Positions 1 through 64,000 of a stretch of DNA of 64,000 nucleotides are shown in pieces. Source of the stretch: an uncultured delta proteobacterium (GTDB lineage: Bacteria; Myxococcota_A; Polyangia; Polyangiales; Polyangiaceae); the NCBI GenBank assembly GCA_963716725.1, contig CAVQUB010000020.1, positions 197,040-261,039 on the forward strand. Reading direction: 5' to 3'. The translations under genes were made by a program, and so were the position numbers. A model generated the notes under the pieces. That model had not been told where the DNA came from. It made no database searches and saw only the letters and a program-made list of their open reading frames with translations. The stretch's first letter is position 1, and the number at the start of each line of letters is the position of its first letter.

Positions 1-609
1 CCGCGCAATACCAAAGTCGGCGATCTTGAACAGCTCGTCGTGTCCGAAGCCGCAACACAGCACGTTGTGCGGCGACAAATCGCGATGCACGACCCCGACC
101 TCGTGGATCGCCTCGAGCCCGCTAGCAAGACAGGTCAGCGCGAGTTCCGCACGCTCGGGATCGAAGGCAACCCCGGTCTGCTCGACGCTGAAGGCGACGC
201 GATCTTCGAGGGTGGTGCCTTCGGCGCCTCCGTGCACGTATTCGAGAGCGAGCCAGGGCAGCCGCAGCTCGACGCCGCCTTGCTGGACGTCGATGACGTC
301 GCTGGCGAGCATGCGGACTACGAAGGGAGTCGGCGGCACGCGCTCGTTCAGGCGGCCCAGCGCCACCGTCTCCTTCTCGACCGCGAGAGTCGCCAGGTCA
401 CCGGCCACGCGCATCAGGCTCGGACGCACCAGCTTGAGCACCACCGGGGCCTCGCCGTCGGGCGCCCGCCGGATCGCAAAAAACGCGATGGAGTAGCTGC
501 CAGCCCCCACCATGCGCTCGATCACGTACTCGACCTCGGGCTGCGCGGCCGCGCGCACGGAGACTCCCTCGAGCCCGCGCAGGTGGTCGTCGTCGGGCGC
601 GAGAAACAT
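1..609 (-). CDS. Ser/Thr protein kinase, N-terminal part (runs off left edge; absent from ORF track)
   Basis: Manual minus-strand translation from ATG at 609 gives MFLAPDDDH...VGAGSYSIAF...VVLKLV...GVVHRDLSPHNVL...KIADFGIAR, containing the Gly loop, VAIK-like Lys, HRD and DFG motifs. Confidence 0.9.
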   Translation of the reverse strand, partial: MFLAPDDDHLRGLEGVSVRAAAQPEVEYVIERMVGAGSYSIAFFAIRRAPDGEAPVVLKLVRPSLMRVAGDLATLAVEKETVALGRLNERVPPTPFVVRMLASDVIDVQQGGVELRLPWLALEYVHGGAEGTTLEDRVAFSVEQTGVAFDPERAELALTCLASGLEAIHEVGVVHRDLSPHNVLCCGFGHDELFKIADFGIAR

Positions 610-712
610 GATCGGTCGCAGTATAGTTCGACCGCGGCCAGCCCGGGCGATTGGGGTCGGCGCGTGGGCGCGATCGGCCGGATTCCTCCGGACGCGCCGG
701 GTCGGGACGGGC

Positions 713-1951
713 TCAGGCCGCGCGGACCATGGCGGCCAGCCGCTCGATGGCGCGCTCCATGGTGGCGAGCGATGGACCGAACGAGAAGCGCACGTGGTGG
801 CGGAAACGAGACGGGCGTGTGGTGCGACGACCACCCGGGTCGACGTCGAAGAACTCGCCGGGCACCACGATCACCTTGTGCTCCAGCGCCTTCCGGAAGA
901 AGTCGTGGCCGTTCCGGATGGACTCCGGGAGTCCGGACAGATCACCCCAGATGTAGAAGGTGCCTCGAGGCTCGGCGTCGAAGCGCACGCCGATGGCGCG
1001 GAGCCCCTCCAGAAGGCGCGTGCGCTTCTGACCGAAGGCGCGATGAATGGCCGCGCACTCGGCCAGGGCGTTGTCGGCCCGCACGAAGCGTTCGGCCGCG
1101 CGCTGAAGCGGCCTGGAGCCGCCGCCGTCGAGGAACGAGCCCGCGCTGGCCACCGCGTCGATCACACGCTTCGGCCCGACGATCCAGGTGATCCGCCAGC
1201 CGGGGTAGCGCCAGTTCTTGGTCAACCCGTCGAAGATCACCACCGGATCTCGTTCGACGTCTTCGACGTAGCGCGCGGCGCTGACCGTCCGGGGCGAGTC
1301 GCCCCAGATGTAGTGCAGTAGAACTCGTCGAGCGAGGAGCGTGCAGTCGAGCTCGCGCGCCGCCGCGACCCAGCCCGCGAGCTCGTCGCCCTCGATCAGC
1401 TTGCCGGTCGGGTTGCAGGGGTTCGAGCATCAGGATGGCGCCGAGACCGCGCCCGAGGATCTCGCGCCGCAGCTCGGCGACCGAGAAGCGGTAGCCCTGC
1501 TCGGGGTCGAGCAGGATCGGGATGGGCGTGAAGCGCCGAAAGACGTCGAGCAGCTCTTCGTAGGCGGTGTAGTCGGGCAGGAAGTGGCCGAGGTGGACCG
1601 GTCCCGACCGCCGCACAGGCGCGCATGAGCGCCACGCGCCCGCCGCCGGAGATGGCGACGTTCTCGGCGCTGTACTGCGACGGCATGCCGCGACGGTAGA
1701 GCTCGTTGTAGAGGCCGGCGACCGCCTCGCGCAGCTCCCAGAGCCCGGCGACCGGCGCGTACTCTTGGTCGGCAACGTCGATCTCGACGTGCGCGACTCG
1801 GGGCGGACCGCCCTCGAGCGGCCCCGTCTCGGGCATGCCCTGACCGAGGTTGCACCAGTCGGGGTCCTCTGTGCGAGTAGCCGAGTCGCTGGGCTTCGGT
1901 CGTCACGTAGATCACGCCGGTGCGCGGGACGGGACGAATGGCGTTGAGCAT
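713..1951 (-). CDS. PLP-dependent aminotransferase class I/II, split by several frameshifts
   Basis: Consecutive fragments in different frames: MLNAIRPVPRTGVIYV, EYAPVAGLWELREAVA, HFLPDYTAYEELL, DGLTKNWRYPGWR (PLP Lys), VPGEFF, HVRFSF. Confidence 0.85.
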
Positions 1952-2035
1952 GAGCGCCGGACCATAGTGTCGGGGGATCCATCGGTCAAACACCCGGAGC
2001 CGGCGCGGCGAGGGTGCTGCGCGAGCAACGTCGAG

Positions 2036-3289
2036 CTAGGGCGCGCTCTTGGCCTGCCGCCAGATCTCCGCGAGGCTCGGGCGGGCGCCGCTGAGCAAGA
2101 GCCCCACGCGGAACAGGCGGGACGCGATCCGCACCGCCGCCCAGGTCGACAGCACCAGCACGGCCAGCGACCCGGCGACCTCCCAGAGGGAGATCGCGGC
2201 AGGGTCGAGTGACAGTCGCAGAACCAGGGTGGCTGGCGCCGAAAACGGGATCCACGTGAGCACGTGTGCGACGACGCCGTGGGGCTCGCTGAGCATCACG
2301 GGCACGAACATCAGGGGCAAAGTGGCCAGGAAAGCCCAGAACATGCCGAGTTGTTGGCTCTCGCGCACGTTGCCGCCAAACGAACCGGTGCCCAGCATCA
2401 GGCTCCCGAGGAAGGCGTAGGCGGTGATGAAGAGCAGGGGGGCTATCGCCACCGCTTGCCACGAGATCTCCACGTGGAGCGGTTCCATCAGCTGAGCAAA
2501 TCCGAAGCGCACGCCGAGGCTCATCGAGAGCCAGACGAGCACCTGCAAGAGCCCGGCTCCACCGAGCCCCAGTAGCTTGCCAGTCATGATCTCGTCGGCG
2601 CTGACGCTCGAGAGCAGGACTTCCACGACCTTGTTTTCTTTCTCGGTCGCAGTGGCCTGAATGAGATAGCTGCCGCTCATCAAGATCGACGTGAAGAGCA
2701 AGAACATGAACCCGATGGGAAGCACCAGGCGGCCGATGAACGCCTCGGCGCCTTCGGCCTCGGACTGGCCGTCGCCATCGACGCGAAATGCCTCCCGACC
2801 CGCGATGGGTTTCAGGAGCCGCGCGGCAATCCTCGGCTCGACCCGAGTTCCGAGCAAGCGCGTGCGCAAGAGTTCGTTCAGCTCGTCGCGGCCCTCCCAC
2901 GGACCGAGCGAGCCACTGGGGCCGGAGTGGGCGAGCACGCGACCGCTGTCGAGGTAGTCCTGGGGAATCACGAAGTAGCTCTTGATGGCGCGGTCGTCGA
3001 CCAGGGCTCGCCGCGCCTGCGGCTCGTCGGAGAAGCAGCGGAAGCCGGCGGCACGAACCACGACGACGTCACCGTCGGCCAGCCCGAGCAGCGCAGCGCG
3101 ATCGACGACGCCGTACAAACGCGGAGTTGCTTCTTGGTCTTTGGCGAGTTTCGCCGGAATCAGCGCCAGGCCAGCGTAGAGCACGGCGAACACGGGCATG
3201 CCGAGAGTCACGATCAGGTAGCCCAGCCGGCGCACGGTGGACGAGAGCTCGAACCAAGCGACCGTGCGCACCTTGCCCCACTGCATCAT
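2036..3289 (-). CDS. ABC-2 type transporter permease (NatB-like)
   Basis: Multi-TM protein with EKENKVVEVLLSSVS and IMTGKLLG motifs; overlaps the upstream ATPase gene. Confidence 0.85.
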   Translation of the reverse strand: MMQWGKVRTVAWFELSSTVRRLGYLIVTLGMPVFAVLYAGLALIPAKLAKDQEATPRLYGVVDRAALLGLADGDVVVVRAAGFRCFSDEPQARRALVDDRAIKSYFVIPQDYLDSGRVLAHSGPSGSLGPWEGRDELNELLRTRLLGTRVEPRIAARLLKPIAGREAFRVDGDGQSEAEGAEAFIGRLVLPIGFMFLLFTSILMSGSYLIQATATEKENKVVEVLLSSVSADEIMTGKLLGLGGAGLLQVLVWLSMSLGVRFGFAQLMEPLHVEISWQAVAIAPLLFITAYAFLGSLMLGTGSFGGNVRESQQLGMFWAFLATLPLMFVPVMLSEPHGVVAHVLTWIPFSAPATLVLRLSLDPAAISLWEVAGSLAVLVLSTWAAVRIASRLFRVGLLLSGARPSLAEIWRQAKSAP

Positions 3290-4194
3290 CCGCGCTCCTC
3301 CCCGTGTTTCACCACGCGGATGAAGATGTCTTCCATCGACGCCAAGACTCGCTCGTAGCGCTCGACGCCAACGCCGGCTGCCAAGAGACCTTCGAGCACC
3401 CGCTGCGGGTCGACTCCGTCGTTCAACATCAGGCGGTGTGTGCCGGGCCGTTCCGTGATCACGCGCTCGACCTGCGGCAGGTCCGGCAGCTCGCCGGCGA
3501 TGCTGATCCGAAGCTCGGATGCGCTGTAGCGACGGCGCACTTCGTTCACCTCGCCGTACACCACCAGCTTGCCTTCGGAGAGCAGTGCGACTCGATCACA
3601 GAGCGTTTCGACCATGCTCATCTGATGGGTCGAGAGGATGGTCGTACGTCCCGATGCGCGAATTTCTCCGATCAAGTCCCGGACGAGAGCGGTATTGACG
3701 GGGTCGAGCCCGGAGAAGGGCTCGTCGAGCACGCAGAGCTCGGGTTCGGAGAGCAATGTGGCGGCGATCTGCACCTTTTGGCTCATGCCCTTGCTGAGGC
3801 GCTCAACCTGCTGATTCTCCACCGAAGACAGCCCAATGCGCTCGAGCCAAGTCCGCGCTCGCGCACGAGCCTCCGACGCGCCCAGACCCTTGAGCTTGCC
3901 GAAGTAGACCATCACGTCGATCACCTTCTGCTTGGTGTAGAGCCCGCGTTCCTCGGGCAGGTAAGCCAGCCGGTTCGAGTGCTCGCGCCCAAGCGGCTCT
4001 CCGAAGAGCCTCATCGTGCCGCTGTCGGCGCGCACGATGTCCATCAAGATGCGAATGCCCGTGGTCTTGCCCGCGCCATTGGGCCCGAGCAGGCCGAAGA
4101 CCTCCCCGGCGAACACCTCGAAAGAGACCCCGGACAGAGCGATCTTGTCGCCGTAGCGCTTCCAGACGTCTTCGAAGACCAAGACCGCGGTCAC
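3286..4194 (-). CDS. ABC transporter ATP-binding protein
   Basis: Walker A GPNGAGKTT, signature LSKGM, Walker B VLDEPFSGLDP. Confidence 0.95.
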   Translation of the reverse strand: MTAVLVFEDVWKRYGDKIALSGVSFEVFAGEVFGLLGPNGAGKTTGIRILMDIVRADSGTMRLFGEPLGREHSNRLAYLPEERGLYTKQKVIDVMVYFGKLKGLGASEARARARTWLERIGLSSVENQQVERLSKGMSQKVQIAATLLSEPELCVLDEPFSGLDPVNTALVRDLIGEIRASGRTTILSTHQMSMVETLCDRVALLSEGKLVVYGEVNEVRRRYSASELRISIAGELPDLPQVERVITERPGTHRLMLNDGVDPQRVLEGLLAAGVGVERYERVLASMEDIFIRVVKHGEERG

Positions 4195-4871
4195 GGCGGC
4201 GGCAGGACCGTGACGCTCACCCGCGAGCGTGCGTTCTGGAAAAACGAGCCCAGCGCGGAGGTCAAGCGTTTGCCGACGTACCAGCGACGGAGCGACGGCT
4301 CCACCTCTTCGTAGGGGTTATCTCGGAAGGGAGTCTGCGCGGAGCGGTGGATGTTGCGAAGCTCGGCGTCGCTCGGCGTCAGCATGGGTGTGACCATGCG
4401 GTCGAGGTAGAGGCTGGAGCGGGACTGCCGCCGCAAGATGCTGGTGAGTTCGCGGCTGTCGATGCCTTCGGCGCGCGCCGCCTGCTCGACGGCCAGCGCT
4501 CCACCGGCGCGGGCATAGAGCATGCGTCGGGCGGCGTCGGTCTGTCGTGCCAGATCGCGTTCGGTGGGCTCCGGATCGATGCGCAAACTCGAGAGCAGCG
4601 TCTCCGCGATGTGGCGCTCGAGGGCGGAGCGCACATGGCGCTCGCGGTAGGGGCGGTCGTCGCGCGGCGCCGCGCGGTCCGGATCCGCCAGGGCCTCGAC
4701 GCGTGCTTCGAAGGCGAGGGTGCGTTCGAAAATGAAGCGCGGTGTCCGCACTCCGCCGGTCTCTGGCGCGCTGAATCGCACCACCGCGCGGTCGAGCACG
4801 ACGCGCTCCGCGCGTGCCGCTGGACAGACCGTCAGCGCCAGCGCGAAGGCGGCGAGCCCTTGCCAGTTCAT
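4191..4871 (-). CDS. Exported hypothetical protein (possibly SurA N-domain-like)
   Basis: Signal peptide followed by VVLDRAVVRF; 4-bp overlaps with both neighbours. Confidence 0.6.
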   Translation of the reverse strand: MNWQGLAAFALALTVCPAARAERVVLDRAVVRFSAPETGGVRTPRFIFERTLAFEARVEALADPDRAAPRDDRPYRERHVRSALERHIAETLLSSLRIDPEPTERDLARQTDAARRMLYARAGGALAVEQAARAEGIDSRELTSILRRQSRSSLYLDRMVTPMLTPSDAELRNIHRSAQTPFRDNPYEEVEPSLRRWYVGKRLTSALGSFFQNARSRVSVTVLPPP

Positions 4872-5629
4872 CGGGCCAGCGTGTCCGGGACCGGCGACGG
4901 TGGCCCGTCGTCTCGTGGCGGCGTCTCGGGCGACGCTTCCGAGTCGGCAGGTTCCTCGCCGTCCACTTGCGCGTCACGGTGGTGGGTGAACGAGCGGGCC
5001 GCGCGCCTGGCCTTCACGAACTCGGCAAAGGCCAGCACCTTGTCGAGCTCCCGCATGCCGAGGGACTCGATCACGTCGCGCACTTGTCGGCGCAGCGCGT
5101 CGGCGCTGCGCGCGCGACGACCACTGAGCTGGTCCTGGGAAATGGGCGGGGTTTCCGGCGTTCCTTCCGGTGCCGGGGCCACGACGATGGGGCGCGCCAC
5201 CGGGCTCAGCGCGTGGGCCTCGAGCCACGCTTCCATGAACACCCGCAGGCGCTCGCTGCGGAACGCGAACCATCGCTCGCGCTCCGGGCCGTGCGACATG
5301 AGCACGTCCTTGAAGCGCCGAAACGCACCCTTGCCGTCGATGGCCTGGGTCAGCCGATCTCGAAGCTCGGCGTCATCCACCATGGGGATGTAGCGCTCCA
5401 TCCAGCGATACTGCTCCCGCGAGCTCACCGGTTCGATGCGCAGGTAGACGGCGTCGGACGCGATACGGGTGTGCATGTCCGGATCGGCGATGCCATCCAC
5501 GACCCTGAGCACCTCGCCCGTCGACAGGTGCAGATAGCTGTGCACCTCGGGCGCGTTGTTCTCGAACGCGTCCTCGAGTGCTTCCCAATCGACCGGGACT
5601 TCCCGAATCGGCTTTGTGTCATCCACCAT
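4868..5629 (-). CDS. UPF0158 family protein
   Basis: YLHLSTGEV, SSREQYRWMERY, AIDGKGAFRRFKDVL, ERERWFAF motifs. Confidence 0.85.
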   Translation of the reverse strand: MVDDTKPIREVPVDWEALEDAFENNAPEVHSYLHLSTGEVLRVVDGIADPDMHTRIASDAVYLRIEPVSSREQYRWMERYIPMVDDAELRDRLTQAIDGKGAFRRFKDVLMSHGPERERWFAFRSERLRVFMEAWLEAHALSPVARPIVVAPAPEGTPETPPISQDQLSGRRARSADALRRQVRDVIESLGMRELDKVLAFAEFVKARRAARSFTHHRDAQVDGEEPADSEASPETPPRDDGPPSPVPDTLAR

Positions 5630-5675
5630 CGACTTCGTTCCTCGACTTAGAAATCCGCCAACGCTTGCTCTCGAC

Positions 5676-7177
5676 TCACACGCTCCGGGACCGACGCACC
5701 GCGTCGCGCCACCCGGCGAGCCGTTCGGACCGTACAGCTTCGGCCATCGAAGGTTGAAACGTCCGGTCCACCGTGATCATTTGGCTGGCGTCGGCGCCGG
5801 TACGGAAGAGCCCGGCACCGATGCCCGCCAACATGGCGGCGCCACGCGCCGTGGACTCCAGCTCGCTGGGGCGCTCGACCACCAGGTTCCCGACGTCGCT
5901 CTGGAACTGCATCAGCAGGTCGTTGGCGGCGGCCCCGCCGTCGACGCGCATCCGGCCGAGGGGCTCGCCCAGATCGGCAGCCATGGCGCCCAGCAGATCG
6001 TTGACGGAGAGCGCGATGCCCTCGAGCGTGGCTCGCGCCAGGTGGGCTCGTGTGGAGCCGCGGGTCAGCCCGCAGATCAGGCCTCGAGCCCCGGGATCCC
6101 AGTAGGGGGCCCCGAGCCCGGAGAGCGCCGGCACGAAGCTGACGCCGTCGCTCGAATCCACCGATGCTGCGAGGGTTTCGACCTCGCTCGCGCTGGCGAT
6201 CAGGCCCAAGCCGTCCCGCAGCCACTGCACCGCAGCGCCGGCGATGAACGAGCTGCCTTCGAGCGCGTAGACTACGTCAGGACCGATCTGCCAGCCCACG
6301 GTCGAGAGCAGCCCCGACCGGCTGACGACCGGCTGACTGCCGGCGTTCACCAGGACGAACGCACCGGTGCCGTAGGTACACTTGGCGTCCCCGACCCCGA
6401 AGCACGCCTGCCCGAACAGCGCCGCCTGCTGATCGCCGGCCATGCCTGCGATCACGATTCCGTCGGGCAAGGCCAGGCATGCCGTGGGTTCGCGCGATTT
6501 CTCCGGCCGTCGGTACAATCTTGGGCAGCACGGTCGGAGGCACCCGCAACAGCTCGCACATGGCGGGATCCCAAGCGCGCCGGGCGAGGTCCATGAGCAG
6601 GGTACGCGAGGCGTTGGACACCTCGGTCACGTGGGGCGCGGAGGCCGAACTGCCACCCGCGAGCCGGTGTACCAGGAACGAGTCGATGGTCCCGAAGGCG
6701 AGCTCGCCCTGGTTCGCTCGAGCACGCGCGCCATCCACGTTATCGAGCAGCCACTCGAGCTTGGTCCCGGAGAAGTACGGGTCGAGGACCAGCCCGGTCG
6801 TCTCGCGCACGCGCGCCTCGTGGCCTCGGCCTTTGAGTTCCGCGCAGCGATCGGCGGTGCGCCGGTCCTGCCACACGATGGCCCGGTGGATGGCGCGGCC
6901 GGTCGCACGCTCCCACACCACGGTGGTCTCGCGCTGGTTGGTGATTCCGATCGCGCCGATCTGGTCGCCCCGGACGGCTGCGCTCGAGATGGCCTCACAA
7001 ACGGAATCGACCACGCTCTCCCAGATCTCGTCGGGCTCGTGCTCGACCCAGCCCGGTTTCGGGAAAATGTTGAGCGAACTCGCGGTTGGCCCGACCGAGC
7101 GTCCGACCGTGGGTATCCATCACGAGCGCGGTCGAGCCCGTGGTCCCTTGATCGATGGCGAGGATGTGCGCGCTCAC
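5676..7177 (-). CDS. glpK: Glycerol kinase (frameshifts near 7070 and 6480)
   Basis: [63 protein letters not shown] spread across three frames. Confidence 0.93.
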
Positions 7178-7311
7178 TGCCCCGCAGACTATCAGGCCCC
7201 AGCCCGCGGGCTCAAACCGGCCCATCCGCGCGGGCCACAGCCGGCAATTCTCGGGAAACCCCGGGCGCGCTTGTCCCCGCCGAACGAGGACGGTAGCCTT
7301 CGTCGTCGAGT

Positions 7312-9222
7312 ATGCCGCGCTTGCTTCTTGCCACGCCGGAAGGCCAACAGGTGGTCGAGCTGCGCGCGTTCAACTCACTGGGCCGTCATCCGAGCAATAC
7401 CATCCAGCTCCTCGACAAGATCGTGTCGAAGGAGCACTGCATCGTGGAACGGCGCGGCAACGAATTCGTGCTGCGCGATCTGGGCAGCTTGAACGGCACC
7501 TACATCAACGGTGAGCGGGTCACGGTCGGCGGCGAGCAGATGCTCCGCCACGGCGACGACATCGCGCTCGGCAGCACCCGAGCTCGCTTCGACGACGGTT
7601 CCGGAAAGCCCGTGGCCCCACCGGTCTGGTCGCCGGCGCCCGCGACGCCCGGCGGCCCGGGTTCCCCCCCGATGGTGGCGGCGCCACCCCCGGCCTGGCA
7701 GCCCGCCGCCCCAGTCCAGCAGCCGAGTCTCCCGCCCGCGTCGCACCAACGCCCGGTGCCAATGAGCGCGGTGCCCGCGACGACGCCAGCAACGCCCGGA
7801 ATGGTGCCGCAGCTTCCCCTCTCGCTTCCGGGCCCCGGCAGCGTGACGTCACCGGGCCAATACCAAGCCTACAACCGCACCCCGACCCTCGACGACCCCG
7901 AGGCCCACGCGCTGCCGCCGCTGAATGCGACGCGCGTCAACATGAATGACCAGTCGCGCGCCATCGGCACCCAGATCGCCGCGACACAAAAGGGGTTTCT
8001 CCCTTACGACCAGCTCGCCGGCGAACAGCCCCCAGCTCCACGCCGACTACGAGCGACTCCGCCTCTCTCACGAGCTGTCGCGCGAGATCGCCCTCGAGCG
8101 CGACCTTCGGTCCTGCTCAACAAGATCCTGCTCACGATCTTCAAGTTCGTACGCGCGGATCGCGGGGTCATTTTCCTTCGCGACTCCTCGGGAGAACTGC
8201 GCCCGGGCGCCAGCCTCCGGCGCGACGGTACCGACTCGCCGATCAGCGTCTCCTCCACGATCCTGAACCACGTGATCAAGGAGCGCGCGACGGTGCTCAC
8301 CCACGACGCCGCCATGGACTTCGCGGCGTCCAAGGGCAAGAGCATGATCCTGAACCGGATCAGCTCGGCCATCGTGGTGCCGCTGCTGCACAACGACGAC
8401 ATCCTCGGCGTGCTGTGGCTCGACACCGAGTCGCTCGCGCAGTTCCAACCGAAGGACCTGGAGATCGTCACGGCCGTCGCCGCGCAGGCCGCGATGTTCA
8501 TCGAGATCAACATCCTCGGCAAGAAGATCGAGCAAGAGATCATCACCCGCGAGCGCTTCAGCCGCTTGCTCTCGCCGAACATCGCCGAGCGAGTGCTGTC
8601 CGGCGAGCTCGAGGTCAACAAGGGCGGCCAGCTCGTCGCCGAGTGCACGGTGTTCAACTCCGACATCCGCGGCTTCACGCGCATGAGCGAGGGAACGCAG
8701 CCAGAGATCATCGTCGAGATGCTGAACGAGTACTTCGAGCTGATGGTCGAGACGTTGTTCAAGTACGAAGGCACTCTCGACAAGTTCATGGGCGACGGCA
8801 TCATGGCGCTGTGGGGAGCGCCGGTGGTTCACCCGGACGATCCGACCCGCTCGGTTGCTTGCGCCATCGAGCAGATGGAGGTGCTCGGGCGCTTCAACCG
8901 CGCCCGAGTCGGCGCGAACCTTCCGCCGCTCGGCGTCGGCATCGGCATCCACACCGGACCCCTGGTCGCCGGCTACATCGGCAGCTCGCTCGCGCTCTCC
9001 TACACCGTCATCGGCGACGTCGCGAACACCAGCGCGCGACTGTGTGGCGTCGCGGCGGCCGGGCAGATCCTCGTGAGCGAGCAGACCCTGGGGCGACTCA
9101 GCGAGAAATTCGAGTACGAGGAACTGCCGCCGGCCCAGCTCAAGGGCAAGGGCAGGCCCTTCCGCATCTTCAACGTCCTGGGTCGCGCGACTGCCGTGCA
9201 AGTCCCGGCCTCGGTCGGATGA
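7312..9222 (+). CDS. FHA-GAF-class III adenylate/guanylate cyclase
   Basis: FHA motifs [21 protein letters not shown]; Pro-rich linker; GAF; cyclase motifs [31 protein letters not shown]. Apparent compensated frameshift at about 8020-8110. Confidence 0.9.
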
Positions 9223-9719
9223 GGGTCGGGGTCTACGCAGCCGCCTTCGCGATCTCGCTCGGCGGTTGCGCCGGTGACAAGACCATGCCCGCGTCTGCGC
9301 CCAGCGCACTGGCAGGCAAACCACTCCCGACCTTCAGCCGCCGCACGCTGAGCGGCGAGAAGCTGGACACCAAGTCGCTGGTGGGTCGCGTGGTGGTGGT
9401 GAAGTTCTTCGCAGAGTACTGCGCGCCGTGCACCAAGACGCTGCCCGCAGCCCAAGCCCTCGCGGCAGAACACCCCGGCGTGGCCTTCATCGGCATCTCC
9501 GAGGACGAGCGTGCCTCGACCGCCGCGGAGCTCGTGGCGCGCCACGGTCTGAGCTTCCCAGTGATCCACGACGCGGGCCAGGTGCTGTGGGGCCGCTTCC
9601 GCGTTCGGGAGATGCCAGCCACCTTCGTGGCGGGCAAGGACGGCATCGTGCGCTGGGTCGGCGACGAGACCGCCGACGAAGCCACGCTGCGAGACGCCAT
9701 CGAAGTGGCGGCCAAGTGA
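9219..9719 (+). CDS. TlpA/ResA-like thioredoxin lipoprotein
   Basis: ATGA overlap with the cyclase, lipobox LGGC, redox motif FFAEYCAPC. Confidence 0.85.
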   Translation: MRVGVYAAAFAISLGGCAGDKTMPASAPSALAGKPLPTFSRRTLSGEKLDTKSLVGRVVVVKFFAEYCAPCTKTLPAAQALAAEHPGVAFIGISEDERASTAAELVARHGLSFPVIHDAGQVLWGRFRVREMPATFVAGKDGIVRWVGDETADEATLRDAIEVAAK

Positions 9720-9828
9720 GGGCAAAATCCCCGCCTGATGCGCCGCGTCGCGGGCTGGTCTGACCTGTTGGCGCCCAACACCCCTTGGCACGCGCCCCCC
9801 GCCTCTGCGAGTCTCCGCGCCCCTCCCC

Positions 9829-10779
9829 ATGGCCCACGTGCTCGCGTTCGAGAAACCGGTGGTCGAGCTGGTCTCGCGAGTGCGAGAGCTGCGCGAGCTG
9901 GCGAGCTCCGACGCTCGCCTGGCGCCCGAGCTCGCGCGCCTGGAGGAGAAGGCGGCCAAGCTCGCGCGCGAGATGTTCTCCCGGCTCGAGCCGATGCAGA
10001 AGGTGCAGCTGTCGCGGCACCCGAATCGTCCCTACACGCTGGACTACATCGCGCGCTTGTTCGACGACTTCGTGGAGCTCTCCGGCGACCGTTGCTTCGC
10101 CGAGGACGCGTCCATCGTCGGCGGCCTGGCGCGCTACCACGATCGCAGCGTGGTGCTGCTCGGCCACCAGAAGGGGCGCAGCACCAAAGAGAACATGGGC
10201 CGGAACTTCGGGATGCCGAACCCCGAAGGGTATCGTAAGGCGACTCGGCTCTACGAACTCGCGGATCGCTTCCGCCTACCCGTACTCGCCTTCGTCGACA
10301 CGCCAGGAGCGTACCCGGGGATAGAAGCCGAAGAGCGCGGGCAGGCCGAGGCCATCGCCCATGCGATCGAGGTCATGGCACGCATCGGCGTTCCAGTCGT
10401 GACGACGGTGATCGGCGAAGGCGGCTCCGGCGGTGCGCTGGCCCTCGGGATCGGAAACCGCGTCCTGATCCTCGAGTTCAGCTACTACTCGGTGATCTCG
10501 CCGGAGGGTTGCGCGGCCATCCTGTGGAAGGACGGCACGCTCGCACCGCGAGCCGCGGAGCGGCTGAAGATCACCGCGCCCGACCTGCTCGACCTGGGCT
10601 GCGTGGACGCCATCGTCGAAGAACCCCCGGGCGGTGCCCATCAGGACCACGACGACGCGGCTCGCCGCCTCGATCGCGCGCTGTGGGAAGCCCTGGTCTC
10701 GCTGGACGGACTGTCGCCCGACGAGCTCAGCGCGGACCGCTACCAGCGCTTTCGTCGGCTCGGGTCCTTCGTCGCCTGA
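9829..10779 (+). CDS. accA: Acetyl-CoA carboxylase carboxyltransferase alpha subunit
   Basis: RHPNRPYTLDYI, NFGMPNPEGYRKA, DTPGAYPG, GEGGSGGALA, YSVISPEGCAAIL. Confidence 0.97.
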   Translation: MAHVLAFEKPVVELVSRVRELRELASSDARLAPELARLEEKAAKLAREMFSRLEPMQKVQLSRHPNRPYTLDYIARLFDDFVELSGDRCFAEDASIVGGLARYHDRSVVLLGHQKGRSTKENMGRNFGMPNPEGYRKATRLYELADRFRLPVLAFVDTPGAYPGIEAEERGQAEAIAHAIEVMARIGVPVVTTVIGEGGSGGALALGIGNRVLILEFSYYSVISPEGCAAILWKDGTLAPRAAERLKITAPDLLDLGCVDAIVEEPPGGAHQDHDDAARRLDRALWEALVSLDGLSPDELSADRYQRFRRLGSFVA

Positions 10780-12572
10780 AGATCCGCGAGCATGCCCGCC
10801 GGCAGCGTCAGCTTGGCGCGCAGGCGGGTGGGTTGGGTCTTCTCTACCGAGAGCGAGAACAGCGCCCGCGTGGCTCCGCCATTGGGCAGCGCCCGCAGGC
10901 GCTCTCGCTCCCCCGCCCGGTGCTCGCGCATGGTGACGAACCGGGTCAGGCCCCAGAGTCCTCCCAAGCTGAAGGCGCTCGCCAGGCGCACGGCCGGATC
11001 CTCGAACGTCGGAAGCTCCGGCCTCGGCGCCAGGCTGAGCCCCCGCATTCGTTCCACCATCTCGCGCTCGCCCAGTCCGAGCCCGACGAAGGTCGAGTCG
11101 CCGATGGGCACCACGACGACGACCAGCGACTCGCTCGGCGCGGGGGAAGGCGTCCGTGTCCTGTGCGCCACGCAAGCGTCGAAGAACCTTCCGGGCATCG
11201 GGAGCTCGTAGACCCAGCTGCCCGCGGGGAGCGTCCTCGGCGCGGGCTTCTTCTTGATCTTTCCGAGTCCTTCGCAGAGGCGGGGAAGACTCTGATACGC
11301 GAACGCCCGAAGTCGTCCCGCGTTGTAGTCGCGCATGCCTCGGTCGAGCTCCGGCAGGTAGGCGCGCGCGGGCTCGTCGAACCCGAAGACATGCCAGCCG
11401 TAGGTGGAACGCGTCTGTTCCCAGAGCGCGAGTCCCCCCGCGAGCCCCCGCCGCGCGTCCCGACCGTGGGCGTCCCCGTGAGCGTAGAGGTGGGGCGCGC
11501 GCTGGACGAAGGTGCGCGCGACCAGGTCGAGCGTCGCGCGCGAGACGCTGGGGCCAGCCTCTTCGGCGAGCCAGCTGACCAGGGCCGCGCGGGCCTCGTC
11601 GGTGCGCGACGGCGCCGCCCCGGTGAAGAACCACGCGGCCTGGGTGTCCGACGGCAGCCGCCCCCAGAGCCCCGCCAGCCCAGGCGTCCGCGGCGTCAGG
11701 CTCGACAGGGTGCGTGAGGCCCACGAAGTCTCGCCCGAAAGGCTCGCCGCGAGCTCGAGCTCCAGGGCGCCCCCCGTCTCGCGCCCGACCAATCGTACGT
11801 TGTCCAGGTCGGCGAGCAGATCGACGGCGTCGGCAGCGAGCACCGAAATCGCTGCATCGCGCGCGCGACCCGTCTTCGGCGCCAGGAAGCGCGCGGCCTG
11901 AGTCAGCGCCTCGCGGTGCGGGCGAGCGAAGCGGACGGGCCAGGCTTCGACGACCACGGGCTCCACGCCGAGTGCGCGGGTGGGCAGGCCGCGAGCCGCA
12001 TAGGGACCCAGCGTATCGAGGGCGCCGCGGCTCGTTCCGCAGACGAGCCGCGTCGGCGCGGGGCCGGCGGACGCTGCGAGATCGCAGTGGAGGCCTTCGC
12101 CATCCGAGATCTCGGCACCTGAGGCTCCGCGGCGCTGAACCCTGAGTCGAGGCTGCGCTCTCAGCGCGTCGAGCGCGGCCTGAAACGATGCCAGTGGCAA
12201 TGACCACACGACGTCCGCCCCACGCAGGAGGACCGCTTCGGGAGAGCCGAGGGCGACGGCGAGTTCGATCGGTCCCCTCGCGACGTGGTCCCGAAGCACA
12301 GGCTCGAGCTCCGGAGTGAGCATCGACAGCGGCGAGCCCGCGATGGACGGGAGCGCGCCCTCGACGGGGAGACGACGGACGAATTCGGCGTTCAGGCGGC
12401 CGACGAGCACCAGGCCAGGAGGCTCGGCCACCGGGGACAGATCGATGGCTTCGGCGACCGCCGGAGGCGGCCGTGGTGGCGGAGCCCGAGTTGGCGTCGG
12501 GGTCAGCGACGCCGGAGCGGCGCAGGCGGCGAGCGCGCCGAGAGCCAGCGCCGTCAGCGCGCGTCGAGCCAT
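10740..12572 (-). CDS. Hypothetical lipoprotein
   Basis: About 610 aa ORF with lipobox LGALAAC; convergent with and slightly overlapping accA. Confidence 0.65.
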   Translation of the reverse strand: MARRALTALALGALAACAAPASLTPTPTRAPPPRPPPAVAEAIDLSPVAEPPGLVLVGRLNAEFVRRLPVEGALPSIAGSPLSMLTPELEPVLRDHVARGPIELAVALGSPEAVLLRGADVVWSLPLASFQAALDALRAQPRLRVQRRGASGAEISDGEGLHCDLAASAGPAPTRLVCGTSRGALDTLGPYAARGLPTRALGVEPVVVEAWPVRFARPHREALTQAARFLAPKTGRARDAAISVLAADAVDLLADLDNVRLVGRETGGALELELAASLSGETSWASRTLSSLTPRTPGLAGLWGRLPSDTQAAWFFTGAAPSRTDEARAALVSWLAEEAGPSVSRATLDLVARTFVQRAPHLYAHGDAHGRDARRGLAGGLALWEQTRSTYGWHVFGFDEPARAYLPELDRGMRDYNAGRLRAFAYQSLPRLCEGLGKIKKKPAPRTLPAGSWVYELPMPGRFFDACVAHRTRTPSPAPSESLVVVVVPIGDSTFVGLGLGEREMVERMRGLSLAPRPELPTFEDPAVRLASAFSLGGLWGLTRFVTMREHRAGERERLRALPNGGATRALFSLSVEKTQPTRLRAKLTLPAGMLADLQATKDPSRRKRW

Positions 12573-12721
12573 GGCGTCGAAACCTACCACGCACGTCCGG
12601 CCCCAAGGCCGATCTGCCTGGAAATAGAGGACTTGGCCAAGGCTGTGGACATTGCGAGTGAGAAGCTTTTCACTCCCGGCCCCGAGAGGTTGAGCTGACT
12701 GATGCGCCGGGGATTTGGACC

Positions 12722-14229
12722 ATGAGCGAGGCGACGAACTTCTGTTGGGTGGGCGCCGACGGCACGCTGCACAGCGGCAGTGCGCAGGAGCTCATGCGCG
12801 CTTTCGTCGCCGGCGCGCTGCCCGCGCGTCACCCCGTCTGGCGCCACGGGTGGTCCGAGTGGGTGCTGCTCGAGGACGTGCTGGCCGAGCGCCGTCTCGA
12901 GTTCGAAGTCGACGCGCCGCCGACCGAGCGCGACTTCGAAAGTGTGCCGACCTCACCGATCATCGATCCCGACGTGACTGCGGAAGACCTGACCCGACCC
13001 CTGCGCGCCGTCACCCCGACTCCCCCCACCCTGTTCTCACAGCATCCGCCCGAGGCGTCGCAGCTACCGCCGATGGGCGGGACCGCGCGCACCGTGCCGC
13101 CGGCGTTGCACCGCCGGGGCGTTCACGTACCAGCGCTCATCGGCGCGAGCGTCGGACTGATCGGGGCGATCGCCGCCGCAGGCATCGTCGGGTCGGCGAC
13201 CGTCGATTCGCACGGCCGGGCGTTGCGGCGTGCCGCGGTCTCCGTCCAGCTTCCCGCGCGGGCGAGTTCGCCCCGGGACTTCGCCTGCTCCCTCGACGGC
13301 GATGCGATGGTGGTCGCGCCGCGAATCACGCGCGGCGCTTCGTTGCACGCGGCGACGGTGACTGAACGCAGCGTCGCAGTTGGCGTCAACGCCACCGAGA
13401 AGACCGGGCTGGGCATCACGCTCCGGCTCGGGCCGCTCTCGTTGGAACGAACCGAGGTCGTCGCCGATCCGCTCCACGTCGCAGGTGTCGTGCCGTCGAC
13501 GACGGGACAGTTCTCGGTCGACCGATTCACCCGGCGGGCGCCCGGACGCGAGCCGTTCTCCCTCGGGATGACACCGAGTGGCTTCACGCGCATCGGAGAG
13601 GACGGCGGGCAGACCACGATCTGGCCGGGGGAGGCCCGCGAGGTGATTCCCGCCCCGTGCTGGCGGCCTTCGGCGACGCTGGCGTGGGGGTGGCATTTCG
13701 TCGCGGTGACGACCGCCGCGGCGCCGTGCGACTCGGTTGGCTCGACGCCAGGGGGCAGCGGCTGAGCGACCTCGCGACGCTGTCGGTGGCGTCTGGCCTG
13801 ACGGGCGAGCCCGCGCTGGCGGCCGGCCCCGGCAGGCTGCTCGTCGCCTACGCCGTGCAGCAACCGGCGGACGCTCCGGCAGCCATCGAGCTGGCGCTGG
13901 CGAAATTCGGTGAGCTACCGGGCGCCACTCGCCGCTTCGACGCAAATTCGAGCCTGCCTCGCGAGCGTCCGGCGATCGCCGCGTTGCCGGATGGCCGCTG
14001 GTTGCTCGCCTGGGCCGAAGGCGACCGCGAGCGCGGACGGCGCGTCCGCGCGCAGGTACTGAGCGAAGAACTCACACCGTCGGGAGTTCCCCTCGAGCTC
14101 GCCTCGAGCCTTCACCCGATTGGGGCCGTGGCCCTGCACGCCGCGGGAGCGCGGCTGGTGGTGCTGTTCTCGGAGCGCGCCCACCGGCAGACCGAAACAC
14201 TGCTCGCCCGACAAATCACGTGTCGCTGA
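12722..14229 (+). CDS. GYF_2/DUF4339-domain membrane protein (frameshift near 13650)
   Basis: N-terminal ELMRAFVAGALPARHPVWRHGWSEW, Pro-rich linker, TM segment; C-terminus continues in ORF 13657..14229. Confidence 0.65.
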
Positions 14230-14332
14230 CCCCGTGTGTGTGTGACCCGCCCACACGGGCCCACCAAAGTGCTCCGCACCAACCCGCACGTGCGGGCACC
14301 CCGCGGTAAGCTAGTGGAGGAGTTGGTGCCAC

Positions 14333-16492
14333 ATGCGCGTTGGATTTGCTTCGATCGTTCTGGGTGCGGGTGCCGCAAGCTGGCTGGCTTGGGGTTGCTC
14401 GGCAGCTGGTGAGGGAAGTGCTCCGGGAGCGGGCGGCGGCGGCGCCACCGACGGCGGCGGCAGCAGCAGCGGGACCGGAGGCAGCAGCGCCAGTGGCGGC
14501 AGCAGCGCGAGCGGCGGCAGCGGCGGGACCGGCGGCAGTAGCAGTGGTGGGGCTGCGGGCAGCGGCGGCGCAGCCGGCAGCGGAGGCAGCGGCGGGTGCA
14601 CGAGCGACTCGGAGTGCTCGGGCACGACCCCGGTGTGCGACACCGCCAACAGCACCTGCGTCGAGTGCACGCCGACCAACGACAAATGCCCGACCGGGCA
14701 GTACTGCACGAAGAACAACGGCTGCGCGGCCGGGTGCACCGATGGCACGGACTGCAGCAGCCCGAACGCGAAGTGCGACGCCGCGACCAACAAATGCGTC
14801 GAGTGCTTGGGCGACACGGATTGCACCGCGGGACAGATCTGCGTCCAGAACGCCTGCGCCCAGGGCTGTTCGATCACCCAACCCTGCGTGAACACGGCTG
14901 AGACCTGCTGCGGCTCGAGTTGCCACGACCTCAAGGCCGATCTGAACAACTGCGGCACCTGCACCAGCGCATGCCCCGCGCCGCTCAACGCCGCCGCGAC
15001 CTGCATCGCGGGCGCTTGCGGCATGGGCGCCTGCGCGGGCGGCTTCTTGGACTGCAACAAGAGCCCCGCCGACGGCTGCGAGATCAACACCGCCATCGTC
15101 ACCAACTGCACCTGCGCGCCGGGCACGACCCAGTCCTGCTACACGGGCCCGACGGGCACCCAGAACAAGGGCCTGTGCAAGGCGGGCACGCAGACCTGCG
15201 ACTCCAGCGGCTTGCTCTGGGGTCCCTGCCTCAACCAGGTGGTGCCTTCGTCCGAGGTTTGCGGCAACGGCCTCGACGAGGACTGCACGGGAGTCGCGGA
15301 CGACGTCGGCGACGTCGACGGTGATGGCTGGACGAAGTGCAACGGAGACTGCTGCGAGACGACCAGCGAGTGCAGCGATCCCAAGCTGGTGAACCCCGGA
15401 GCCTTCGAGTTCGCCGGCAACGGAGTGGACGACGACTGCGACGGGACCAAGGACAACGTCCTGACCGGCTGCGATTCCAGCCTCGCCAGCAACTCGGCGA
15501 CCGCCGTCGACTACGCAAAGGCCATCGATCTCTGCCAGACCACCACCGAAAACCCGGCCCTGAGCCAGAAGAAGTGGGGCGTGATCAGCGGGACGTTCTC
15601 GCTGGCGAACGGCAGCGGAACTCCCAACGCATACTCCCGCTCGATCCGGCCCGGCTTCGGCAACAACGTCGCGCCCAAGCTCGGGTCGCGGCTCGCGGTC
15701 CTGTCGACTGGACGCGCTGCAGCGCAGACCGCGCCGAACAACGCCAACCCGGCGTGGGCGGCCTTCCAGGGCGGTCAGAACAATGGCTCGACGAGCGGTG
15801 TGCCGAACGACTGGCTCGCGGCCAACGGCGGGAATTTCCCCAACGCGCCCGGCTGCCCCGCCCCGCAGGGCGGCACCACCGCGCACGATCCGATCATGCT
15901 CAAGCTGCGCGTGCGTGTGCCGACGAACGCCAAATCGTTCTCGCTCAACAGCTACTTCTACTCGTCCGAGTACCCGGAGTGGGTCTGCAGCGCGTTCAAC
16001 GACTTCTTCCTGACGCTGATCGACTCGACCTTCGTACCCGGACCCGGCGAGACCGCGAACCCCACCGACAAAAACCTCGCGTTCTACGACCCTCCCCCGG
16101 CCGGCGGCTCGCTCTACCCCGTCGGCGTGAACCTCGCGTTCGGCAACACCGGGCTGTTCAAGGCGTGCAAGAACGGTCCCACGGGCTGTGGCAGCGGCTC
16201 GGTCGCCGGCACGACCAACACCTGCGTCAGCACCTCGGAGCTGCTCGGGACCGGCATGGACATCCTGAACCCGCCGTCTCAGTTTGGGGGCGACCCGGGC
16301 TGGTGCGGCTCCAGCAACATGGCAGGCGGCGGCACGGGCTGGCTGAACGTCTCGGGCAACGTGAAGCCCGGCGAGACCATCGAGATCCGCTTCGTGATCT
16401 GGGACACGGGGGACGCTTGGTACGACTCCGTCGTGCTGCTCGACAACTTCCTGTGGAAGATCAACGCCTCCCAGCCCGGCACCACGGGCTGA
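14333..16492 (+). CDS. Cys-rich surface lipoprotein with probable choice-of-anchor L C-terminal domain
   Basis: Lipobox AWGC, Gly/Ser linker, many Cys modules (EVCGNGLDEDC, GNGVDDDCDG), YFYSSEYPEWVCSAFNDFF. Confidence 0.75.
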   Translation: MRVGFASIVLGAGAASWLAWGCSAAGEGSAPGAGGGGATDGGGSSSGTGGSSASGGSSASGGSGGTGGSSSGGAAGSGGAAGSGGSGGCTSDSECSGTTPVCDTANSTCVECTPTNDKCPTGQYCTKNNGCAAGCTDGTDCSSPNAKCDAATNKCVECLGDTDCTAGQICVQNACAQGCSITQPCVNTAETCCGSSCHDLKADLNNCGTCTSACPAPLNAAATCIAGACGMGACAGGFLDCNKSPADGCEINTAIVTNCTCAPGTTQSCYTGPTGTQNKGLCKAGTQTCDSSGLLWGPCLNQVVPSSEVCGNGLDEDCTGVADDVGDVDGDGWTKCNGDCCETTSECSDPKLVNPGAFEFAGNGVDDDCDGTKDNVLTGCDSSLASNSATAVDYAKAIDLCQTTTENPALSQKKWGVISGTFSLANGSGTPNAYSRSIRPGFGNNVAPKLGSRLAVLSTGRAAAQTAPNNANPAWAAFQGGQNNGSTSGVPNDWLAANGGNFPNAPGCPAPQGGTTAHDPIMLKLRVRVPTNAKSFSLNSYFYSSEYPEWVCSAFNDFFLTLIDSTFVPGPGETANPTDKNLAFYDPPPAGGSLYPVGVNLAFGNTGLFKACKNGPTGCGSGSVAGTTNTCVSTSELLGTGMDILNPPSQFGGDPGWCGSSNMAGGGTGWLNVSGNVKPGETIEIRFVIWDTGDAWYDSVVLLDNFLWKINASQPGTTG

Positions 16493-16501
16493 GGCTCGAG
16501 G

Positions 16502-16894
16502 TCAGAGCTTCTCGAGCACCCGCTCGAGCTTCTGGGCGACCTCGTCGGCGATCGAGGCCATGGCAGGGTTGTCGACCACCTCGAACTGTCGGCGCGGGTT
16601 GATGGCCTGAACCAACGTGCGACCGCCTGCTTGGTACACGTTCACGTTGCAGGGCAAGAGCACGCCGATCCCGGGCTCGGCCTCGAGGGCCCGGTGGGCC
16701 AGCGGCGGGTTGCAGGCGCCGAGGATGACGTAAGGTTCGCGCTCGACGCCGAGCTTCGCCTTGAGGGTGGCAGCCACATCAATCGTGGTCAGAACACCGA
16801 AGCCTTCTTCGGCCAGTAGCGCCTTCACTCGCTCGATGGCCTGATCTTGGGTGAAATTAGCGACCTCGCGCGTGAGTGTGTAGGAAGGGTGCAT
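16502..16894 (-). CDS. DUF302 family protein
   Basis: GFGVLTTIDV, YVILGACNPPLA, GVLLPCNV. Confidence 0.9.
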   Translation of the reverse strand: MHPSYTLTREVANFTQDQAIERVKALLAEEGFGVLTTIDVAATLKAKLGVEREPYVILGACNPPLAHRALEAEPGIGVLLPCNVNVYQAGGRTLVQAINPRRQFEVVDNPAMASIADEVAQKLERVLEKL

Positions 16895-16938
16895 GACGTG
16901 TCTCCTGGACGGTGAGAGCCGCTCTGGGCGAGATGGAT

Positions 16939-17556
16939 TCAACTGGGCAACGCCAGGACAGCGTAGCGGACACTGGTCGGGAGCGTCTCGAGAAGCGACA
17001 CCACCTGCCCAGCGGTCAACGATTCGGAGACATCACCGGGCATGACGCTCACGAAGGCAAAGCTCTCGAGGGCTGCTCGGCGCGACTCGTCGTCGTTCGC
17101 AGCGGCGTCGATCCGATGGCGACCCGGTCCCGAGGGGTGAGATCCGTAGAGTCCTCGCTCGTCCAACCCCACCATGACCACGTTGTGGATCCCGGGCGCG
17201 AGCTGCCCCATGTCGACTTCGTGTGCGTCGGGAACCACAAAGCCCCGCAACGCCGCGGCGCCGGCGCGGATCTCGACTCGACGCGCTCCCGGCGGCAACG
17301 GAGACACGTCTCCCCAGACCAGCGCCGCCGGTCCGGAGACGCCCAGGTCGCCGATGCGTGCGGCGAGCTGCGCTCCGAGCTGAGCAGCGGGCGCCCGGGC
17401 GTCGATGGAAATCATGTGGACCCGCGGCGGCACCGCTGGGGGCGCAGCTCGTGAGAGCCGGGGGGAGGACGCTGGCTGGATCTCTTCCTTGGGGGTGGTC
17501 GCGCAGCCGATGACCACGATGACCGCACCCAGAATCACGACGTCGACGCGGCTCAT
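16939..17556 (-). CDS. Hypothetical lipoprotein
   Basis: GAGG upstream of MSRVDVVILGAVIVVIGC (lipobox). Confidence 0.5.
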   Translation of the reverse strand: MSRVDVVILGAVIVVIGCATTPKEEIQPASSPRLSRAAPPAVPPRVHMISIDARAPAAQLGAQLAARIGDLGVSGPAALVWGDVSPLPPGARRVEIRAGAAALRGFVVPDAHEVDMGQLAPGIHNVVMVGLDERGLYGSHPSGPGRHRIDAAANDDESRRAALESFAFVSVMPGDVSESLTAGQVVSLLETLPTSVRYAVLALPS

Positions 17557-17648
17557 TCCCACCTCATCCCGCCCTGAACGGCCGAAAGCAGCGGCTTGTT
17601 CCCGCGGAAGGGTTGACTTCCGAACGCAGGCCGAGTGCCCTAGCCCCA

Positions 17649-18236
17649 ATGCAAGGTTATCCCCCTCCCGGTGGTTTCGGCGGTCCCCCTGGTCCTCCCC
17701 CTGGTCCGCCCGGAGGCTACGGGCCGCCACCCGGAGGCGGCTTCGGCGCGCCACCCGGAGGCGGTTTCGGCGCGCCACCCGGAGGCGGTTTCGGGGCACC
17801 ACCCGGGGGTGGCTTCGGCGGGCCCCCGGGCGGCATGACGGGCAAGGCCGAGAGCATGGTCGGAGCGCCGGCCATCGGGCTGCTCGTCGTGGCGGGCATC
17901 GGCATCCTGTACCAACTCTTCAGCATCTTGATGAACCTCCTGGGCACCGGGATGGGCGCCTTCTCCGCGGCGAGCGGCAGCAGCGGAGGCATGAGCAGCC
18001 TGTTCACCGGGGTCATCGGCCTGGTGTTCAACGTGATCTGGCTGCTCTTGAGCGGCCTGGTCATCTACGGCGCCCTCAAGATGAAGAAGCTCGAGAGCTA
18101 CGGGCTCGCGATGGCGGCAGCGGTGGTTGCCGCGTTGCCCTGCACCTCGCCCTGCTGCGTGCTCGGACTGCCGCTCGGGATCTGGGCCATCGCGGTCCTG
18201 GTGAACCAGGACGTGAAGTCCGCCTTCCGCGGCTGA
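17649..18236 (+). CDS. Membrane protein with Gly/Pro-rich N-terminus
   Basis: (PPGGGFGA)n followed by TM helices and PCC..GLPLGIWAIAVL. Confidence 0.75.
   Translation: MQGYPPPGGFGGPPGPPPGPPGGYGPPPGGGFGAPPGGGFGAPPGGGFGAPPGGGFGGPPGGMTGKAESMVGAPAIGLLVVAGIGILYQLFSILMNLLGTGMGAFSAASGSSGGMSSLFTGVIGLVFNVIWLLLSGLVIYGALKMKKLESYGLAMAAAVVAALPCTSPCCVLGLPLGIWAIAVLVNQDVKSAFRG
17727..17822 (+). repeat. Four imperfect 24-bp coding tandem repeats (PPGGGFGA)
   Basis: Unit ccacccggaggcggtttcggcgcg, in frame within the membrane-protein gene. Confidence 0.85.
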
Positions 18237-18421
18237 CCGTTGCGAAATACCTGCGCGAACGTCCACGTTCGCGCGGCCTCGGGGGCGTCCTTGACCGGCC
18301 CTCCCCTCGTCGCTAGGTTCCGGGCCCCTCGGGCGTTTTCGGCGCTCGAACTGCATCGAACGAGCCGCCCACCGAGGCGACGGACGAAGGCCGCGGGAAC
18401 ACCGCGAACGAGGAGACGACC

Positions 18422-19444
18422 ATGGCAACCAAGATCGCAATCAACGGGTTCGGCCGCATCGGGCGCTGCGTTCTGCGAGCGTTGACGGAGCAGAAGTTGG
18501 GCGACATCGAGGTCGTGGCCATCAACGACCTGGTCGACACCCGGACCCTCGCGCACCTCTTGAAGTACGACTCGGTTCACGGCGTGTTCGACGCGGCGAC
18601 CGTCGGCCACAAAGACTCGGGAATTTCCGTCGGCGGCAAGGACATCGCCGTGACTGCCATCAAGGACCCGAAGGAGCTTCCGTGGAAGAGCCACGGGGTC
18701 GACATCGTGCTCGAGTGCACGGGGCTCTTCACGGACAAGAGCAAGGCCATCGGTCACGTGGAGGCCGGTGCCAAGAAGGTGATGATCAGCGCCCCTGCCA
18801 AGAACCACGACCTGACCATCGTGATGGGCGTCAACGACGACCTCTACGATCCAGCGAAGCACCACGTGGTGTCGAACGGATCGTGCACCACGAACTGCCT
18901 GGCTCCGGTCGCGAAGGTCATGCTCGACACCTTCGGCATCGTGAACGCGTTCATGACGACCATTCACAGCTACACCAACGATCAGAACCTGCTCGACCTG
19001 CCCCACCGCAAGGGCGACCTGCGCCGGGCGCGAGCCGCTGCCGTCAACATGGTTCCAACCAGCACCGGCGCCGCCAAGGCCATCGCCGAGGTCATCCCGG
19101 CGCTGAAGGGCAAGTGCCACGGCACGGCGATGCGCGTGCCGACGGTGGACGTGTCCGTCGTCGATCTGACGGTCATCACCGAGAAGGCCGTGACCGTGGA
19201 GTCGATCAACAGCGCCATGAAGGCCGCAGCCGAGAGTGGCCGGCTCAAAGGCGTGCTCCAGTACGTCGAAGAAGAGCTGGTCTCCTGCGACTTCATTGGT
19301 AATCCGTACTCGAGCTGCTTCGATTCGACGCAGACCCTGACCATGGGCGACAATTTCGCCAAGATCTTCTCCTGGTACGACAACGAGTGGGGCTTCTCCT
19401 GCCGCATGATCGACCTCATGCGGCTGATGGCGAAGAAGGGCTGA
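18422..19444 (+). CDS. gap: Type I glyceraldehyde-3-phosphate dehydrogenase
   Basis: INGFGRIGR, SCTTNCLAP, TSTGAAKA, WYDNEWG; RBS GAGGAG. Confidence 0.98.
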   Translation: MATKIAINGFGRIGRCVLRALTEQKLGDIEVVAINDLVDTRTLAHLLKYDSVHGVFDAATVGHKDSGISVGGKDIAVTAIKDPKELPWKSHGVDIVLECTGLFTDKSKAIGHVEAGAKKVMISAPAKNHDLTIVMGVNDDLYDPAKHHVVSNGSCTTNCLAPVAKVMLDTFGIVNAFMTTIHSYTNDQNLLDLPHRKGDLRRARAAAVNMVPTSTGAAKAIAEVIPALKGKCHGTAMRVPTVDVSVVDLTVITEKAVTVESINSAMKAAAESGRLKGVLQYVEEELVSCDFIGNPYSSCFDSTQTLTMGDNFAKIFSWYDNEWGFSCRMIDLMRLMAKKG

Positions 19445-19451
19445 CAGCGCC

Positions 19452-20666
19452 ATGGGCATGCTGGACGGCATCCGCTGCATCGACGAGCTCGAGCTCGCCG
19501 GGCAGAAGGTCTTCATCCGCGTCGACTTCAACGTCCCTCTCGACAAGAAGACGCGAGCGATCACCGACGACGAACGCATCCGTGCCGCGCTGCCCACGGT
19601 CAAGCACGCCATGGATGCGGGCGCGAAGGTCATCCTCGCCAGCCACCTGGGCCGCCCGAAGGGCAAGCCCGCGCCGGAATACAGCGTGGAGCCCGTGGGC
19701 TCCCGCTTGGCCGAACTCACGGGCTACGAAGTCCACGTTCCCGACGACTGCGTTGGAGAAGCCGCCAAGAAGGTGGTTCAGGACCTCCGCGGCGGTCAGA
19801 TCGTCCTGCTCGAGAACCTGCGCTTCCACGCCGAAGAAGAGATGAACGACGACTCCTTCGCCAAGGAGCTGGCGTCGCTCTGCACCGTGTACGTGAACGA
19901 CGCATTCGGTGCTGCGCACCGGGCCCACGCCTCGGTCGAGGCGCTGCCACGCATGATGCCGACGCGCGCCATGGGGTTCTTGATGAAGAGCGAGGTCTCG
20001 AACCTGTCGAAGGTGCTCGAGGCTCCGGAGAAGCCCTTCGTGGCCGTGCTCGGCGGCGCCAAGGTCACCGACAAGATCGCGGTGATCGAGTCGCTGCTCG
20101 CCAAGTGCACGTCCATCTGCATCGGCGGAGCCATGGCCAACACGCTGCTCGCGGCCAAGGGCCACGACATGAAGGCCAGCTTGGTCGAGAAGGACTTCCT
20201 GGCGGCCGCGCGCACCCTGCTCGAGAAGGCCCGCGACAGGGGCGTCGACGTGGTACTGCCGAGCGACGTGGTGGTCGGCTCCGGCACTGACGCCGCATCG
20301 GGAACGACGGTGAGCGTGGCCGCGGTTCCCGACGGGACCATGGCTCTCGACATCGGACCGGCGACGCTCGACGCGTTCAAGAAACACGTGCTCGGCGCCA
20401 AGACGGTGTTCTGGAACGGCCCCCTGGGTTTGTTCGAAAACCAGGCCTTCGCCGCCGGCACCAACGGGATGGCGAGGGCGTTGGCCGAGGCCCCCGGCTT
20501 CACCGTGGTCGGAGGCGGCGACAGCGCCGCGGCCCTGCGCCAAGCCGGTGACGGACTCGTGGAGCGGATCAGCTTCGTCTCCACCGGCGGCGGCGCGGCC
20601 CTCGAGCTGCTCGAAGGCAAGAATCTTCCAGGCGTTGAAGCGCTGCGCTCACCGCGCACCGCGTAG
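19452..20666 (+). CDS. pgk: Phosphoglycerate kinase
   Basis: RVDFNVP, SHLGRPKG, LENLRF, NDAFGAAHRAHAS, VSTGGGAALE. Confidence 0.98.
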   Translation: MGMLDGIRCIDELELAGQKVFIRVDFNVPLDKKTRAITDDERIRAALPTVKHAMDAGAKVILASHLGRPKGKPAPEYSVEPVGSRLAELTGYEVHVPDDCVGEAAKKVVQDLRGGQIVLLENLRFHAEEEMNDDSFAKELASLCTVYVNDAFGAAHRAHASVEALPRMMPTRAMGFLMKSEVSNLSKVLEAPEKPFVAVLGGAKVTDKIAVIESLLAKCTSICIGGAMANTLLAAKGHDMKASLVEKDFLAAARTLLEKARDRGVDVVLPSDVVVGSGTDAASGTTVSVAAVPDGTMALDIGPATLDAFKKHVLGAKTVFWNGPLGLFENQAFAAGTNGMARALAEAPGFTVVGGGDSAAALRQAGDGLVERISFVSTGGGAALELLEGKNLPGVEALRSPRTA

Positions 20667-20678
20667 AACGAGAGAGAC

Positions 20679-21440
20679 ATGCACCGCACCCCGATCATTG
20701 CCGGTAACTGGAAGCTGTACAAAGGCGGCGCGGCCGGCGTCGAGCTCGCACGCGAGGTGGTCCGCGCCTGCGGGGATCTGGCCGGAGTCACCATCGTCCT
20801 GGCGCCACCGTTCACCGTCGTTGCCAGCGTCGTCGACGCGGTTCGTGGCAGTCGGGTCGAGGTCGGCGGCCAGAACCTCTACCCGAAGGCCGAAGGAGCA
20901 TTCACCGGGGAGGTGAGCGCCCCGATGTTGCTCGATGCCGGCTGCAAGTGGGTGATCGTCGGACACAGCGAGCGCCGGCAGTTCTTCGCGGACACCGACG
21001 ACTTGGTGCGTGAGAAGACGGCTGCGGCCATCGCCGCGGGTCTCCGCCCCATCGTGTGCGTGGGCGAGAGCCTGGCAGAGCGCGACGCGGGTCGTACGCT
21101 CGAGGTCGTCTACCGCCAACTCGACGCAGTCACGAGCGTGCTCGCCGAGCGCCCCGGCTTCGCCACCTTGGCCTACGAGCCGGTCTGGGCCATCGGCACC
21201 GGCAAGGTCGCGGGTCCCGAGCAGGCCCAGGAGGTCCACCGAGCGCTGCGTCAGCGGCTCTCGGAGAAGGACCCCGCCTTGGGGCGCAGCACCCACATTC
21301 TCTACGGTGGCAGCGTGAAGCCCGACAATGCGTCCGGGTTGCTCTCCTGCCCCGATGTCGACGGCGCGCTCGTCGGCGGAGCCTCGCTCGATGCCGGCTC
21401 TTTCGCAAAAATAGTCGAAGCCTGCCCCTCGAGAGTCTGA
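20679..21440 (+). CDS. tpiA: Triosephosphate isomerase
   Basis: AGNWK, GHSERR, AYEPVWAIGTG, LYGGSV, LVGGASL. Confidence 0.98.
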   Translation: MHRTPIIAGNWKLYKGGAAGVELAREVVRACGDLAGVTIVLAPPFTVVASVVDAVRGSRVEVGGQNLYPKAEGAFTGEVSAPMLLDAGCKWVIVGHSERRQFFADTDDLVREKTAAAIAAGLRPIVCVGESLAERDAGRTLEVVYRQLDAVTSVLAERPGFATLAYEPVWAIGTGKVAGPEQAQEVHRALRQRLSEKDPALGRSTHILYGGSVKPDNASGLLSCPDVDGALVGGASLDAGSFAKIVEACPSRV

Positions 21441-21443
21441 CCC

Positions 21444-21779
21444 ATGGCCGAAATTCTGAAGACCCCGTTGACCGTCGTGCACGTCCTGGCGTGCTTGTTC
21501 CTGATGATCGTGGTGTTGCTCCAGCCCGGAAAGAGCGGAGGCATGGGCGCGATCAGCGGTGCCGCCGCTCAGCAAGTGTTCGGCGGCCGAGGCGCTGGCA
21601 ACATCCTCACGAAGATCAGCTGGACCACTGCCACCATCTTCTTCGTGACCAGCATCACCCTGGCCTACTTGTCCACTTCGTCGGACGAGTCGCTGGCCAA
21701 GCGAGCTCCGATCACGCCCGCCAAGGGCCCGCCGACCACTCAGGTCGAAGCTCCGCCAACGCCCGCACCTTCCAAGTAA
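21444..21779 (+). CDS. secG: Preprotein translocase subunit SecG
   Basis: VVLLQPGKSGGMG..FGGRGAGNILTK; usual position after tpiA. Confidence 0.93.
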   Translation: MAEILKTPLTVVHVLACLFLMIVVLLQPGKSGGMGAISGAAAQQVFGGRGAGNILTKISWTTATIFFVTSITLAYLSTSSDESLAKRAPITPAKGPPTTQVEAPPTPAPSK

Positions 21780-21796
21780 CGCTCGCCGCGGGCTGA

Positions 21797-23215
21797 ATGC
21801 ACTCGCGGGTGAAGGACGCCGCCGTCGTCATCGTCGGCAAGGTGGCCGTCTCTTCGATCGTCCTCGGGAGCGGCTTCCGGGCAGTGTCCGACGACGACTA
21901 CGCAAGGATCGTCATTGCCCAGCGCTTTGCCGAGTCTCCGAGCCTCGATCCGAGCGGCACCAGCTGGTTGCCATTTCCCTTCTGGCTCAACGGGGGCGCG
22001 ATGATCGTGCTCGGGTCGAGCGTCGAAGTCGCTCGCGGGCTTGCCCTCGTGCTCGGCGTCGCGGCGAGCTTCGCAGTCTGGCTCTCGCTCCGGTGGCTCG
22101 GGGCCGGACGCCTCGGTGCGGTCGTGGGCGCCGTCGCCGCCTCGATCTTCCCCTACTCTGCCTGGCTCGGGGTCGCGGCAGTGCCCGAATTGCCCACGGC
22201 CGCCCTGTGCTTGCTCGCCGCAGCAAGCCTTCGTCGCGACGGCAGCGCGCGACTGTGGGGCGCGGTCGCAGTCCTCGTGGCCTGTCTCAGTCGCTACGAG
22301 GCCTGGCCCGTAGCCGCCGTGTTCGCCGCCTTTTGTCTTCGGAGCGCGCGCGTGCACGGGCTCGCCACCATCGTCGCCCTGGCCGGTCCTTGCGGGTGGC
22401 TGGCGCACGGGGCGCTCAGTCACGGCAGCGCATTCTTCTTCGTGAGGCGGGTGAGCGAGTATCGACGCGCCGTGGGCGCCGGCAACCAGGAGACCTGGAG
22501 CGCGCTCTCGGGCTTCCCGTCGATGCTCGTTCGGTGCGAACCGGAGCTGATTGCGTTCGTGGTCGTGGCCGTGGGCGCCGCTGTCGCGCTCGGGGGCAGC
22601 TCCGTCTTGCGTCGCCACGCTCGCGTGATCTGCGTATTCGGCGCGGTGCTCGTGTTCTTGGTGGCCGGTGATCTGCGCGACGGTGCGCCGACCCACCATG
22701 GAGAGCGAGCCCTGCTCGGTATCTGGCTGGGGCTCGCGGCGCTCGCCGGCGACGCCTTCGGTGAGGCGTGGGGCAGAGCCCGGGGTCCCATTGGCGCGCT
22801 GCTCCTGGCGGTGCCGGGACTCGCCATCGCGCCAATGACCGCCATCGTGCGCCCTTGGTACTCGGCGCGAGACGCCTTCGTCGATCGCACCCTGGAAGTC
22901 GAGATGGGTCGGGCCGCCCGACACGCAGCCGGTCCGAGCGGCCGCCTGCTGATCGACTCGCGGGACTTCGGGTTCTACGCAGCCATGGCGGGCTTCGGCT
23001 CGCCTTCGCGCTCGGCGACCCTCGACGACCGGGATCCCCGAAGGCCCCGGGCGCCAGACCCATTTTCGACTCCCGCCGCCCTGCGGGCGCGACTCGACCA
23101 CGAGCAGGCCGATTGGCTGCTCGTCGAAGCGGAACACGCTCCGAGCGCCGCGCATTTCGGGCCCGTGGAGCGGGACGGCGGGCGGCTCGTCCTGGTCAAG
23201 GTCCGGCCACGCTGA
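21797..23215 (+). CDS. Polytopic membrane protein, possible GT-C fold glycosyltransferase
   Basis: Acidic SDDD motif after TM1, WLPFPFW, RYEAW, many TM segments. Confidence 0.55.
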   Translation: MHSRVKDAAVVIVGKVAVSSIVLGSGFRAVSDDDYARIVIAQRFAESPSLDPSGTSWLPFPFWLNGGAMIVLGSSVEVARGLALVLGVAASFAVWLSLRWLGAGRLGAVVGAVAASIFPYSAWLGVAAVPELPTAALCLLAAASLRRDGSARLWGAVAVLVACLSRYEAWPVAAVFAAFCLRSARVHGLATIVALAGPCGWLAHGALSHGSAFFFVRRVSEYRRAVGAGNQETWSALSGFPSMLVRCEPELIAFVVVAVGAAVALGGSSVLRRHARVICVFGAVLVFLVAGDLRDGAPTHHGERALLGIWLGLAALAGDAFGEAWGRARGPIGALLLAVPGLAIAPMTAIVRPWYSARDAFVDRTLEVEMGRAARHAAGPSGRLLIDSRDFGFYAAMAGFGSPSRSATLDDRDPRRPRAPDPFSTPAALRARLDHEQADWLLVEAEHAPSAAHFGPVERDGGRLVLVKVRPR

Positions 23216-23323
23216 CCCCGGGCGCATCTGCACCCTGGGCCCGTTCTTTTGCGCTGTACTTGCGAGAGCCGGCTCGGCAGCCGAAAGTGTCTATCCCGCT
23301 CACACCCGGCCTCGACGTTCTCC

Positions 23324-24232
23324 ATGACCCACCCGCTATCGACCAAGTTCCGCGAAGTCGCCCCCGCGAGCTTCGAGCTCGCCGAGGCTGACCGCCTCGA
23401 ACTCGTGTTGGCAGAGGCGACGGAGCGAGGCGCCGCCGCCTGGCCCGGCGTGACCGTCGACCCGCTCGAATTCGTCCGCTTCCTCGCCGAGCGCGTCCCT
23501 CACCGCGCGGACCCAGCGCCTGCGCTCGCCGAACTGCGCATCGAAGAGCTCTACTTGTGTTGCGCAGCTCTGACCGGTTCGGCAGCAGCGATCCAGGAAC
23601 TCGACCGGCGCTTCATCTTGGACTCGGCACGCGCCTTGGGTCGCTTCGGCTCGAACAGCCAGACCCGCGACGAGGCGCTACAGCTGGCCCGAGAAAAACT
23701 CTTCGCGAGTACGCCCGACACTCCGCCAAAGCTCGCCCAGTACTCCGGCAAGGGCGCCCTGGGGGGCTGGATCCGCGTGGTGGTGGTACGCACGGCGCTC
23801 AACACTCAGCGCTCGGAAAAGCGTCACGTGCCACGCGACGACGACCTGCTCGCGACCCGCATCGCCGAAGACTCGGACGATCCGGAGCTGCGGGTGATGA
23901 AGGCGGAGTACGCCGATACGCTGGCGCTGGCCGTCGCGGGCGCGTTTCGCCGGCTCACCAGCGAACAGCGGAACTTGCTGCGGCTCTACGTGATCGACCA
24001 GCTCTCGCTGGCCGAGCTCGGCAAGCTCCACTCGGTGGATGCCTCCACAGTCTCGCGCTGGCTGACCAAGATCCGCGCTCGGCTGCTCGAGGACGCCCAG
24101 ACCGAGTTGTCCGAGCGCCACGCGCTCAGACCTTCGGAGTGCGCCAGCGTCATGCGCCTCGTGCGGAGCGATCTGCACCTCAGCATCGCCCGCCTTCTGC
24201 AAACGGAGCCCGCGGGCACTGTCGAGGTATGA
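23324..24232 (+). CDS. Myxococcales-type sigma-70/ECF-like factor
   Basis: ELYLCCA, YSGKGALGGWIRVV (region 2), QRNLLRLYVIDQLSLAELG..STVSRWL (region 4 HTH). Confidence 0.75.
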   Translation: MTHPLSTKFREVAPASFELAEADRLELVLAEATERGAAAWPGVTVDPLEFVRFLAERVPHRADPAPALAELRIEELYLCCAALTGSAAAIQELDRRFILDSARALGRFGSNSQTRDEALQLAREKLFASTPDTPPKLAQYSGKGALGGWIRVVVVRTALNTQRSEKRHVPRDDDLLATRIAEDSDDPELRVMKAEYADTLALAVAGAFRRLTSEQRNLLRLYVIDQLSLAELGKLHSVDASTVSRWLTKIRARLLEDAQTELSERHALRPSECASVMRLVRSDLHLSIARLLQTEPAGTVEV

Positions 24233-24235
24233 ACC

Positions 24236-26449
24236 ATGAAAGCTCAGTCGGAAGGGGGGTGTCTCGGCGAAGACGAGATGCTGGCGCTCGCCGACGGCAC
24301 GGCCCCCGCTGACGCGCGCTTCCGCGCCACCCGGCACCTGGACACCTGCGACGAGTGCCGCCGAGTGCTGGCTGCGGTCGCCCACGCCGACGAATCGGCG
24401 GAGGACGACGAGACCCCGACGCTCACGGCCAAGCGCCTGAGTGTGACCCTGCCTGCGGAGCTGATGAGCCGCTACGTCTTGCTCCGCGAGATGCGCGACT
24501 GCTCGAGCTACGTGGCGTACGTGGCCCGCGACCGAAACCGCGACGAACTGGTCGAGCTCAAGTGGATCCGGGACGAACTGGCCCGGCAGCCCGGAGTGGG
24601 CGACCGAGTGCGGACGGCGGTCACGCTGGCTCGGGCCGTCACCAGCGACCACGTGGTTCGCTTGCGTGAGGTCCACCAATCGGAGAGCGCCGTGCTCATC
24701 GCGGCAGACTTGGTGGCGAGCGACGACCTGGCCGCGCTGCTCCGCGCCCGAGGGATCGGCCCGGAGCTCGCCCTGGACGTCGTGCTCCAGTTCCTGGATG
24801 CACTCGCGACGGCGCACCGGACCGGCGTGACCCATGGTCAGCTTCGGACCGAAAACGTATTGGTCGATCTCTCCGGACACGTTCAGGTCACGGATTTCGG
24901 TTTGGCCGAAGCCATCCACGGGCGGGCCCGCACGCAGCCGGAGCGCGCGCTGGACGACACCCAAGCCGCGAGTCGCCTCGCGCTGACGTTGCTCGAGCGT
25001 TGCGGGGGGAGCGCGCCGGCCGTCGCCGCGATCCTCGAGAGCGCCATCGAGCATCCCGACGGCTTCCCCACTGCGGTCGAGTTGGCCGATGCCGTGGCGC
25101 GAGTCCAGGTCAATCGTCGGCCGCCCCCGGATCGGAAGAGCGCCGGCCGCGACCGCGACTGGCTACCCGCATCCGGTTCCATCATCGCGGACCGGTATTT
25201 GGTCGAAGGGCTCCTTGGCCGCGGCGGCATGGGAGCGGTGGTGACTGCTCTCGAGCGCGAGAGCGGTCGCCGGGTCGCCATCAAGTTGATGCCACCCAGG
25301 GCGACCAAGAGCCGGGCCGCGGTGGAGCGATTCATGCGCGAGGGTCGCGCGGCATCAGCGGTGGTGAGCGACCACGTGGTGCGGGTGTTGGAGGTCGGGC
25401 AGAGCACAGAGGGCGCCCCGTTCATCGTCATGGAGCACCTCGAAGGCGAGACCCTCGGTAGGTTGATCAAGCGCCGGGGCGCGCTTCCGCTCGCCGAGGC
25501 CTTGGACTACGTGCTTCAGGCCTGTGTCGCCGTCGCCGAATGCCACGCGATGGGCATCGTGCACCGAGACCTGAAGCCCGAGAACCTCATGGTGCTCGGC
25601 GATGCCGGTCAGTCCGCAACCGTGAAGGTCCTCGATTTCGGCGTGTCGAAGTCGGATTGGCTCGAGCAAGCCGCTCGCGTGCGCCTGACGGGCACCGCCG
25701 ACGTGCTTGGCACGCCGACACACATGTCTCCCGAGCAAGTGCGGAGCTCGAAGAGCGTGGATGCCCGAACGGACATCTGGGCGCTCGGCGTCATCCTCTA
25801 CGAGTTGGTGACCGGCAAGCCGCCCTTCATCGCCGACAACCTGCCGGCTCTCTGCGCGTCCATCGTCAGCGACGAGCCGCGGGCGCCCCGGGAGCTCACC
25901 CCGGGGCTGCCGCCACCTCTCGAGGCGGTTATCCTGCGGTGCTTGGAGAAACACCCGGACGCTCGCCCCTTCAGCGTGCGGTCCCTGGCTGAACAGCTCG
26001 CGCCCTTTGCGTCGGGGTCGGGTGAAGCGGCCGTCGAGAAGATCCGCCACATCGGCGAGGCCAGCGTGCCTCGGCTCTCGGCGCCCCCTCCGCCACCACC
26101 ACCTCCCGCGTCGGTGCCGCCGCCAGCACCGGCCACGATGACCACGGGCAACGCCCTGGGCGACACCGCGAGCTTCGGCCGACGGGTCTCCACTCGCCGG
26201 CGCTCGGTGATCGCCGCCGGGGCGTTGATCCTGTCCATCGGCGCAGTAGCCAGCTTGGTCCTGCTCGCGCTCGACGACGACGTCGAGGCCACGGTGACGC
26301 AGATCCCGGGCGCCGCGACGGCCGCGACGGCCGCGAAGACCGAGGAGCCGGTGGAGCTGGCGGCGCCCCCGGCCAGCAGCGCCGACGCGGGCCCGCCGGG
26401 AAAACGCAGGCCTCGCCCGACCGGAAGCCCGCTCGACACCCGCTTCTGA
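24236..26449 (+). CDS. Membrane Ser/Thr kinase with N-terminal zf-HC2 motif and a pseudokinase domain
   Basis: HLDTCDEC; degenerate first kinase domain (HGQLRTEN..DFG); intact second domain (GRGGMG, VAIK, HRDLKPEN, DFG, MSPEQ); TM segment. Confidence 0.88.
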   Translation: MKAQSEGGCLGEDEMLALADGTAPADARFRATRHLDTCDECRRVLAAVAHADESAEDDETPTLTAKRLSVTLPAELMSRYVLLREMRDCSSYVAYVARDRNRDELVELKWIRDELARQPGVGDRVRTAVTLARAVTSDHVVRLREVHQSESAVLIAADLVASDDLAALLRARGIGPELALDVVLQFLDALATAHRTGVTHGQLRTENVLVDLSGHVQVTDFGLAEAIHGRARTQPERALDDTQAASRLALTLLERCGGSAPAVAAILESAIEHPDGFPTAVELADAVARVQVNRRPPPDRKSAGRDRDWLPASGSIIADRYLVEGLLGRGGMGAVVTALERESGRRVAIKLMPPRATKSRAAVERFMREGRAASAVVSDHVVRVLEVGQSTEGAPFIVMEHLEGETLGRLIKRRGALPLAEALDYVLQACVAVAECHAMGIVHRDLKPENLMVLGDAGQSATVKVLDFGVSKSDWLEQAARVRLTGTADVLGTPTHMSPEQVRSSKSVDARTDIWALGVILYELVTGKPPFIADNLPALCASIVSDEPRAPRELTPGLPPPLEAVILRCLEKHPDARPFSVRSLAEQLAPFASGSGEAAVEKIRHIGEASVPRLSAPPPPPPPPASVPPPAPATMTTGNALGDTASFGRRVSTRRRSVIAAGALILSIGAVASLVLLALDDDVEATVTQIPGAATAATAAKTEEPVELAAPPASSADAGPPGKRRPRPTGSPLDTRF

Positions 26450-26515
26450 GCGCTTTGTCTGCAAGCCCCGGCGCGAGGGGTGTCGAGGGTGTGGGTCCCA
26501 CCCACCCGCCCCCCC

Positions 26516-27967
26516 ATGTCGACGCGCCATTTATCCAAGGCCTCGCTGGTCGTTTTCGCGCTCGGTCTGATCGCGGGGCGGGGCCACGCGGCCGAGGCCG
26601 AGCCCATCTACGGCGGCTCGAAGGTGAAGCAGTGCGGGTGGCCGACGACGGTCGCGCTCGGCGGGTGCACCGGGACGTTGGTGCACCCCGAGTTGGTGAT
26701 CTTCGCCGCTCACTGCATGCAAGGCAGCAGCGGACCGAGCAAAGCGACCTTCGGCGACAACGAGAACAGCCCCGCCTTCTCGGTCTCGACCAAGGGCTGC
26801 AAGGCTCACCCGAAGTACCCCGGCACATCCGGGAACGACATGGCCTACTGCCGGCTCTCGCAGGCCGTGACCCAAGTGCCCATCGTCCCCATTCTCATGG
26901 GCTGCGAGACGCAGGTACTCGTGCCGGGAGCGAGCGTGGTCGCCGTCGGATTCGGTCAAGCCAACGACGGACTCGGGTGGGGACCCAAACGCGAAGTGAC
27001 GATGGCGCTCAACTCCATCAAGAACAACGAAGCGTTCATTGGCGGCGCCGGCAAGGACACCTGTTACGGCGACTCGGGTGGCCCGGTCTACGTGCAGCTC
27101 TCCGATGGAAGCTGGCGCGTGTTCGGGATCACGTCGTACGGCGAGTACTGCGGCGGCGGGGGCTACTACTCGATGATGCACACCACCATCGACTGGGTGG
27201 AGCAAAACTCGGGCCTCGACCTCACGCCATGCCACCAGCAAGGACAGTGGGCGCCGACGGCTGCGTGCGGCTCGTTTCCCAAATCACCGGGCGTCGGGGG
27301 CATGGCGTGGAGCACCAAGTGCGCGACCAGCGACCTGTCGGCGCTCAGCGCCACCTGCGGCTCGCCCTACGGCGGCGGGGGCGGCTCGGGAGGAGCGCCT
27401 CCCGGCGGCGGTGGTGCTCCCTCGGGGGGCGGCGGCAGCGGCGGCGTTCCCTCTGGCGGCGGAGGAGGCAGCGGCGGCGTTCCCTCTGGCGGCGGCGGAG
27501 GCAGCGGCGGCGTTCCCTCTGGCGGCGGCGGCGCGAACAGCGGCGGCACGCCAGGATTCGGCGGAGGCAACAACACCGGAGGATACGGTGCCGGCTCCAG
27601 CGGCGGTGGCGGAGAAGGCAACACCGCGGGGGTGGGCGGCGGCAGTGCCGGCGGCGGCGGTGGCGTCGACATCGGCTCACCGGGCTGCTCGACCGCACCG
27701 GACTGCAACGCTTGCTCGTCGTGCACCGCTCACTGCACCTGCGCCACGGGCGATGCCCAGAACTGCGCCGTCGCGTGCGCACCCTATGGCCCGAACTCCG
27801 GCCCCGGCGGGCCCAGCGTGGGCCCGGAGGGCGTTCCTTCGCACGACAACGGCGAGGTGACCGCCGGCTGCGCCTGTCGATCTTCCGCACCAACACCGCC
27901 AACCGCGCCGCTGGCGCTCTTCACGCTTGCCCTCATCGGGTCGACGGCGCTGCGCCGCCGCAGGTAA
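26516..27967 (+). CDS. Secreted S1 (trypsin-like) serine protease with MYXO-CTERM-like tail
   Basis: IYGG mature N-terminus, AAHC, GDSGGP; C-terminal GCAC..hydrophobic..RRRR. Confidence 0.9.
   Translation: MSTRHLSKASLVVFALGLIAGRGHAAEAEPIYGGSKVKQCGWPTTVALGGCTGTLVHPELVIFAAHCMQGSSGPSKATFGDNENSPAFSVSTKGCKAHPKYPGTSGNDMAYCRLSQAVTQVPIVPILMGCETQVLVPGASVVAVGFGQANDGLGWGPKREVTMALNSIKNNEAFIGGAGKDTCYGDSGGPVYVQLSDGSWRVFGITSYGEYCGGGGYYSMMHTTIDWVEQNSGLDLTPCHQQGQWAPTAACGSFPKSPGVGGMAWSTKCATSDLSALSATCGSPYGGGGGSGGAPPGGGGAPSGGGGSGGVPSGGGGGSGGVPSGGGGGSGGVPSGGGGANSGGTPGFGGGNNTGGYGAGSSGGGGEGNTAGVGGGSAGGGGGVDIGSPGCSTAPDCNACSSCTAHCTCATGDAQNCAVACAPYGPNSGPGGPSVGPEGVPSHDNGEVTAGCACRSSAPTPPTAPLALFTLALIGSTALRRRR
27434..27532 (+). 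repeat. Three 33-bp coding repeats (GSGGVPSGGGG)
   Basis: Unit ggcagcggcggcgttccctctggcggcggagga, imperfect. Confidence 0.8.
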
Positions 27968-27970
27968 ACC

Positions 27971-29378
27971 ATGTCCGAAGCCACACCCACCCCCGAGCTC
28001 CGTTCCTACACCGAATCGATCGTCGATCTGTCCGACTCGGTTCTCATCTCCCTCGATCCATCGGAACCCGAGCTCGCTCCCTACGAAGACGCCACCGTCG
28101 AGCGCACGGTGAAACGTCTGCCGGACTTCAGCATTCTGGACGACCTGCCCACCGCGCCGAAGCGCGCGCCCCGGCACGACACCCTGGTTCCTCCGGCGTC
28201 CACCGACGCATCCGAGGAGCTGACGGCCCTGCCGGCGGTCCGCTCGTTCGCCGCCGAGCAGGAGGAAGTGGCGCCGCCACGACCCGCCTCGGCAAGGCCG
28301 AAGCAGCAAGACTCACTACCGCCGATCCCCTCGCCTCCGACCCGGAAACCGGCTTCTCTCCCGCCGATCTCGGCGTTGCCAAGGAAGCGACTGGACTCGC
28401 TGCCGCCGGTCGTTGGGCTGCCGCGGAAGAAGAAGAAGCGGCCCCCTTCGCTGCCGCCCATCGCTGCCCTGCCCGCCAAACACCCCGCCCAAAAAACGCC
28501 GACGATGCCCCTCGATCTGCCGCGGGCCCCGGCCACCCTCGAGTGGGCGCTACCGACCGGTGAACCCGAGCACTACCCGGAAGACAACGAGCGTACCAGC
28601 GTCATGCCGGTGGCCGCGGCGGTCGAACGAAAGCCAGTGCACGCCTGGTCGCGCAAGTCAGGCCTCGCTCTCGCTGCCGGCGCGCTCCTCGGCCTCGTGG
28701 TCTTTCTGGGCGTGTTCATCTCGCTGCAGCCGGCAGCTCCAAGTCAAGCTGCCGGTCCTCCGGACGCACTGTTGGTGACGATCGCCGGCCCCGGTGGCGG
28801 CAGCGTCGTGAGCCCGCAGGTGTTCATCGACGGAGTCAAGCGATGTGAGAGCTCGCCGTGCTTGGTGCCCGGGCTCGGAGACGGATTGCACTTCGTGACG
28901 GTCACTGCGCCAGAGTACGTGACGACCAGCCCGCGAATCGTGCGAGTCGCGCCGAAGCAGCCAGCGCTGTTGCACATCGATCTCGGCTCCGGAAAAACTG
29001 CTGCCTCCCGCGCCGGAGCTGACGATGAGCACCTCGGTCGATTCGCTGCCGTTCGAGCCCTCGGTGCCCTCGGCTCCGACCAGCGTCGCCCCTGCTTCCG
29101 AAGCGCTCGTCAATGACGCGACGCCCGCGCCCGCGCCCGCACCGCCGTCTTTCCGCCCGCCGGTCGTGGCGGAGGCCGGCGCATTCCTCAACGTGAACTC
29201 GATTCCTCCGTCAGCAGTCTTGGTGGACGGGCGCCCCCTGGGCATGACTCCGAAGATGAACGTGGCCGTGAAGCCCGGCTCGCACGTGGTCGTGTTCATC
29301 CACCCCGAACACGGCCGACGCGCACGGGCGGTGATGGTCGATGCCGGCGCGCGGCAGACCGTCGCCATGCGGTTCTGA
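27971..29378 (+). CDS. Pro-rich membrane protein with PEGA-like domains (frameshift near 29000)
   Basis: TM segment, VFIDGVKRC, then in the next frame LNVNSIPPSAVLVDGRPLGMTP..PGSHVV. Confidence 0.7.
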
Positions 29379-29391
29379 TTGGAGATCCACC

Positions 29392-30888
29392 ATGAAGCAA
29401 CGTCTTTGGTTTTTCGTCTCGTTCGTCGCCGTCTTCGGCTGCGCTTTCGGTACCGATGGCGGAGAGCTGGGCAAGGGCGGCAGCGGCAACTCCGCCGGGA
29501 CGAGCTCGTCGAGCTGTAAAGCGCCCGCCTGCGGCACCTGCGGCAGTTGCTATCAACGCTGCCTGTGCGAAACCAATGACGCTTCGCTCTGCCTGCAGGC
29601 GTGCGGCAACCCAGGCAGTGGTGGCGCAAGCGCCGGAGGCGGCGGCGTTCCGGCCGCTGGCGGCGCGAGCGCCGGCGGCACCAGCTCCGGCGGCGCGAGC
29701 GCCGGCGGAACCAGCTCCGGCGGAACCAACTCCGGCGGCGGTGGGTCGGGAGGCGGCAACGCCGGCGGCGGCGGCTCCGGCAACGCGGGTGGTGGCAGCG
29801 GCGGGTCCAGCTCCGGCGGCAGTTGTTGCAGCGCGGGCACCGGACCGGGCTGCGGTGACTCCGCCATCGAAGCCTGCGTCTGCGCCCAAGACGACTACTG
29901 CTGCAAGACCGAGTGGGACGGGCTCTGCGTCAGCGAGGTCGAGAAGTTTGGGTGCGGTTCCTGCTCCGGCGGTGGCGGCGGCTCCCCGGGTGGCGGCGGC
30001 TCCCCGGGTGGCGGCGGCTCCCCGGGTGGCGGCGGCTCCCCGGGTGGCGGCGGCTCCCCGGGTGGCGGCGGCGCGACCGGGGGTGGCGGCTCGCCCAGCG
30101 GCGGTGGAACGGCAGGAACCGGAGGCAGCGGCGGGTTCCCGACCGGCGCCGTCGCTTGGAAGACCTTCGCCGAGCAGCACACCCAATCGAACGCCGGGTG
30201 GGGCAGCTACATGACCGACGTGATCCGTCACTTGCCGCTCTCCTACGGGAACACCTACTACGACAGCGACAAGGTGACGTACGTCCACGAGACGACCCAC
30301 GGCATCAACTCCCACCTGCGCAACTACCTCAACGACACCGGCAAGAAGGCCAACGCCTTCTACGTGGGCGGGAACAAGTTCGCGTTGGTGGTCGAACCCA
30401 AAATGCTCAAGAGCGACGCGAACCCCTACGTGCCCCAGAGCCTGCGGGAGAGCCGCTACAGCCTGTACCTTCAGGGATCGAGCGCGTGGAACGACACGCC
30501 CCTGTATCTGTTCGACGAGTGGGTCGGGTACAGCAACGGGACCGAATCCGCAGTGAACCTGGTGAAGGAGGGCAAGTGGGGCGCAGGCTGGCGCGACACC
30601 TTCGGCTCCCTCGAGTTCACGGTCTACGCGCTGGCCGTCGGCATGGCCGCGGAGGCCAAGGACCCGACCTACTTCGCGGGCTACGCCCAGTTCCGCGAGT
30701 TCTTGAAGTGGAACGCCGAGCGATCGATGACGCTCTACCACCAGGCCAAGGGCATGACCGAGTTCAAGTGGGCAAAGATGGACACTTATTACTCGACGAT
30801 GCTGACGAGCGCAGATGCGGCCCAGCTCCGCGCCTGGACGAAGAAGACCTACGGCGACGCTTGGGCCAAGAACGTCATGGGGTTCTGA
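29392..30888 (+). CDS. Cys/Gly-rich lipoprotein with a C-terminal HExxH (putative metallopeptidase) domain
   Basis: GGAG RBS, lipobox VFGC, two Cys modules, YVHETTHGIN, downstream YLFDEW. Confidence 0.7.
   Translation: MKQRLWFFVSFVAVFGCAFGTDGGELGKGGSGNSAGTSSSSCKAPACGTCGSCYQRCLCETNDASLCLQACGNPGSGGASAGGGGVPAAGGASAGGTSSGGASAGGTSSGGTNSGGGGSGGGNAGGGGSGNAGGGSGGSSSGGSCCSAGTGPGCGDSAIEACVCAQDDYCCKTEWDGLCVSEVEKFGCGSCSGGGGGSPGGGGSPGGGGSPGGGGSPGGGGSPGGGGATGGGGSPSGGGTAGTGGSGGFPTGAVAWKTFAEQHTQSNAGWGSYMTDVIRHLPLSYGNTYYDSDKVTYVHETTHGINSHLRNYLNDTGKKANAFYVGGNKFALVVEPKMLKSDANPYVPQSLRESRYSLYLQGSSAWNDTPLYLFDEWVGYSNGTESAVNLVKEGKWGAGWRDTFGSLEFTVYALAVGMAAEAKDPTYFAGYAQFREFLKWNAERSMTLYHQAKGMTEFKWAKMDTYYSTMLTSADAAQLRAWTKKTYGDAWAKNVMGF
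29971..30060 (+). repeat. Five perfect 18-bp coding tandem repeats (GGGGSP)
   Basis: ggtggcggcggctccccg x5. Confidence 0.92.
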
Positions 30889-30925
30889 TGCAAGCGCGCC
30901 CATTGCAGGTGTCCATGTGGGTGCA

Positions 30926-31627
30926 ATGTCTACGCGCACCCGCTCCGGAGCCTGGTTGTTGCTGCTGTCCGCGTGGGCCTGCGGGGGCAGCCCCGAGCCC
31001 GCCGCCGACGAAAACTGCATCCCGAACCAATCGGTCGCCTGCACCTGCCCCGGTGGGAGCGTCGGCGTCCGGATCTGCGCAGCGGACGGCAAGGGCTTCG
31101 GCGAGTGCTCGGCCTGCCAGAAGGCAGTCGAAGGCTGCTCCCTCGAGCCAGACTGCGACGGCTGCTCGTCGTGCTTCGACTCCTGCGTCTGTCAGGGCGG
31201 CGACGCCAAGACCTGCCTGAAGTCCTGCGCGGGCGCCACGGGGTCGGGCGGCAGCGGCGCCAGTTCGAGCGGCGGTGCTCCCGCGGGTGGCGGGTACGGC
31301 GGCAGCGGCAGCGGAGGCAGCGGCGGGTACTCGGGAGGTGGCTCGAGTGGCGGCGGCGGGTACTCGGGGGGCGGGAGCGGAGGCGGCGCCGCCCTCGACT
31401 GCGCCGGCTGCGTGGCCCAGAGCTGCGGCAGCGAGCTGTCCGGCTGCTCGCAGACCTCGGGCTGCATGGAACTCGTGCAGTGCGCGGATCAAGCCGGCTG
31501 TTCGCTCAGCGACTACGGCTGCCTGGTGATGGGGTGCGGTCTGTACATGATCAATTTCAAGGCGGTGCCGGCGGCGGCTTCGCTCGGAAACTGTGCGGCA
31601 TCAGCTTGCGCAGTCGAGTGCTCATAG
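30926..31627 (+). CDS. Cys/Gly-rich lipoprotein
   Basis: Lipobox AWAC; three Cys-rich modules and a Gly/Ser linker. Confidence 0.7.
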   Translation: MSTRTRSGAWLLLLSAWACGGSPEPAADENCIPNQSVACTCPGGSVGVRICAADGKGFGECSACQKAVEGCSLEPDCDGCSSCFDSCVCQGGDAKTCLKSCAGATGSGGSGASSSGGAPAGGGYGGSGSGGSGGYSGGGSSGGGGYSGGGSGGGAALDCAGCVAQSCGSELSGCSQTSGCMELVQCADQAGCSLSDYGCLVMGCGLYMINFKAVPAAASLGNCAASACAVECS

Positions 31628-31639
31628 CTCGGAGGAACG

Positions 31640-33523
31640 ATGTCCAGCCCCGTCCTACGAATCCTGTTGGTCTTTCTCGCAGTTGGGTGCACCGCTAACC
31701 CCGAGGCCGCGGACGACGAGAAGGTCTGCGCGCCCGGGATCCAGGTCGCCTGCGCGTGTCCCGGTGGACAACTCGGCGCCCAGAGCTGTACCGCCGACGG
31801 TTCAGCGTACACACCCTGCAACTGCGGCAGCGGCAGCGGTGGTGGCGGGGGCTGGGGCGGGAGCGGATCCGGCGGCTGGGGAAACAACACCGGGGACGGC
31901 GGCGCACCCGCGGGCGGCGGATCCAACGGCGGGAGCTCCGGTGGCGGAGGTTGGTCCGGCGGTGGCGGCAGCTCCGGGGGCGGCGGCAGCTCTGGCGGCG
32001 GCGGCAGCTCTGGTGGCAGCGGCAGCTCTGGCGGCGGCAGCTCCGGTGGCGGCGGCAGCTCCGGTGGCGGCGGCAGCTCCGGTGGCGGCGGCAGCTCCGG
32101 TGGCGGCGGCAGCTCTGGCGGCGGCGGCTGGGGCGGCGGCGGCTGGGGCGGCGGCTCCTTCGGCCCCGTCGGCGACTACGCGGGCAACGTGAACATCCAA
32201 GAGGTCTCGCTCTACCAAGCAGTGAAGATCCCGCTGATGATCGGCGGGCAAGAGCCCTCCAAGAAGAACGCGCCGATCGTCGCGGGACGCCCGGCCTTCG
32301 TCCGGGTGTTCGTCTCGCCCGGCGGCGGTTTCTCGAACCGCAAGCTCACGGCCAAGCTCGAGCTCACCTCCTCGGATCCGAAGGTGAAATCCCAGACTGT
32401 CAGCCTCGACATGAGCGGCGCATCGTCCGACGCGAACCTCGGCAGCACGTTCAACTTCCTGATCCCGCCCGATCAAATGACCACGGATCTGAAGCTGACC
32501 GCCTCGATCCACGAGACCTCGGGCGCCAGCGTCGGAACTCCTCAGTCGAGCGTGAAGTGGCCCGCTCAGTCCGGGGCGGCGGTCGGCGCCGCAACGTCCG
32601 GAATCATGCGCGTCAAGTTCGTCCCATTCCGCTACATGGGCGACGGCTCCGGACGCCTCCCGGACACGTCGACCGAGCAGATGCAGCGCTACCACGACGT
32701 TTTGTTCGCGATGTACCCGACCACGAAGGTGGAGGTGACGCTCCGAGATCCAGTGGACTACAAGAGCAAGGTCAGCGCGGGCTCCGGCTGGTCGACCTGG
32801 CTCGATACGCTGTGCGACCTCCGGCAGAGCGAAACGAGCGACACCAAGAATTACTACTTCGGGATCATGGCGCCGGCGACGGGCTGGAGCGCCTACGGCG
32901 GAGGCATCGCGGGCCTCGGCTACGTGCCTTCGGCGACTGACAAGTACTCGCGCTGCGCGGTGGGGCTTGGCTTCAAGGGAGCCGACCCCGAGGGCTTCAT
33001 CATGGCCCATGAGATCGGCCACACTCACGGTCGACCGCACGCGCCCTGCGGCGTCTCCGGTGAGTCGTTCCCCTACGCCGGCGCGACCATCGGCGCCTGG
33101 GGTTACAACCTGGTCAGTCAGAAGCTGAAGGAGCCCAAGGGCTTCCGCGACGTGATGAGCTACTGCGATCCGCAGTGGATCAGCGACGTCAACTACGGAA
33201 AGCTGTTCAGTCGCATCCAGTGGGTGAACGCGAACTACTACGAGGTCTCGGAGCCGCCGACCAAGTGGCGTAAGCTGCTGGTCGATCCCGACGGCACGCT
33301 CGCGTGGGGCGGCAGCGTGACCCTCACGCAGAAGCCCAGCGGAAAGAAACGGCGCGTCCAGCAGTTCGACGCCAATGGAACCCTCGTGGACATGACCTAC
33401 GGATGGTTCGTCCCGACGAGTGAAGATCCCGCGGGCACGCTCTGGATCCCCGAGCCCCGCCCCGGCGTGGTGGCCCTCGCGCCAGACGGACTGCCGGCGG
33501 TGGTGCTCGATCCAGCCGGCTGA
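31640..33523 (+). CDS. Lipoprotein with an M66-like zinc metallopeptidase domain
   Basis: Lipobox AVGC, long GGGGSS linker, metzincin motif HEIGHTHGRPH, Met-turn DVMSYC. Confidence 0.8.
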   Translation: MSSPVLRILLVFLAVGCTANPEAADDEKVCAPGIQVACACPGGQLGAQSCTADGSAYTPCNCGSGSGGGGGWGGSGSGGWGNNTGDGGAPAGGGSNGGSSGGGGWSGGGGSSGGGGSSGGGGSSGGSGSSGGGSSGGGGSSGGGGSSGGGGSSGGGGSSGGGGWGGGGWGGGSFGPVGDYAGNVNIQEVSLYQAVKIPLMIGGQEPSKKNAPIVAGRPAFVRVFVSPGGGFSNRKLTAKLELTSSDPKVKSQTVSLDMSGASSDANLGSTFNFLIPPDQMTTDLKLTASIHETSGASVGTPQSSVKWPAQSGAAVGAATSGIMRVKFVPFRYMGDGSGRLPDTSTEQMQRYHDVLFAMYPTTKVEVTLRDPVDYKSKVSAGSGWSTWLDTLCDLRQSETSDTKNYYFGIMAPATGWSAYGGGIAGLGYVPSATDKYSRCAVGLGFKGADPEGFIMAHEIGHTHGRPHAPCGVSGESFPYAGATIGAWGYNLVSQKLKEPKGFRDVMSYCDPQWISDVNYGKLFSRIQWVNANYYEVSEPPTKWRKLLVDPDGTLAWGGSVTLTQKPSGKKRRVQQFDANGTLVDMTYGWFVPTSEDPAGTLWIPEPRPGVVALAPDGLPAVVLDPAG

Positions 33524-33538
33524 GCTATTGTCCGGAGC

Positions 33539-34498
33539 GTGAAGCGTCTCCTACTCGGGCTCGGTGTGATGGCCATCGTCGGTTGTTCCAGCGCCACCGG
33601 CGGCGGAGGCGGGGACCTCGACGGTGGAGCCGGCTCCGGCGGCATGAATCTCGGCGGCAGCGGCGGCGCGCTCGGCGGCTCCGGCGGGGCCGGCGGGGCC
33701 GGCGGGCTCGTGGTCACGGGGGGCAGCGGCGGCGGCGGCGGCGGCACGAGCCCCGGTTGCTCCGTCGAGTCCCAGTTCGTCTACGTGCTCGATGCCGACG
33801 CCAAGCTCTACAAATTCGATCCTCCGGCGCTGACCTTCACCCCCATCGGCGTCCTCAATTGCCCGTCGGGTTTTCTCGACACGCCGTTCTCGATGGCCGT
33901 AGACCGCAGCGCCAACGCCTGGGTCGTCTACACCAACGGGAGCCTGTTCAAGGTCGACACCAAGACCGCCGCCTGCTCACCGACCTCGTTCGCGCCAGGC
34001 CAGGCTGGCTTCGTCACCTTCGGGATGGGCTTCTCCACCGAAGGCGCCGGCAGCACCAAGGACACGCTCTTCGTCAGCCAATCCGAGATGCTCGGCGGCA
34101 CCAAGGGGCTGGCCACCATCGACACGCAGTCGCTCGTGCTGACCCCCATCGGCATGTACGACCAGATAAACGCCCGGGCCGAGCTCACGGGCACCGGCGA
34201 CGGCAAGTTGTTCGGCGCCTTCGAGGGATCCCCCTACGTCGTCGCGCAGATCGACAAGAGCCAAGGCAAGATCCTGTCGCAGGCCCCGCAGAACCAGGTC
34301 CAGTACCCGCCAGGCGGCTCGAACTTCGCCTTCGCGTTCTGGGGCGGCAGCTTCTGGCTCTTCGTCGGACCCGGCACGTCCACCGACGTGTTCAAGTACG
34401 ATCCGCAAATCGGCAGCACGGTCAAGCTCAAGACCGAATCGTTCGCCATCGTCGGCGCCGGCGTCAGCACCTGCGCGCCCATCGAACCCCCGAAGTGA
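33539..34498 (+). CDS. Myxobacterial lipoprotein, probable beta-propeller
   Basis: Lipobox IVGC, PFSMAVDR, AFAFWGGSFWLF, IVGAGVSTCAP. Confidence 0.7.
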   Translation: MKRLLLGLGVMAIVGCSSATGGGGGDLDGGAGSGGMNLGGSGGALGGSGGAGGAGGLVVTGGSGGGGGGTSPGCSVESQFVYVLDADAKLYKFDPPALTFTPIGVLNCPSGFLDTPFSMAVDRSANAWVVYTNGSLFKVDTKTAACSPTSFAPGQAGFVTFGMGFSTEGAGSTKDTLFVSQSEMLGGTKGLATIDTQSLVLTPIGMYDQINARAELTGTGDGKLFGAFEGSPYVVAQIDKSQGKILSQAPQNQVQYPPGGSNFAFAFWGGSFWLFVGPGTSTDVFKYDPQIGSTVKLKTESFAIVGAGVSTCAPIEPPK

Positions 34499-34506
34499 GG
34501 AAGACC

Positions 34507-35499
34507 ATGCGCCCGATCGTCGCCGCCACCGCGCTTCTAGCGCTCATGTGCATTGCCTCGAACAGCCGCGCCGAGACCCACAAGCTGCGAGTCGCTACTC
34601 TGGCGCCCAAGAACTCGACCTGGGGCAAGGTCTTCAAGGTCTGGCAGAAGGCGCTGTCCCAGAAGAGCGGCGGCAGGCTCGAGCTCGAGGTCTACTACAA
34701 CGCCTCGCAGGGCAACGAGGACACCATGGTCTCGAAGATGAAGACCGGGTCCCTGGATGGAGCCGCGCTCACTTCCGTCGGCCTGTCGCGCATCACCAAA
34801 GACGTGCTCGCGCTCCAGCTGCCCGGCGTCGTCGACTCGTGGGCGCTACTCGACAAAGTGCGCACCGATCTCGCGCCCGATCTCGAGAAGGGCTTCGAGA
34901 AAGAAGGCTTCGTCGTCGTCGGCTGGGGCGACATCGGCCTGGTCCGCCAGTGGACCCGCGGCTTCGAGCTGCGCCGCCCCAGCGACATGAAAGGCAAGCG
35001 CCCCCTGGTCTGGCGCAACGAGCCCATCGGCCCGGCGATCTACACCGCCATCGGGGGCGTCGTGCCCACGCCGCTCTCGCCCACAGAAGTGCTGCCTGCG
35101 CTCCGAGCCAACAAGATCGACGTGCTGAACGCCCCTGCCCTCGCCGCCGAGCAGCTGCAGTGGGTGCCCATGCTCGACCATGTGGCCTCCACCGCGAGCG
35201 TGTGCGCCGTCGGCGGCACCGTCTTCCGCAAGAAGGCCCTCGACAACTTGCCCAAGGACGTCCAGACCATCTTCTGGGACCTGCAAAAGCGCGCCGCGGA
35301 GGTGAACAAGGACCGCGTGCGCAAGCTCGACGCGCAGGCCTACGCCCGCAGCGCGAAGAAGATGAAGGTCGTGGACCTCTCCGCTGCCGACCGCGAAGAG
35401 TGGCGGAAGGTCTTGGTCCCGGCCATCAAGCAGCTGGGCCAAGGCACCTTCTCGAGTGGCCTGGTCGCGCGCGTACTGAAGCTCACTGGCAAAGGCTGA
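34507..35499 (+). CDS. dctP: TRAP transporter substrate-binding protein (DctP-like)
   Basis: Signal peptide, LRVATLAPKNSTW, SGGRLELEVY, EVLPALRANKID. Confidence 0.8.
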   Translation: MRPIVAATALLALMCIASNSRAETHKLRVATLAPKNSTWGKVFKVWQKALSQKSGGRLELEVYYNASQGNEDTMVSKMKTGSLDGAALTSVGLSRITKDVLALQLPGVVDSWALLDKVRTDLAPDLEKGFEKEGFVVVGWGDIGLVRQWTRGFELRRPSDMKGKRPLVWRNEPIGPAIYTAIGGVVPTPLSPTEVLPALRANKIDVLNAPALAAEQLQWVPMLDHVASTASVCAVGGTVFRKKALDNLPKDVQTIFWDLQKRAAEVNKDRVRKLDAQAYARSAKKMKVVDLSAADREEWRKVLVPAIKQLGQGTFSSGLVARVLKLTGKG

Positions 35500-35561
35500 C
35501 CGACGCACGTGCGTCCCCGCGAAGTTCCTTTTGCACTGCGCAGACGGCTACCCTTCCGCCG

Positions 35562-35876
35562 GTGATCACCCGCGTCGGTCGCCGTGTGCTCGAGATCGGG
35601 GTGGGCATGTTTGCGCTGCTCGGATTCGCCTTCGTGCCCCTCGGCAAGAAGACCGGGCTGGAGCACCTGAAGGCCATCATCGCCACCGCTCCCGCCAAGG
35701 AGGCCGGCGCCGAGCTGATCGACGCAGGCTTTCGCCTGCGGGCCCGCGTCTTCGAGCGCGCGGTCACGGACGCCGGCGCCGACGCTCCTCAGCCCGAGTC
35801 GCTGATGTGCGTGGCGCCGTTGGCGCGGGCGGCGACGGACGCGGACGGCGGCGTCGCTCCGATGATCCTTCACTGA
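35562..35876 (+). CDS. Small hypothetical membrane protein
   Basis: N-terminal TM segment then FVPLGKKTGLEHL. Confidence 0.5.
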   Translation: MITRVGRRVLEIGVGMFALLGFAFVPLGKKTGLEHLKAIIATAPAKEAGAELIDAGFRLRARVFERAVTDAGADAPQPESLMCVAPLARAATDADGGVAPMILH

Positions 35877-35947
35877 GGGCCTCGCGGCGTCACGACGCGC
35901 AACAACGAGCCCTGACGAACGCCCCTCGATAGCTGGGTTCGTACCCG

Positions 35948-36622
35948 TCACTCGCCGGGGGATACCCACAGCCACGTCAGCGCGCCACCCACAAAGTGCC
36001 CGACGTTGTCTTCGGGCTCGTTGCGGGGGGGCGGCCGGCCGAGCAGGCCGGTCCCGAATGCGCTCTGGTTGGTGCACTTCGGCGGCGTGACGGGGATGAA
36101 GTCGAACTGAGCAGCCAGCTCGAACTGCGCGTGGTGACCAAACCTGACCCCGAGCTCCGCGGAGCCTCCCAACGCGAAATCTCTGTACGATTCGTTCCCG
36201 CACACCGACGACGAGTAGTCGCCGAAAAGCACGATGGCGACGGGACCAAGCCGGGCGACGAACGTGGAGCCGAGATCGACGCTCGGCAGCAGGCGGAGGG
36301 CTCCGCCCCCGACGAGCATCGTGGATTCATCGACCTCACCGGTCGGATATCCGCCAGCCGTCCTGCTCGTACGACCGATCGCCAGGAGAGGCTTCGTGCG
36401 AAGATGAAATGCGCTGGCCCAGCGCACGTCCACCGCGGCACCAGCGAGCAGCCATGGCCCGTCCAAGGTCGAGAACGGTCCCCAGAGGAACTCCAAGGCG
36501 GGACCGCCCTCGATCCCGCGACGGTCGGCCGGCTCCGCGGACGCGTCGACCGTCATGGCGGCGCTGCATGCGAGCGCGGTGGCGGCGACCAGCGTGTGTC
36601 GGATGGTCGTGATCGCTCGCAT
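35948..36622 (-). CDS. Exported hypothetical protein (possible outer-membrane beta-strand protein)
   Basis: Signal peptide ending DASA; alternating amphipathic segments. Confidence 0.5.
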   Translation of the reverse strand: MRAITTIRHTLVAATALACSAAMTVDASAEPADRRGIEGGPALEFLWGPFSTLDGPWLLAGAAVDVRWASAFHLRTKPLLAIGRTSRTAGGYPTGEVDESTMLVGGGALRLLPSVDLGSTFVARLGPVAIVLFGDYSSSVCGNESYRDFALGGSAELGVRFGHHAQFELAAQFDFIPVTPPKCTNQSAFGTGLLGRPPPRNEPEDNVGHFVGGALTWLWVSPGE

Positions 36623-36651
36623 GGCTACGAACCTACCCGACTGCTCGGGGA

Positions 36652-37374
36652 TCACGGTGCGCAACAGCGGAACCCGAGGAAGGCGTCTCGGTAGGTGGGC
36701 TCGTACGCGAGGGTCGAGCCACACATTGGGGCGCCTTCGACCGCGCTTGCGCCGGGCGCCGAGCAATACGGACCCCCTACATCGGACCCACAATCGTCAG
36801 TCCACTCCGCCACGTTGCCGATCAGATCGAAGAGGCCGTCGAGCAGCGGGCCCTTGCCGTGACAGCCCTGCGACGTGCCGACGGGCCTCAGCGCGCCGGT
36901 CATGAAGTTGCAGCCGGGCGGGCTCGACTCCACGTGACCAAAGACGGCGTTGCACGCCGCCTCCCAGCGCGCCGGCCGTCGCCGATGGTCGAGCCCCGTA
37001 CACAGCTTCTTGCCCACCGACGTGCAGAACGCCGCCGCATCGCACCAGTCGACGCACGTGACCGGCAAGTTCGGATCGCCGGTGGGAGCCAACGGCACGT
37101 AGGCACAGCCCGCGTCATCCGGCTCGAAGCTCGTGTTCCACTCGCACCCCTCCTGCTGGCCGGTCACCGCAGGTGCCTGGGCCAGGAACGCCGAGTACTG
37201 TCCGCGCGTCACCTCCTTGCCGTCGATGCAGAACGAGCCGCAGCTCGCCGAGACGCGGACCATGTCCGCCGGGCACGAGCTGACCTCCCCGCAGCTCGCA
37301 GCCTCGTCCTCCGAGCTGCACCCGACGAAGAGAGGGACGAGTAGCGCCGCCACGGCGACCGTGATCGGACGCAT
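36652..37374 (-). CDS. FGE-sulfatase (SUMF1) domain lipoprotein
   Basis: CPADMV, FCIDGKEVT, PVTCVDWCDAAAFC, GLFDLIGNVAEW, GFRCC. Confidence 0.88.
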   Translation of the reverse strand: MRPITVAVAALLVPLFVGCSSEDEAASCGEVSSCPADMVRVSASCGSFCIDGKEVTRGQYSAFLAQAPAVTGQQEGCEWNTSFEPDDAGCAYVPLAPTGDPNLPVTCVDWCDAAAFCTSVGKKLCTGLDHRRRPARWEAACNAVFGHVESSPPGCNFMTGALRPVGTSQGCHGKGPLLDGLFDLIGNVAEWTDDCGSDVGGPYCSAPGASAVEGAPMCGSTLAYEPTYRDAFLGFRCCAP

Positions 37375-37376
37375 GC

Positions 37377-37785
37377 CTACAGCACCTTCCCGACGCAGCT
37401 GCGGAAGGTGTCGCGGGCTACTTCGCAGCCGACGAAGGTCGGCTCGCGCCGGGCCGCGTCGCACGCCAGCTCGGGCGCGCTCTTCCCGCAGCTCGTCCAG
37501 TCGGCGAACTCCGGGGTGCAGCGCGAGATCTCTGGCAGAGAAGACGCAGCCCCGGGCGCAGTCCTTCAGCGAGGGGACGCCCGGACAGTCCTTGGGATCC
37601 TCGGAGATGCGCCGGCACATCGCGAAGCAGTCGTTCAGCGCCACCGAGAGCGGGTGATCGGGCGGGAGGACCACTCCGGCATCCGTCCGCGTACCGCCGT
37701 CATCGCGATCTCCAGGATCGGGAGCGGGCAAGCAGTTGGACATGGCCACGCACAGCGCGATGGCGCGGACGATCTCGAGCCTCAT
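37377..37785 (-). CDS. Small Cys-rich lipoprotein (frameshifted; fused to the FGE gene in the ORF track)
   Basis: Signal ending SNC, Cys-rich body; TAG at 37377-37379 lies in a different frame from the start. Confidence 0.5.
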
Positions 37786-38306
37786 GGGTTGCTCCCTTCA
37801 TGCTTGGACGCCTCGGAGTCCGGAAAGAACGCGACGCTGCGCCACGTTCCGGCCTCGCAGAAGCGGAACAGATCGCTGTCGCCGCCACCCGATACGCGCT
37901 GGGGCTTTCGTCCCGCGCAAGCTTCGCGTTCGTGGGTGAGCTCGGCGCGACACAGACCGCCCCGGCACTCCGCGCTCAGGACTCGCACGCCCAGCCGCTC
38001 CGCGGCGCGACTCGCGCTTCGCCTGCGCTTCTCGGCGGCGCTCTCCCAATCCGGAGTGCGCGGCCGCTGCTCGAACGACGCGTTCGCGACCGCGAGCTCG
38101 GGAGGGATCGGGGAGTCGGGTTCGTTGGTTGCTGGAGGGGATTGGTTGACCGCGACCATGGCCGGAGGTTGGGCTGACGGCCCCGGTCCGACCTGTGATG
38201 GCCGCTGTGCCGCCCACGACCGCGGGCGATGCATCGGAGCCGCGGGCCACGCCAGCCAGGCCACTCCCGCGGCCGCCGCGGTGCCCACGAGAAACAGCGC
38301 CCTCAT
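37782..38306 (-). CDS. Hypothetical membrane-anchored protein
   Basis: N-terminal TM segment, EQRPRTPDWES..ECRGGLCRAEL; ATGA overlaps on both sides. Confidence 0.55.
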   Translation of the reverse strand: MRALFLVGTAAAAGVAWLAWPAAPMHRPRSWAAQRPSQVGPGPSAQPPAMVAVNQSPPATNEPDSPIPPELAVANASFEQRPRTPDWESAAEKRRRSASRAAERLGVRVLSAECRGGLCRAELTHEREACAGRKPQRVSGGGDSDLFRFCEAGTWRSVAFFPDSEASKHEGSNP

Positions 38307-40836
38307 GGCAACACCACCTGGGGACCCTGCACTTCAACCGTCTTCAGGTGGTGGACGGCGCGCGCGTAGTCCGAGCCTTCCTTGCCCAACGTCGGCCACG
38401 TGAGCGCCGAGGTGAATCTCATGTGCCCCGCCGACTGCGTCGTTCCGTGCGGGCCCACGAGCACCCACTGCCCAGTGGCCGTGTAGAACCGGAAAAGCGC
38501 GTCGTGCTGTCCCGAGAACGGGCTCACGTCATAGTGGTCATCAGGCGACGACGTGTCGTCCTCCATCAACGTGAATCGAGTCCAGAAGTTCCGATCGAGG
38601 TCAGACGCCGTCCCCGGCGGGTAGATGGGCTCCGAGAACAGCGCCGCCTCGAGCCCGAGGTTCGGGTTCGGGTCATCGTCGATGACGTGGGTCTGCCTGA
38701 AGAAGATCGCCCCCGAGCTGTTTGGGGACATCCCGTATCTCACTTCGCCCCAGAAGTCGGCGTCGCCGCAGCCCCAACAGTCGTCGGTCAGATCCTCGAC
38801 GTCGCCCACGCGGTAGACGAGCTTGTGCCAGCTCGCCGGGTTCCAGGTTCCGGGCTGGGCGAGGCGCACCAGCGAGAGCGCGCCGAAGAGCGCGGCGTGG
38901 TCCGAGAGACACTCCGTGGTGCCGGGCACGGTCGGGCTGACGGGATCGCCCGGGTTCAGCTTCGATCCCGGCAAGAAGTTGAACGGCGTCGCCCGGGGTC
39001 GAGCGCTGGTGTCTTTTGCTCCGATGCCGTAGGCCGGCAGAACACCGGGAGCCGGCAGGGCGAAGATGTAGTCCAGCCTGCCATAATAGGTCGTGAACTG
39101 GATCTCGCAGTCGAGCTGGTCGAGCCAGGTCCCCTCGCCGATGCTGCCGTACCCCTGCTGTGCTGCGCTGAGATCGCTGGCGACTGTGGTGTAGCTGTCG
39201 TGCACACCGAGGTCGTACCGCTTGCTCAGGAAGCTGTTGTTCTGGTCGAACGCGGTGAGCTGCGAGATGCCCAAGTTCGCGAGCAGGCTCGCGTACTCTT
39301 CATGAGGCCACTCTTTCCCGTTGATGTTGAGGTCGCCCATCAGCAACGCCGGACGATCGGGCGCGCGCACCTGATTCGCGAAGGTCATCAGCTCCGAGAT
39401 CTGCGCGGCGCGGGTGCTCGCCGGCACTCCGAACGTCGGCAGTTCCGGGTTCGCCTGAAGGTGAGTGCAGAACAAGTCGATGAACTCGTCACCGTTGTAG
39501 CTCTGGTTGGGCATGATTTCGCCGACGGGTGGCTGGAGCGAGGGCTCCGCGGCATTGGTCAGCACGCGTGCCCAAATGAAGCCCTTGTCCTCGAAGCAGT
39601 CCTCCGCCAGGCAGTTACCGTAGCCATACTCCACCACTTTGCCGTTCAGGAACGGCCGGCGCGAGAGGACGAGGAGCCCGGTGTCTTCGTCATCCAAACC
39701 CGCCAGGCCTGCGATGACGGGATCGCCGATGATGACCCAGGTCGGAGGCATGGAAGCGACCTGGACTACGGGCGACCCTTCCTGACTTGGGAATTCCTCC
39801 TCCAGAGTATCCAGGTCGCGGGGGCGCCCCTTCGCCCACATGTCGTGCCCCGCCAGCGAGGCGTAGAGTTGGCCCCACCAGTAGATGTCCTCGCGCGCGT
39901 CGTGCGGCCAGACCTCCGAGAGACAGGAGTGGTCTGCGATCGACGCGACGTAGCCAAAGTGCTCGGGATCACCGCTACCGCCGTCGCTGAGGCCGAACGG
40001 CATTTGCCCGACGTTGTAGGAAAGTACCCTCTCCCCGACGCTGGGCGGGTACGCGATCTTCACGGTCTCCCAGGTCGCGGGCCGGAAGGGATCCACGACA
40101 TGGGTTGGCCCGCGATTTGGGAACGTGTAGAGCCCCTTGTCGCAGGGAAGCTGGAAGTTCATCCCGAGACCGAACTGGCCTTGCCTGATGATCGGAGCGG
40201 GACCGTGCAGGCCCGGCCGCTTCAAACGAATCGCGAGCTCGATGACGTAGCGCGCCTCGGTCGACTGGTAGACGGTCTGGTGCTCCACCGGCCAGCGTTG
40301 GGAGCTGGAAACTTCCGACCACCCGCTTCCGTTGCCCATGTACTGAACCACGCTGGTCGTCAGCGGGTCGAACCGGAGCACCAGCCGTCGATCCTCCGAG
40401 CCGGGACGCGATGGGCAGACTGTGGACCCCCGAGACGAATCGAGTAGCAATTCGAGGCTGTGCGCGGTCACGGGGATCTCGCCGCCGCACGTGATGTTCG
40501 GATCGCCCTGGACCGTGATCGCGAGGTGAAGGGTGGAGCCGTCGAGCTCGAACGCGATCTGCCCGCTCCTCCGGCCGCCCTTGAAGTCCTGCACTGTCGC
40601 GCGAAATGCATCCGGATACTCGGAGCTCATCGTCAACCATCCGTCGACCTTCGGCACCGCGCAGCCACTCGTCGCACAATCTCGGGGCAGGGCCCACGCG
40701 ATCCCCGTCGGCGCGTCGACGCACAGGGGTTGGGCGGCTGCGCTACGGTGCGTTAGCACGCAGCCGAACACGAGCAGGAACACGACCGAAACAAGTGCGT
40801 GCGTGCGTGCGTGCGTGCGAACTTCATGCCAACCAT
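38303..40836 (-). CDS. Large secreted endonuclease/exonuclease/phosphatase (sphingomyelinase-like) protein; 5' end out of frame at a (GCAC)6 tract
   Basis: SYNV, KGFIWARV, THLQA, LMGDLN, RLDYIF, LSDH motifs. RBS GGGAGG with ATG at 40836/40827; open frame only from 40783. Confidence 0.75.
40795..40818 (-). repeat. Tetranucleotide simple sequence repeat (GCAC)6
   Basis: gtgc x6 on the plus strand. Confidence 0.95.
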
Positions 40837-41010
40837 CGAACCCTCCCGGCGTTCACGCGACCCAAAAGCACGCTACCACACTGAGCGCGCCCACGTCCCG
40901 TCACCAGAGCGGGGCCTGGAAACTTTGGTGGGCTGGTGCAAGTCAATGTGCGCCTGAGACTTGACCGCAATCAACTGCGCGCCAGCCGCAGCTCCTCGAT
41001 GACCCGACTC

Positions 41011-41355
41011 TCACTCCGGCCGCGGCACGTGCGGGTGCTCGTTGTAGTAGGCGTCGAGGCTCTCCTTGCTGATGCGGAGCTCGATCACACCCTCGCGCAC
41101 GATCTTCGACTGACAGCCGAGGCGCGAGTTCATGCGCACGTCGAAGGCTTTGTCGAGGATGTCCTCTTCGTCCTCGCCGGCCTCGCTCAAGAGTTCGGCG
41201 CCCTTTTCGACGTAGACGTGGCAGGTCGAGCACGCGCACACGCCGCCGCAGGCCGAGCCCTCGGGCGCCCCGATCTTTTGCGCGGCCTCGAGCAGGCTGG
41301 TCCCGAGCGGCACCTCGACCTCGATGCCCTGATCGACGAAGCGGATCGTGGCCAT
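41011..41355 (-). CDS. fdx: ISC-type [2Fe-2S] ferredoxin
   Basis: ACGGVCACSTCH, SRLGCQ; follows hscA with TGATG overlap. Confidence 0.93.
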   Translation of the reverse strand: MATIRFVDQGIEVEVPLGTSLLEAAQKIGAPEGSACGGVCACSTCHVYVEKGAELLSEAGEDEEDILDKAFDVRMNSRLGCQSKIVREGVIELRISKESLDAYYNEHPHVPRPE

Positions 41356-43292
41356 CACTCCTCCTTCACCGGCAGCGCGCCGTGCTCTATCAGATGCGAC
41401 TCCACGCCGCGCGCGTGAGCCACGGTCTCGCCAATGGCGTCAACGCTCTTGCCGCCGATGGCCGAGCGAATCGCCCGGTTCATGCGTCGCCCGGCCCACT
41501 CATGGGTGGCGTCGTCGAGGGCGTCGATCCGCAGCTGCACCGAGCTTGCCTGAGCGGCAGTCGCGATGGTCCGCTCCAGCTCGTCGAGCGCCGACTCGAC
41601 CCGGGGGCGTTCTTCATCGCTCAGGAGATCGGCGTCCGCGCCCATGGCCTTGCGTGTTGCGAGCAGCATGCGCGAGGCCTCGACCTTCGCATCCGCCAGG
41701 CGCCGCGCCTCGAAGTCCTCCTCACCGTGGTCGAGCGCGTCGAGCAGCATCGTCTCGACCTCATCGTCCGTCAGCCCGTAGCTCGGCTTGACCTGGATTT
41801 CCTGGTGAACGCCCGTTGTCAGCTCCTTCGCCTCGACCTCGAGCAGGTTGTTCTCGTCGACCTTGAAGTGGATCTCCAGTCGAGCCATGCCCGCGGGCAT
41901 GGGCGGGATCCCGCGCAGCGTGAAGCGCGCCAGCGATCGACAGTCTTTCGCCAGCTCGCGTTCGCCCTGCACCACGTGGATCTCGAAGCCGGTCTGGTTG
42001 TCCACGTAGGTCGTGAAGGTCGATCGCGCACCGGCAGGGATGGTGGTGTTGCGCGGCAGCACTTTGTCCACACCGCCGCCCATGGTCTCGACCCCGAGGG
42101 ACAGCGGCAAGACGTCGAGCAGGAGGATCTCGTCGCTCGCGTCCGTCAGCAACTGGGCTTGGACCGCGGCCCCATAGGCCACGACCAGATCGGGATCGAT
42201 GTCGGCGAGGGGCTCCCTCCCGAAAACCTCCGAGACGAAGCTCCGCACCCGCGGCACCCGCGTTGAGCCGCCGACCAGGATCACGCCGTCGATGCTCGAG
42301 GGCTCGACCGCCGCGTCGCGAAGCGCCCGCCGACAAGCCCGCCCAGTGCGCTCGAGCAGGGGCCCGATGAGCTGTTCGAAGTGCGCGCGGGTGATGCGAT
42401 ATTCAACCGTGCCTCCCCCCCGCTTCGGCAGCTCCACGGCCACCTCGCTGCGGTCGGTGAGGCCGTGTTTCGAGCGGCGTGCGGCGTCGAGCACCAGCCC
42501 GATGATCTCCGGTGTACGCGCGACCTCCCCGCCGGCGCCCATCGCCACCAGCATTTCCTCGGCGACGGCCCGATCCATGTCGTCGCCACCCAGCGCGCTG
42601 TCGCCGCCGGTGCTCTTGACCTGGAACACGCCATCTTCGAGCCGAAGGATGGTGATGTCGAAGGTCCCGCCACCTAGATCGTAGACCGCGAACAAGCCGT
42701 CTCGCTTCTTGTCGAGGCCGTAGGCCAGGGCTGCCGCGGTCGGCTCGTTCAAGAGTCGGATCACGTCAAGACCCGCCAAGCGACCTGCGTCCTTCGTGGC
42801 TTGGCGCTGTGCGTCGTCGAAGTAGGCCGGCACCGTGACCACGGCGCCGCCTACGGCACCGAGCTGATCGACCGCGCTCTGCTTCAAGCTCTTCAAAATC
42901 TCTGCGCTCGTCTCCACCGGTGTCACCACGCGACCGCCGCCCACCGCGAAACGCACGACCTTCGCTTGCTCGGGCGACGTCGCCGGTTCGAAGCGATAGG
43001 TACCCATGCGCTGGGTCTGGGGATCGTCGGCGCCACGTCCCATGAAGCGCTTCACGCTGGCCAGCGTGCGCTCGGGGTGCAGCGACGCGTAGGCCTTGGC
43101 CGATTCGCCCACGACCACGTTGCCGTGATCGCCGTAGTAGACCACGCTGGGCAGGAGCGACGAGCCGTCACAGGTGGTCAGCGCCAGCGGCCGATCGTCG
43201 CGCACGTGGGCGACGATGCTGTTGGTGGTGCCCAGATCGATGCCAATGGGCTTCGGAGGCGCTTTGGGGTCGAAGATGTCAAGCAGGACCAT
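41355..43292 (-). CDS. hscA: Fe-S assembly chaperone HscA
   Basis: [35 protein letters not shown] operon context. Confidence 0.93.
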
Positions 43293-43294
43293 GT

Positions 43295-43832
43295 TCAGAA
43301 CAGCTCGTCTTGCAAGACGGCAGCCTCTTCGAGAAATCGGCGATAGTAGCGCAGCTCACCCAAGCCGCTGAGCAAGGCCGTCGCATGCGCGCCCGCTCCG
43401 CCGTTCGCGGCGGCACGCTGGAACTCCGCCGCGAGCGACACAGTGGCCCGAACCTCCCGCGCCTTCATGTCCTTCACCAAGCGATCGAGCCCTGCCTCGT
43501 CGCGCTGACGCCCCGCCTGCGCCAGGGCCTCACGCTGCTCCATCATGTCCATGAGCAACGTCGGATCGGGCTTGGGCTCCTGACCTTCCGCGACGTGAAC
43601 GCCCAGGTGCCGCAGTAGCGCTTCTCCGCGCTGCGATCGGGTCGCGCACGATGCGCCAGGCCTGGTTCACCTCGATGGCCTTGCCGAGGGCAGCGCGGCG
43701 CGCCGCGGGCGTGCTCTGCGCATGGCGGTCGGGATGCAGCGCACCGCTCAGATCGCGATGACGCTTCTCGGCCTCGTCGAGGTCGAGATCGAACGCGGCC
43801 GGGAGGCCGAGAGTGGCAAAGGGATCGTGCAT
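43295..43832 (-). CDS. hscB: Co-chaperone HscB (frameshift near 43630)
   Basis: J-domain [19 protein letters not shown]-terminal [16 protein letters not shown]. Confidence 0.88.
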
Positions 43833-43867
43833 GGCCGGCGGCCGCCGAGGCGCGCTCGGCGACTCCT

Positions 43868-44258
43868 CTACTTCACCGTGAACGAGTGGCCGCAGCCGCA
43901 GCTGGTGGCCTCGTTCGGGTTTCTGAACTTGAAGCCCTGGAACATCAGGGTCTTCTCGAAGTCGAGCACCGAGCCCGCCAAGTAGATCAGGCTCTTCTTG
44001 TCGACGATGAAGCGCACGCCGTCCGCCTCGAACACTCGGTCGCGATCCCGCGGCGCTTCGTCCTCGAAGGCGATCACGTAGCCGAAGCCGGAGCAGCCCC
44101 CGCCCTTGATGCCCAGCCGGATCGCCGCCTCGGGAGTGCCGCGCTTCGCCAACTTCTGCCGCGCCAACTCCACTGCCTGATCAGTGATCGTCAGCGAGAG
44201 CTTCTCGATCCGTCCGGGGCGGCGCTTCGGTCTTGGGCGAGGTCTCTTGGGTGCTCAT
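43868..44258 (-). CDS. iscA: Fe-S assembly accessory protein IscA/HesB (5' frameshift)
   Basis: GGGCSGFGY, NPNEATSCGCGHSF. Confidence 0.9.
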
Positions 44259-44292
44259 CGTCAACATGCGGTCGGGTTCTCGTGGTTCCAGC

Positions 44293-44714
44293 TCACTTCG
44301 CCACGGCGGATGGCTCGGACAGGGCGCGCTCGGCGGCGCGCTTCTGTCGGAAGTCCTCGATGGCGCTCTTGATGGCGTCTTCGGCCAGCACCGAGCAGTG
44401 GATCTTCACCGGGGGCAGGTTCAGCTCCTCGGCGATCTGGCTGTTCTTGATGGTCGCGGCCTCGTCGATGTGTCTTGCCCTTGATCCACTCGGTGGCGAG
44501 CGAGCTCGAGGCGATGGCCGATCCGCAGCCGAAGGTCTTGAACGTGCGTCTTCGATCACGCCCGTCGGCATTGACCTTGATCTGCAGGCGCATCACGTCG
44601 CCGCAGGCGGGCGCGCCGACCAGGCCGGTCCCGACGTTGGGATCGTCCTTGTCGAGGGTGCCGACGTTGCTTCGGGTTTTCGTAGTGCTCGATGACTTTT
44701 TCGCTGTACGCCAT
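44293..44714 (-). CDS. iscU: Fe-S scaffold IscU (frameshifted)
   Basis: [46 protein letters not shown]. Confidence 0.93.
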
Positions 44715-44732
44715 GTTCGAATCTTCCATGTG

Positions 44733-45972
44733 TCAGTGCGCGGCACCCACTGCGATGCTCTTCGAAGTCGACGCCTTCCTTGTGCATCTCGTAGAGCGGC
44801 GACATGTCGCGCAGCTTGCTTCACCTCGGCTGACGACCAGGTCGACCACGTAGTCGACCTCTTCTTCGGTGTTGAAGCGACCCAGCCCGAAGCGGATGCG
44901 ACGAGTGCGCCAGCTCCTCGTCGAGGCCCATCGCGCGCAGCACGTAGCTCGGCTCGAGGCTGGCGCTGGTGCAGGCGGAGCCGCTGGAGACGGCCACGTC
45001 CTTGATGGCCATCATCAGCGCCTCGCCCTCGACGAACGAGAACGACATGTTCAGGTTGCCCGGCAAGCGCCGCTCGGGTGCGCCGTTGAGACACCACCTC
45101 GTCCAGCACCTTCGACGAGCTGGCGTGCAGAGCGATCGCGCAGCCCGCGGATGCGCTCGGTCTCGGCCTCGCCCTCTTGCTGCAGATCTCGCAGGCCTTG
45201 CCGAAGCCGACGATGCCCGGCACGTTGAGCGTGCCCGAGCGCATGCCGCGCTCGTGACCGCCGCCGTCCATCTGCGCGACCAGGCGCACGCGCGGCTTGC
45301 TGCGCCGCACGTACAGCGCGCCGACGCCCTTGGGACCGTACATCTTGTGGGCGGTGAGCGACGCCAGATCGACGTTCATCGTCGTCACGTCGAACGGCGA
45401 TCTTGCCGATGCCCTGCACCGCGTCGCTGTGCAAGAGCACGCCGCGCTCGCGGGTGATCTTGCCGATCTCGCGCGATGGGCTGGATCGTGCCGACCTCGT
45501 TGTTGGCCAGCATCACGCTGACCGAGGATCGTCTTGTCGGTGAGCGCGCGGCGCGATGTCGTCGGGATCGACGCAGGCCGTCCTTGCCGACGGCGAGGTA
45601 GGTGACCTCGAAGCCCTGCTTTTCGAGGCGCTTGCACGTGTCGAGCACGGCCTTGTGCTCGATCTGCGTGGTGACGATGTGGTTGCCCTTGACTCTCGTA
45701 GAACTCGGCGACGCCCTTGATCGCGAGGTTGTCGCTCTCGGTCGCGCCGGAGGTGAACACGATCTCCTTGTCGCTCTCGGCGCCGATCAGGTCCGCGATG
45801 GTGCTCGCGCGCATCTTCGACCGCGGCCTCCGCCTGCCCAGCCGAAGGCGTGGGTGCGGCTGGCCGCGTTGCCGAACTTCTCCGTGAAGTACGGCAGCAT
45901 CGCCTCGACGACGCGCGGGTCCACCGGCGTCGTCGCGTGGTTGTCCATGTAGATGGGGAGCTTGAGGGCCAT
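44733..45972 (-). CDS. iscS: Cysteine desulfurase IscS (many frameshifts)
   Basis: [61 protein letters not shown]. Confidence 0.93.
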
Positions 45973-45974
45973 GT

Positions 45975-46583
45975 TCAATGTGTCTGGGCGCCGGCGACGA
46001 GGTCGGGCGTGGGGGCTTCGCTGTGGCGCTCGCAGTTGGGACACGCGTGCACCGGCACGCGCGCCTCGCAGGCGGCTCCACAGGCGTTCAAATAGGTCAA
46101 GCTGTCGACCAATTCGTGTTCGAGCTGCCGGAGCTCGATGAGCTTGGCGCGAGTCTCAGCCAGCTTGGCGAGGTACACCTCGGACAGGCGGCTCGCCGCG
46201 AGCTTTGCGCTCTCGGAGTCTCCTTGGGCCTTGACCAGCTCTTGGATGTCGGAGAGCGAGAAGCCGAGAGATTGGAGCTTGCTGATCCAGCGCACGCGGA
46301 CCAGCGCGTCGGGACCGAAGAGCCGGTAGCGGCCCTTGCTGCGCTCGTGGGGCCGCAAGAGACCGAGGTCCTCATAGAGGTGGATGGCCCGCACCGTCTT
46401 GCCGCTGGCCTTCGCGAGATCGCCGACCAGCAGCACCGCGTCGGGGCTCAGATCGAGCTCGTCGAGCGCCGGCTCCACCAGAGGCGAACGCTCGTTCGCC
46501 TCGCTCGTGGGGGAAACCTGGAGGCGGACTCGTCTGGGCATGGGTTCTTCTCGGACTGCTCCGAACTCTCTCGCACGGGGCAT
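45975..46583 (-). CDS. MerR-family transcriptional regulator with Cys-rich C-terminus (alternative start 46541)
   Basis: [42 protein letters not shown]-terminal [14 protein letters not shown]. Confidence 0.9.
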
Positions 46584-46610
46584 AACCCTTACGTATGGGT
46601 GAGGGTTATG
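46581..46610. promoter_or_regulatory. Inverted repeat, candidate operator of the MerR-family regulator
   Basis: CATAACCCTTAC-gtatgg-GTGAGGGTTATG (12-bp arms, one mismatch); just upstream on the minus strand is TTGACG-N17-TAAGAC. Confidence 0.6.
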
Positions 46611-46708
46611 GTTTCCCTCGTCTTAGCGGCCTCCAAGCGCGACGTCAAGCGCCGGTATTCGCGCGGGTTCTCGACAGCCCACGCCGCCCGTGTCAAACGC
46701 GGCGCCCC

Positions 46709-48331
<1,623 letters not shown>

Positions 48332-48370
48332 GCCAGATCTGCGGCGGGGAACGCCCGCAGAATCAGCAGC

Positions 48371-48398
48371 TTGACACGCCGCCGCCCCTGGGTAGAGT
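48371..48398 (+). promoter_or_regulatory. Sigma-70 promoter of tRNA-fMet
   Basis: TTGACA-N16-TAGAGT followed by a GC-rich stretch just before the tRNA. Confidence 0.75.
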
Positions 48399-48403
48399 GC
48401 GCC

Positions 48404-48505
<102 letters not shown>

Positions 48506-48622
48506 TCTCGTTTCCAAGACCTCGCTTTGAACTTCGACCGGGGTCTTGATTGCGAATTGAACCGACGAATCGCGATGCACGCTGCATGCCCGCGCGGTCG
48601 GCGCCATCCATCGGTCGCGCGT

Positions 48623-49132
48623 CTATCCGTCTTTCGCCTTGATTGCCGCTTCGATCATCGCCAAGACCATTCGGTCTTTAGGGCGGTTCGCGGCCTGCTT
48701 CATGCGGAGGATGGCGGGGAGACCTGCGACCAGGAGCGTATTCCCACCGAGGGTCGTTTCCAGAGATTCTGCGAGGAGCGCATCGTAAGTGAATCCTCCA
48801 GATCCGGAGTCGGATCCCTTCATCACGTCCAGCCGGCCGTAGCGAGTGCGCACCATGAACGTGCCGGTCAGTGACCGGATTCGGTCGAGGTCCGGGCGAA
48901 CCCGTTGCACGCTGCCCGGCGGCACGAGGCACCAGGCGTCCAGTTCGACCAGCGCAGCGGCGAGGAGGACGAAGTTCTCTTCGCGGCCATCGATCACGAT
49001 GTCGAGATCGATGGTCGACCACGGCACCCCCTGCACTTCCGCGGCGAACCCACCGATAGTGACGAACGCGACGCCGTGTCGACACAGCACCGCGATCAGC
49101 TCGACTGGGTCAAACCGATCGGCCGTCGTCAA
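48623..49132 (-). CDS. Putative nucleotidyltransferase (AbiEii/MenT-like toxin candidate)
   Basis: IGGFAA..G...TIDLDIV (GG plus DxD), central LDV, C-terminal MK..ANRPKD. Confidence 0.75.
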   Translation of the reverse strand: MTTADRFDPVELIAVLCRHGVAFVTIGGFAAEVQGVPWSTIDLDIVIDGREENFVLLAAALVELDAWCLVPPGSVQRVRPDLDRIRSLTGTFMVRTRYGRLDVMKGSDSGSGGFTYDALLAESLETTLGGNTLLVAGLPAILRMKQAANRPKDRMVLAMIEAAIKAKDG

Positions 49133-49316
49133 GCTTCGTCCTGGCGCGCAAATTCGCCCGAGCTTCGTCGACGGCGGCTCGCCAATTCGCCTCCGACCTT
49201 GCGCGCTCTTCCGGTGTCATCGCGCCAATCTGCGCAGCGAGGGCAAGGTCGTTGCCCTCCTCGTCGAAGGCGATTATCCAAGACGGATCGAGCGTTGGTT
49301 CACGGCTGCCGCTCAC
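49110..49316 (-). CDS. Small helical protein, candidate antitoxin
   Basis: 68 aa, overlaps the NTase start; DLAL..IGAMTPEERA motif. Confidence 0.55.
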   Translation of the reverse strand: MSGSREPTLDPSWIIAFDEEGNDLALAAQIGAMTPEERARSEANWRAAVDEARANLRARTKLDDGRSV

Positions 49317-49446
49317 TGCTCGAGCCTATCATGGGGCGGAGTCGACGCCCCGCCGCTCACGCCCGTCCGACCGCAATCACCCCCTCCAACGGCACCCACG
49401 CTTCCTCAACGCCCTGAAATTGCTGGGCAGGAAAGTCGAGTTGCAG

Positions 49447-49484
49447 GCCCGCGCAACCCGGAAGGCCCCGTGAAAACGGGGCTT
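49447..49484 (+). repeat. 38-bp direct repeat copy 2 (attR-like)
   Basis: Identical to 48468-48505. Confidence 0.92.
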
Positions 49485-49881
49485 CTCTTTTTCGCTGGCG
49501 ATTTGAACCTGCGACTGCGCGGCCGCGCGGCAGCCGCCCATCGTTCGGCGCAACTTCATTCACCGCGTCGGCCCGAACACGCATCGCGGTCTGGCCTCGA
49601 GCATGCGCTCGACGGTGCCGCCGCTGTCCTCGGAGAATGTGGTTGACCTCGAGCCTCCAACACAGAGTGGGCTTCCGTTGCTGCGCCGATTCGGCAATGG
49701 CACCGTGATTGCCACCGAACGACGCACCACCGCGCCCGATTCCCGGCGGCAATCGGCCCCCACACACCCGCAGCTCCTCGAATCGCCATGCCAAACTTCG
49801 AAGACCGGTACCGACCGCTGCTCGCGCGACGGGTCCCACGCGAGGAGGTCGCCAGCGGTGGTCTCCAGAGCTTCGCGGGAG

Positions 49882-50556
49882 TCACGCGCTCACGCTCAGC
49901 GCTGTCGCGACATATCCATCGCGAACGAGGTAGCGACCCGTCAGCGCGCCCCGCCCATCCAGGGCCGGCAGCGCGCGCTCGAGCTCGACGACGAAGGAGC
50001 CCGCTCCGGAGGGCTGGGCGCCCGGTTGCATGCTCAGCTCCACATCCAGGAATCCCAGCCACTGCCGAGTCAGCGAGAACTGCGCTTTGTAGAAGCACTC
50101 CTTGGCGCTGAAGCAGACCTTGGCGAGCTGCCCGCCGTTCGCCTGCTGCCTCAGCCAGCGCTGCTCGGCGGGCGTGAGCACGCTCCGCCGCAGGTCCTCG
50201 CCGAGCGGCTCGTCCTCCTCCAGGTCGCAGCCGAGAGCGCACACCACGCTCGTCCGAGCCAGAGCGACGGCAGCCCAGCCGCGCTTGTGGGTGATGGATC
50301 CGACGATGCCCTCGGGCCACAGTGGCTCGCGCTCCGCGCCGCGGAGCACAGCGCAGGAGCCCGCCACTCCGAGCTCGCTGAGCAGCCGCCTGGCGAGCAA
50401 GCGGCCCGCGGCGAACTCACGCTGGCGGCTGTCGACCGCGCTGGACACCAGGGCCAACTCGTCCGGGAGTAACGTCGAGGGATCCGCCTGCCGGGGGTCC
50501 ATTTCGGCGACCACCACGCCTTCGCCGAACAGCTCACGGAACAGCGCCCTGGTCAA
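49882..50556 (-). CDS. 4'-phosphopantetheinyl transferase (Sfp/EntD type)
   Basis: RQREFAAGR, PLWPEGIVGSITH, LGCDLE, FSAKECFYKA. Confidence 0.92.
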   Translation of the reverse strand: MTRALFRELFGEGVVVAEMDPRQADPSTLLPDELALVSSAVDSRQREFAAGRLLARRLLSELGVAGSCAVLRGAEREPLWPEGIVGSITHKRGWAAVALARTSVVCALGCDLEEDEPLGEDLRRSVLTPAEQRWLRQQANGGQLAKVCFSAKECFYKAQFSLTRQWLGFLDVELSMQPGAQPSGAGSFVVELERALPALDGRGALTGRYLVRDGYVATALSVSA

Positions 50557-50942
50557 AGCTGCGCCTTCACCGCCTCGGGAAGCGGCACCAAGCGCTTTTC
50601 GGCATCAACGCAGACGAGCTCCACTTGACCCTCGACCAACACCTCGTCGCTGCCTTCCTGAACCACATTCTGTTTGAAGGACAGCCGGTAGTCGCTTGAC
50701 TTGTCGACCGTGGTGCGGATTTCGAGGAGGTCACCGAAGCCGGAGCCGCGCCGAAAGGTCACCTCGACCCGATACACGACGAAGCCGATGCCATCGTCAC
50801 GCAGCAAGCGCACCAGCTCCTGGGCACCCAGCACGTGCTCTCGTGCGCGTTCAAAGTACTTCAGATAGTTCGCGTGATAGACTAGGCCAGAGTGGTCCGT
50901 GTCTTCATAGTAGATCTGAACGCGATGCCGATACGTGTTCAT
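50553..50942 (-). CDS. YbgC/FadM-family hotdog acyl-thioesterase
   Basis: YYEDTDHSGLVYHANYLKYFERAR; TGATG overlap with pfa3. Confidence 0.9.
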   Translation of the reverse strand: MNTYRHRVQIYYEDTDHSGLVYHANYLKYFERAREHVLGAQELVRLLRDDGIGFVVYRVEVTFRRGSGFGDLLEIRTTVDKSSDYRLSFKQNVVQEGSDEVLVEGQVELVCVDAEKRLVPLPEAVKAQL

Positions 50943-53900
50943 CACTCGATGATGACCTCTCCGCCCGCCGGCCCATAGAGACGACGAGCGAGCTCCGCGA
51001 GCCAGAGTCCGACCGGCGTGGCCGGCAAGGACAAGCGCCCCTGTCGAGCGCCGCTGAGCAGCGCCTGCACTTCGTCGCCGGGCGCGCTGAGCGCTGCCAG
51101 CATCTCGAACAAGGCCGCGTGCTCTGCGCTGGCGCCGGTGCGCCGGGCGCGCTCGGACACGCAGGCCGCGAAGGCCGGGTCGGGAGACATGGGCTCTTCC
51201 TCGGCGTTGTTCGGCCCCAGCGCGTTGATGGCCTCGATCACGACCGCCTTGCGCTCCTTGTAGGGCAGCGCCTCGAAGGTCTCGGGCTGGATGGGGCGGC
51301 CAAAGTGGAGATCTTGCCGCCCCATCTCGAAGGGGAACTCGATCCGGCCTTCCAGAGGCCGCGCCGGCAGCCCGCCGACGAAACGCACCGGAACGATGGG
51401 CGCCCGAGTGGCGAGCGCCATGTCGATGAAGAGGCTGGTCATCTTGACCACGGGAGTGCGACAGCTGAGCGAACGGGTGCCCTCGATGTGCACCATCACG
51501 CTCTTGCCAGGCCCCATCATCTCTCGGGACAGCTCGAGAACGATGCTGCTGAGTGCGCTCGAATCGCCGCGGTCGAAGTAGGTGATGACCCGCGGGTCGA
51601 CGATGCCCGGATAGGAGAAACAGTGCTGAATCAGCAGGCCGAGCCAGGTCGTCCGGTGCTCCTCTTTGGCCAGGGTGACCGTCGGCACGCCGGACAAACC
51701 GGAGGCAATGATCGAAAACAACAGCGACTCGATCCCGACTTGGTGATTGGCGAGGTACAACGTGCTGCGGCCCCGCAGCGCGGCAAAGGCAGCTGGATCG
51801 GCGATGTGCACCGCACCCACGAAGCGATGGATCAGCCCGTAGTACAAGTCCTCGACGGGCCAGCGGCCTGCGTCGAAGTAGCGGTCCCAATACCTGCGTA
51901 CGGGCGCTAGATCGAGGCGGGGACTTCCGGCGCTGCGCACGCAGATCTCGTGATCCGTGACGGCCACGTCGAGCTCGTGACGCGTGAGCGGCTGCGCGGC
52001 GCTGACCGCGTGCCGTCCGTCGATCTGTACCGTCGAGGGGTGAACACCCGCCAAGAGTGCGACGTGATCTTTGGCGGCCACCTCGAGCGCGGCGTCGCCC
52101 TCCGTGGCGCCCTCCGTGGCGTACAGCGACTCGATGGTCCCCGGCAGCCAGTTGCTCGCCTTGATCGCGTGCAGGGGCAGCCGCGTGACACCGCCCTCTC
52201 GTCGCGACAGCGCCATGCCGGGCACCGCGCGTCGATCGCGTAAGAACGCGACTCGCTCGAGCGGCGGCACGTCGCCGAGTGGTCCTTTCGGCATGAGGAT
52301 CTCGGTCAGGCGCAGCGAAAGCCAGACTTGCCCTGCGTCGATCAGCTGCACGACGAAGCTCGGGAAGCGGAAATCGCCGTCGAAGCCCGCGAAGCGCACC
52401 TCACAACGAAGCTGCCCAGCCTCGGGCGGCGGCCCGAAGATCTTCATCTCGGCGATGCGGTACGGATAACCCACCTGATCGACCGGGATCTCGTCGCACC
52501 AGCGATGGAGCGTGTCGTTGGGAATGGCGTGTGTGATCGCGTCCAGCAGCACCTGGTTGAGGCAGCCCTTCGGCACCCGGCCTGGCGCAACATCGAGCAG
52601 CGCGCTCGAACCACTGGCGCCCAGCGCCAGCCGGCTGAGCTTCTGGAACGCTTCGCCGTGAAATAGGTGTCCCGCTCGATAGGGATCCGGCACCGCCACC
52701 GCATCGGCGAGCGGCTCGAGTGGCTCGGGGGCCTTCGCGTAGTCGCCCAAGAGCACGCTGGCCGTGGCGACCAGCTCGAAGCGCGAGAGCTCGGCGCGCG
52801 GCGCGCTCCTGAAGGCCAAGAGCTTCACGTCATAGCGCTGCTGTCCGGCAGCGTGGTGGCGGCTCTGGGTGACCTCCGTGCGCAGTCGCGTCGACGAAGT
52901 GATGGGCAGCCAGCGCTCGACGCGGACGTTGTCTACCTCCACCACGGCGCGCTGCGGCTCTCTCGCGAGCGCGGCGGCCGCCATGCGATCGACCATGGAC
53001 ATGAGCGGGAGCGCCGGCGCGGTGTAGGTCGGGCGGTGATCGGTGATCCAGCTGTCGACCGCTGGATCGAGGACCTCTTCCCGATCCGAGGCGGAGCTAT
53101 CGCCGGGGACGATGCGCATGCCCAGGTTCTTCGCCTCGTAGATGCGCATGCCGTCGACGTAGAGCGATGCGCGAGCGATGGCGTACGGGCCGCGAGCGTC
53201 GGTGCCAAGCTCGACGAGATCGACGAGGGTGTTGATGCAAGCGTTTTTCATCAGCACCTGGCCGCGGTACTTCCAGGTCAGCGGAGCACCGAGCGCCAGC
53301 GGCTCGAAGCGCGCGTTTTCGATGCCCTCGCCCATGCCCCGGTGCAACATCGCGAACTGCAGGAGCTGCACCATCGCCTCGATGCCGAGCGAGCCGGGCT
53401 GCACGGGGTCCTGGAAGAAGTGCGCCTTGAAGAACCACTCGTCAGGCTCTACGTCCTTCTCGGCGCGGTAGCGGCCCAGGGAAGCAGCCCCGCCCTCCGG
53501 CCAGATCCCGGTGACGCGATCGATCATCAAGAGGAAGGGCGACGCGAGCCGAGGACGCGCCTCGAAGTACTGCGCGGGTCGCGCCTCCAGATCGATCAAG
53601 ACATCACTCGCCGCCTCGAGCGCTCCCTGCTCGCTCTCCGGGACGGGCATGCCGACCTGCTTGGCCAGCGCCTCGGCCGGAAAGAACCCGAACACGGTGG
53701 TCATCTCGAACACCGATTCATCCCCCAAGAGACACTCCACCTCGAAAGACTCGATGATCATCCCGGCGGAGCTGGAGATCCCGACGATCTTGGCGCGAGT
53801 GCGCAAGGTGCCCGCGCTTGATAGCACCGCTCTCTTGAGCGTCCCGGTGCCGTCGAGATTGCGGAAACACAGGTCTTGATCGCTGGTGAGCGCGCTGCCG

Positions 53901-56900
53901 ACGAAGGACGCGAGCCAACCACAGGGTTGCAGCGCAGCCTCCATCAACACCGCCATGGGCATGCTGCGAAAGCCGTTCTCGTCGAAGTACCAGGCGTCTG
54001 CGGGCACATCGTAGGCCACCTCGACGCGCTGCCCGACCTGCATCGAGCCGATGTCGCCGTCGATCTGCTCGACGCGCGTCATGAAGTGATAGGGCGGGCC
54101 GGGTAGCCGGGCGACACGGCGATGATTGTCGAAGACTTCGTAGCCGCGCCCGAAGGCCTGGCTGGGCCGACCCCACGCACAAGCGAGCAGCGACCTGTGG
54201 TCAAAACGGAAGCCCGCGGCCTCCGCCACCGGTCCCTCGCGGGTCGACAAGAGCCCCGGCTGGTTCTCGAGGATCTGCTCCAGCGGCCAGTCCGGCACCA
54301 ATCGCAGCGCCATGCGACGGCAATGAAAGGCCTTCAGCCCGTCCACCGTGCAGAGCAGGTCGGCGTAGACGGTCGGAGTGGGGCCATCGACGACCTCCTC
54401 GATGAAGACCTCGTAAACGAGCTGCTTCGAGCTGGGCAGAACCTGACCTCGACAGCGCAGCTGGTAGCGCTCTTCGACGGCGGGCTCGAATCGCCAGCCG
54501 TCCCGCTCGAGCGTGAAGCCGAGCGCGGTGAGGTAGATGGACATCGCCTGCAGGCAGCCCTCGAACATGAGCGTGCCGGGCATGCAGGGGTCGTTCTTGA
54601 AGTGACCGTCGAAGAACCAATCGTCGGGCTCGATGCTGTCGACGGCCCGCAGGTACCCGCGTCCCCAGGGCCCGCCCTTCGGCTCGAACGAGGTCACCTC
54701 GTCGATGAACAGCATGCGACCGGCCGTGACGCGAGGCGTCCGCGTGTGAGCACAGGAGCGCTCGAAGCCAGGGCCGAAGCAGCTCAGCGCATCACCGGCG
54801 GCGAAGGCGCGGACCTGCGCCGCGTCGAACCGGCGTCGCTGGCTCACCTGGGGTGACGGATCGAGACGCGGCTCGTCGCAGCGCTCGCCACTGGACGCTT
54901 CCCACAAGATCCCGCCCGACGCCGCCAGCTCGTCGTCGGTGAAGAAACCCGCTTGTCCGTTGCGCACGCTGAGGCGGGGCTGACCGGCCACCTTGCAGTC
55001 GTAATGAAAGAAGAACAGCCGAATGTCACCCTGGTTGGCGTGACCATCGACGTGAATGTCGTAGCGCAGTGTGTCGCCCGGCTGCGGCAGCTCTCCGTGA
55101 TAGGTGAGCTCGCAGCCCAGCAGGCGGTAGACCCGTTCGGACTTGTTGAGCAGGTCGACGCCGAGATAGCTGATGAGCATCAAGTCCGCCTGGCCGGACT
55201 CGATCATGATGCCCGCGGGCATTCGACCCTCGTGCAGGTACCAGGAGTCGGCGCGCACCTCGGTCTCCGTCCAGATGGTGCCGCGTCCCATCGACAGCGG
55301 GTCAGCGTCGATGCCAAGCACGCGCTCGGCGAGCAAGAGCGGTGGTAGCGGCATCCGCACCTGCCGCCGATAGCTATCTTGGGCCGAGAAGGCCGCACCG
55401 AAGATGCTCGAGATCTGCCCGCCGGCGTGTTGCATCAACCCGGCGCGATCGAGCTTCGGGCCGGGCAGCTCGAGGCTCTGGTTGGGCGCGGGCGGCAGGG
55501 GCGCGGGCGGCAGGGGCGGCGGCGGGAGCGCTTGCGCAGGGCGCGCTGCCGGGAGGCGCCGGCTGTGTGCGTCCACCAGGGCCTGCTGTGTCCGGGCACG
55601 GAGGGCGAGGAACTGCTCATGCAGCGCGGCCTGCTGCAGCAAGAAGCGCTGGTGAAGCTCGGCGATGTGCGCGCGTTGCGCCGCGTGCTGGGTCAGCCAC
55701 GCCGCGGCAGGCGCGGCACCCATCGCCGCTGCCGGCTCCTGCCCCTGTGCTGGCGCTTGCGCCGTCGCGCGCGCAGCAACCGCGGGAGTCGGTGGTTGAT
55801 CGCTCGACGCCGCAACGATCGGCTCGAGCCAGGGCGCGCGCACCATGTTTTGCACGAGATCTGCCGGTGGGGTCAGCGGCGCGACCCACCGCTCATCACC
55901 GATCTCCGGCAGGCGCGGCAGCTGCACCGGGGGCGCATGCGCCGCAAAGCTGCGCTGCGGGCCCGACCTCCTCGCGCTCTTGCCGGCGCGGGCCGGGCCG
56001 TCACCGGCGCGAATGACGACCGCAGCGCGCTGCCCCTCCATCGCCCCGAGCTCGAGTCGCAGGTCTTCGCCACCCAGAACCGCCTCGGCGATCTGGAGCA
56101 ACCCCGAGGCCGCGTGGGCGGAGGTCGCGGGCAGGTCGATCCGGTCGCCCTGCGGGATCGCCGGCGCCACGATCGCGATGATGGGGTGTCCGTTCTTGCG
56201 CGCGTCCTCGAGTCGCTCCAGCACCAGCATCACCGCCGCGTCCGCAGCTTCTCGCGGCTCGTCCAACGCGCAGAGCGCCGCACGCTGCACCGGCTCGGCA
56301 CCGAGATCGACCGCTCCCACCAGCGCCGCATCCAGCTCGCCATGCACGAGAGCGCGGCAGGCGACCTCCAGCGCCCGCACCCCGCTGAGCTCCTCCGAGG
56401 ACAGCGACATGCTGGCGCCGCCGAAGTCCAGAGCGCTGTTGATGCGGTTGGCGACGATGTTGGGCATGGTCCCAAGCACGCCGGCGGCCTCGAGCGGGTG
56501 GACGAAGGCGCCCCGGGCCTCCTCGATCCAAGCCGCGTCGCGCACGCCCCAGCGGCGCGCCCAGGTCGGCAGCCGCCAGCGCGCACCGTAGCGAGCGACG
56601 TTCGGATCGCAGCCCATGCCGATCAGCACGCCCAGGCGCTCCTTCGGCAGATCGGCGAGCCCTTCGAGCGCGTCCCTGGCGGTGGCCAGCGCCAGCAGCT
56701 GCTGCGGCAAGGTCTGCTCCAGGTCCTTGGGTGGAAAGCGTAGACCCTCGAGCGACAGAGCGATCTGGCCGCCCGGCTCCACGCTCTGCCTGGCAATGCC
56801 GACCACGGCGACTTCATGCTTGGCGACGGCGTCGATCGAGCGCTGGGCTCGGCGATGCGAAGCCTCGCCGGCGAGATACTCCTCGACGATCAGGTGCGCG

Positions 56901-58177
56901 TTGTTGCCACCAAAACCGAAGGCGCTCACTGCGGCCCTGCGCGGCCCCTGCTTTTCCCAGGCCTCGGTCGCGGTGAGCACACGAAACGGCGTCCCGATCA
57001 GCCCGTCGAGACGCTCGACCTGATCGAGGTGAAGCGTCGCTGGGAGGCTCCTCGCCTCGAACGCGGCGAGCACCTTCAAGAGGCTCGCCACGCCCGCCGC
57101 CGTGATCAGGTGCCCCAGGTTCGACTTGAGCGAGCCGATGGGCAGCGGGGCGCGATCGCCGAAGATGCGGCGCATGCTGCGGAGCTCAGCGCCGTCGCCG
57201 GCGCTCGTTCCAGTCGCGTGGCACTCGACGTAGTCGATGTCGGCGGGGGTGAGCCCAGCCTGCGCGTAGGCGCGCTGCATCGCGCGGATCTGACCCTCCT
57301 CACCCGGCGCCAAGAGTCCGTTCTCGCGACCGTCGTTCGACAGTCCAACGCCGCGGATCACGCCGAGGATGGGGCGTCCGCTCTTTTCCGCGTCCGCGAG
57401 CCGCTGCAGCACCACGATACCTGCGCCTTCAGCCGGCACTAGGCCGTCGGCTTCGGGATGAAACGGACGACTCTGCCCGCTCGCGCTCAGAGCCTTCAAA
57501 GCACAGAAGCCCACGTGAATGAACAAGTCGTCGGCGCAATTCACTGCACCCGCCAGCATCACGTCTGCGAGACCGTCCTGGAGCCGATCGCAGGCGAGTT
57601 TGATGGCCACCAGCGACGACGCGCACGCGGCATCCAAGCAGTAAGCGACGTCGCCCAAGCCGAGCGCTCGCGCCAAGAGGTGCGCCGGAAGGCCCGAGCT
57701 GAAGCGATTGCGCGGGTCTACGCTGGGCAATCCCGCGGCGTCCGCCAGCGCATCACCCAGCCACACGCGCTCTGCAAAGCGGGTCATGCTGTTCGACGGA
57801 AACGACAGGTTGCCAATGACCGCGCCGGTGCGCGACACGTCGCGCTGCTTCGCATCGATCAAGGCCTCCCGACCCACGTGCAGCAGCCAGCGGAACAGCG
57901 GGTCGAGACCCAGGATCTCGCGGGCCGGAAGCGCGAATCCGGCCGGGTCGAAGCGCGCGTCGAAGCCGCGGACATAGCCGCCCCGGTCCGACCACGTACG
58001 ATCGATCGACGAGGTCAAGCTGCCGAGGACGTCGGCCGGCGCGGCGCCCCAGCGATCGGGTGGAGCCGACGAGAGAAGATCGCGCCGGCTCCGCACCGCT
58101 TCCCAGAGCGCGGCGGGATCCGCAGCGCCCGGCAATAGGCAGGCCCGCCCGACAATCGCGATCGGTTCGAAGCTCAT
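50942..58177 (-). CDS. pfa3: Myxobacterial-type PUFA synthase subunit Pfa3 (KS, CLF, FabA-like DHs, PKS-type DH, AGPAT)
   Basis: KS DAACASS/ECHATGT/GHLITAAG; CLF SSEELSG; FDGHFKNDPCMPG and FKAHFFQDPVQPG; DHRPTYTAPALP; LANHQVGIES..HIEGTRS. Confidence 0.9.
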   Translation of the reverse strand: MSFEPIAIVGRACLLPGAADPAALWEAVRSRRDLLSSAPPDRWGAAPADVLGSLTSSIDRTWSDRGGYVRGFDARFDPAGFALPAREILGLDPLFRWLLHVGREALIDAKQRDVSRTGAVIGNLSFPSNSMTRFAERVWLGDALADAAGLPSVDPRNRFSSGLPAHLLARALGLGDVAYCLDAACASSLVAIKLACDRLQDGLADVMLAGAVNCADDLFIHVGFCALKALSASGQSRPFHPEADGLVPAEGAGIVVLQRLADAEKSGRPILGVIRGVGLSNDGRENGLLAPGEEGQIRAMQRAYAQAGLTPADIDYVECHATGTSAGDGAELRSMRRIFGDRAPLPIGSLKSNLGHLITAAGVASLLKVLAAFEARSLPATLHLDQVERLDGLIGTPFRVLTATEAWEKQGPRRAAVSAFGFGGNNAHLIVEEYLAGEASHRRAQRSIDAVAKHEVAVVGIARQSVEPGGQIALSLEGLRFPPKDLEQTLPQQLLALATARDALEGLADLPKERLGVLIGMGCDPNVARYGARWRLPTWARRWGVRDAAWIEEARGAFVHPLEAAGVLGTMPNIVANRINSALDFGGASMSLSSEELSGVRALEVACRALVHGELDAALVGAVDLGAEPVQRAALCALDEPREAADAAVMLVLERLEDARKNGHPIIAIVAPAIPQGDRIDLPATSAHAASGLLQIAEAVLGGEDLRLELGAMEGQRAAVVIRAGDGPARAGKSARRSGPQRSFAAHAPPVQLPRLPEIGDERWVAPLTPPADLVQNMVRAPWLEPIVAASSDQPPTPAVAARATAQAPAQGQEPAAAMGAAPAAAWLTQHAAQRAHIAELHQRFLLQQAALHEQFLALRARTQQALVDAHSRRLPAARPAQALPPPPLPPAPLPPAPNQSLELPGPKLDRAGLMQHAGGQISSIFGAAFSAQDSYRRQVRMPLPPLLLAERVLGIDADPLSMGRGTIWTETEVRADSWYLHEGRMPAGIMIESGQADLMLISYLGVDLLNKSERVYRLLGCELTYHGELPQPGDTLRYDIHVDGHANQGDIRLFFFHYDCKVAGQPRLSVRNGQAGFFTDDELAASGGILWEASSGERCDEPRLDPSPQVSQRRRFDAAQVRAFAAGDALSCFGPGFERSCAHTRTPRVTAGRMLFIDEVTSFEPKGGPWGRGYLRAVDSIEPDDWFFDGHFKNDPCMPGTLMFEGCLQAMSIYLTALGFTLERDGWRFEPAVEERYQLRCRGQVLPSSKQLVYEVFIEEVVDGPTPTVYADLLCTVDGLKAFHCRRMALRLVPDWPLEQILENQPGLLSTREGPVAEAAGFRFDHRSLLACAWGRPSQAFGRGYEVFDNHRRVARLPGPPYHFMTRVEQIDGDIGSMQVGQRVEVAYDVPADAWYFDENGFRSMPMAVLMEAALQPCGWLASFVGSALTSDQDLCFRNLDGTGTLKRAVLSSAGTLRTRAKIVGISSSAGMIIESFEVECLLGDESVFEMTTVFGFFPAEALAKQVGMPVPESEQGALEAASDVLIDLEARPAQYFEARPRLASPFLLMIDRVTGIWPEGGAASLGRYRAEKDVEPDEWFFKAHFFQDPVQPGSLGIEAMVQLLQFAMLHRGMGEGIENARFEPLALGAPLTWKYRGQVLMKNACINTLVDLVELGTDARGPYAIARASLYVDGMRIYEAKNLGMRIVPGDSSASDREEVLDPAVDSWITDHRPTYTAPALPLMSMVDRMAAAALAREPQRAVVEVDNVRVERWLPITSSTRLRTEVTQSRHHAAGQQRYDVKLLAFRSAPRAELSRFELVATASVLLGDYAKAPEPLEPLADAVAVPDPYRAGHLFHGEAFQKLSRLALGASGSSALLDVAPGRVPKGCLNQVLLDAITHAIPNDTLHRWCDEIPVDQVGYPYRIAEMKIFGPPPEAGQLRCEVRFAGFDGDFRFPSFVVQLIDAGQVWLSLRLTEILMPKGPLGDVPPLERVAFLRDRRAVPGMALSRREGGVTRLPLHAIKASNWLPGTIESLYATEGATEGDAALEVAAKDHVALLAGVHPSTVQIDGRHAVSAAQPLTRHELDVAVTDHEICVRSAGSPRLDLAPVRRYWDRYFDAGRWPVEDLYYGLIHRFVGAVHIADPAAFAALRGRSTLYLANHQVGIESLLFSIIASGLSGVPTVTLAKEEHRTTWLGLLIQHCFSYPGIVDPRVITYFDRGDSSALSSIVLELSREMMGPGKSVMVHIEGTRSLSCRTPVVKMTSLFIDMALATRAPIVPVRFVGGLPARPLEGRIEFPFEMGRQDLHFGRPIQPETFEALPYKERKAVVIEAINALGPNNAEEEPMSPDPAFAACVSERARRTGASAEHAALFEMLAALSAPGDEVQALLSGARQGRLSLPATPVGLWLAELARRLYGPAGGEVIIE

Positions 58178-60420
58178 GCTCGCTGGTGGGTCTCGACGCC
58201 CTCGAGTCGCGCGACCACGCGACCAGTTCCGTCGATGAAGGTGATGTCGCTGACGGCTCTGCCATTGCCCTCGGCCTTGGCGCTGACCAAGCAACGAAAC
58301 GGCCCTGCGGCGCGCTCGGCGCTGAACGAGCGGTAGGCCGATAGGCCCGTTGGGAGGGCGCGTCCTCCCAGGCAGTGGTTGGCCCACAAGAGCGCCAGCT
58401 GCAGGCCCCCATCGAGCAGCGCCGGATCAGTCTGCCACGGTCCGCCAATCCACTGCTGCTCCTCGGTACCCACGACGTCACCGGCGATGCCGCCCGCGCC
58501 CACACCCTGCACGCCGCGGATCACTTGAAACTGCGGACCATGGAACAGCGCATCGCCGTAGATGGCTGCGCAAAGTGGCCCAAGCGGGAGCGGCGGCGGC
58601 TCCCCTGAGCAGCGCCTGCCCAGCGCCTCCAGCGCCTCGGGCTCGACGAGCTCGACCACGGCAGCGTAGTGACGCAGACGCGGGTCGACGGGATCGCAGA
58701 GCTCCACTTCGACCTCTCGCGCGCTGCGCTGCTTGCAGCGCAGGCTGAGCCAATTCCCACCGCGTTGGAAGCGCTCGAGCCGAACGCCGCGAAACACCCG
58801 TAGGTCGCGACACGCGGCAACGGCGAGCCCGGGGCACAAAGCGGTCGCCGCGCGCGCGAACCACTCCAGCACCAGCACCAGGGGCAACACCGGCACGTCC
58901 TCGATGGCGTGGTCCACCAGGTACGGGTGGCTGCTGGCGTCGACACGCACCGCGAAGCGCGCCTCGCTTGCCCCATCGGCATCGGCAGCGTCGCCGGCAA
59001 TGGCAGCTCGGCGCGGGGCGCCGCCAAGCACCACCTCGATCTGTCTGTCGTCGCTGAGCTCCTCCAACATCATGCGGGCGCCCGCTTCGAGGGGGATGAG
59101 CGCCACGCCGTGCTCGGTGAAGTAGCGTTTCAGCTCCGGGGTCACCATCCCGGCTTCCCAGGGCCCCCAGTTCAACGACTTGACCACTGAGCCCGGATGC
59201 CGCCGAGCAAAGCGCGCGGCGACCTTGTTGAGCATCTCGTTGGCCATGGCGTAGTCGCATTGGCCGACGTTTCCGCTCCGCGCAGCCACCGACGAGAACA
59301 GGACCAAGAGCGAGAGCGGGTCGTCCGCCGTGGCAGCCAAGAGGGCGCGGATCCCGCTGACTTTGGTCCCGAGCACACGCTCGAACTGCTCCGGTGTCTT
59401 GTCGGCGATGAGCTTGTCAGCCACCACGCCGGCACCGTGAACGATCCCGGTGATCGGCCCCCACTCTCGGCGAACCCGCGTCAACGCCTCGCGCAGCGCG
59501 TCGGCGCAGGACACGTCGAGGGCGAGATAGCGAGCCGGCGAGCCGGCCGCTTCCAGGGCTGCCAGGGTGCTTCGGATCTCCCGGACTGCGAGGATGCCGC
59601 GAGCCGCCGCGCCGAGCTCGGCCGGCTTGACCGTGCGGCCTTCGGCCTTCGCGGCCGAGAGCAGGATCTTCTTGAGCCCTGCGTCGTCGCTGACACCGAC
59701 GCAAGCGGCGGGCTCGTCGGCGACCGGCGTGCGGCCGATCAACACGATGCGCGGCCTGTACTGCCTGGCCAACGCGATCAGCGTCGCAGCAGTAACGCCG
59801 CGCGCACCCCCCGAGCAAACGAGCACGCTGCGTTCGTCGATGGGGGGCGTGCACGTCGCCCGCGGCTCCTCGAGCGCGGTCCTCAGCGTCGTGCGCCGAC
59901 CGTCGGCGTGCAAGCCCACTTCGATGTCATTGCCGCCAGCGTAGAGCTCGAGGGCGATGGCCTCGGCCAGCTCCGCCGCGCTGCGTTCGCCGCGCTCCAG
60001 ATCAATCGCCTTGACGGATGCTCGAGGCCACTCGAGCGACGCAGTCTTCGCCAGGCCGGCCAATCCACCGAGCCAAGCCCGCTCGCTGCCGCTGAGACCG
60101 AAGTCGCCCCCGGTGTCTTGCACCGTGACGAAGACGCCGCCGCTGGCGCGCGGAGCAAAGGCCTTTGCCGCACGGAAGGCCTCGCGATTGATCTCGACGG
60201 CTTCGTCGTCGCTCCCCAGCTCGCGAAGTCCGCCGAGAAAGATCACGGCTCCCGCAGCTGAGTCGACCTGATCCACCACACGCGCCGCCAGCTGCCGCCT
60301 GCGCAGCTCTTCGACCAAGGCTTCGGCAACACCACGGTGGTCGCGGGTGACCAATACCTCTCCGACTCTGCTCAGCGTCGCGAGCCCCGCCATCGCGAGG
60401 CCACACGCCGGCGCAGCCAC
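58174..60420 (-). CDS. pfa2: Pfa2 C-terminal part (KR-DH), probably separated from the upstream part by a frameshift
   Basis: SGGARGVT, HGAG, GQCDYAMANE, YLVDHAIEDVPVLP. Confidence 0.85.
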   Translation of the reverse strand: MAAPACGLAMAGLATLSRVGEVLVTRDHRGVAEALVEELRRRQLAARVVDQVDSAAGAVIFLGGLRELGSDDEAVEINREAFRAAKAFAPRASGGVFVTVQDTGGDFGLSGSERAWLGGLAGLAKTASLEWPRASVKAIDLERGERSAAELAEAIALELYAGGNDIEVGLHADGRRTTLRTALEEPRATCTPPIDERSVLVCSGGARGVTAATLIALARQYRPRIVLIGRTPVADEPAACVGVSDDAGLKKILLSAAKAEGRTVKPAELGAAARGILAVREIRSTLAALEAAGSPARYLALDVSCADALREALTRVRREWGPITGIVHGAGVVADKLIADKTPEQFERVLGTKVSGIRALLAATADDPLSLLVLFSSVAARSGNVGQCDYAMANEMLNKVAARFARRHPGSVVKSLNWGPWEAGMVTPELKRYFTEHGVALIPLEAGARMMLEELSDDRQIEVVLGGAPRRAAIAGDAADADGASEARFAVRVDASSHPYLVDHAIEDVPVLPLVLVLEWFARAATALCPGLAVAACRDLRVFRGVRLERFQRGGNWLSLRCKQRSAREVEVELCDPVDPRLRHYAAVVELVEPEALEALGRRCSGEPPPLPLGPLCAAIYGDALFHGPQFQVIRGVQGVGAGGIAGDVVGTEEQQWIGGPWQTDPALLDGGLQLALLWANHCLGGRALPTGLSAYRSFSAERAAGPFRCLVSAKAEGNGRAVSDITFIDGTGRVVARLEGVETHQRA

Positions 60421-60425
60421 CTCAG

Positions 60426-62975
60426 CTAGCGCGTGGCGGCCGAGTTGGCCGCGGGCGCTTTTGGGCGGGCGGTCTCCTCCGGCGCGTCGCCCTGCAAGCG
60501 CGCCTTCATGTAGCTGACGATCTCACCGAGCGTGCTCAGGGCCGCCATCGCCTTGGTGTCCACCTGCGGCAGCTTCGGTTGCTTCTGCTGCATCGCGGAC
60601 AGGATCTCGACGCGCTTGATCGAGTCGATGCCGAGGTCCGCTTCGAGCGCCATGTCCATCGCGAGCGTCTCTACGGGGTAGCCGGTCTTGTCCGCGACCA
60701 CCTCCAGCAACAGCGCTTCGGCATCGATGGCGCCGTCGCTGGGCGCAGGCGCGCCGATGGGCGCGGGCGCGGGCGCGGCGGCAGGCGCGGGCGCAGGCCG
60801 ATCCGCGACGGGCGGCGCCATCGGCACGTAGGCTGCCGGCTGCGCTGCGACGGAGATCGCCGAAACCGCCATCGGTGCCGGCGCGCTCAGGGCCTGCGGC
60901 GCGTAGGCGAAGCTGGGCTGAGACGCTAGGACCGTGGCCGCCGGCATCCCGCTGGCCATCGCCGTCAAGCCGGCGAGCCCCCGTTCGGCCGTCTGCAAGA
61001 AGGCGATGTGCGCTTGGGCCATCGCGTTCTGGAACGCGGTGTGGGCCTCCGCGGTCTGACGCTGCGCCTCCTGGTACGCAAACGCCCAGCTGTCGACGGG
61101 CATGGCGAAGGAACGCTGCGCGGACGCCTGCGTCTGCTGCACGACGTAGTGGGCTGCGGCGGGCTCAGCCGCTGCGACGGCAGCGACGCTGGAGCTGCGG
61201 TTGCCAGCACCGGCGCCATTGGAAGGCGCAGCGCCATTCGAGGGGATACTGCTGGTTGAGGGGCGTGCTTCTGGTTGGGACTTGTTCACTGTGGCCTCGG
61301 GGTCATCCGTCGCGTTGTTGGGGAGAGTCACGGCCGCGGCGCCTTGGGGCGGCGGATAGGGTTTGCCGTAGTTGGAGCCGGTGAGTTGCAGCGTCATCTT
61401 CGGCCGCACGACCCGGCGGGGATCTTCGTCCTTCGCGTGGCTGGCCCACAGGGGCGCGAGATCGAGCGCCACGCCGGCGGCGACCAACTGCGCGAGCGCC
61501 TCGTGCCAGCTGCGCATGCCGTGCTTGGACTTGCGGTCGAGCGCGATGGCCAGATGTTCGCGTCCCTCGAGGATGCGGCCCGTCAAGCCGGTCAGCACCG
61601 AGCCCGGCCCGACCTCCACGAAGATGCGAACTCCGGCGGCATAGATGGCCTCAATCTGCTCGACGAAGCGCACCGGCTGGGCGATTTGCCCGGCCAGCAC
61701 CTTGCGGATCTCGTCCGGCTCGGACGGATACGGCGCCGCGATCGCGTTCGCGTACACGTCCAGCTTGGGTGCCGAAACGACGACGCCGGCCAGCGCCTCG
61801 GCAAACGGTGCGATGGACGGCTGCACGATCGAGGAATGAAATGCAGTGGCAACCGCCAGGCGCTGCGCGGAGAGTCCCGCCTTGCTCAGAGCTTCTTCGA
61901 CCGCTTCGATGGCGTCTACCGCGCCGCTCAGGACGACCTGCGTCGGCGCGTTGTGGTTCGCGATCACGACGCCGGCACCCGAGCGCTCGACGACAGTACG
62001 CACCTGGTCGATGCCGGCGCTGACGGCGAGCATGGCGCCGGGTGTGGCCGCTGCCTCGGCCATCAACTCGCCGCGCTTGCGGGCGACGCGCAGCATCGTC
62101 ACGGCATCGATCACGCCGGCCGCATGCAGCGCGGTCACCTCTCCGTAGCTGTGCCCAGCCACGCACTCGGGTCGCAGCCCGACCAGGTCGAGCAAGCGCA
62201 GCATCGACAAAGACGTCGCGCCGATGGCGGGCTGCGCCCACTCCGTACGAATGAGCCTCTGGGCTTGCGCGGCCTTGCTCTCTGGGTCGAAGGCCGGCCG
62301 AGGAAACACCACGCCGTGCAGACCCAGTCCCGCGTCGGCTGCGAGATCCCATGCCGCCCGCGCGGCGTCGTAGCTCATCGCCAGGTCGGCACCCATGCCG
62401 AGGTACTGGCTGCCCTGCCCTGGGAACAAGAAGGCCACCCGACCCACGGGCTTGCCCACACCGTAGAAGAGGCCGTCGGGGGTCGAGAATGACGTGTCGG
62501 GTAGCGAAGCAATGCGCTCGCTGGCCTTGTCGAGCCGAGCGCGGAGCTCCGCTTCGTCGCGAGCGACCACGGCCAGGCGCGCCCCGGCGCCAGCGCTCCC
62601 GGCTTCTTGCGTGGTGCGCGCGAACCACCTGAGGAAACCCTCCCCGCCCACCTCGACCGCGCGAATGCGCTCGAGCAACGCCGCGGGGCTGTCAGCGCCG
62701 AGCACCACCAATTCGTCGGGCGCCACGCGGGTGCGGTAGGCCTGCGGTGCGCTACCCCGGTACTCCTCCAGCGCAACATGGAAGTTGCTTCCGCCAAAGC
62801 CGAAGGAGCTCACGCCAGCGCGGCGCGGATGATCGCCCGCGCGGATCCACGGGCGCGTCTCGCTGTTGAGATAGAAGGGGCTGTCTTCCAGAGCGAGCGC
62901 CGGGTTCGGCTTGCCGATCTTGATGCTTGGCGGCAGCACCTTGTGGTGCAGCGCCATGACCGCTTTGAACAGGCC
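60426..62975 (-). CDS. pfa2: Pfa2 fragment (KS C-terminus, AT, ACP), truncated at its 5' end by the foreign junction
   Basis: GVSSFGFGGSNFH, FLFPGQGSQY, GHSYG, AFHS, ACP LGIDSIKRVEIL. Confidence 0.88.
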   Translation of the reverse strand, partial: GLFKAVMALHHKVLPPSIKIGKPNPALALEDSPFYLNSETRPWIRAGDHPRRAGVSSFGFGGSNFHVALEEYRGSAPQAYRTRVAPDELVVLGADSPAALLERIRAVEVGGEGFLRWFARTTQEAGSAGAGARLAVVARDEAELRARLDKASERIASLPDTSFSTPDGLFYGVGKPVGRVAFLFPGQGSQYLGMGADLAMSYDAARAAWDLAADAGLGLHGVVFPRPAFDPESKAAQAQRLIRTEWAQPAIGATSLSMLRLLDLVGLRPECVAGHSYGEVTALHAAGVIDAVTMLRVARKRGELMAEAAATPGAMLAVSAGIDQVRTVVERSGAGVVIANHNAPTQVVLSGAVDAIEAVEEALSKAGLSAQRLAVATAFHSSIVQPSIAPFAEALAGVVVSAPKLDVYANAIAAPYPSEPDEIRKVLAGQIAQPVRFVEQIEAIYAAGVRIFVEVGPGSVLTGLTGRILEGREHLAIALDRKSKHGMRSWHEALAQLVAAGVALDLAPLWASHAKDEDPRRVVRPKMTLQLTGSNYGKPYPPPQGAAAVTLPNNATDDPEATVNKSQPEARPSTSSIPSNGAAPSNGAGAGNRSSSVAAVAAAEPAAAHYVVQQTQASAQRSFAMPVDSWAFAYQEAQRQTAEAHTAFQNAMAQAHIAFLQTAERGLAGLTAMASGMPAATVLASQPSFAYAPQALSAPAPMAVSAISVAAQPAAYVPMAPPVADRPAPAPAAAPAPAPIGAPAPSDGAIDAEALLLEVVADKTGYPVETLAMDMALEADLGIDSIKRVEILSAMQQKQPKLPQVDTKAMAALSTLGEIVSYMKARLQGDAPEETARPKAPAANSAATR

Positions 62976-62991
62976 AACAACACCAACAACA

Positions 62992-63011
62992 CCCCAAAAC
63001 CCCAAAACCCC
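62992..63011 (+). repeat. Ciliate telomere C4A4C4A4C4 (20 bp)
   Basis: ccccaaaaccccaaaacccc at the GC-rich to AT-rich transition. Confidence 0.95.
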
Positions 63012-63071
63012 ATTCATTTGAGGATAGATATATAAATAATGTATAACTAATATGCTTTTTAATATATTTAA

Positions 63072-63926
63072 TCACTTATCTGTGTGATTCATCATTTCAT
63101 TAGTCCAAATCCTTGTTGGATTTAACTCATCCAGTTCTCCCAATGCTCCTTTTATGATATGATCAGTGAGCACATTCAAATGAATACTTGCTGACTGAGG
63201 AAAGAACCCTTAAACCTTTTAATTGCCAGGTAGCTTGCTAATAACCTTTCTGTTCAGTTGGTAGCCAACATCAGTTGCTAACTTGAAAGGGATACTCCAA
63301 TTTCTTTCACTTTCATGCCACACGAGTCCTGGCTTAAGTATAACTGGGATAAGTTCAGGGCAATTGTTTAGTAGGAATTCTTCAGCTTACTCTTTCATCT
63401 CAATGTATTTTTTAAGATGAGGTGCTATAGTCTTAGAGGCTGATAAGAAGACAAAGTGGCCTTTCTTGTGAGCTCTTTTCAATCGGTTATTGTAATGCTC
63501 AGCAATTAATTTGCATGAATCTCTGTTTAAAGCTTCGAGACTCTTTTCATAAGGAGGCTTCCCTTCACCCTTCACTGTGTTATAAATTTCTGAGGGGCTA
63601 ACTTTCCCTTGAATAACAGATGAAATACCACCTTTCAGTATGCTTTTGTAGTCAACCCCTTCAAGCAAGGCACCTACTGTATGGATAACAGCATCACATT
63701 CTACTAAATCCTCAGGGTACGTCTCAGGCTTTAAAGCATCACCCTCGATAAATTTAACATTGGTGAACCTTGTTGTTTGAGGGTCTCTTTCCATTTACTT
63801 CTCTACGGGACTCCTACTCATAGATAGTACAATGCAATTAGGAACAGTCCCAGCCATCATTTTAGTGACGTAATTGCCAATATATCCAGTGCCTCCTGTT
63901 ATTAAAATTTTCTTTTTGTGATTCAT
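63072..63926 (-). CDS. NAD(P)-binding extended/atypical SDR (epimerase-like), 284 aa in the ciliate code
   Basis: MNHKKKILITGGTGYIG, VIHTVG, YIEMK, ILKPGLV in one frame through four TAA codons; ends at TGA. Confidence 0.9.
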
Positions 63927-63976
63927 TATTTATTATTATATTATTATATTTAAAGCTGTTTAGATATAGTATTCAT

Positions 63977-64000
63977 GGGGTTTTGGGGTTTTGGGGTTTT
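63977..64000 (+). repeat. Ciliate telomere (G4T4)3 to the window end
   Basis: ggggttttggggttttggggtttt. Confidence 0.95.

Follow-up and report, generated by a model that had tools for sequence, protein, structure and literature searches.

The window, as we call the whole stretch of 64,000 nucleotides that was analysed, corresponds to C20:197040-261039, and its position 64000 is the final base of contig C20. The genome that was screened consists of 35 contigs with 7,886,190 bases; the completeness of the bin is 84%. Near the contig end the base composition changes: with 200-nt windows the GC content is 0.64-0.74 over 62300-62999 and 0.32-0.42 over 62900-63999. Along the plus strand, bacterial coding sequence up to 62976 is followed by 15 nt, a 20-mer, 60 nt of AT-rich sequence, an ORF, 50 nt of AT-rich sequence and a G4T4 array. 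The features are the following:

50942..58387, minus strand: pfa3-like gene with a KS, a chain-length-factor-like KS, two FabA dehydratases and a C-terminal acyltransferase (Pfam ketoacyl-synt, Ketoacyl-synt_C, FabA twice, Acyltransferase)
58174..60420, minus strand: KR-DH gene of the PUFA-synthase cluster (Pfam KR, PS-DH, PKS_DH_N)
60426..62976, minus strand: native part of a truncated KS-AT-ACP gene (Pfam KAsynt_C_assoc, Acyl_transf_1, PP-binding)
62977..62991, no strand: converted tract ACAACACCAACAACA, bacterial sequence in which each native G appears as A (comparison with native GCGGCGCCGGCAGCG)
62992..63011, plus strand: left telomere C4A4C4A4C4 = CCCCAAAACCCCAAAACCCC (20-mer match)
63012..63071, minus strand: AT-rich 3' trailer of the ciliate gene, 60 nt (reading of the letters)
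63072..63926, minus strand: ciliate gene, 284 aa, Rossmann-fold NAD(P)-binding protein, epimerase/NmrA-like (ORF in translation table 6, Pfam, homologues)
63927..63976, minus strand: AT-rich 5' leader, 50 nt (reading of the letters)
63977..64000, plus strand: right telomere G4T4G4T4G4T4 = GGGGTTTTGGGGTTTTGGGGTTTT, 24 nt, which closes the contig (array match)

An initial annotation of this DNA had placed C4A4C4A4C4 at 62992-63011, (G4T4)3 at the end of the window and an AT-rich stretch with one gene between them. All of these elements were found at those coordinates, and the AT-rich stretch holds a single ORF. Two points required refinement. The annotation was right that the junction cuts a pfa2 gene, but the break is not in the middle of the KS domain; it lies near the C-terminal end of KS, inside GHTKAAAGAAG. 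The start of the telomere was also given correctly, but positions 62977-62991 in front of it are neither telomere nor native sequence.

The bacterial side of the junction is a PUFA-synthase cluster: Pfam domains in adjacent genes include KS-AT-ACP, KR, PS-DH, KS/CLF and FabA-type DH. The truncated KS-AT-ACP gene retains KAsynt_C_assoc, the acyltransferase domain and one ACP; its missing 5' part encodes about 400 aa of KS. At the cut site relatives have ...GHTKAAAGAAGLFKAVMALHHK. The closest homologues in named genomes come from Sorangium and from Polyangiaceae/Myxococcota MAGs with 56-58% identity, and a same-genus genome gives 63%. In the same-genus genome L006 the KS-AT-ACP frame is open over 1290 aa. 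The architecture of the pfa PUFA-synthase clusters of myxobacteria was reportedly described by Gemperlein and colleagues in 2014. Compared with this architecture, the units KS-AT-ACP, KR-DH and KS/FabA-FabA/acyltransferase are likewise consecutive, whereas the pfa2 equivalent (58174-62976) occupies two separate ORFs here, one for KS-AT-ACP, which has a single ACP, and one for KR-DH. A further difference is that the N-terminus of KS and anything upstream of it (pfa1) are lost at the point where the chimera described below cuts the contig. The initial annotation had proposed to look for the 5' end of pfa2 on another contig. A tblastn search of all 35 contigs with the 406-aa query from a relative did not find the missing N-terminus of KS; it returned just paralogous KS domains with 27-39% identity on C20, C2 and C8.

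The telomeric 20-mer CCCCAAAACCCCAAAACCCC has two matches in the window, one on the plus strand at 62992-63011 and one as the complement at 63977-63996. The window was also shuffled 100 times with its dinucleotides preserved, and no match appeared in any shuffle, even when 2 mismatches were allowed. Four further T (63997-64000) extend the right array to (G4T4)3, and a search of the 35 contigs for C4A4/G4T4 arrays returned just these two. Both telomeres point outwards, so that C4A4C4A4C4 stands on the 5' end of each strand; the inner telomere has no 3' overhang and the outer telomere carries 4 extra T. The segment 62992-64000 is 1009 bp long; its one ORF measures 855 nt and is flanked by a leader of 50 nt and a trailer of 60 nt. 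This is a complete macronuclear nanochromosome of the hypotrich type that originates from a ciliate.

The ORF at 63072-63926 on the minus strand encodes 284 aa when it is read with translation table 6; it has in-frame TAA codons at positions 44, 180, 236 and 239 and ends with TGA. With table 11 the same ORF splits into pieces of 43 and 135 aa. A Euplotes-type origin was rejected because TGA serves here as stop and TAA as a sense codon, which does not agree with the Euplotes code. Pfam recognizes an Epimerase domain (Rossmann-type NAD-dependent epimerase/dehydratase N-terminus, E 3.5e-07), with weaker matches to NmrA, 3Beta_HSD and KR.

A search among 5.8 billion cluster representatives identified eight homologues, and those that are named come from ciliates or protists. 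The initial annotation had suggested a search with the 284-aa protein as a check on its ciliate assignment, and the best named match is indeed a ciliate protein, CDW88623.1 from Stylonychia lemnae (56% identity, 92% coverage, E 2.8e-91; UniRef name NAD-dependent epimerase dehydratase). Most of the other homologues sit on contigs of 908-1043 bp. Q stands opposite TAA codons 44 and 180 in the Stylonychia homologue and in several other sequences, and several of the unnamed homologues begin or end where such codons would halt a table-11 gene caller. A scan of metagenome contigs provided 11 loci with a homologue at 40-62% identity, the best being L017 with 62%. Five of these loci start with the exact 20-mer, and two, L020 (1118 bp) and L026 (1539 bp), have it at both ends. 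Because homologues occur on contigs with two telomeres, the normal home of this gene family is on free gene-sized chromosomes. On three metagenome and WGS contigs of 1.4-2.3 kb (L017, L019 and L025) the homologue adjoins a terminal 20-mer and no second telomere is present; the contigs may be assembled incompletely, or they may represent nanochromosomes that are longer or carry two genes.

These features agree with what is published on hypotrichs. In the part of PMC5863220 at hand, all hypotrich telomeres reported to date are (C4A4)2C4, hypotrich chromosomes cloned by their blunt ends give the same 20-mer, and TAA and TAG encode Gln while TGA is the sole stop. The nanochromosomes of Oxytricha trifallax, Stylonychia lemnae and Uroleptopsis citrina, as described in portions of PMC5863220 and PMC3558436, carry the same 5'-C4A4C4A4C4 at each end. 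Going by the same portions, the molecule in the window is also like hypotrich nanochromosomes in its gene size, its single gene, its AT-rich ends of 50-60 nt, its use of TAA for Gln and its TGA stop. The difference is that this one is attached to bacterial DNA. In itself, the nanochromosome adds an unremarkable new example to a well-known class. The ciliate assignment made in the initial annotation is thus borne out by the hypotrich-type telomeres, TAA as sense and TGA as stop codon, the best named match in Stylonychia and homologues on two-telomere contigs. The source is a hypotrich-like spirotrich species that is absent from the searched collections, since the identity of the protein reaches only 56% with the homologue from Stylonychia and 62% with the best locus in metagenomes.

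Next to this we compared the bacterial side of the junction with public sequencing runs. Of the 22 runs listed for a stretch centred on the junction, 20 hold part of it, with a maximum of 0.48 of the sampled words. Four runs, each from a different study, were compared as contigs; all four cover 61950-62984 only and none covers 62985-64000, with the reservation that these Logan contigs show presence and not absence, so that a rare variant carrying the join could escape them. The exact ciliate sequence was sought in these four runs and not found, which says nothing on the habitat of the ciliate. The contigs X1 and X5, which come from two other studies, show no difference to the flank, and their fit ends at 62976. 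Beyond this position they continue with GCGGCGCCGGCAGCGGCTTTGGTGTGGCCG, which in the frame of the gene reads GHTKAAAGAAGLFKAVMALHHK, an intact KS motif; the continuation encodes GHTKAAAGAAGLFK, a motif that is also present in the relatives L007 and L008. X7, from a related strain with 28 differences in 1009 nt, likewise continues natively past the junction. The fact that X1 and X5 are identical in the flank and then proceed into native KS means that the same bacterial population occurs elsewhere with an uninterrupted gene. One of the compared runs might come from the source sample itself; the point would be unaffected.

These data bear on the question of whether the ciliate DNA was integrated into the bacterial chromosome, i.e. 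whether the locus records a transfer from a eukaryote to a bacterium. Contiguity in the deposited contig speaks for such an event, and nothing else does. Host DNA is present on one side of the insert only: the contig stops at the right telomere with no bacterial DNA past it. In the same population the insert is missing from the identical-flank contigs of two studies, and the intact gene of this identical strain contradicts integration. Both telomeres are retained, the four in-frame TAA codons make the gene untranslatable with table 11, and an insertion would destroy the KS of the PUFA synthase. Genuine integration therefore has next to no probability, in agreement with the initial annotation, which had called it unlikely. 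The nanochromosome on C20 is a contaminant or artefact and not a gene transfer; it is not real as a feature of the bacterial genome, and the ciliate gene is functionless in the bacterium. Healing of a broken bacterial end by telomere addition was also considered and rejected. A healed bacterial end would carry the G-strand with its 3' end pointing outwards. Here the polarity is the wrong one, since the bacterial DNA abuts a complete chromosome at the 5' end of its C-strand.

The initial annotation had proposed a cross-domain chimera from a sample that contained a ciliate, and this proposal is supported by X1, X5 (both with an identical flank) and X7, all of which continue into intact KS. The bacterial parent exists on its own in these native contigs; for the ciliate parent, homologous nanochromosomes are known as free molecules.

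The 15 nt between the last native base and the telomere are informative on how the two were joined. A comparison of native GCGGCGCCGGCAGCG, taken from the X1/X5 continuations, with ACAACACCAACAACA in the window shows that all eight G are changed to A and that the other seven letters (six C and one A) are unchanged. A rule that allows only G to A fits 15 of 15 positions, which is true of just one among 5005 possible orders of the letters. G is last seen unconverted at 62973, so that the affected stretch spans 15-18 nt. Read on the coding (minus) strand, the bacterial fragment has T in place of C over the nucleotides at its 5' end. A run of 39 nt made up of A and C only spans the junction and exceeds every other two-letter run of this kind in the genome. 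Random read error does not account for the tract, because the 285-codon frame is intact and the telomeres are perfect. Other origins of the filler, namely a telomeric overhang, such an overhang mixed with bacterial sequence, or an annealing splint, were tried and rejected: none fits position by position, and the G to A rule alone does. A match with the 16-nt length of the Oxytricha overhang carries no weight, with a tract of 15 nt and a single-stranded stretch of 15-18 nt.

The pattern resembles the damage seen in ancient DNA. In the Briggs model for such DNA, cytosine deamination is said to be terminal and to lie within single-stranded overhangs. As after the fill-in of a deaminated 5' overhang, G to A at the 3' end of one strand is here C to T at the 5' end of the other, and its confinement to the last 15-18 nt is likewise expected. 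What differs is that the conversion is complete (8/8) and that it occurs in presumably fresh environmental DNA. In the literature, as far as its accessible parts go, no report was found of fully converted tracts at ligation junctions. The converted tract is the sole unusual detail of the locus, and its mechanism is one that we infer from the pattern of changes.

The native continuation after 62991 (GCTTTGG...) has nothing in common with the telomere, and no repeat is shared at the junction; the end of the telomere directly abuts the end of the bacterial fragment. Since the tract belongs to neither parent and no repeat is shared, the join must have been present in the sequenced molecule or read and was not made by the assembler. 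The initial annotation had spoken of "ligation or assembly" and left the choice open; a physical join of molecules or a join within a read is the more likely of the two. A pure assembler misjoin, in which two true sequences are linked in the graph and the junction exists in no read, would agree with the location at a contig end and with the further foreign contig ends in the same assembly that are described below. However, it leaves the tract at 62977-62991, which is not native to either parent, without a source, and the assembler had neither a shared repeat at the junction nor a telomere array elsewhere in the genome to follow. We regard such a misjoin as very improbable.

A join within a read could also have originated during amplification or reading, either by template switching of a polymerase (MDA or PCR) or from two nanopore molecules that followed back to back and were called as one read. 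Like ligation, these processes yield a junction at the end of a contig from parents that exist separately. Template switching requires microhomology, however, and the native sequence after 62991 has none with the telomere. In a back-to-back read an adapter is expected at the joint, where instead we find converted bacterial sequence. Neither process accounts for the G to A tract or for the exact 20-bp telomere, and we consider an origin of this kind unlikely.

Probably, a free nanochromosome was joined in vitro, end to end, to a bacterial fragment, and the most likely route is a blunt-end ligation after end repair in the preparation of a long-read library. End repair followed by blunt ligation is suggested by the geometry of a filled-in overhang and by the inner telomere, which is exactly 20 bp long without the 16-base overhang. 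A 3' overhang of 16 bases is natural for the telomere of Oxytricha, according to the available part of PMC6778790. In this scheme the bacterial fragment would have ended in a 5' overhang of 15-18 nt on the minus strand, in which the cytosines had been deaminated to uracil. End repair would have filled the overhang and placed an A opposite each U; it would also have stripped the 3' G-overhang from the telomere and left a 20-bp duplex. The two blunt ends could then have been ligated, and one such chimeric molecule would have lengthened the end of contig C20. The location of the join at the contig end is consistent with this. Contigs of up to 799 kb suggest that long reads were used.

Two details count against this explanation. 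The conversion of eight out of eight cytosines far exceeds ordinary damage in fresh DNA, and the outer telomere has 24 nt instead of 20, which is not predicted from a simple blunting of both ends. Ligation chimeras in PacBio libraries are documented in the part seen of a preprint by Griffith et al. (10.1101/245241), and PacBio reads of Oxytricha with embedded telomeres appear in the corresponding part of PMC6937825. The molecule described here is similar to the chimeras in these excerpts, in that unrelated molecules are connected end to end, a telomere is internal and the parents are found separately. It differs in that the two parts joined here stem from different domains of life and that the chimera persisted into a binned genome. 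The fully G to A converted tract of 15 nt is a further difference; it is absent from the descriptions in those excerpts of 10.1101/245241 and PMC6937825. Should tracts of this type turn up at further junctions of the library, they would identify damaged DNA with single-stranded portions as the source material of such chimeras.

Foreign DNA was also detected at other contig ends. A 65% GC contig, C22, opens with about 13.7 kb of 37% GC (C22:1-~13,683; L004:1-13683), and the GC content jumps from 0.28 to 0.67 inside about 30 nt near position 13,683. An ORF on the minus strand (L004:12949-14421) crosses this switch; it combines a truncated MlaE permease, which covers profile positions 2-186 of 212, with a GGDEF domain. 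A NAD-dependent DNA ligase is encoded in the low-GC part as well. The start of C22 is a second chimeric contig end, at which two different bacteria are joined. No comparable converted tract was seen at the C22 junction, which was inspected without a native sequence for comparison. In the final 5.5 kb or so of C18 (C18:~150,700-156,685; L015:~4000-10000) the bacterial codon periodicity is lost and the GC content drops to 0.54-0.65. This end contains 19 of the 20 (CAG/CTG)n arrays with n>=5 in the genome as well as poly-C and CA runs, and a Pfam search with three of its ORFs gave no match. In appearance it resembles eukaryotic DNA of high GC content, and it probably constitutes a third chimeric end. 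The foreign segments at the contig ends, with lengths of 1, 5.5 and 13.7 kb, are in keeping with chimeric long reads that extend past the real end of a contig.

The join might also have taken place in vivo, inside a ciliate that feeds on bacteria: DNA of the prey would be end-joined to a deprotected end of a nanochromosome, either as a non-heritable product or as an early step of a transfer from prey to predator. Ciliates do graze bacteria, both DNAs come from one sample, and the tract indicates a damaged, partly single-stranded bacterial end as is found in degraded DNA; the joint itself carries no sign that distinguishes end joining in vivo from end joining in vitro. Against this, the telomere is trimmed to the exact 20-bp duplex, which is the product of end-polishing enzymes in the part of PMC5863220 at hand. 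Moreover, the strand that carries the conversion ends 5' at the break, as in a filled-in 5' overhang, whereas resection in vivo would be expected to expose the strand that ends 3'. The non-ciliate DNA at other contig ends points to a general artefact of the library. We therefore judge a join inside the ciliate to be quite improbable. A more specific version, for which the chances are slimmer still, is that the exposed single strand of degraded prey DNA was fully deaminated by an enzyme or by the chemistry of the food vacuole, and that this DNA was end-joined to an end of the nanochromosome in a bacterivorous ciliate. This version, if true, would be the physical first step in the capture of prey DNA by a predator. 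Ligation in the library, set out above, remains the preferred explanation.

The value of the finding is only practical, and the converted tract of 15 nt is a small curiosity. In a public reference set this genome stands for its species. At least three of the 35 contigs have foreign DNA at one end, from a ciliate, from a low-GC bacterium and from a source with eukaryote-like repeats. Gene calling with table 11 would report a eukaryotic gene in fragments and give the PUFA-synthase gene a chimeric N-terminus, and a screen for HGT could then report a false transfer from a eukaryote to a bacterium. The final 1024 bases of C20 should be removed.

Two further regions of the genome deviate in base composition. 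The first 70 nt or so of C14 (C14:1-~70; L016) have 28-46% GC and are followed by sequence with about 68% GC; they could be normal intergenic sequence or, as a fourth case, a foreign contig end. Near the end of C21, a contig with 66% GC, a region of about 56 kb (C21:390,500-447,000) contains many stretches of 300-1650 nt with less than 50% GC, and this region may be a genomic island or a mobile element.
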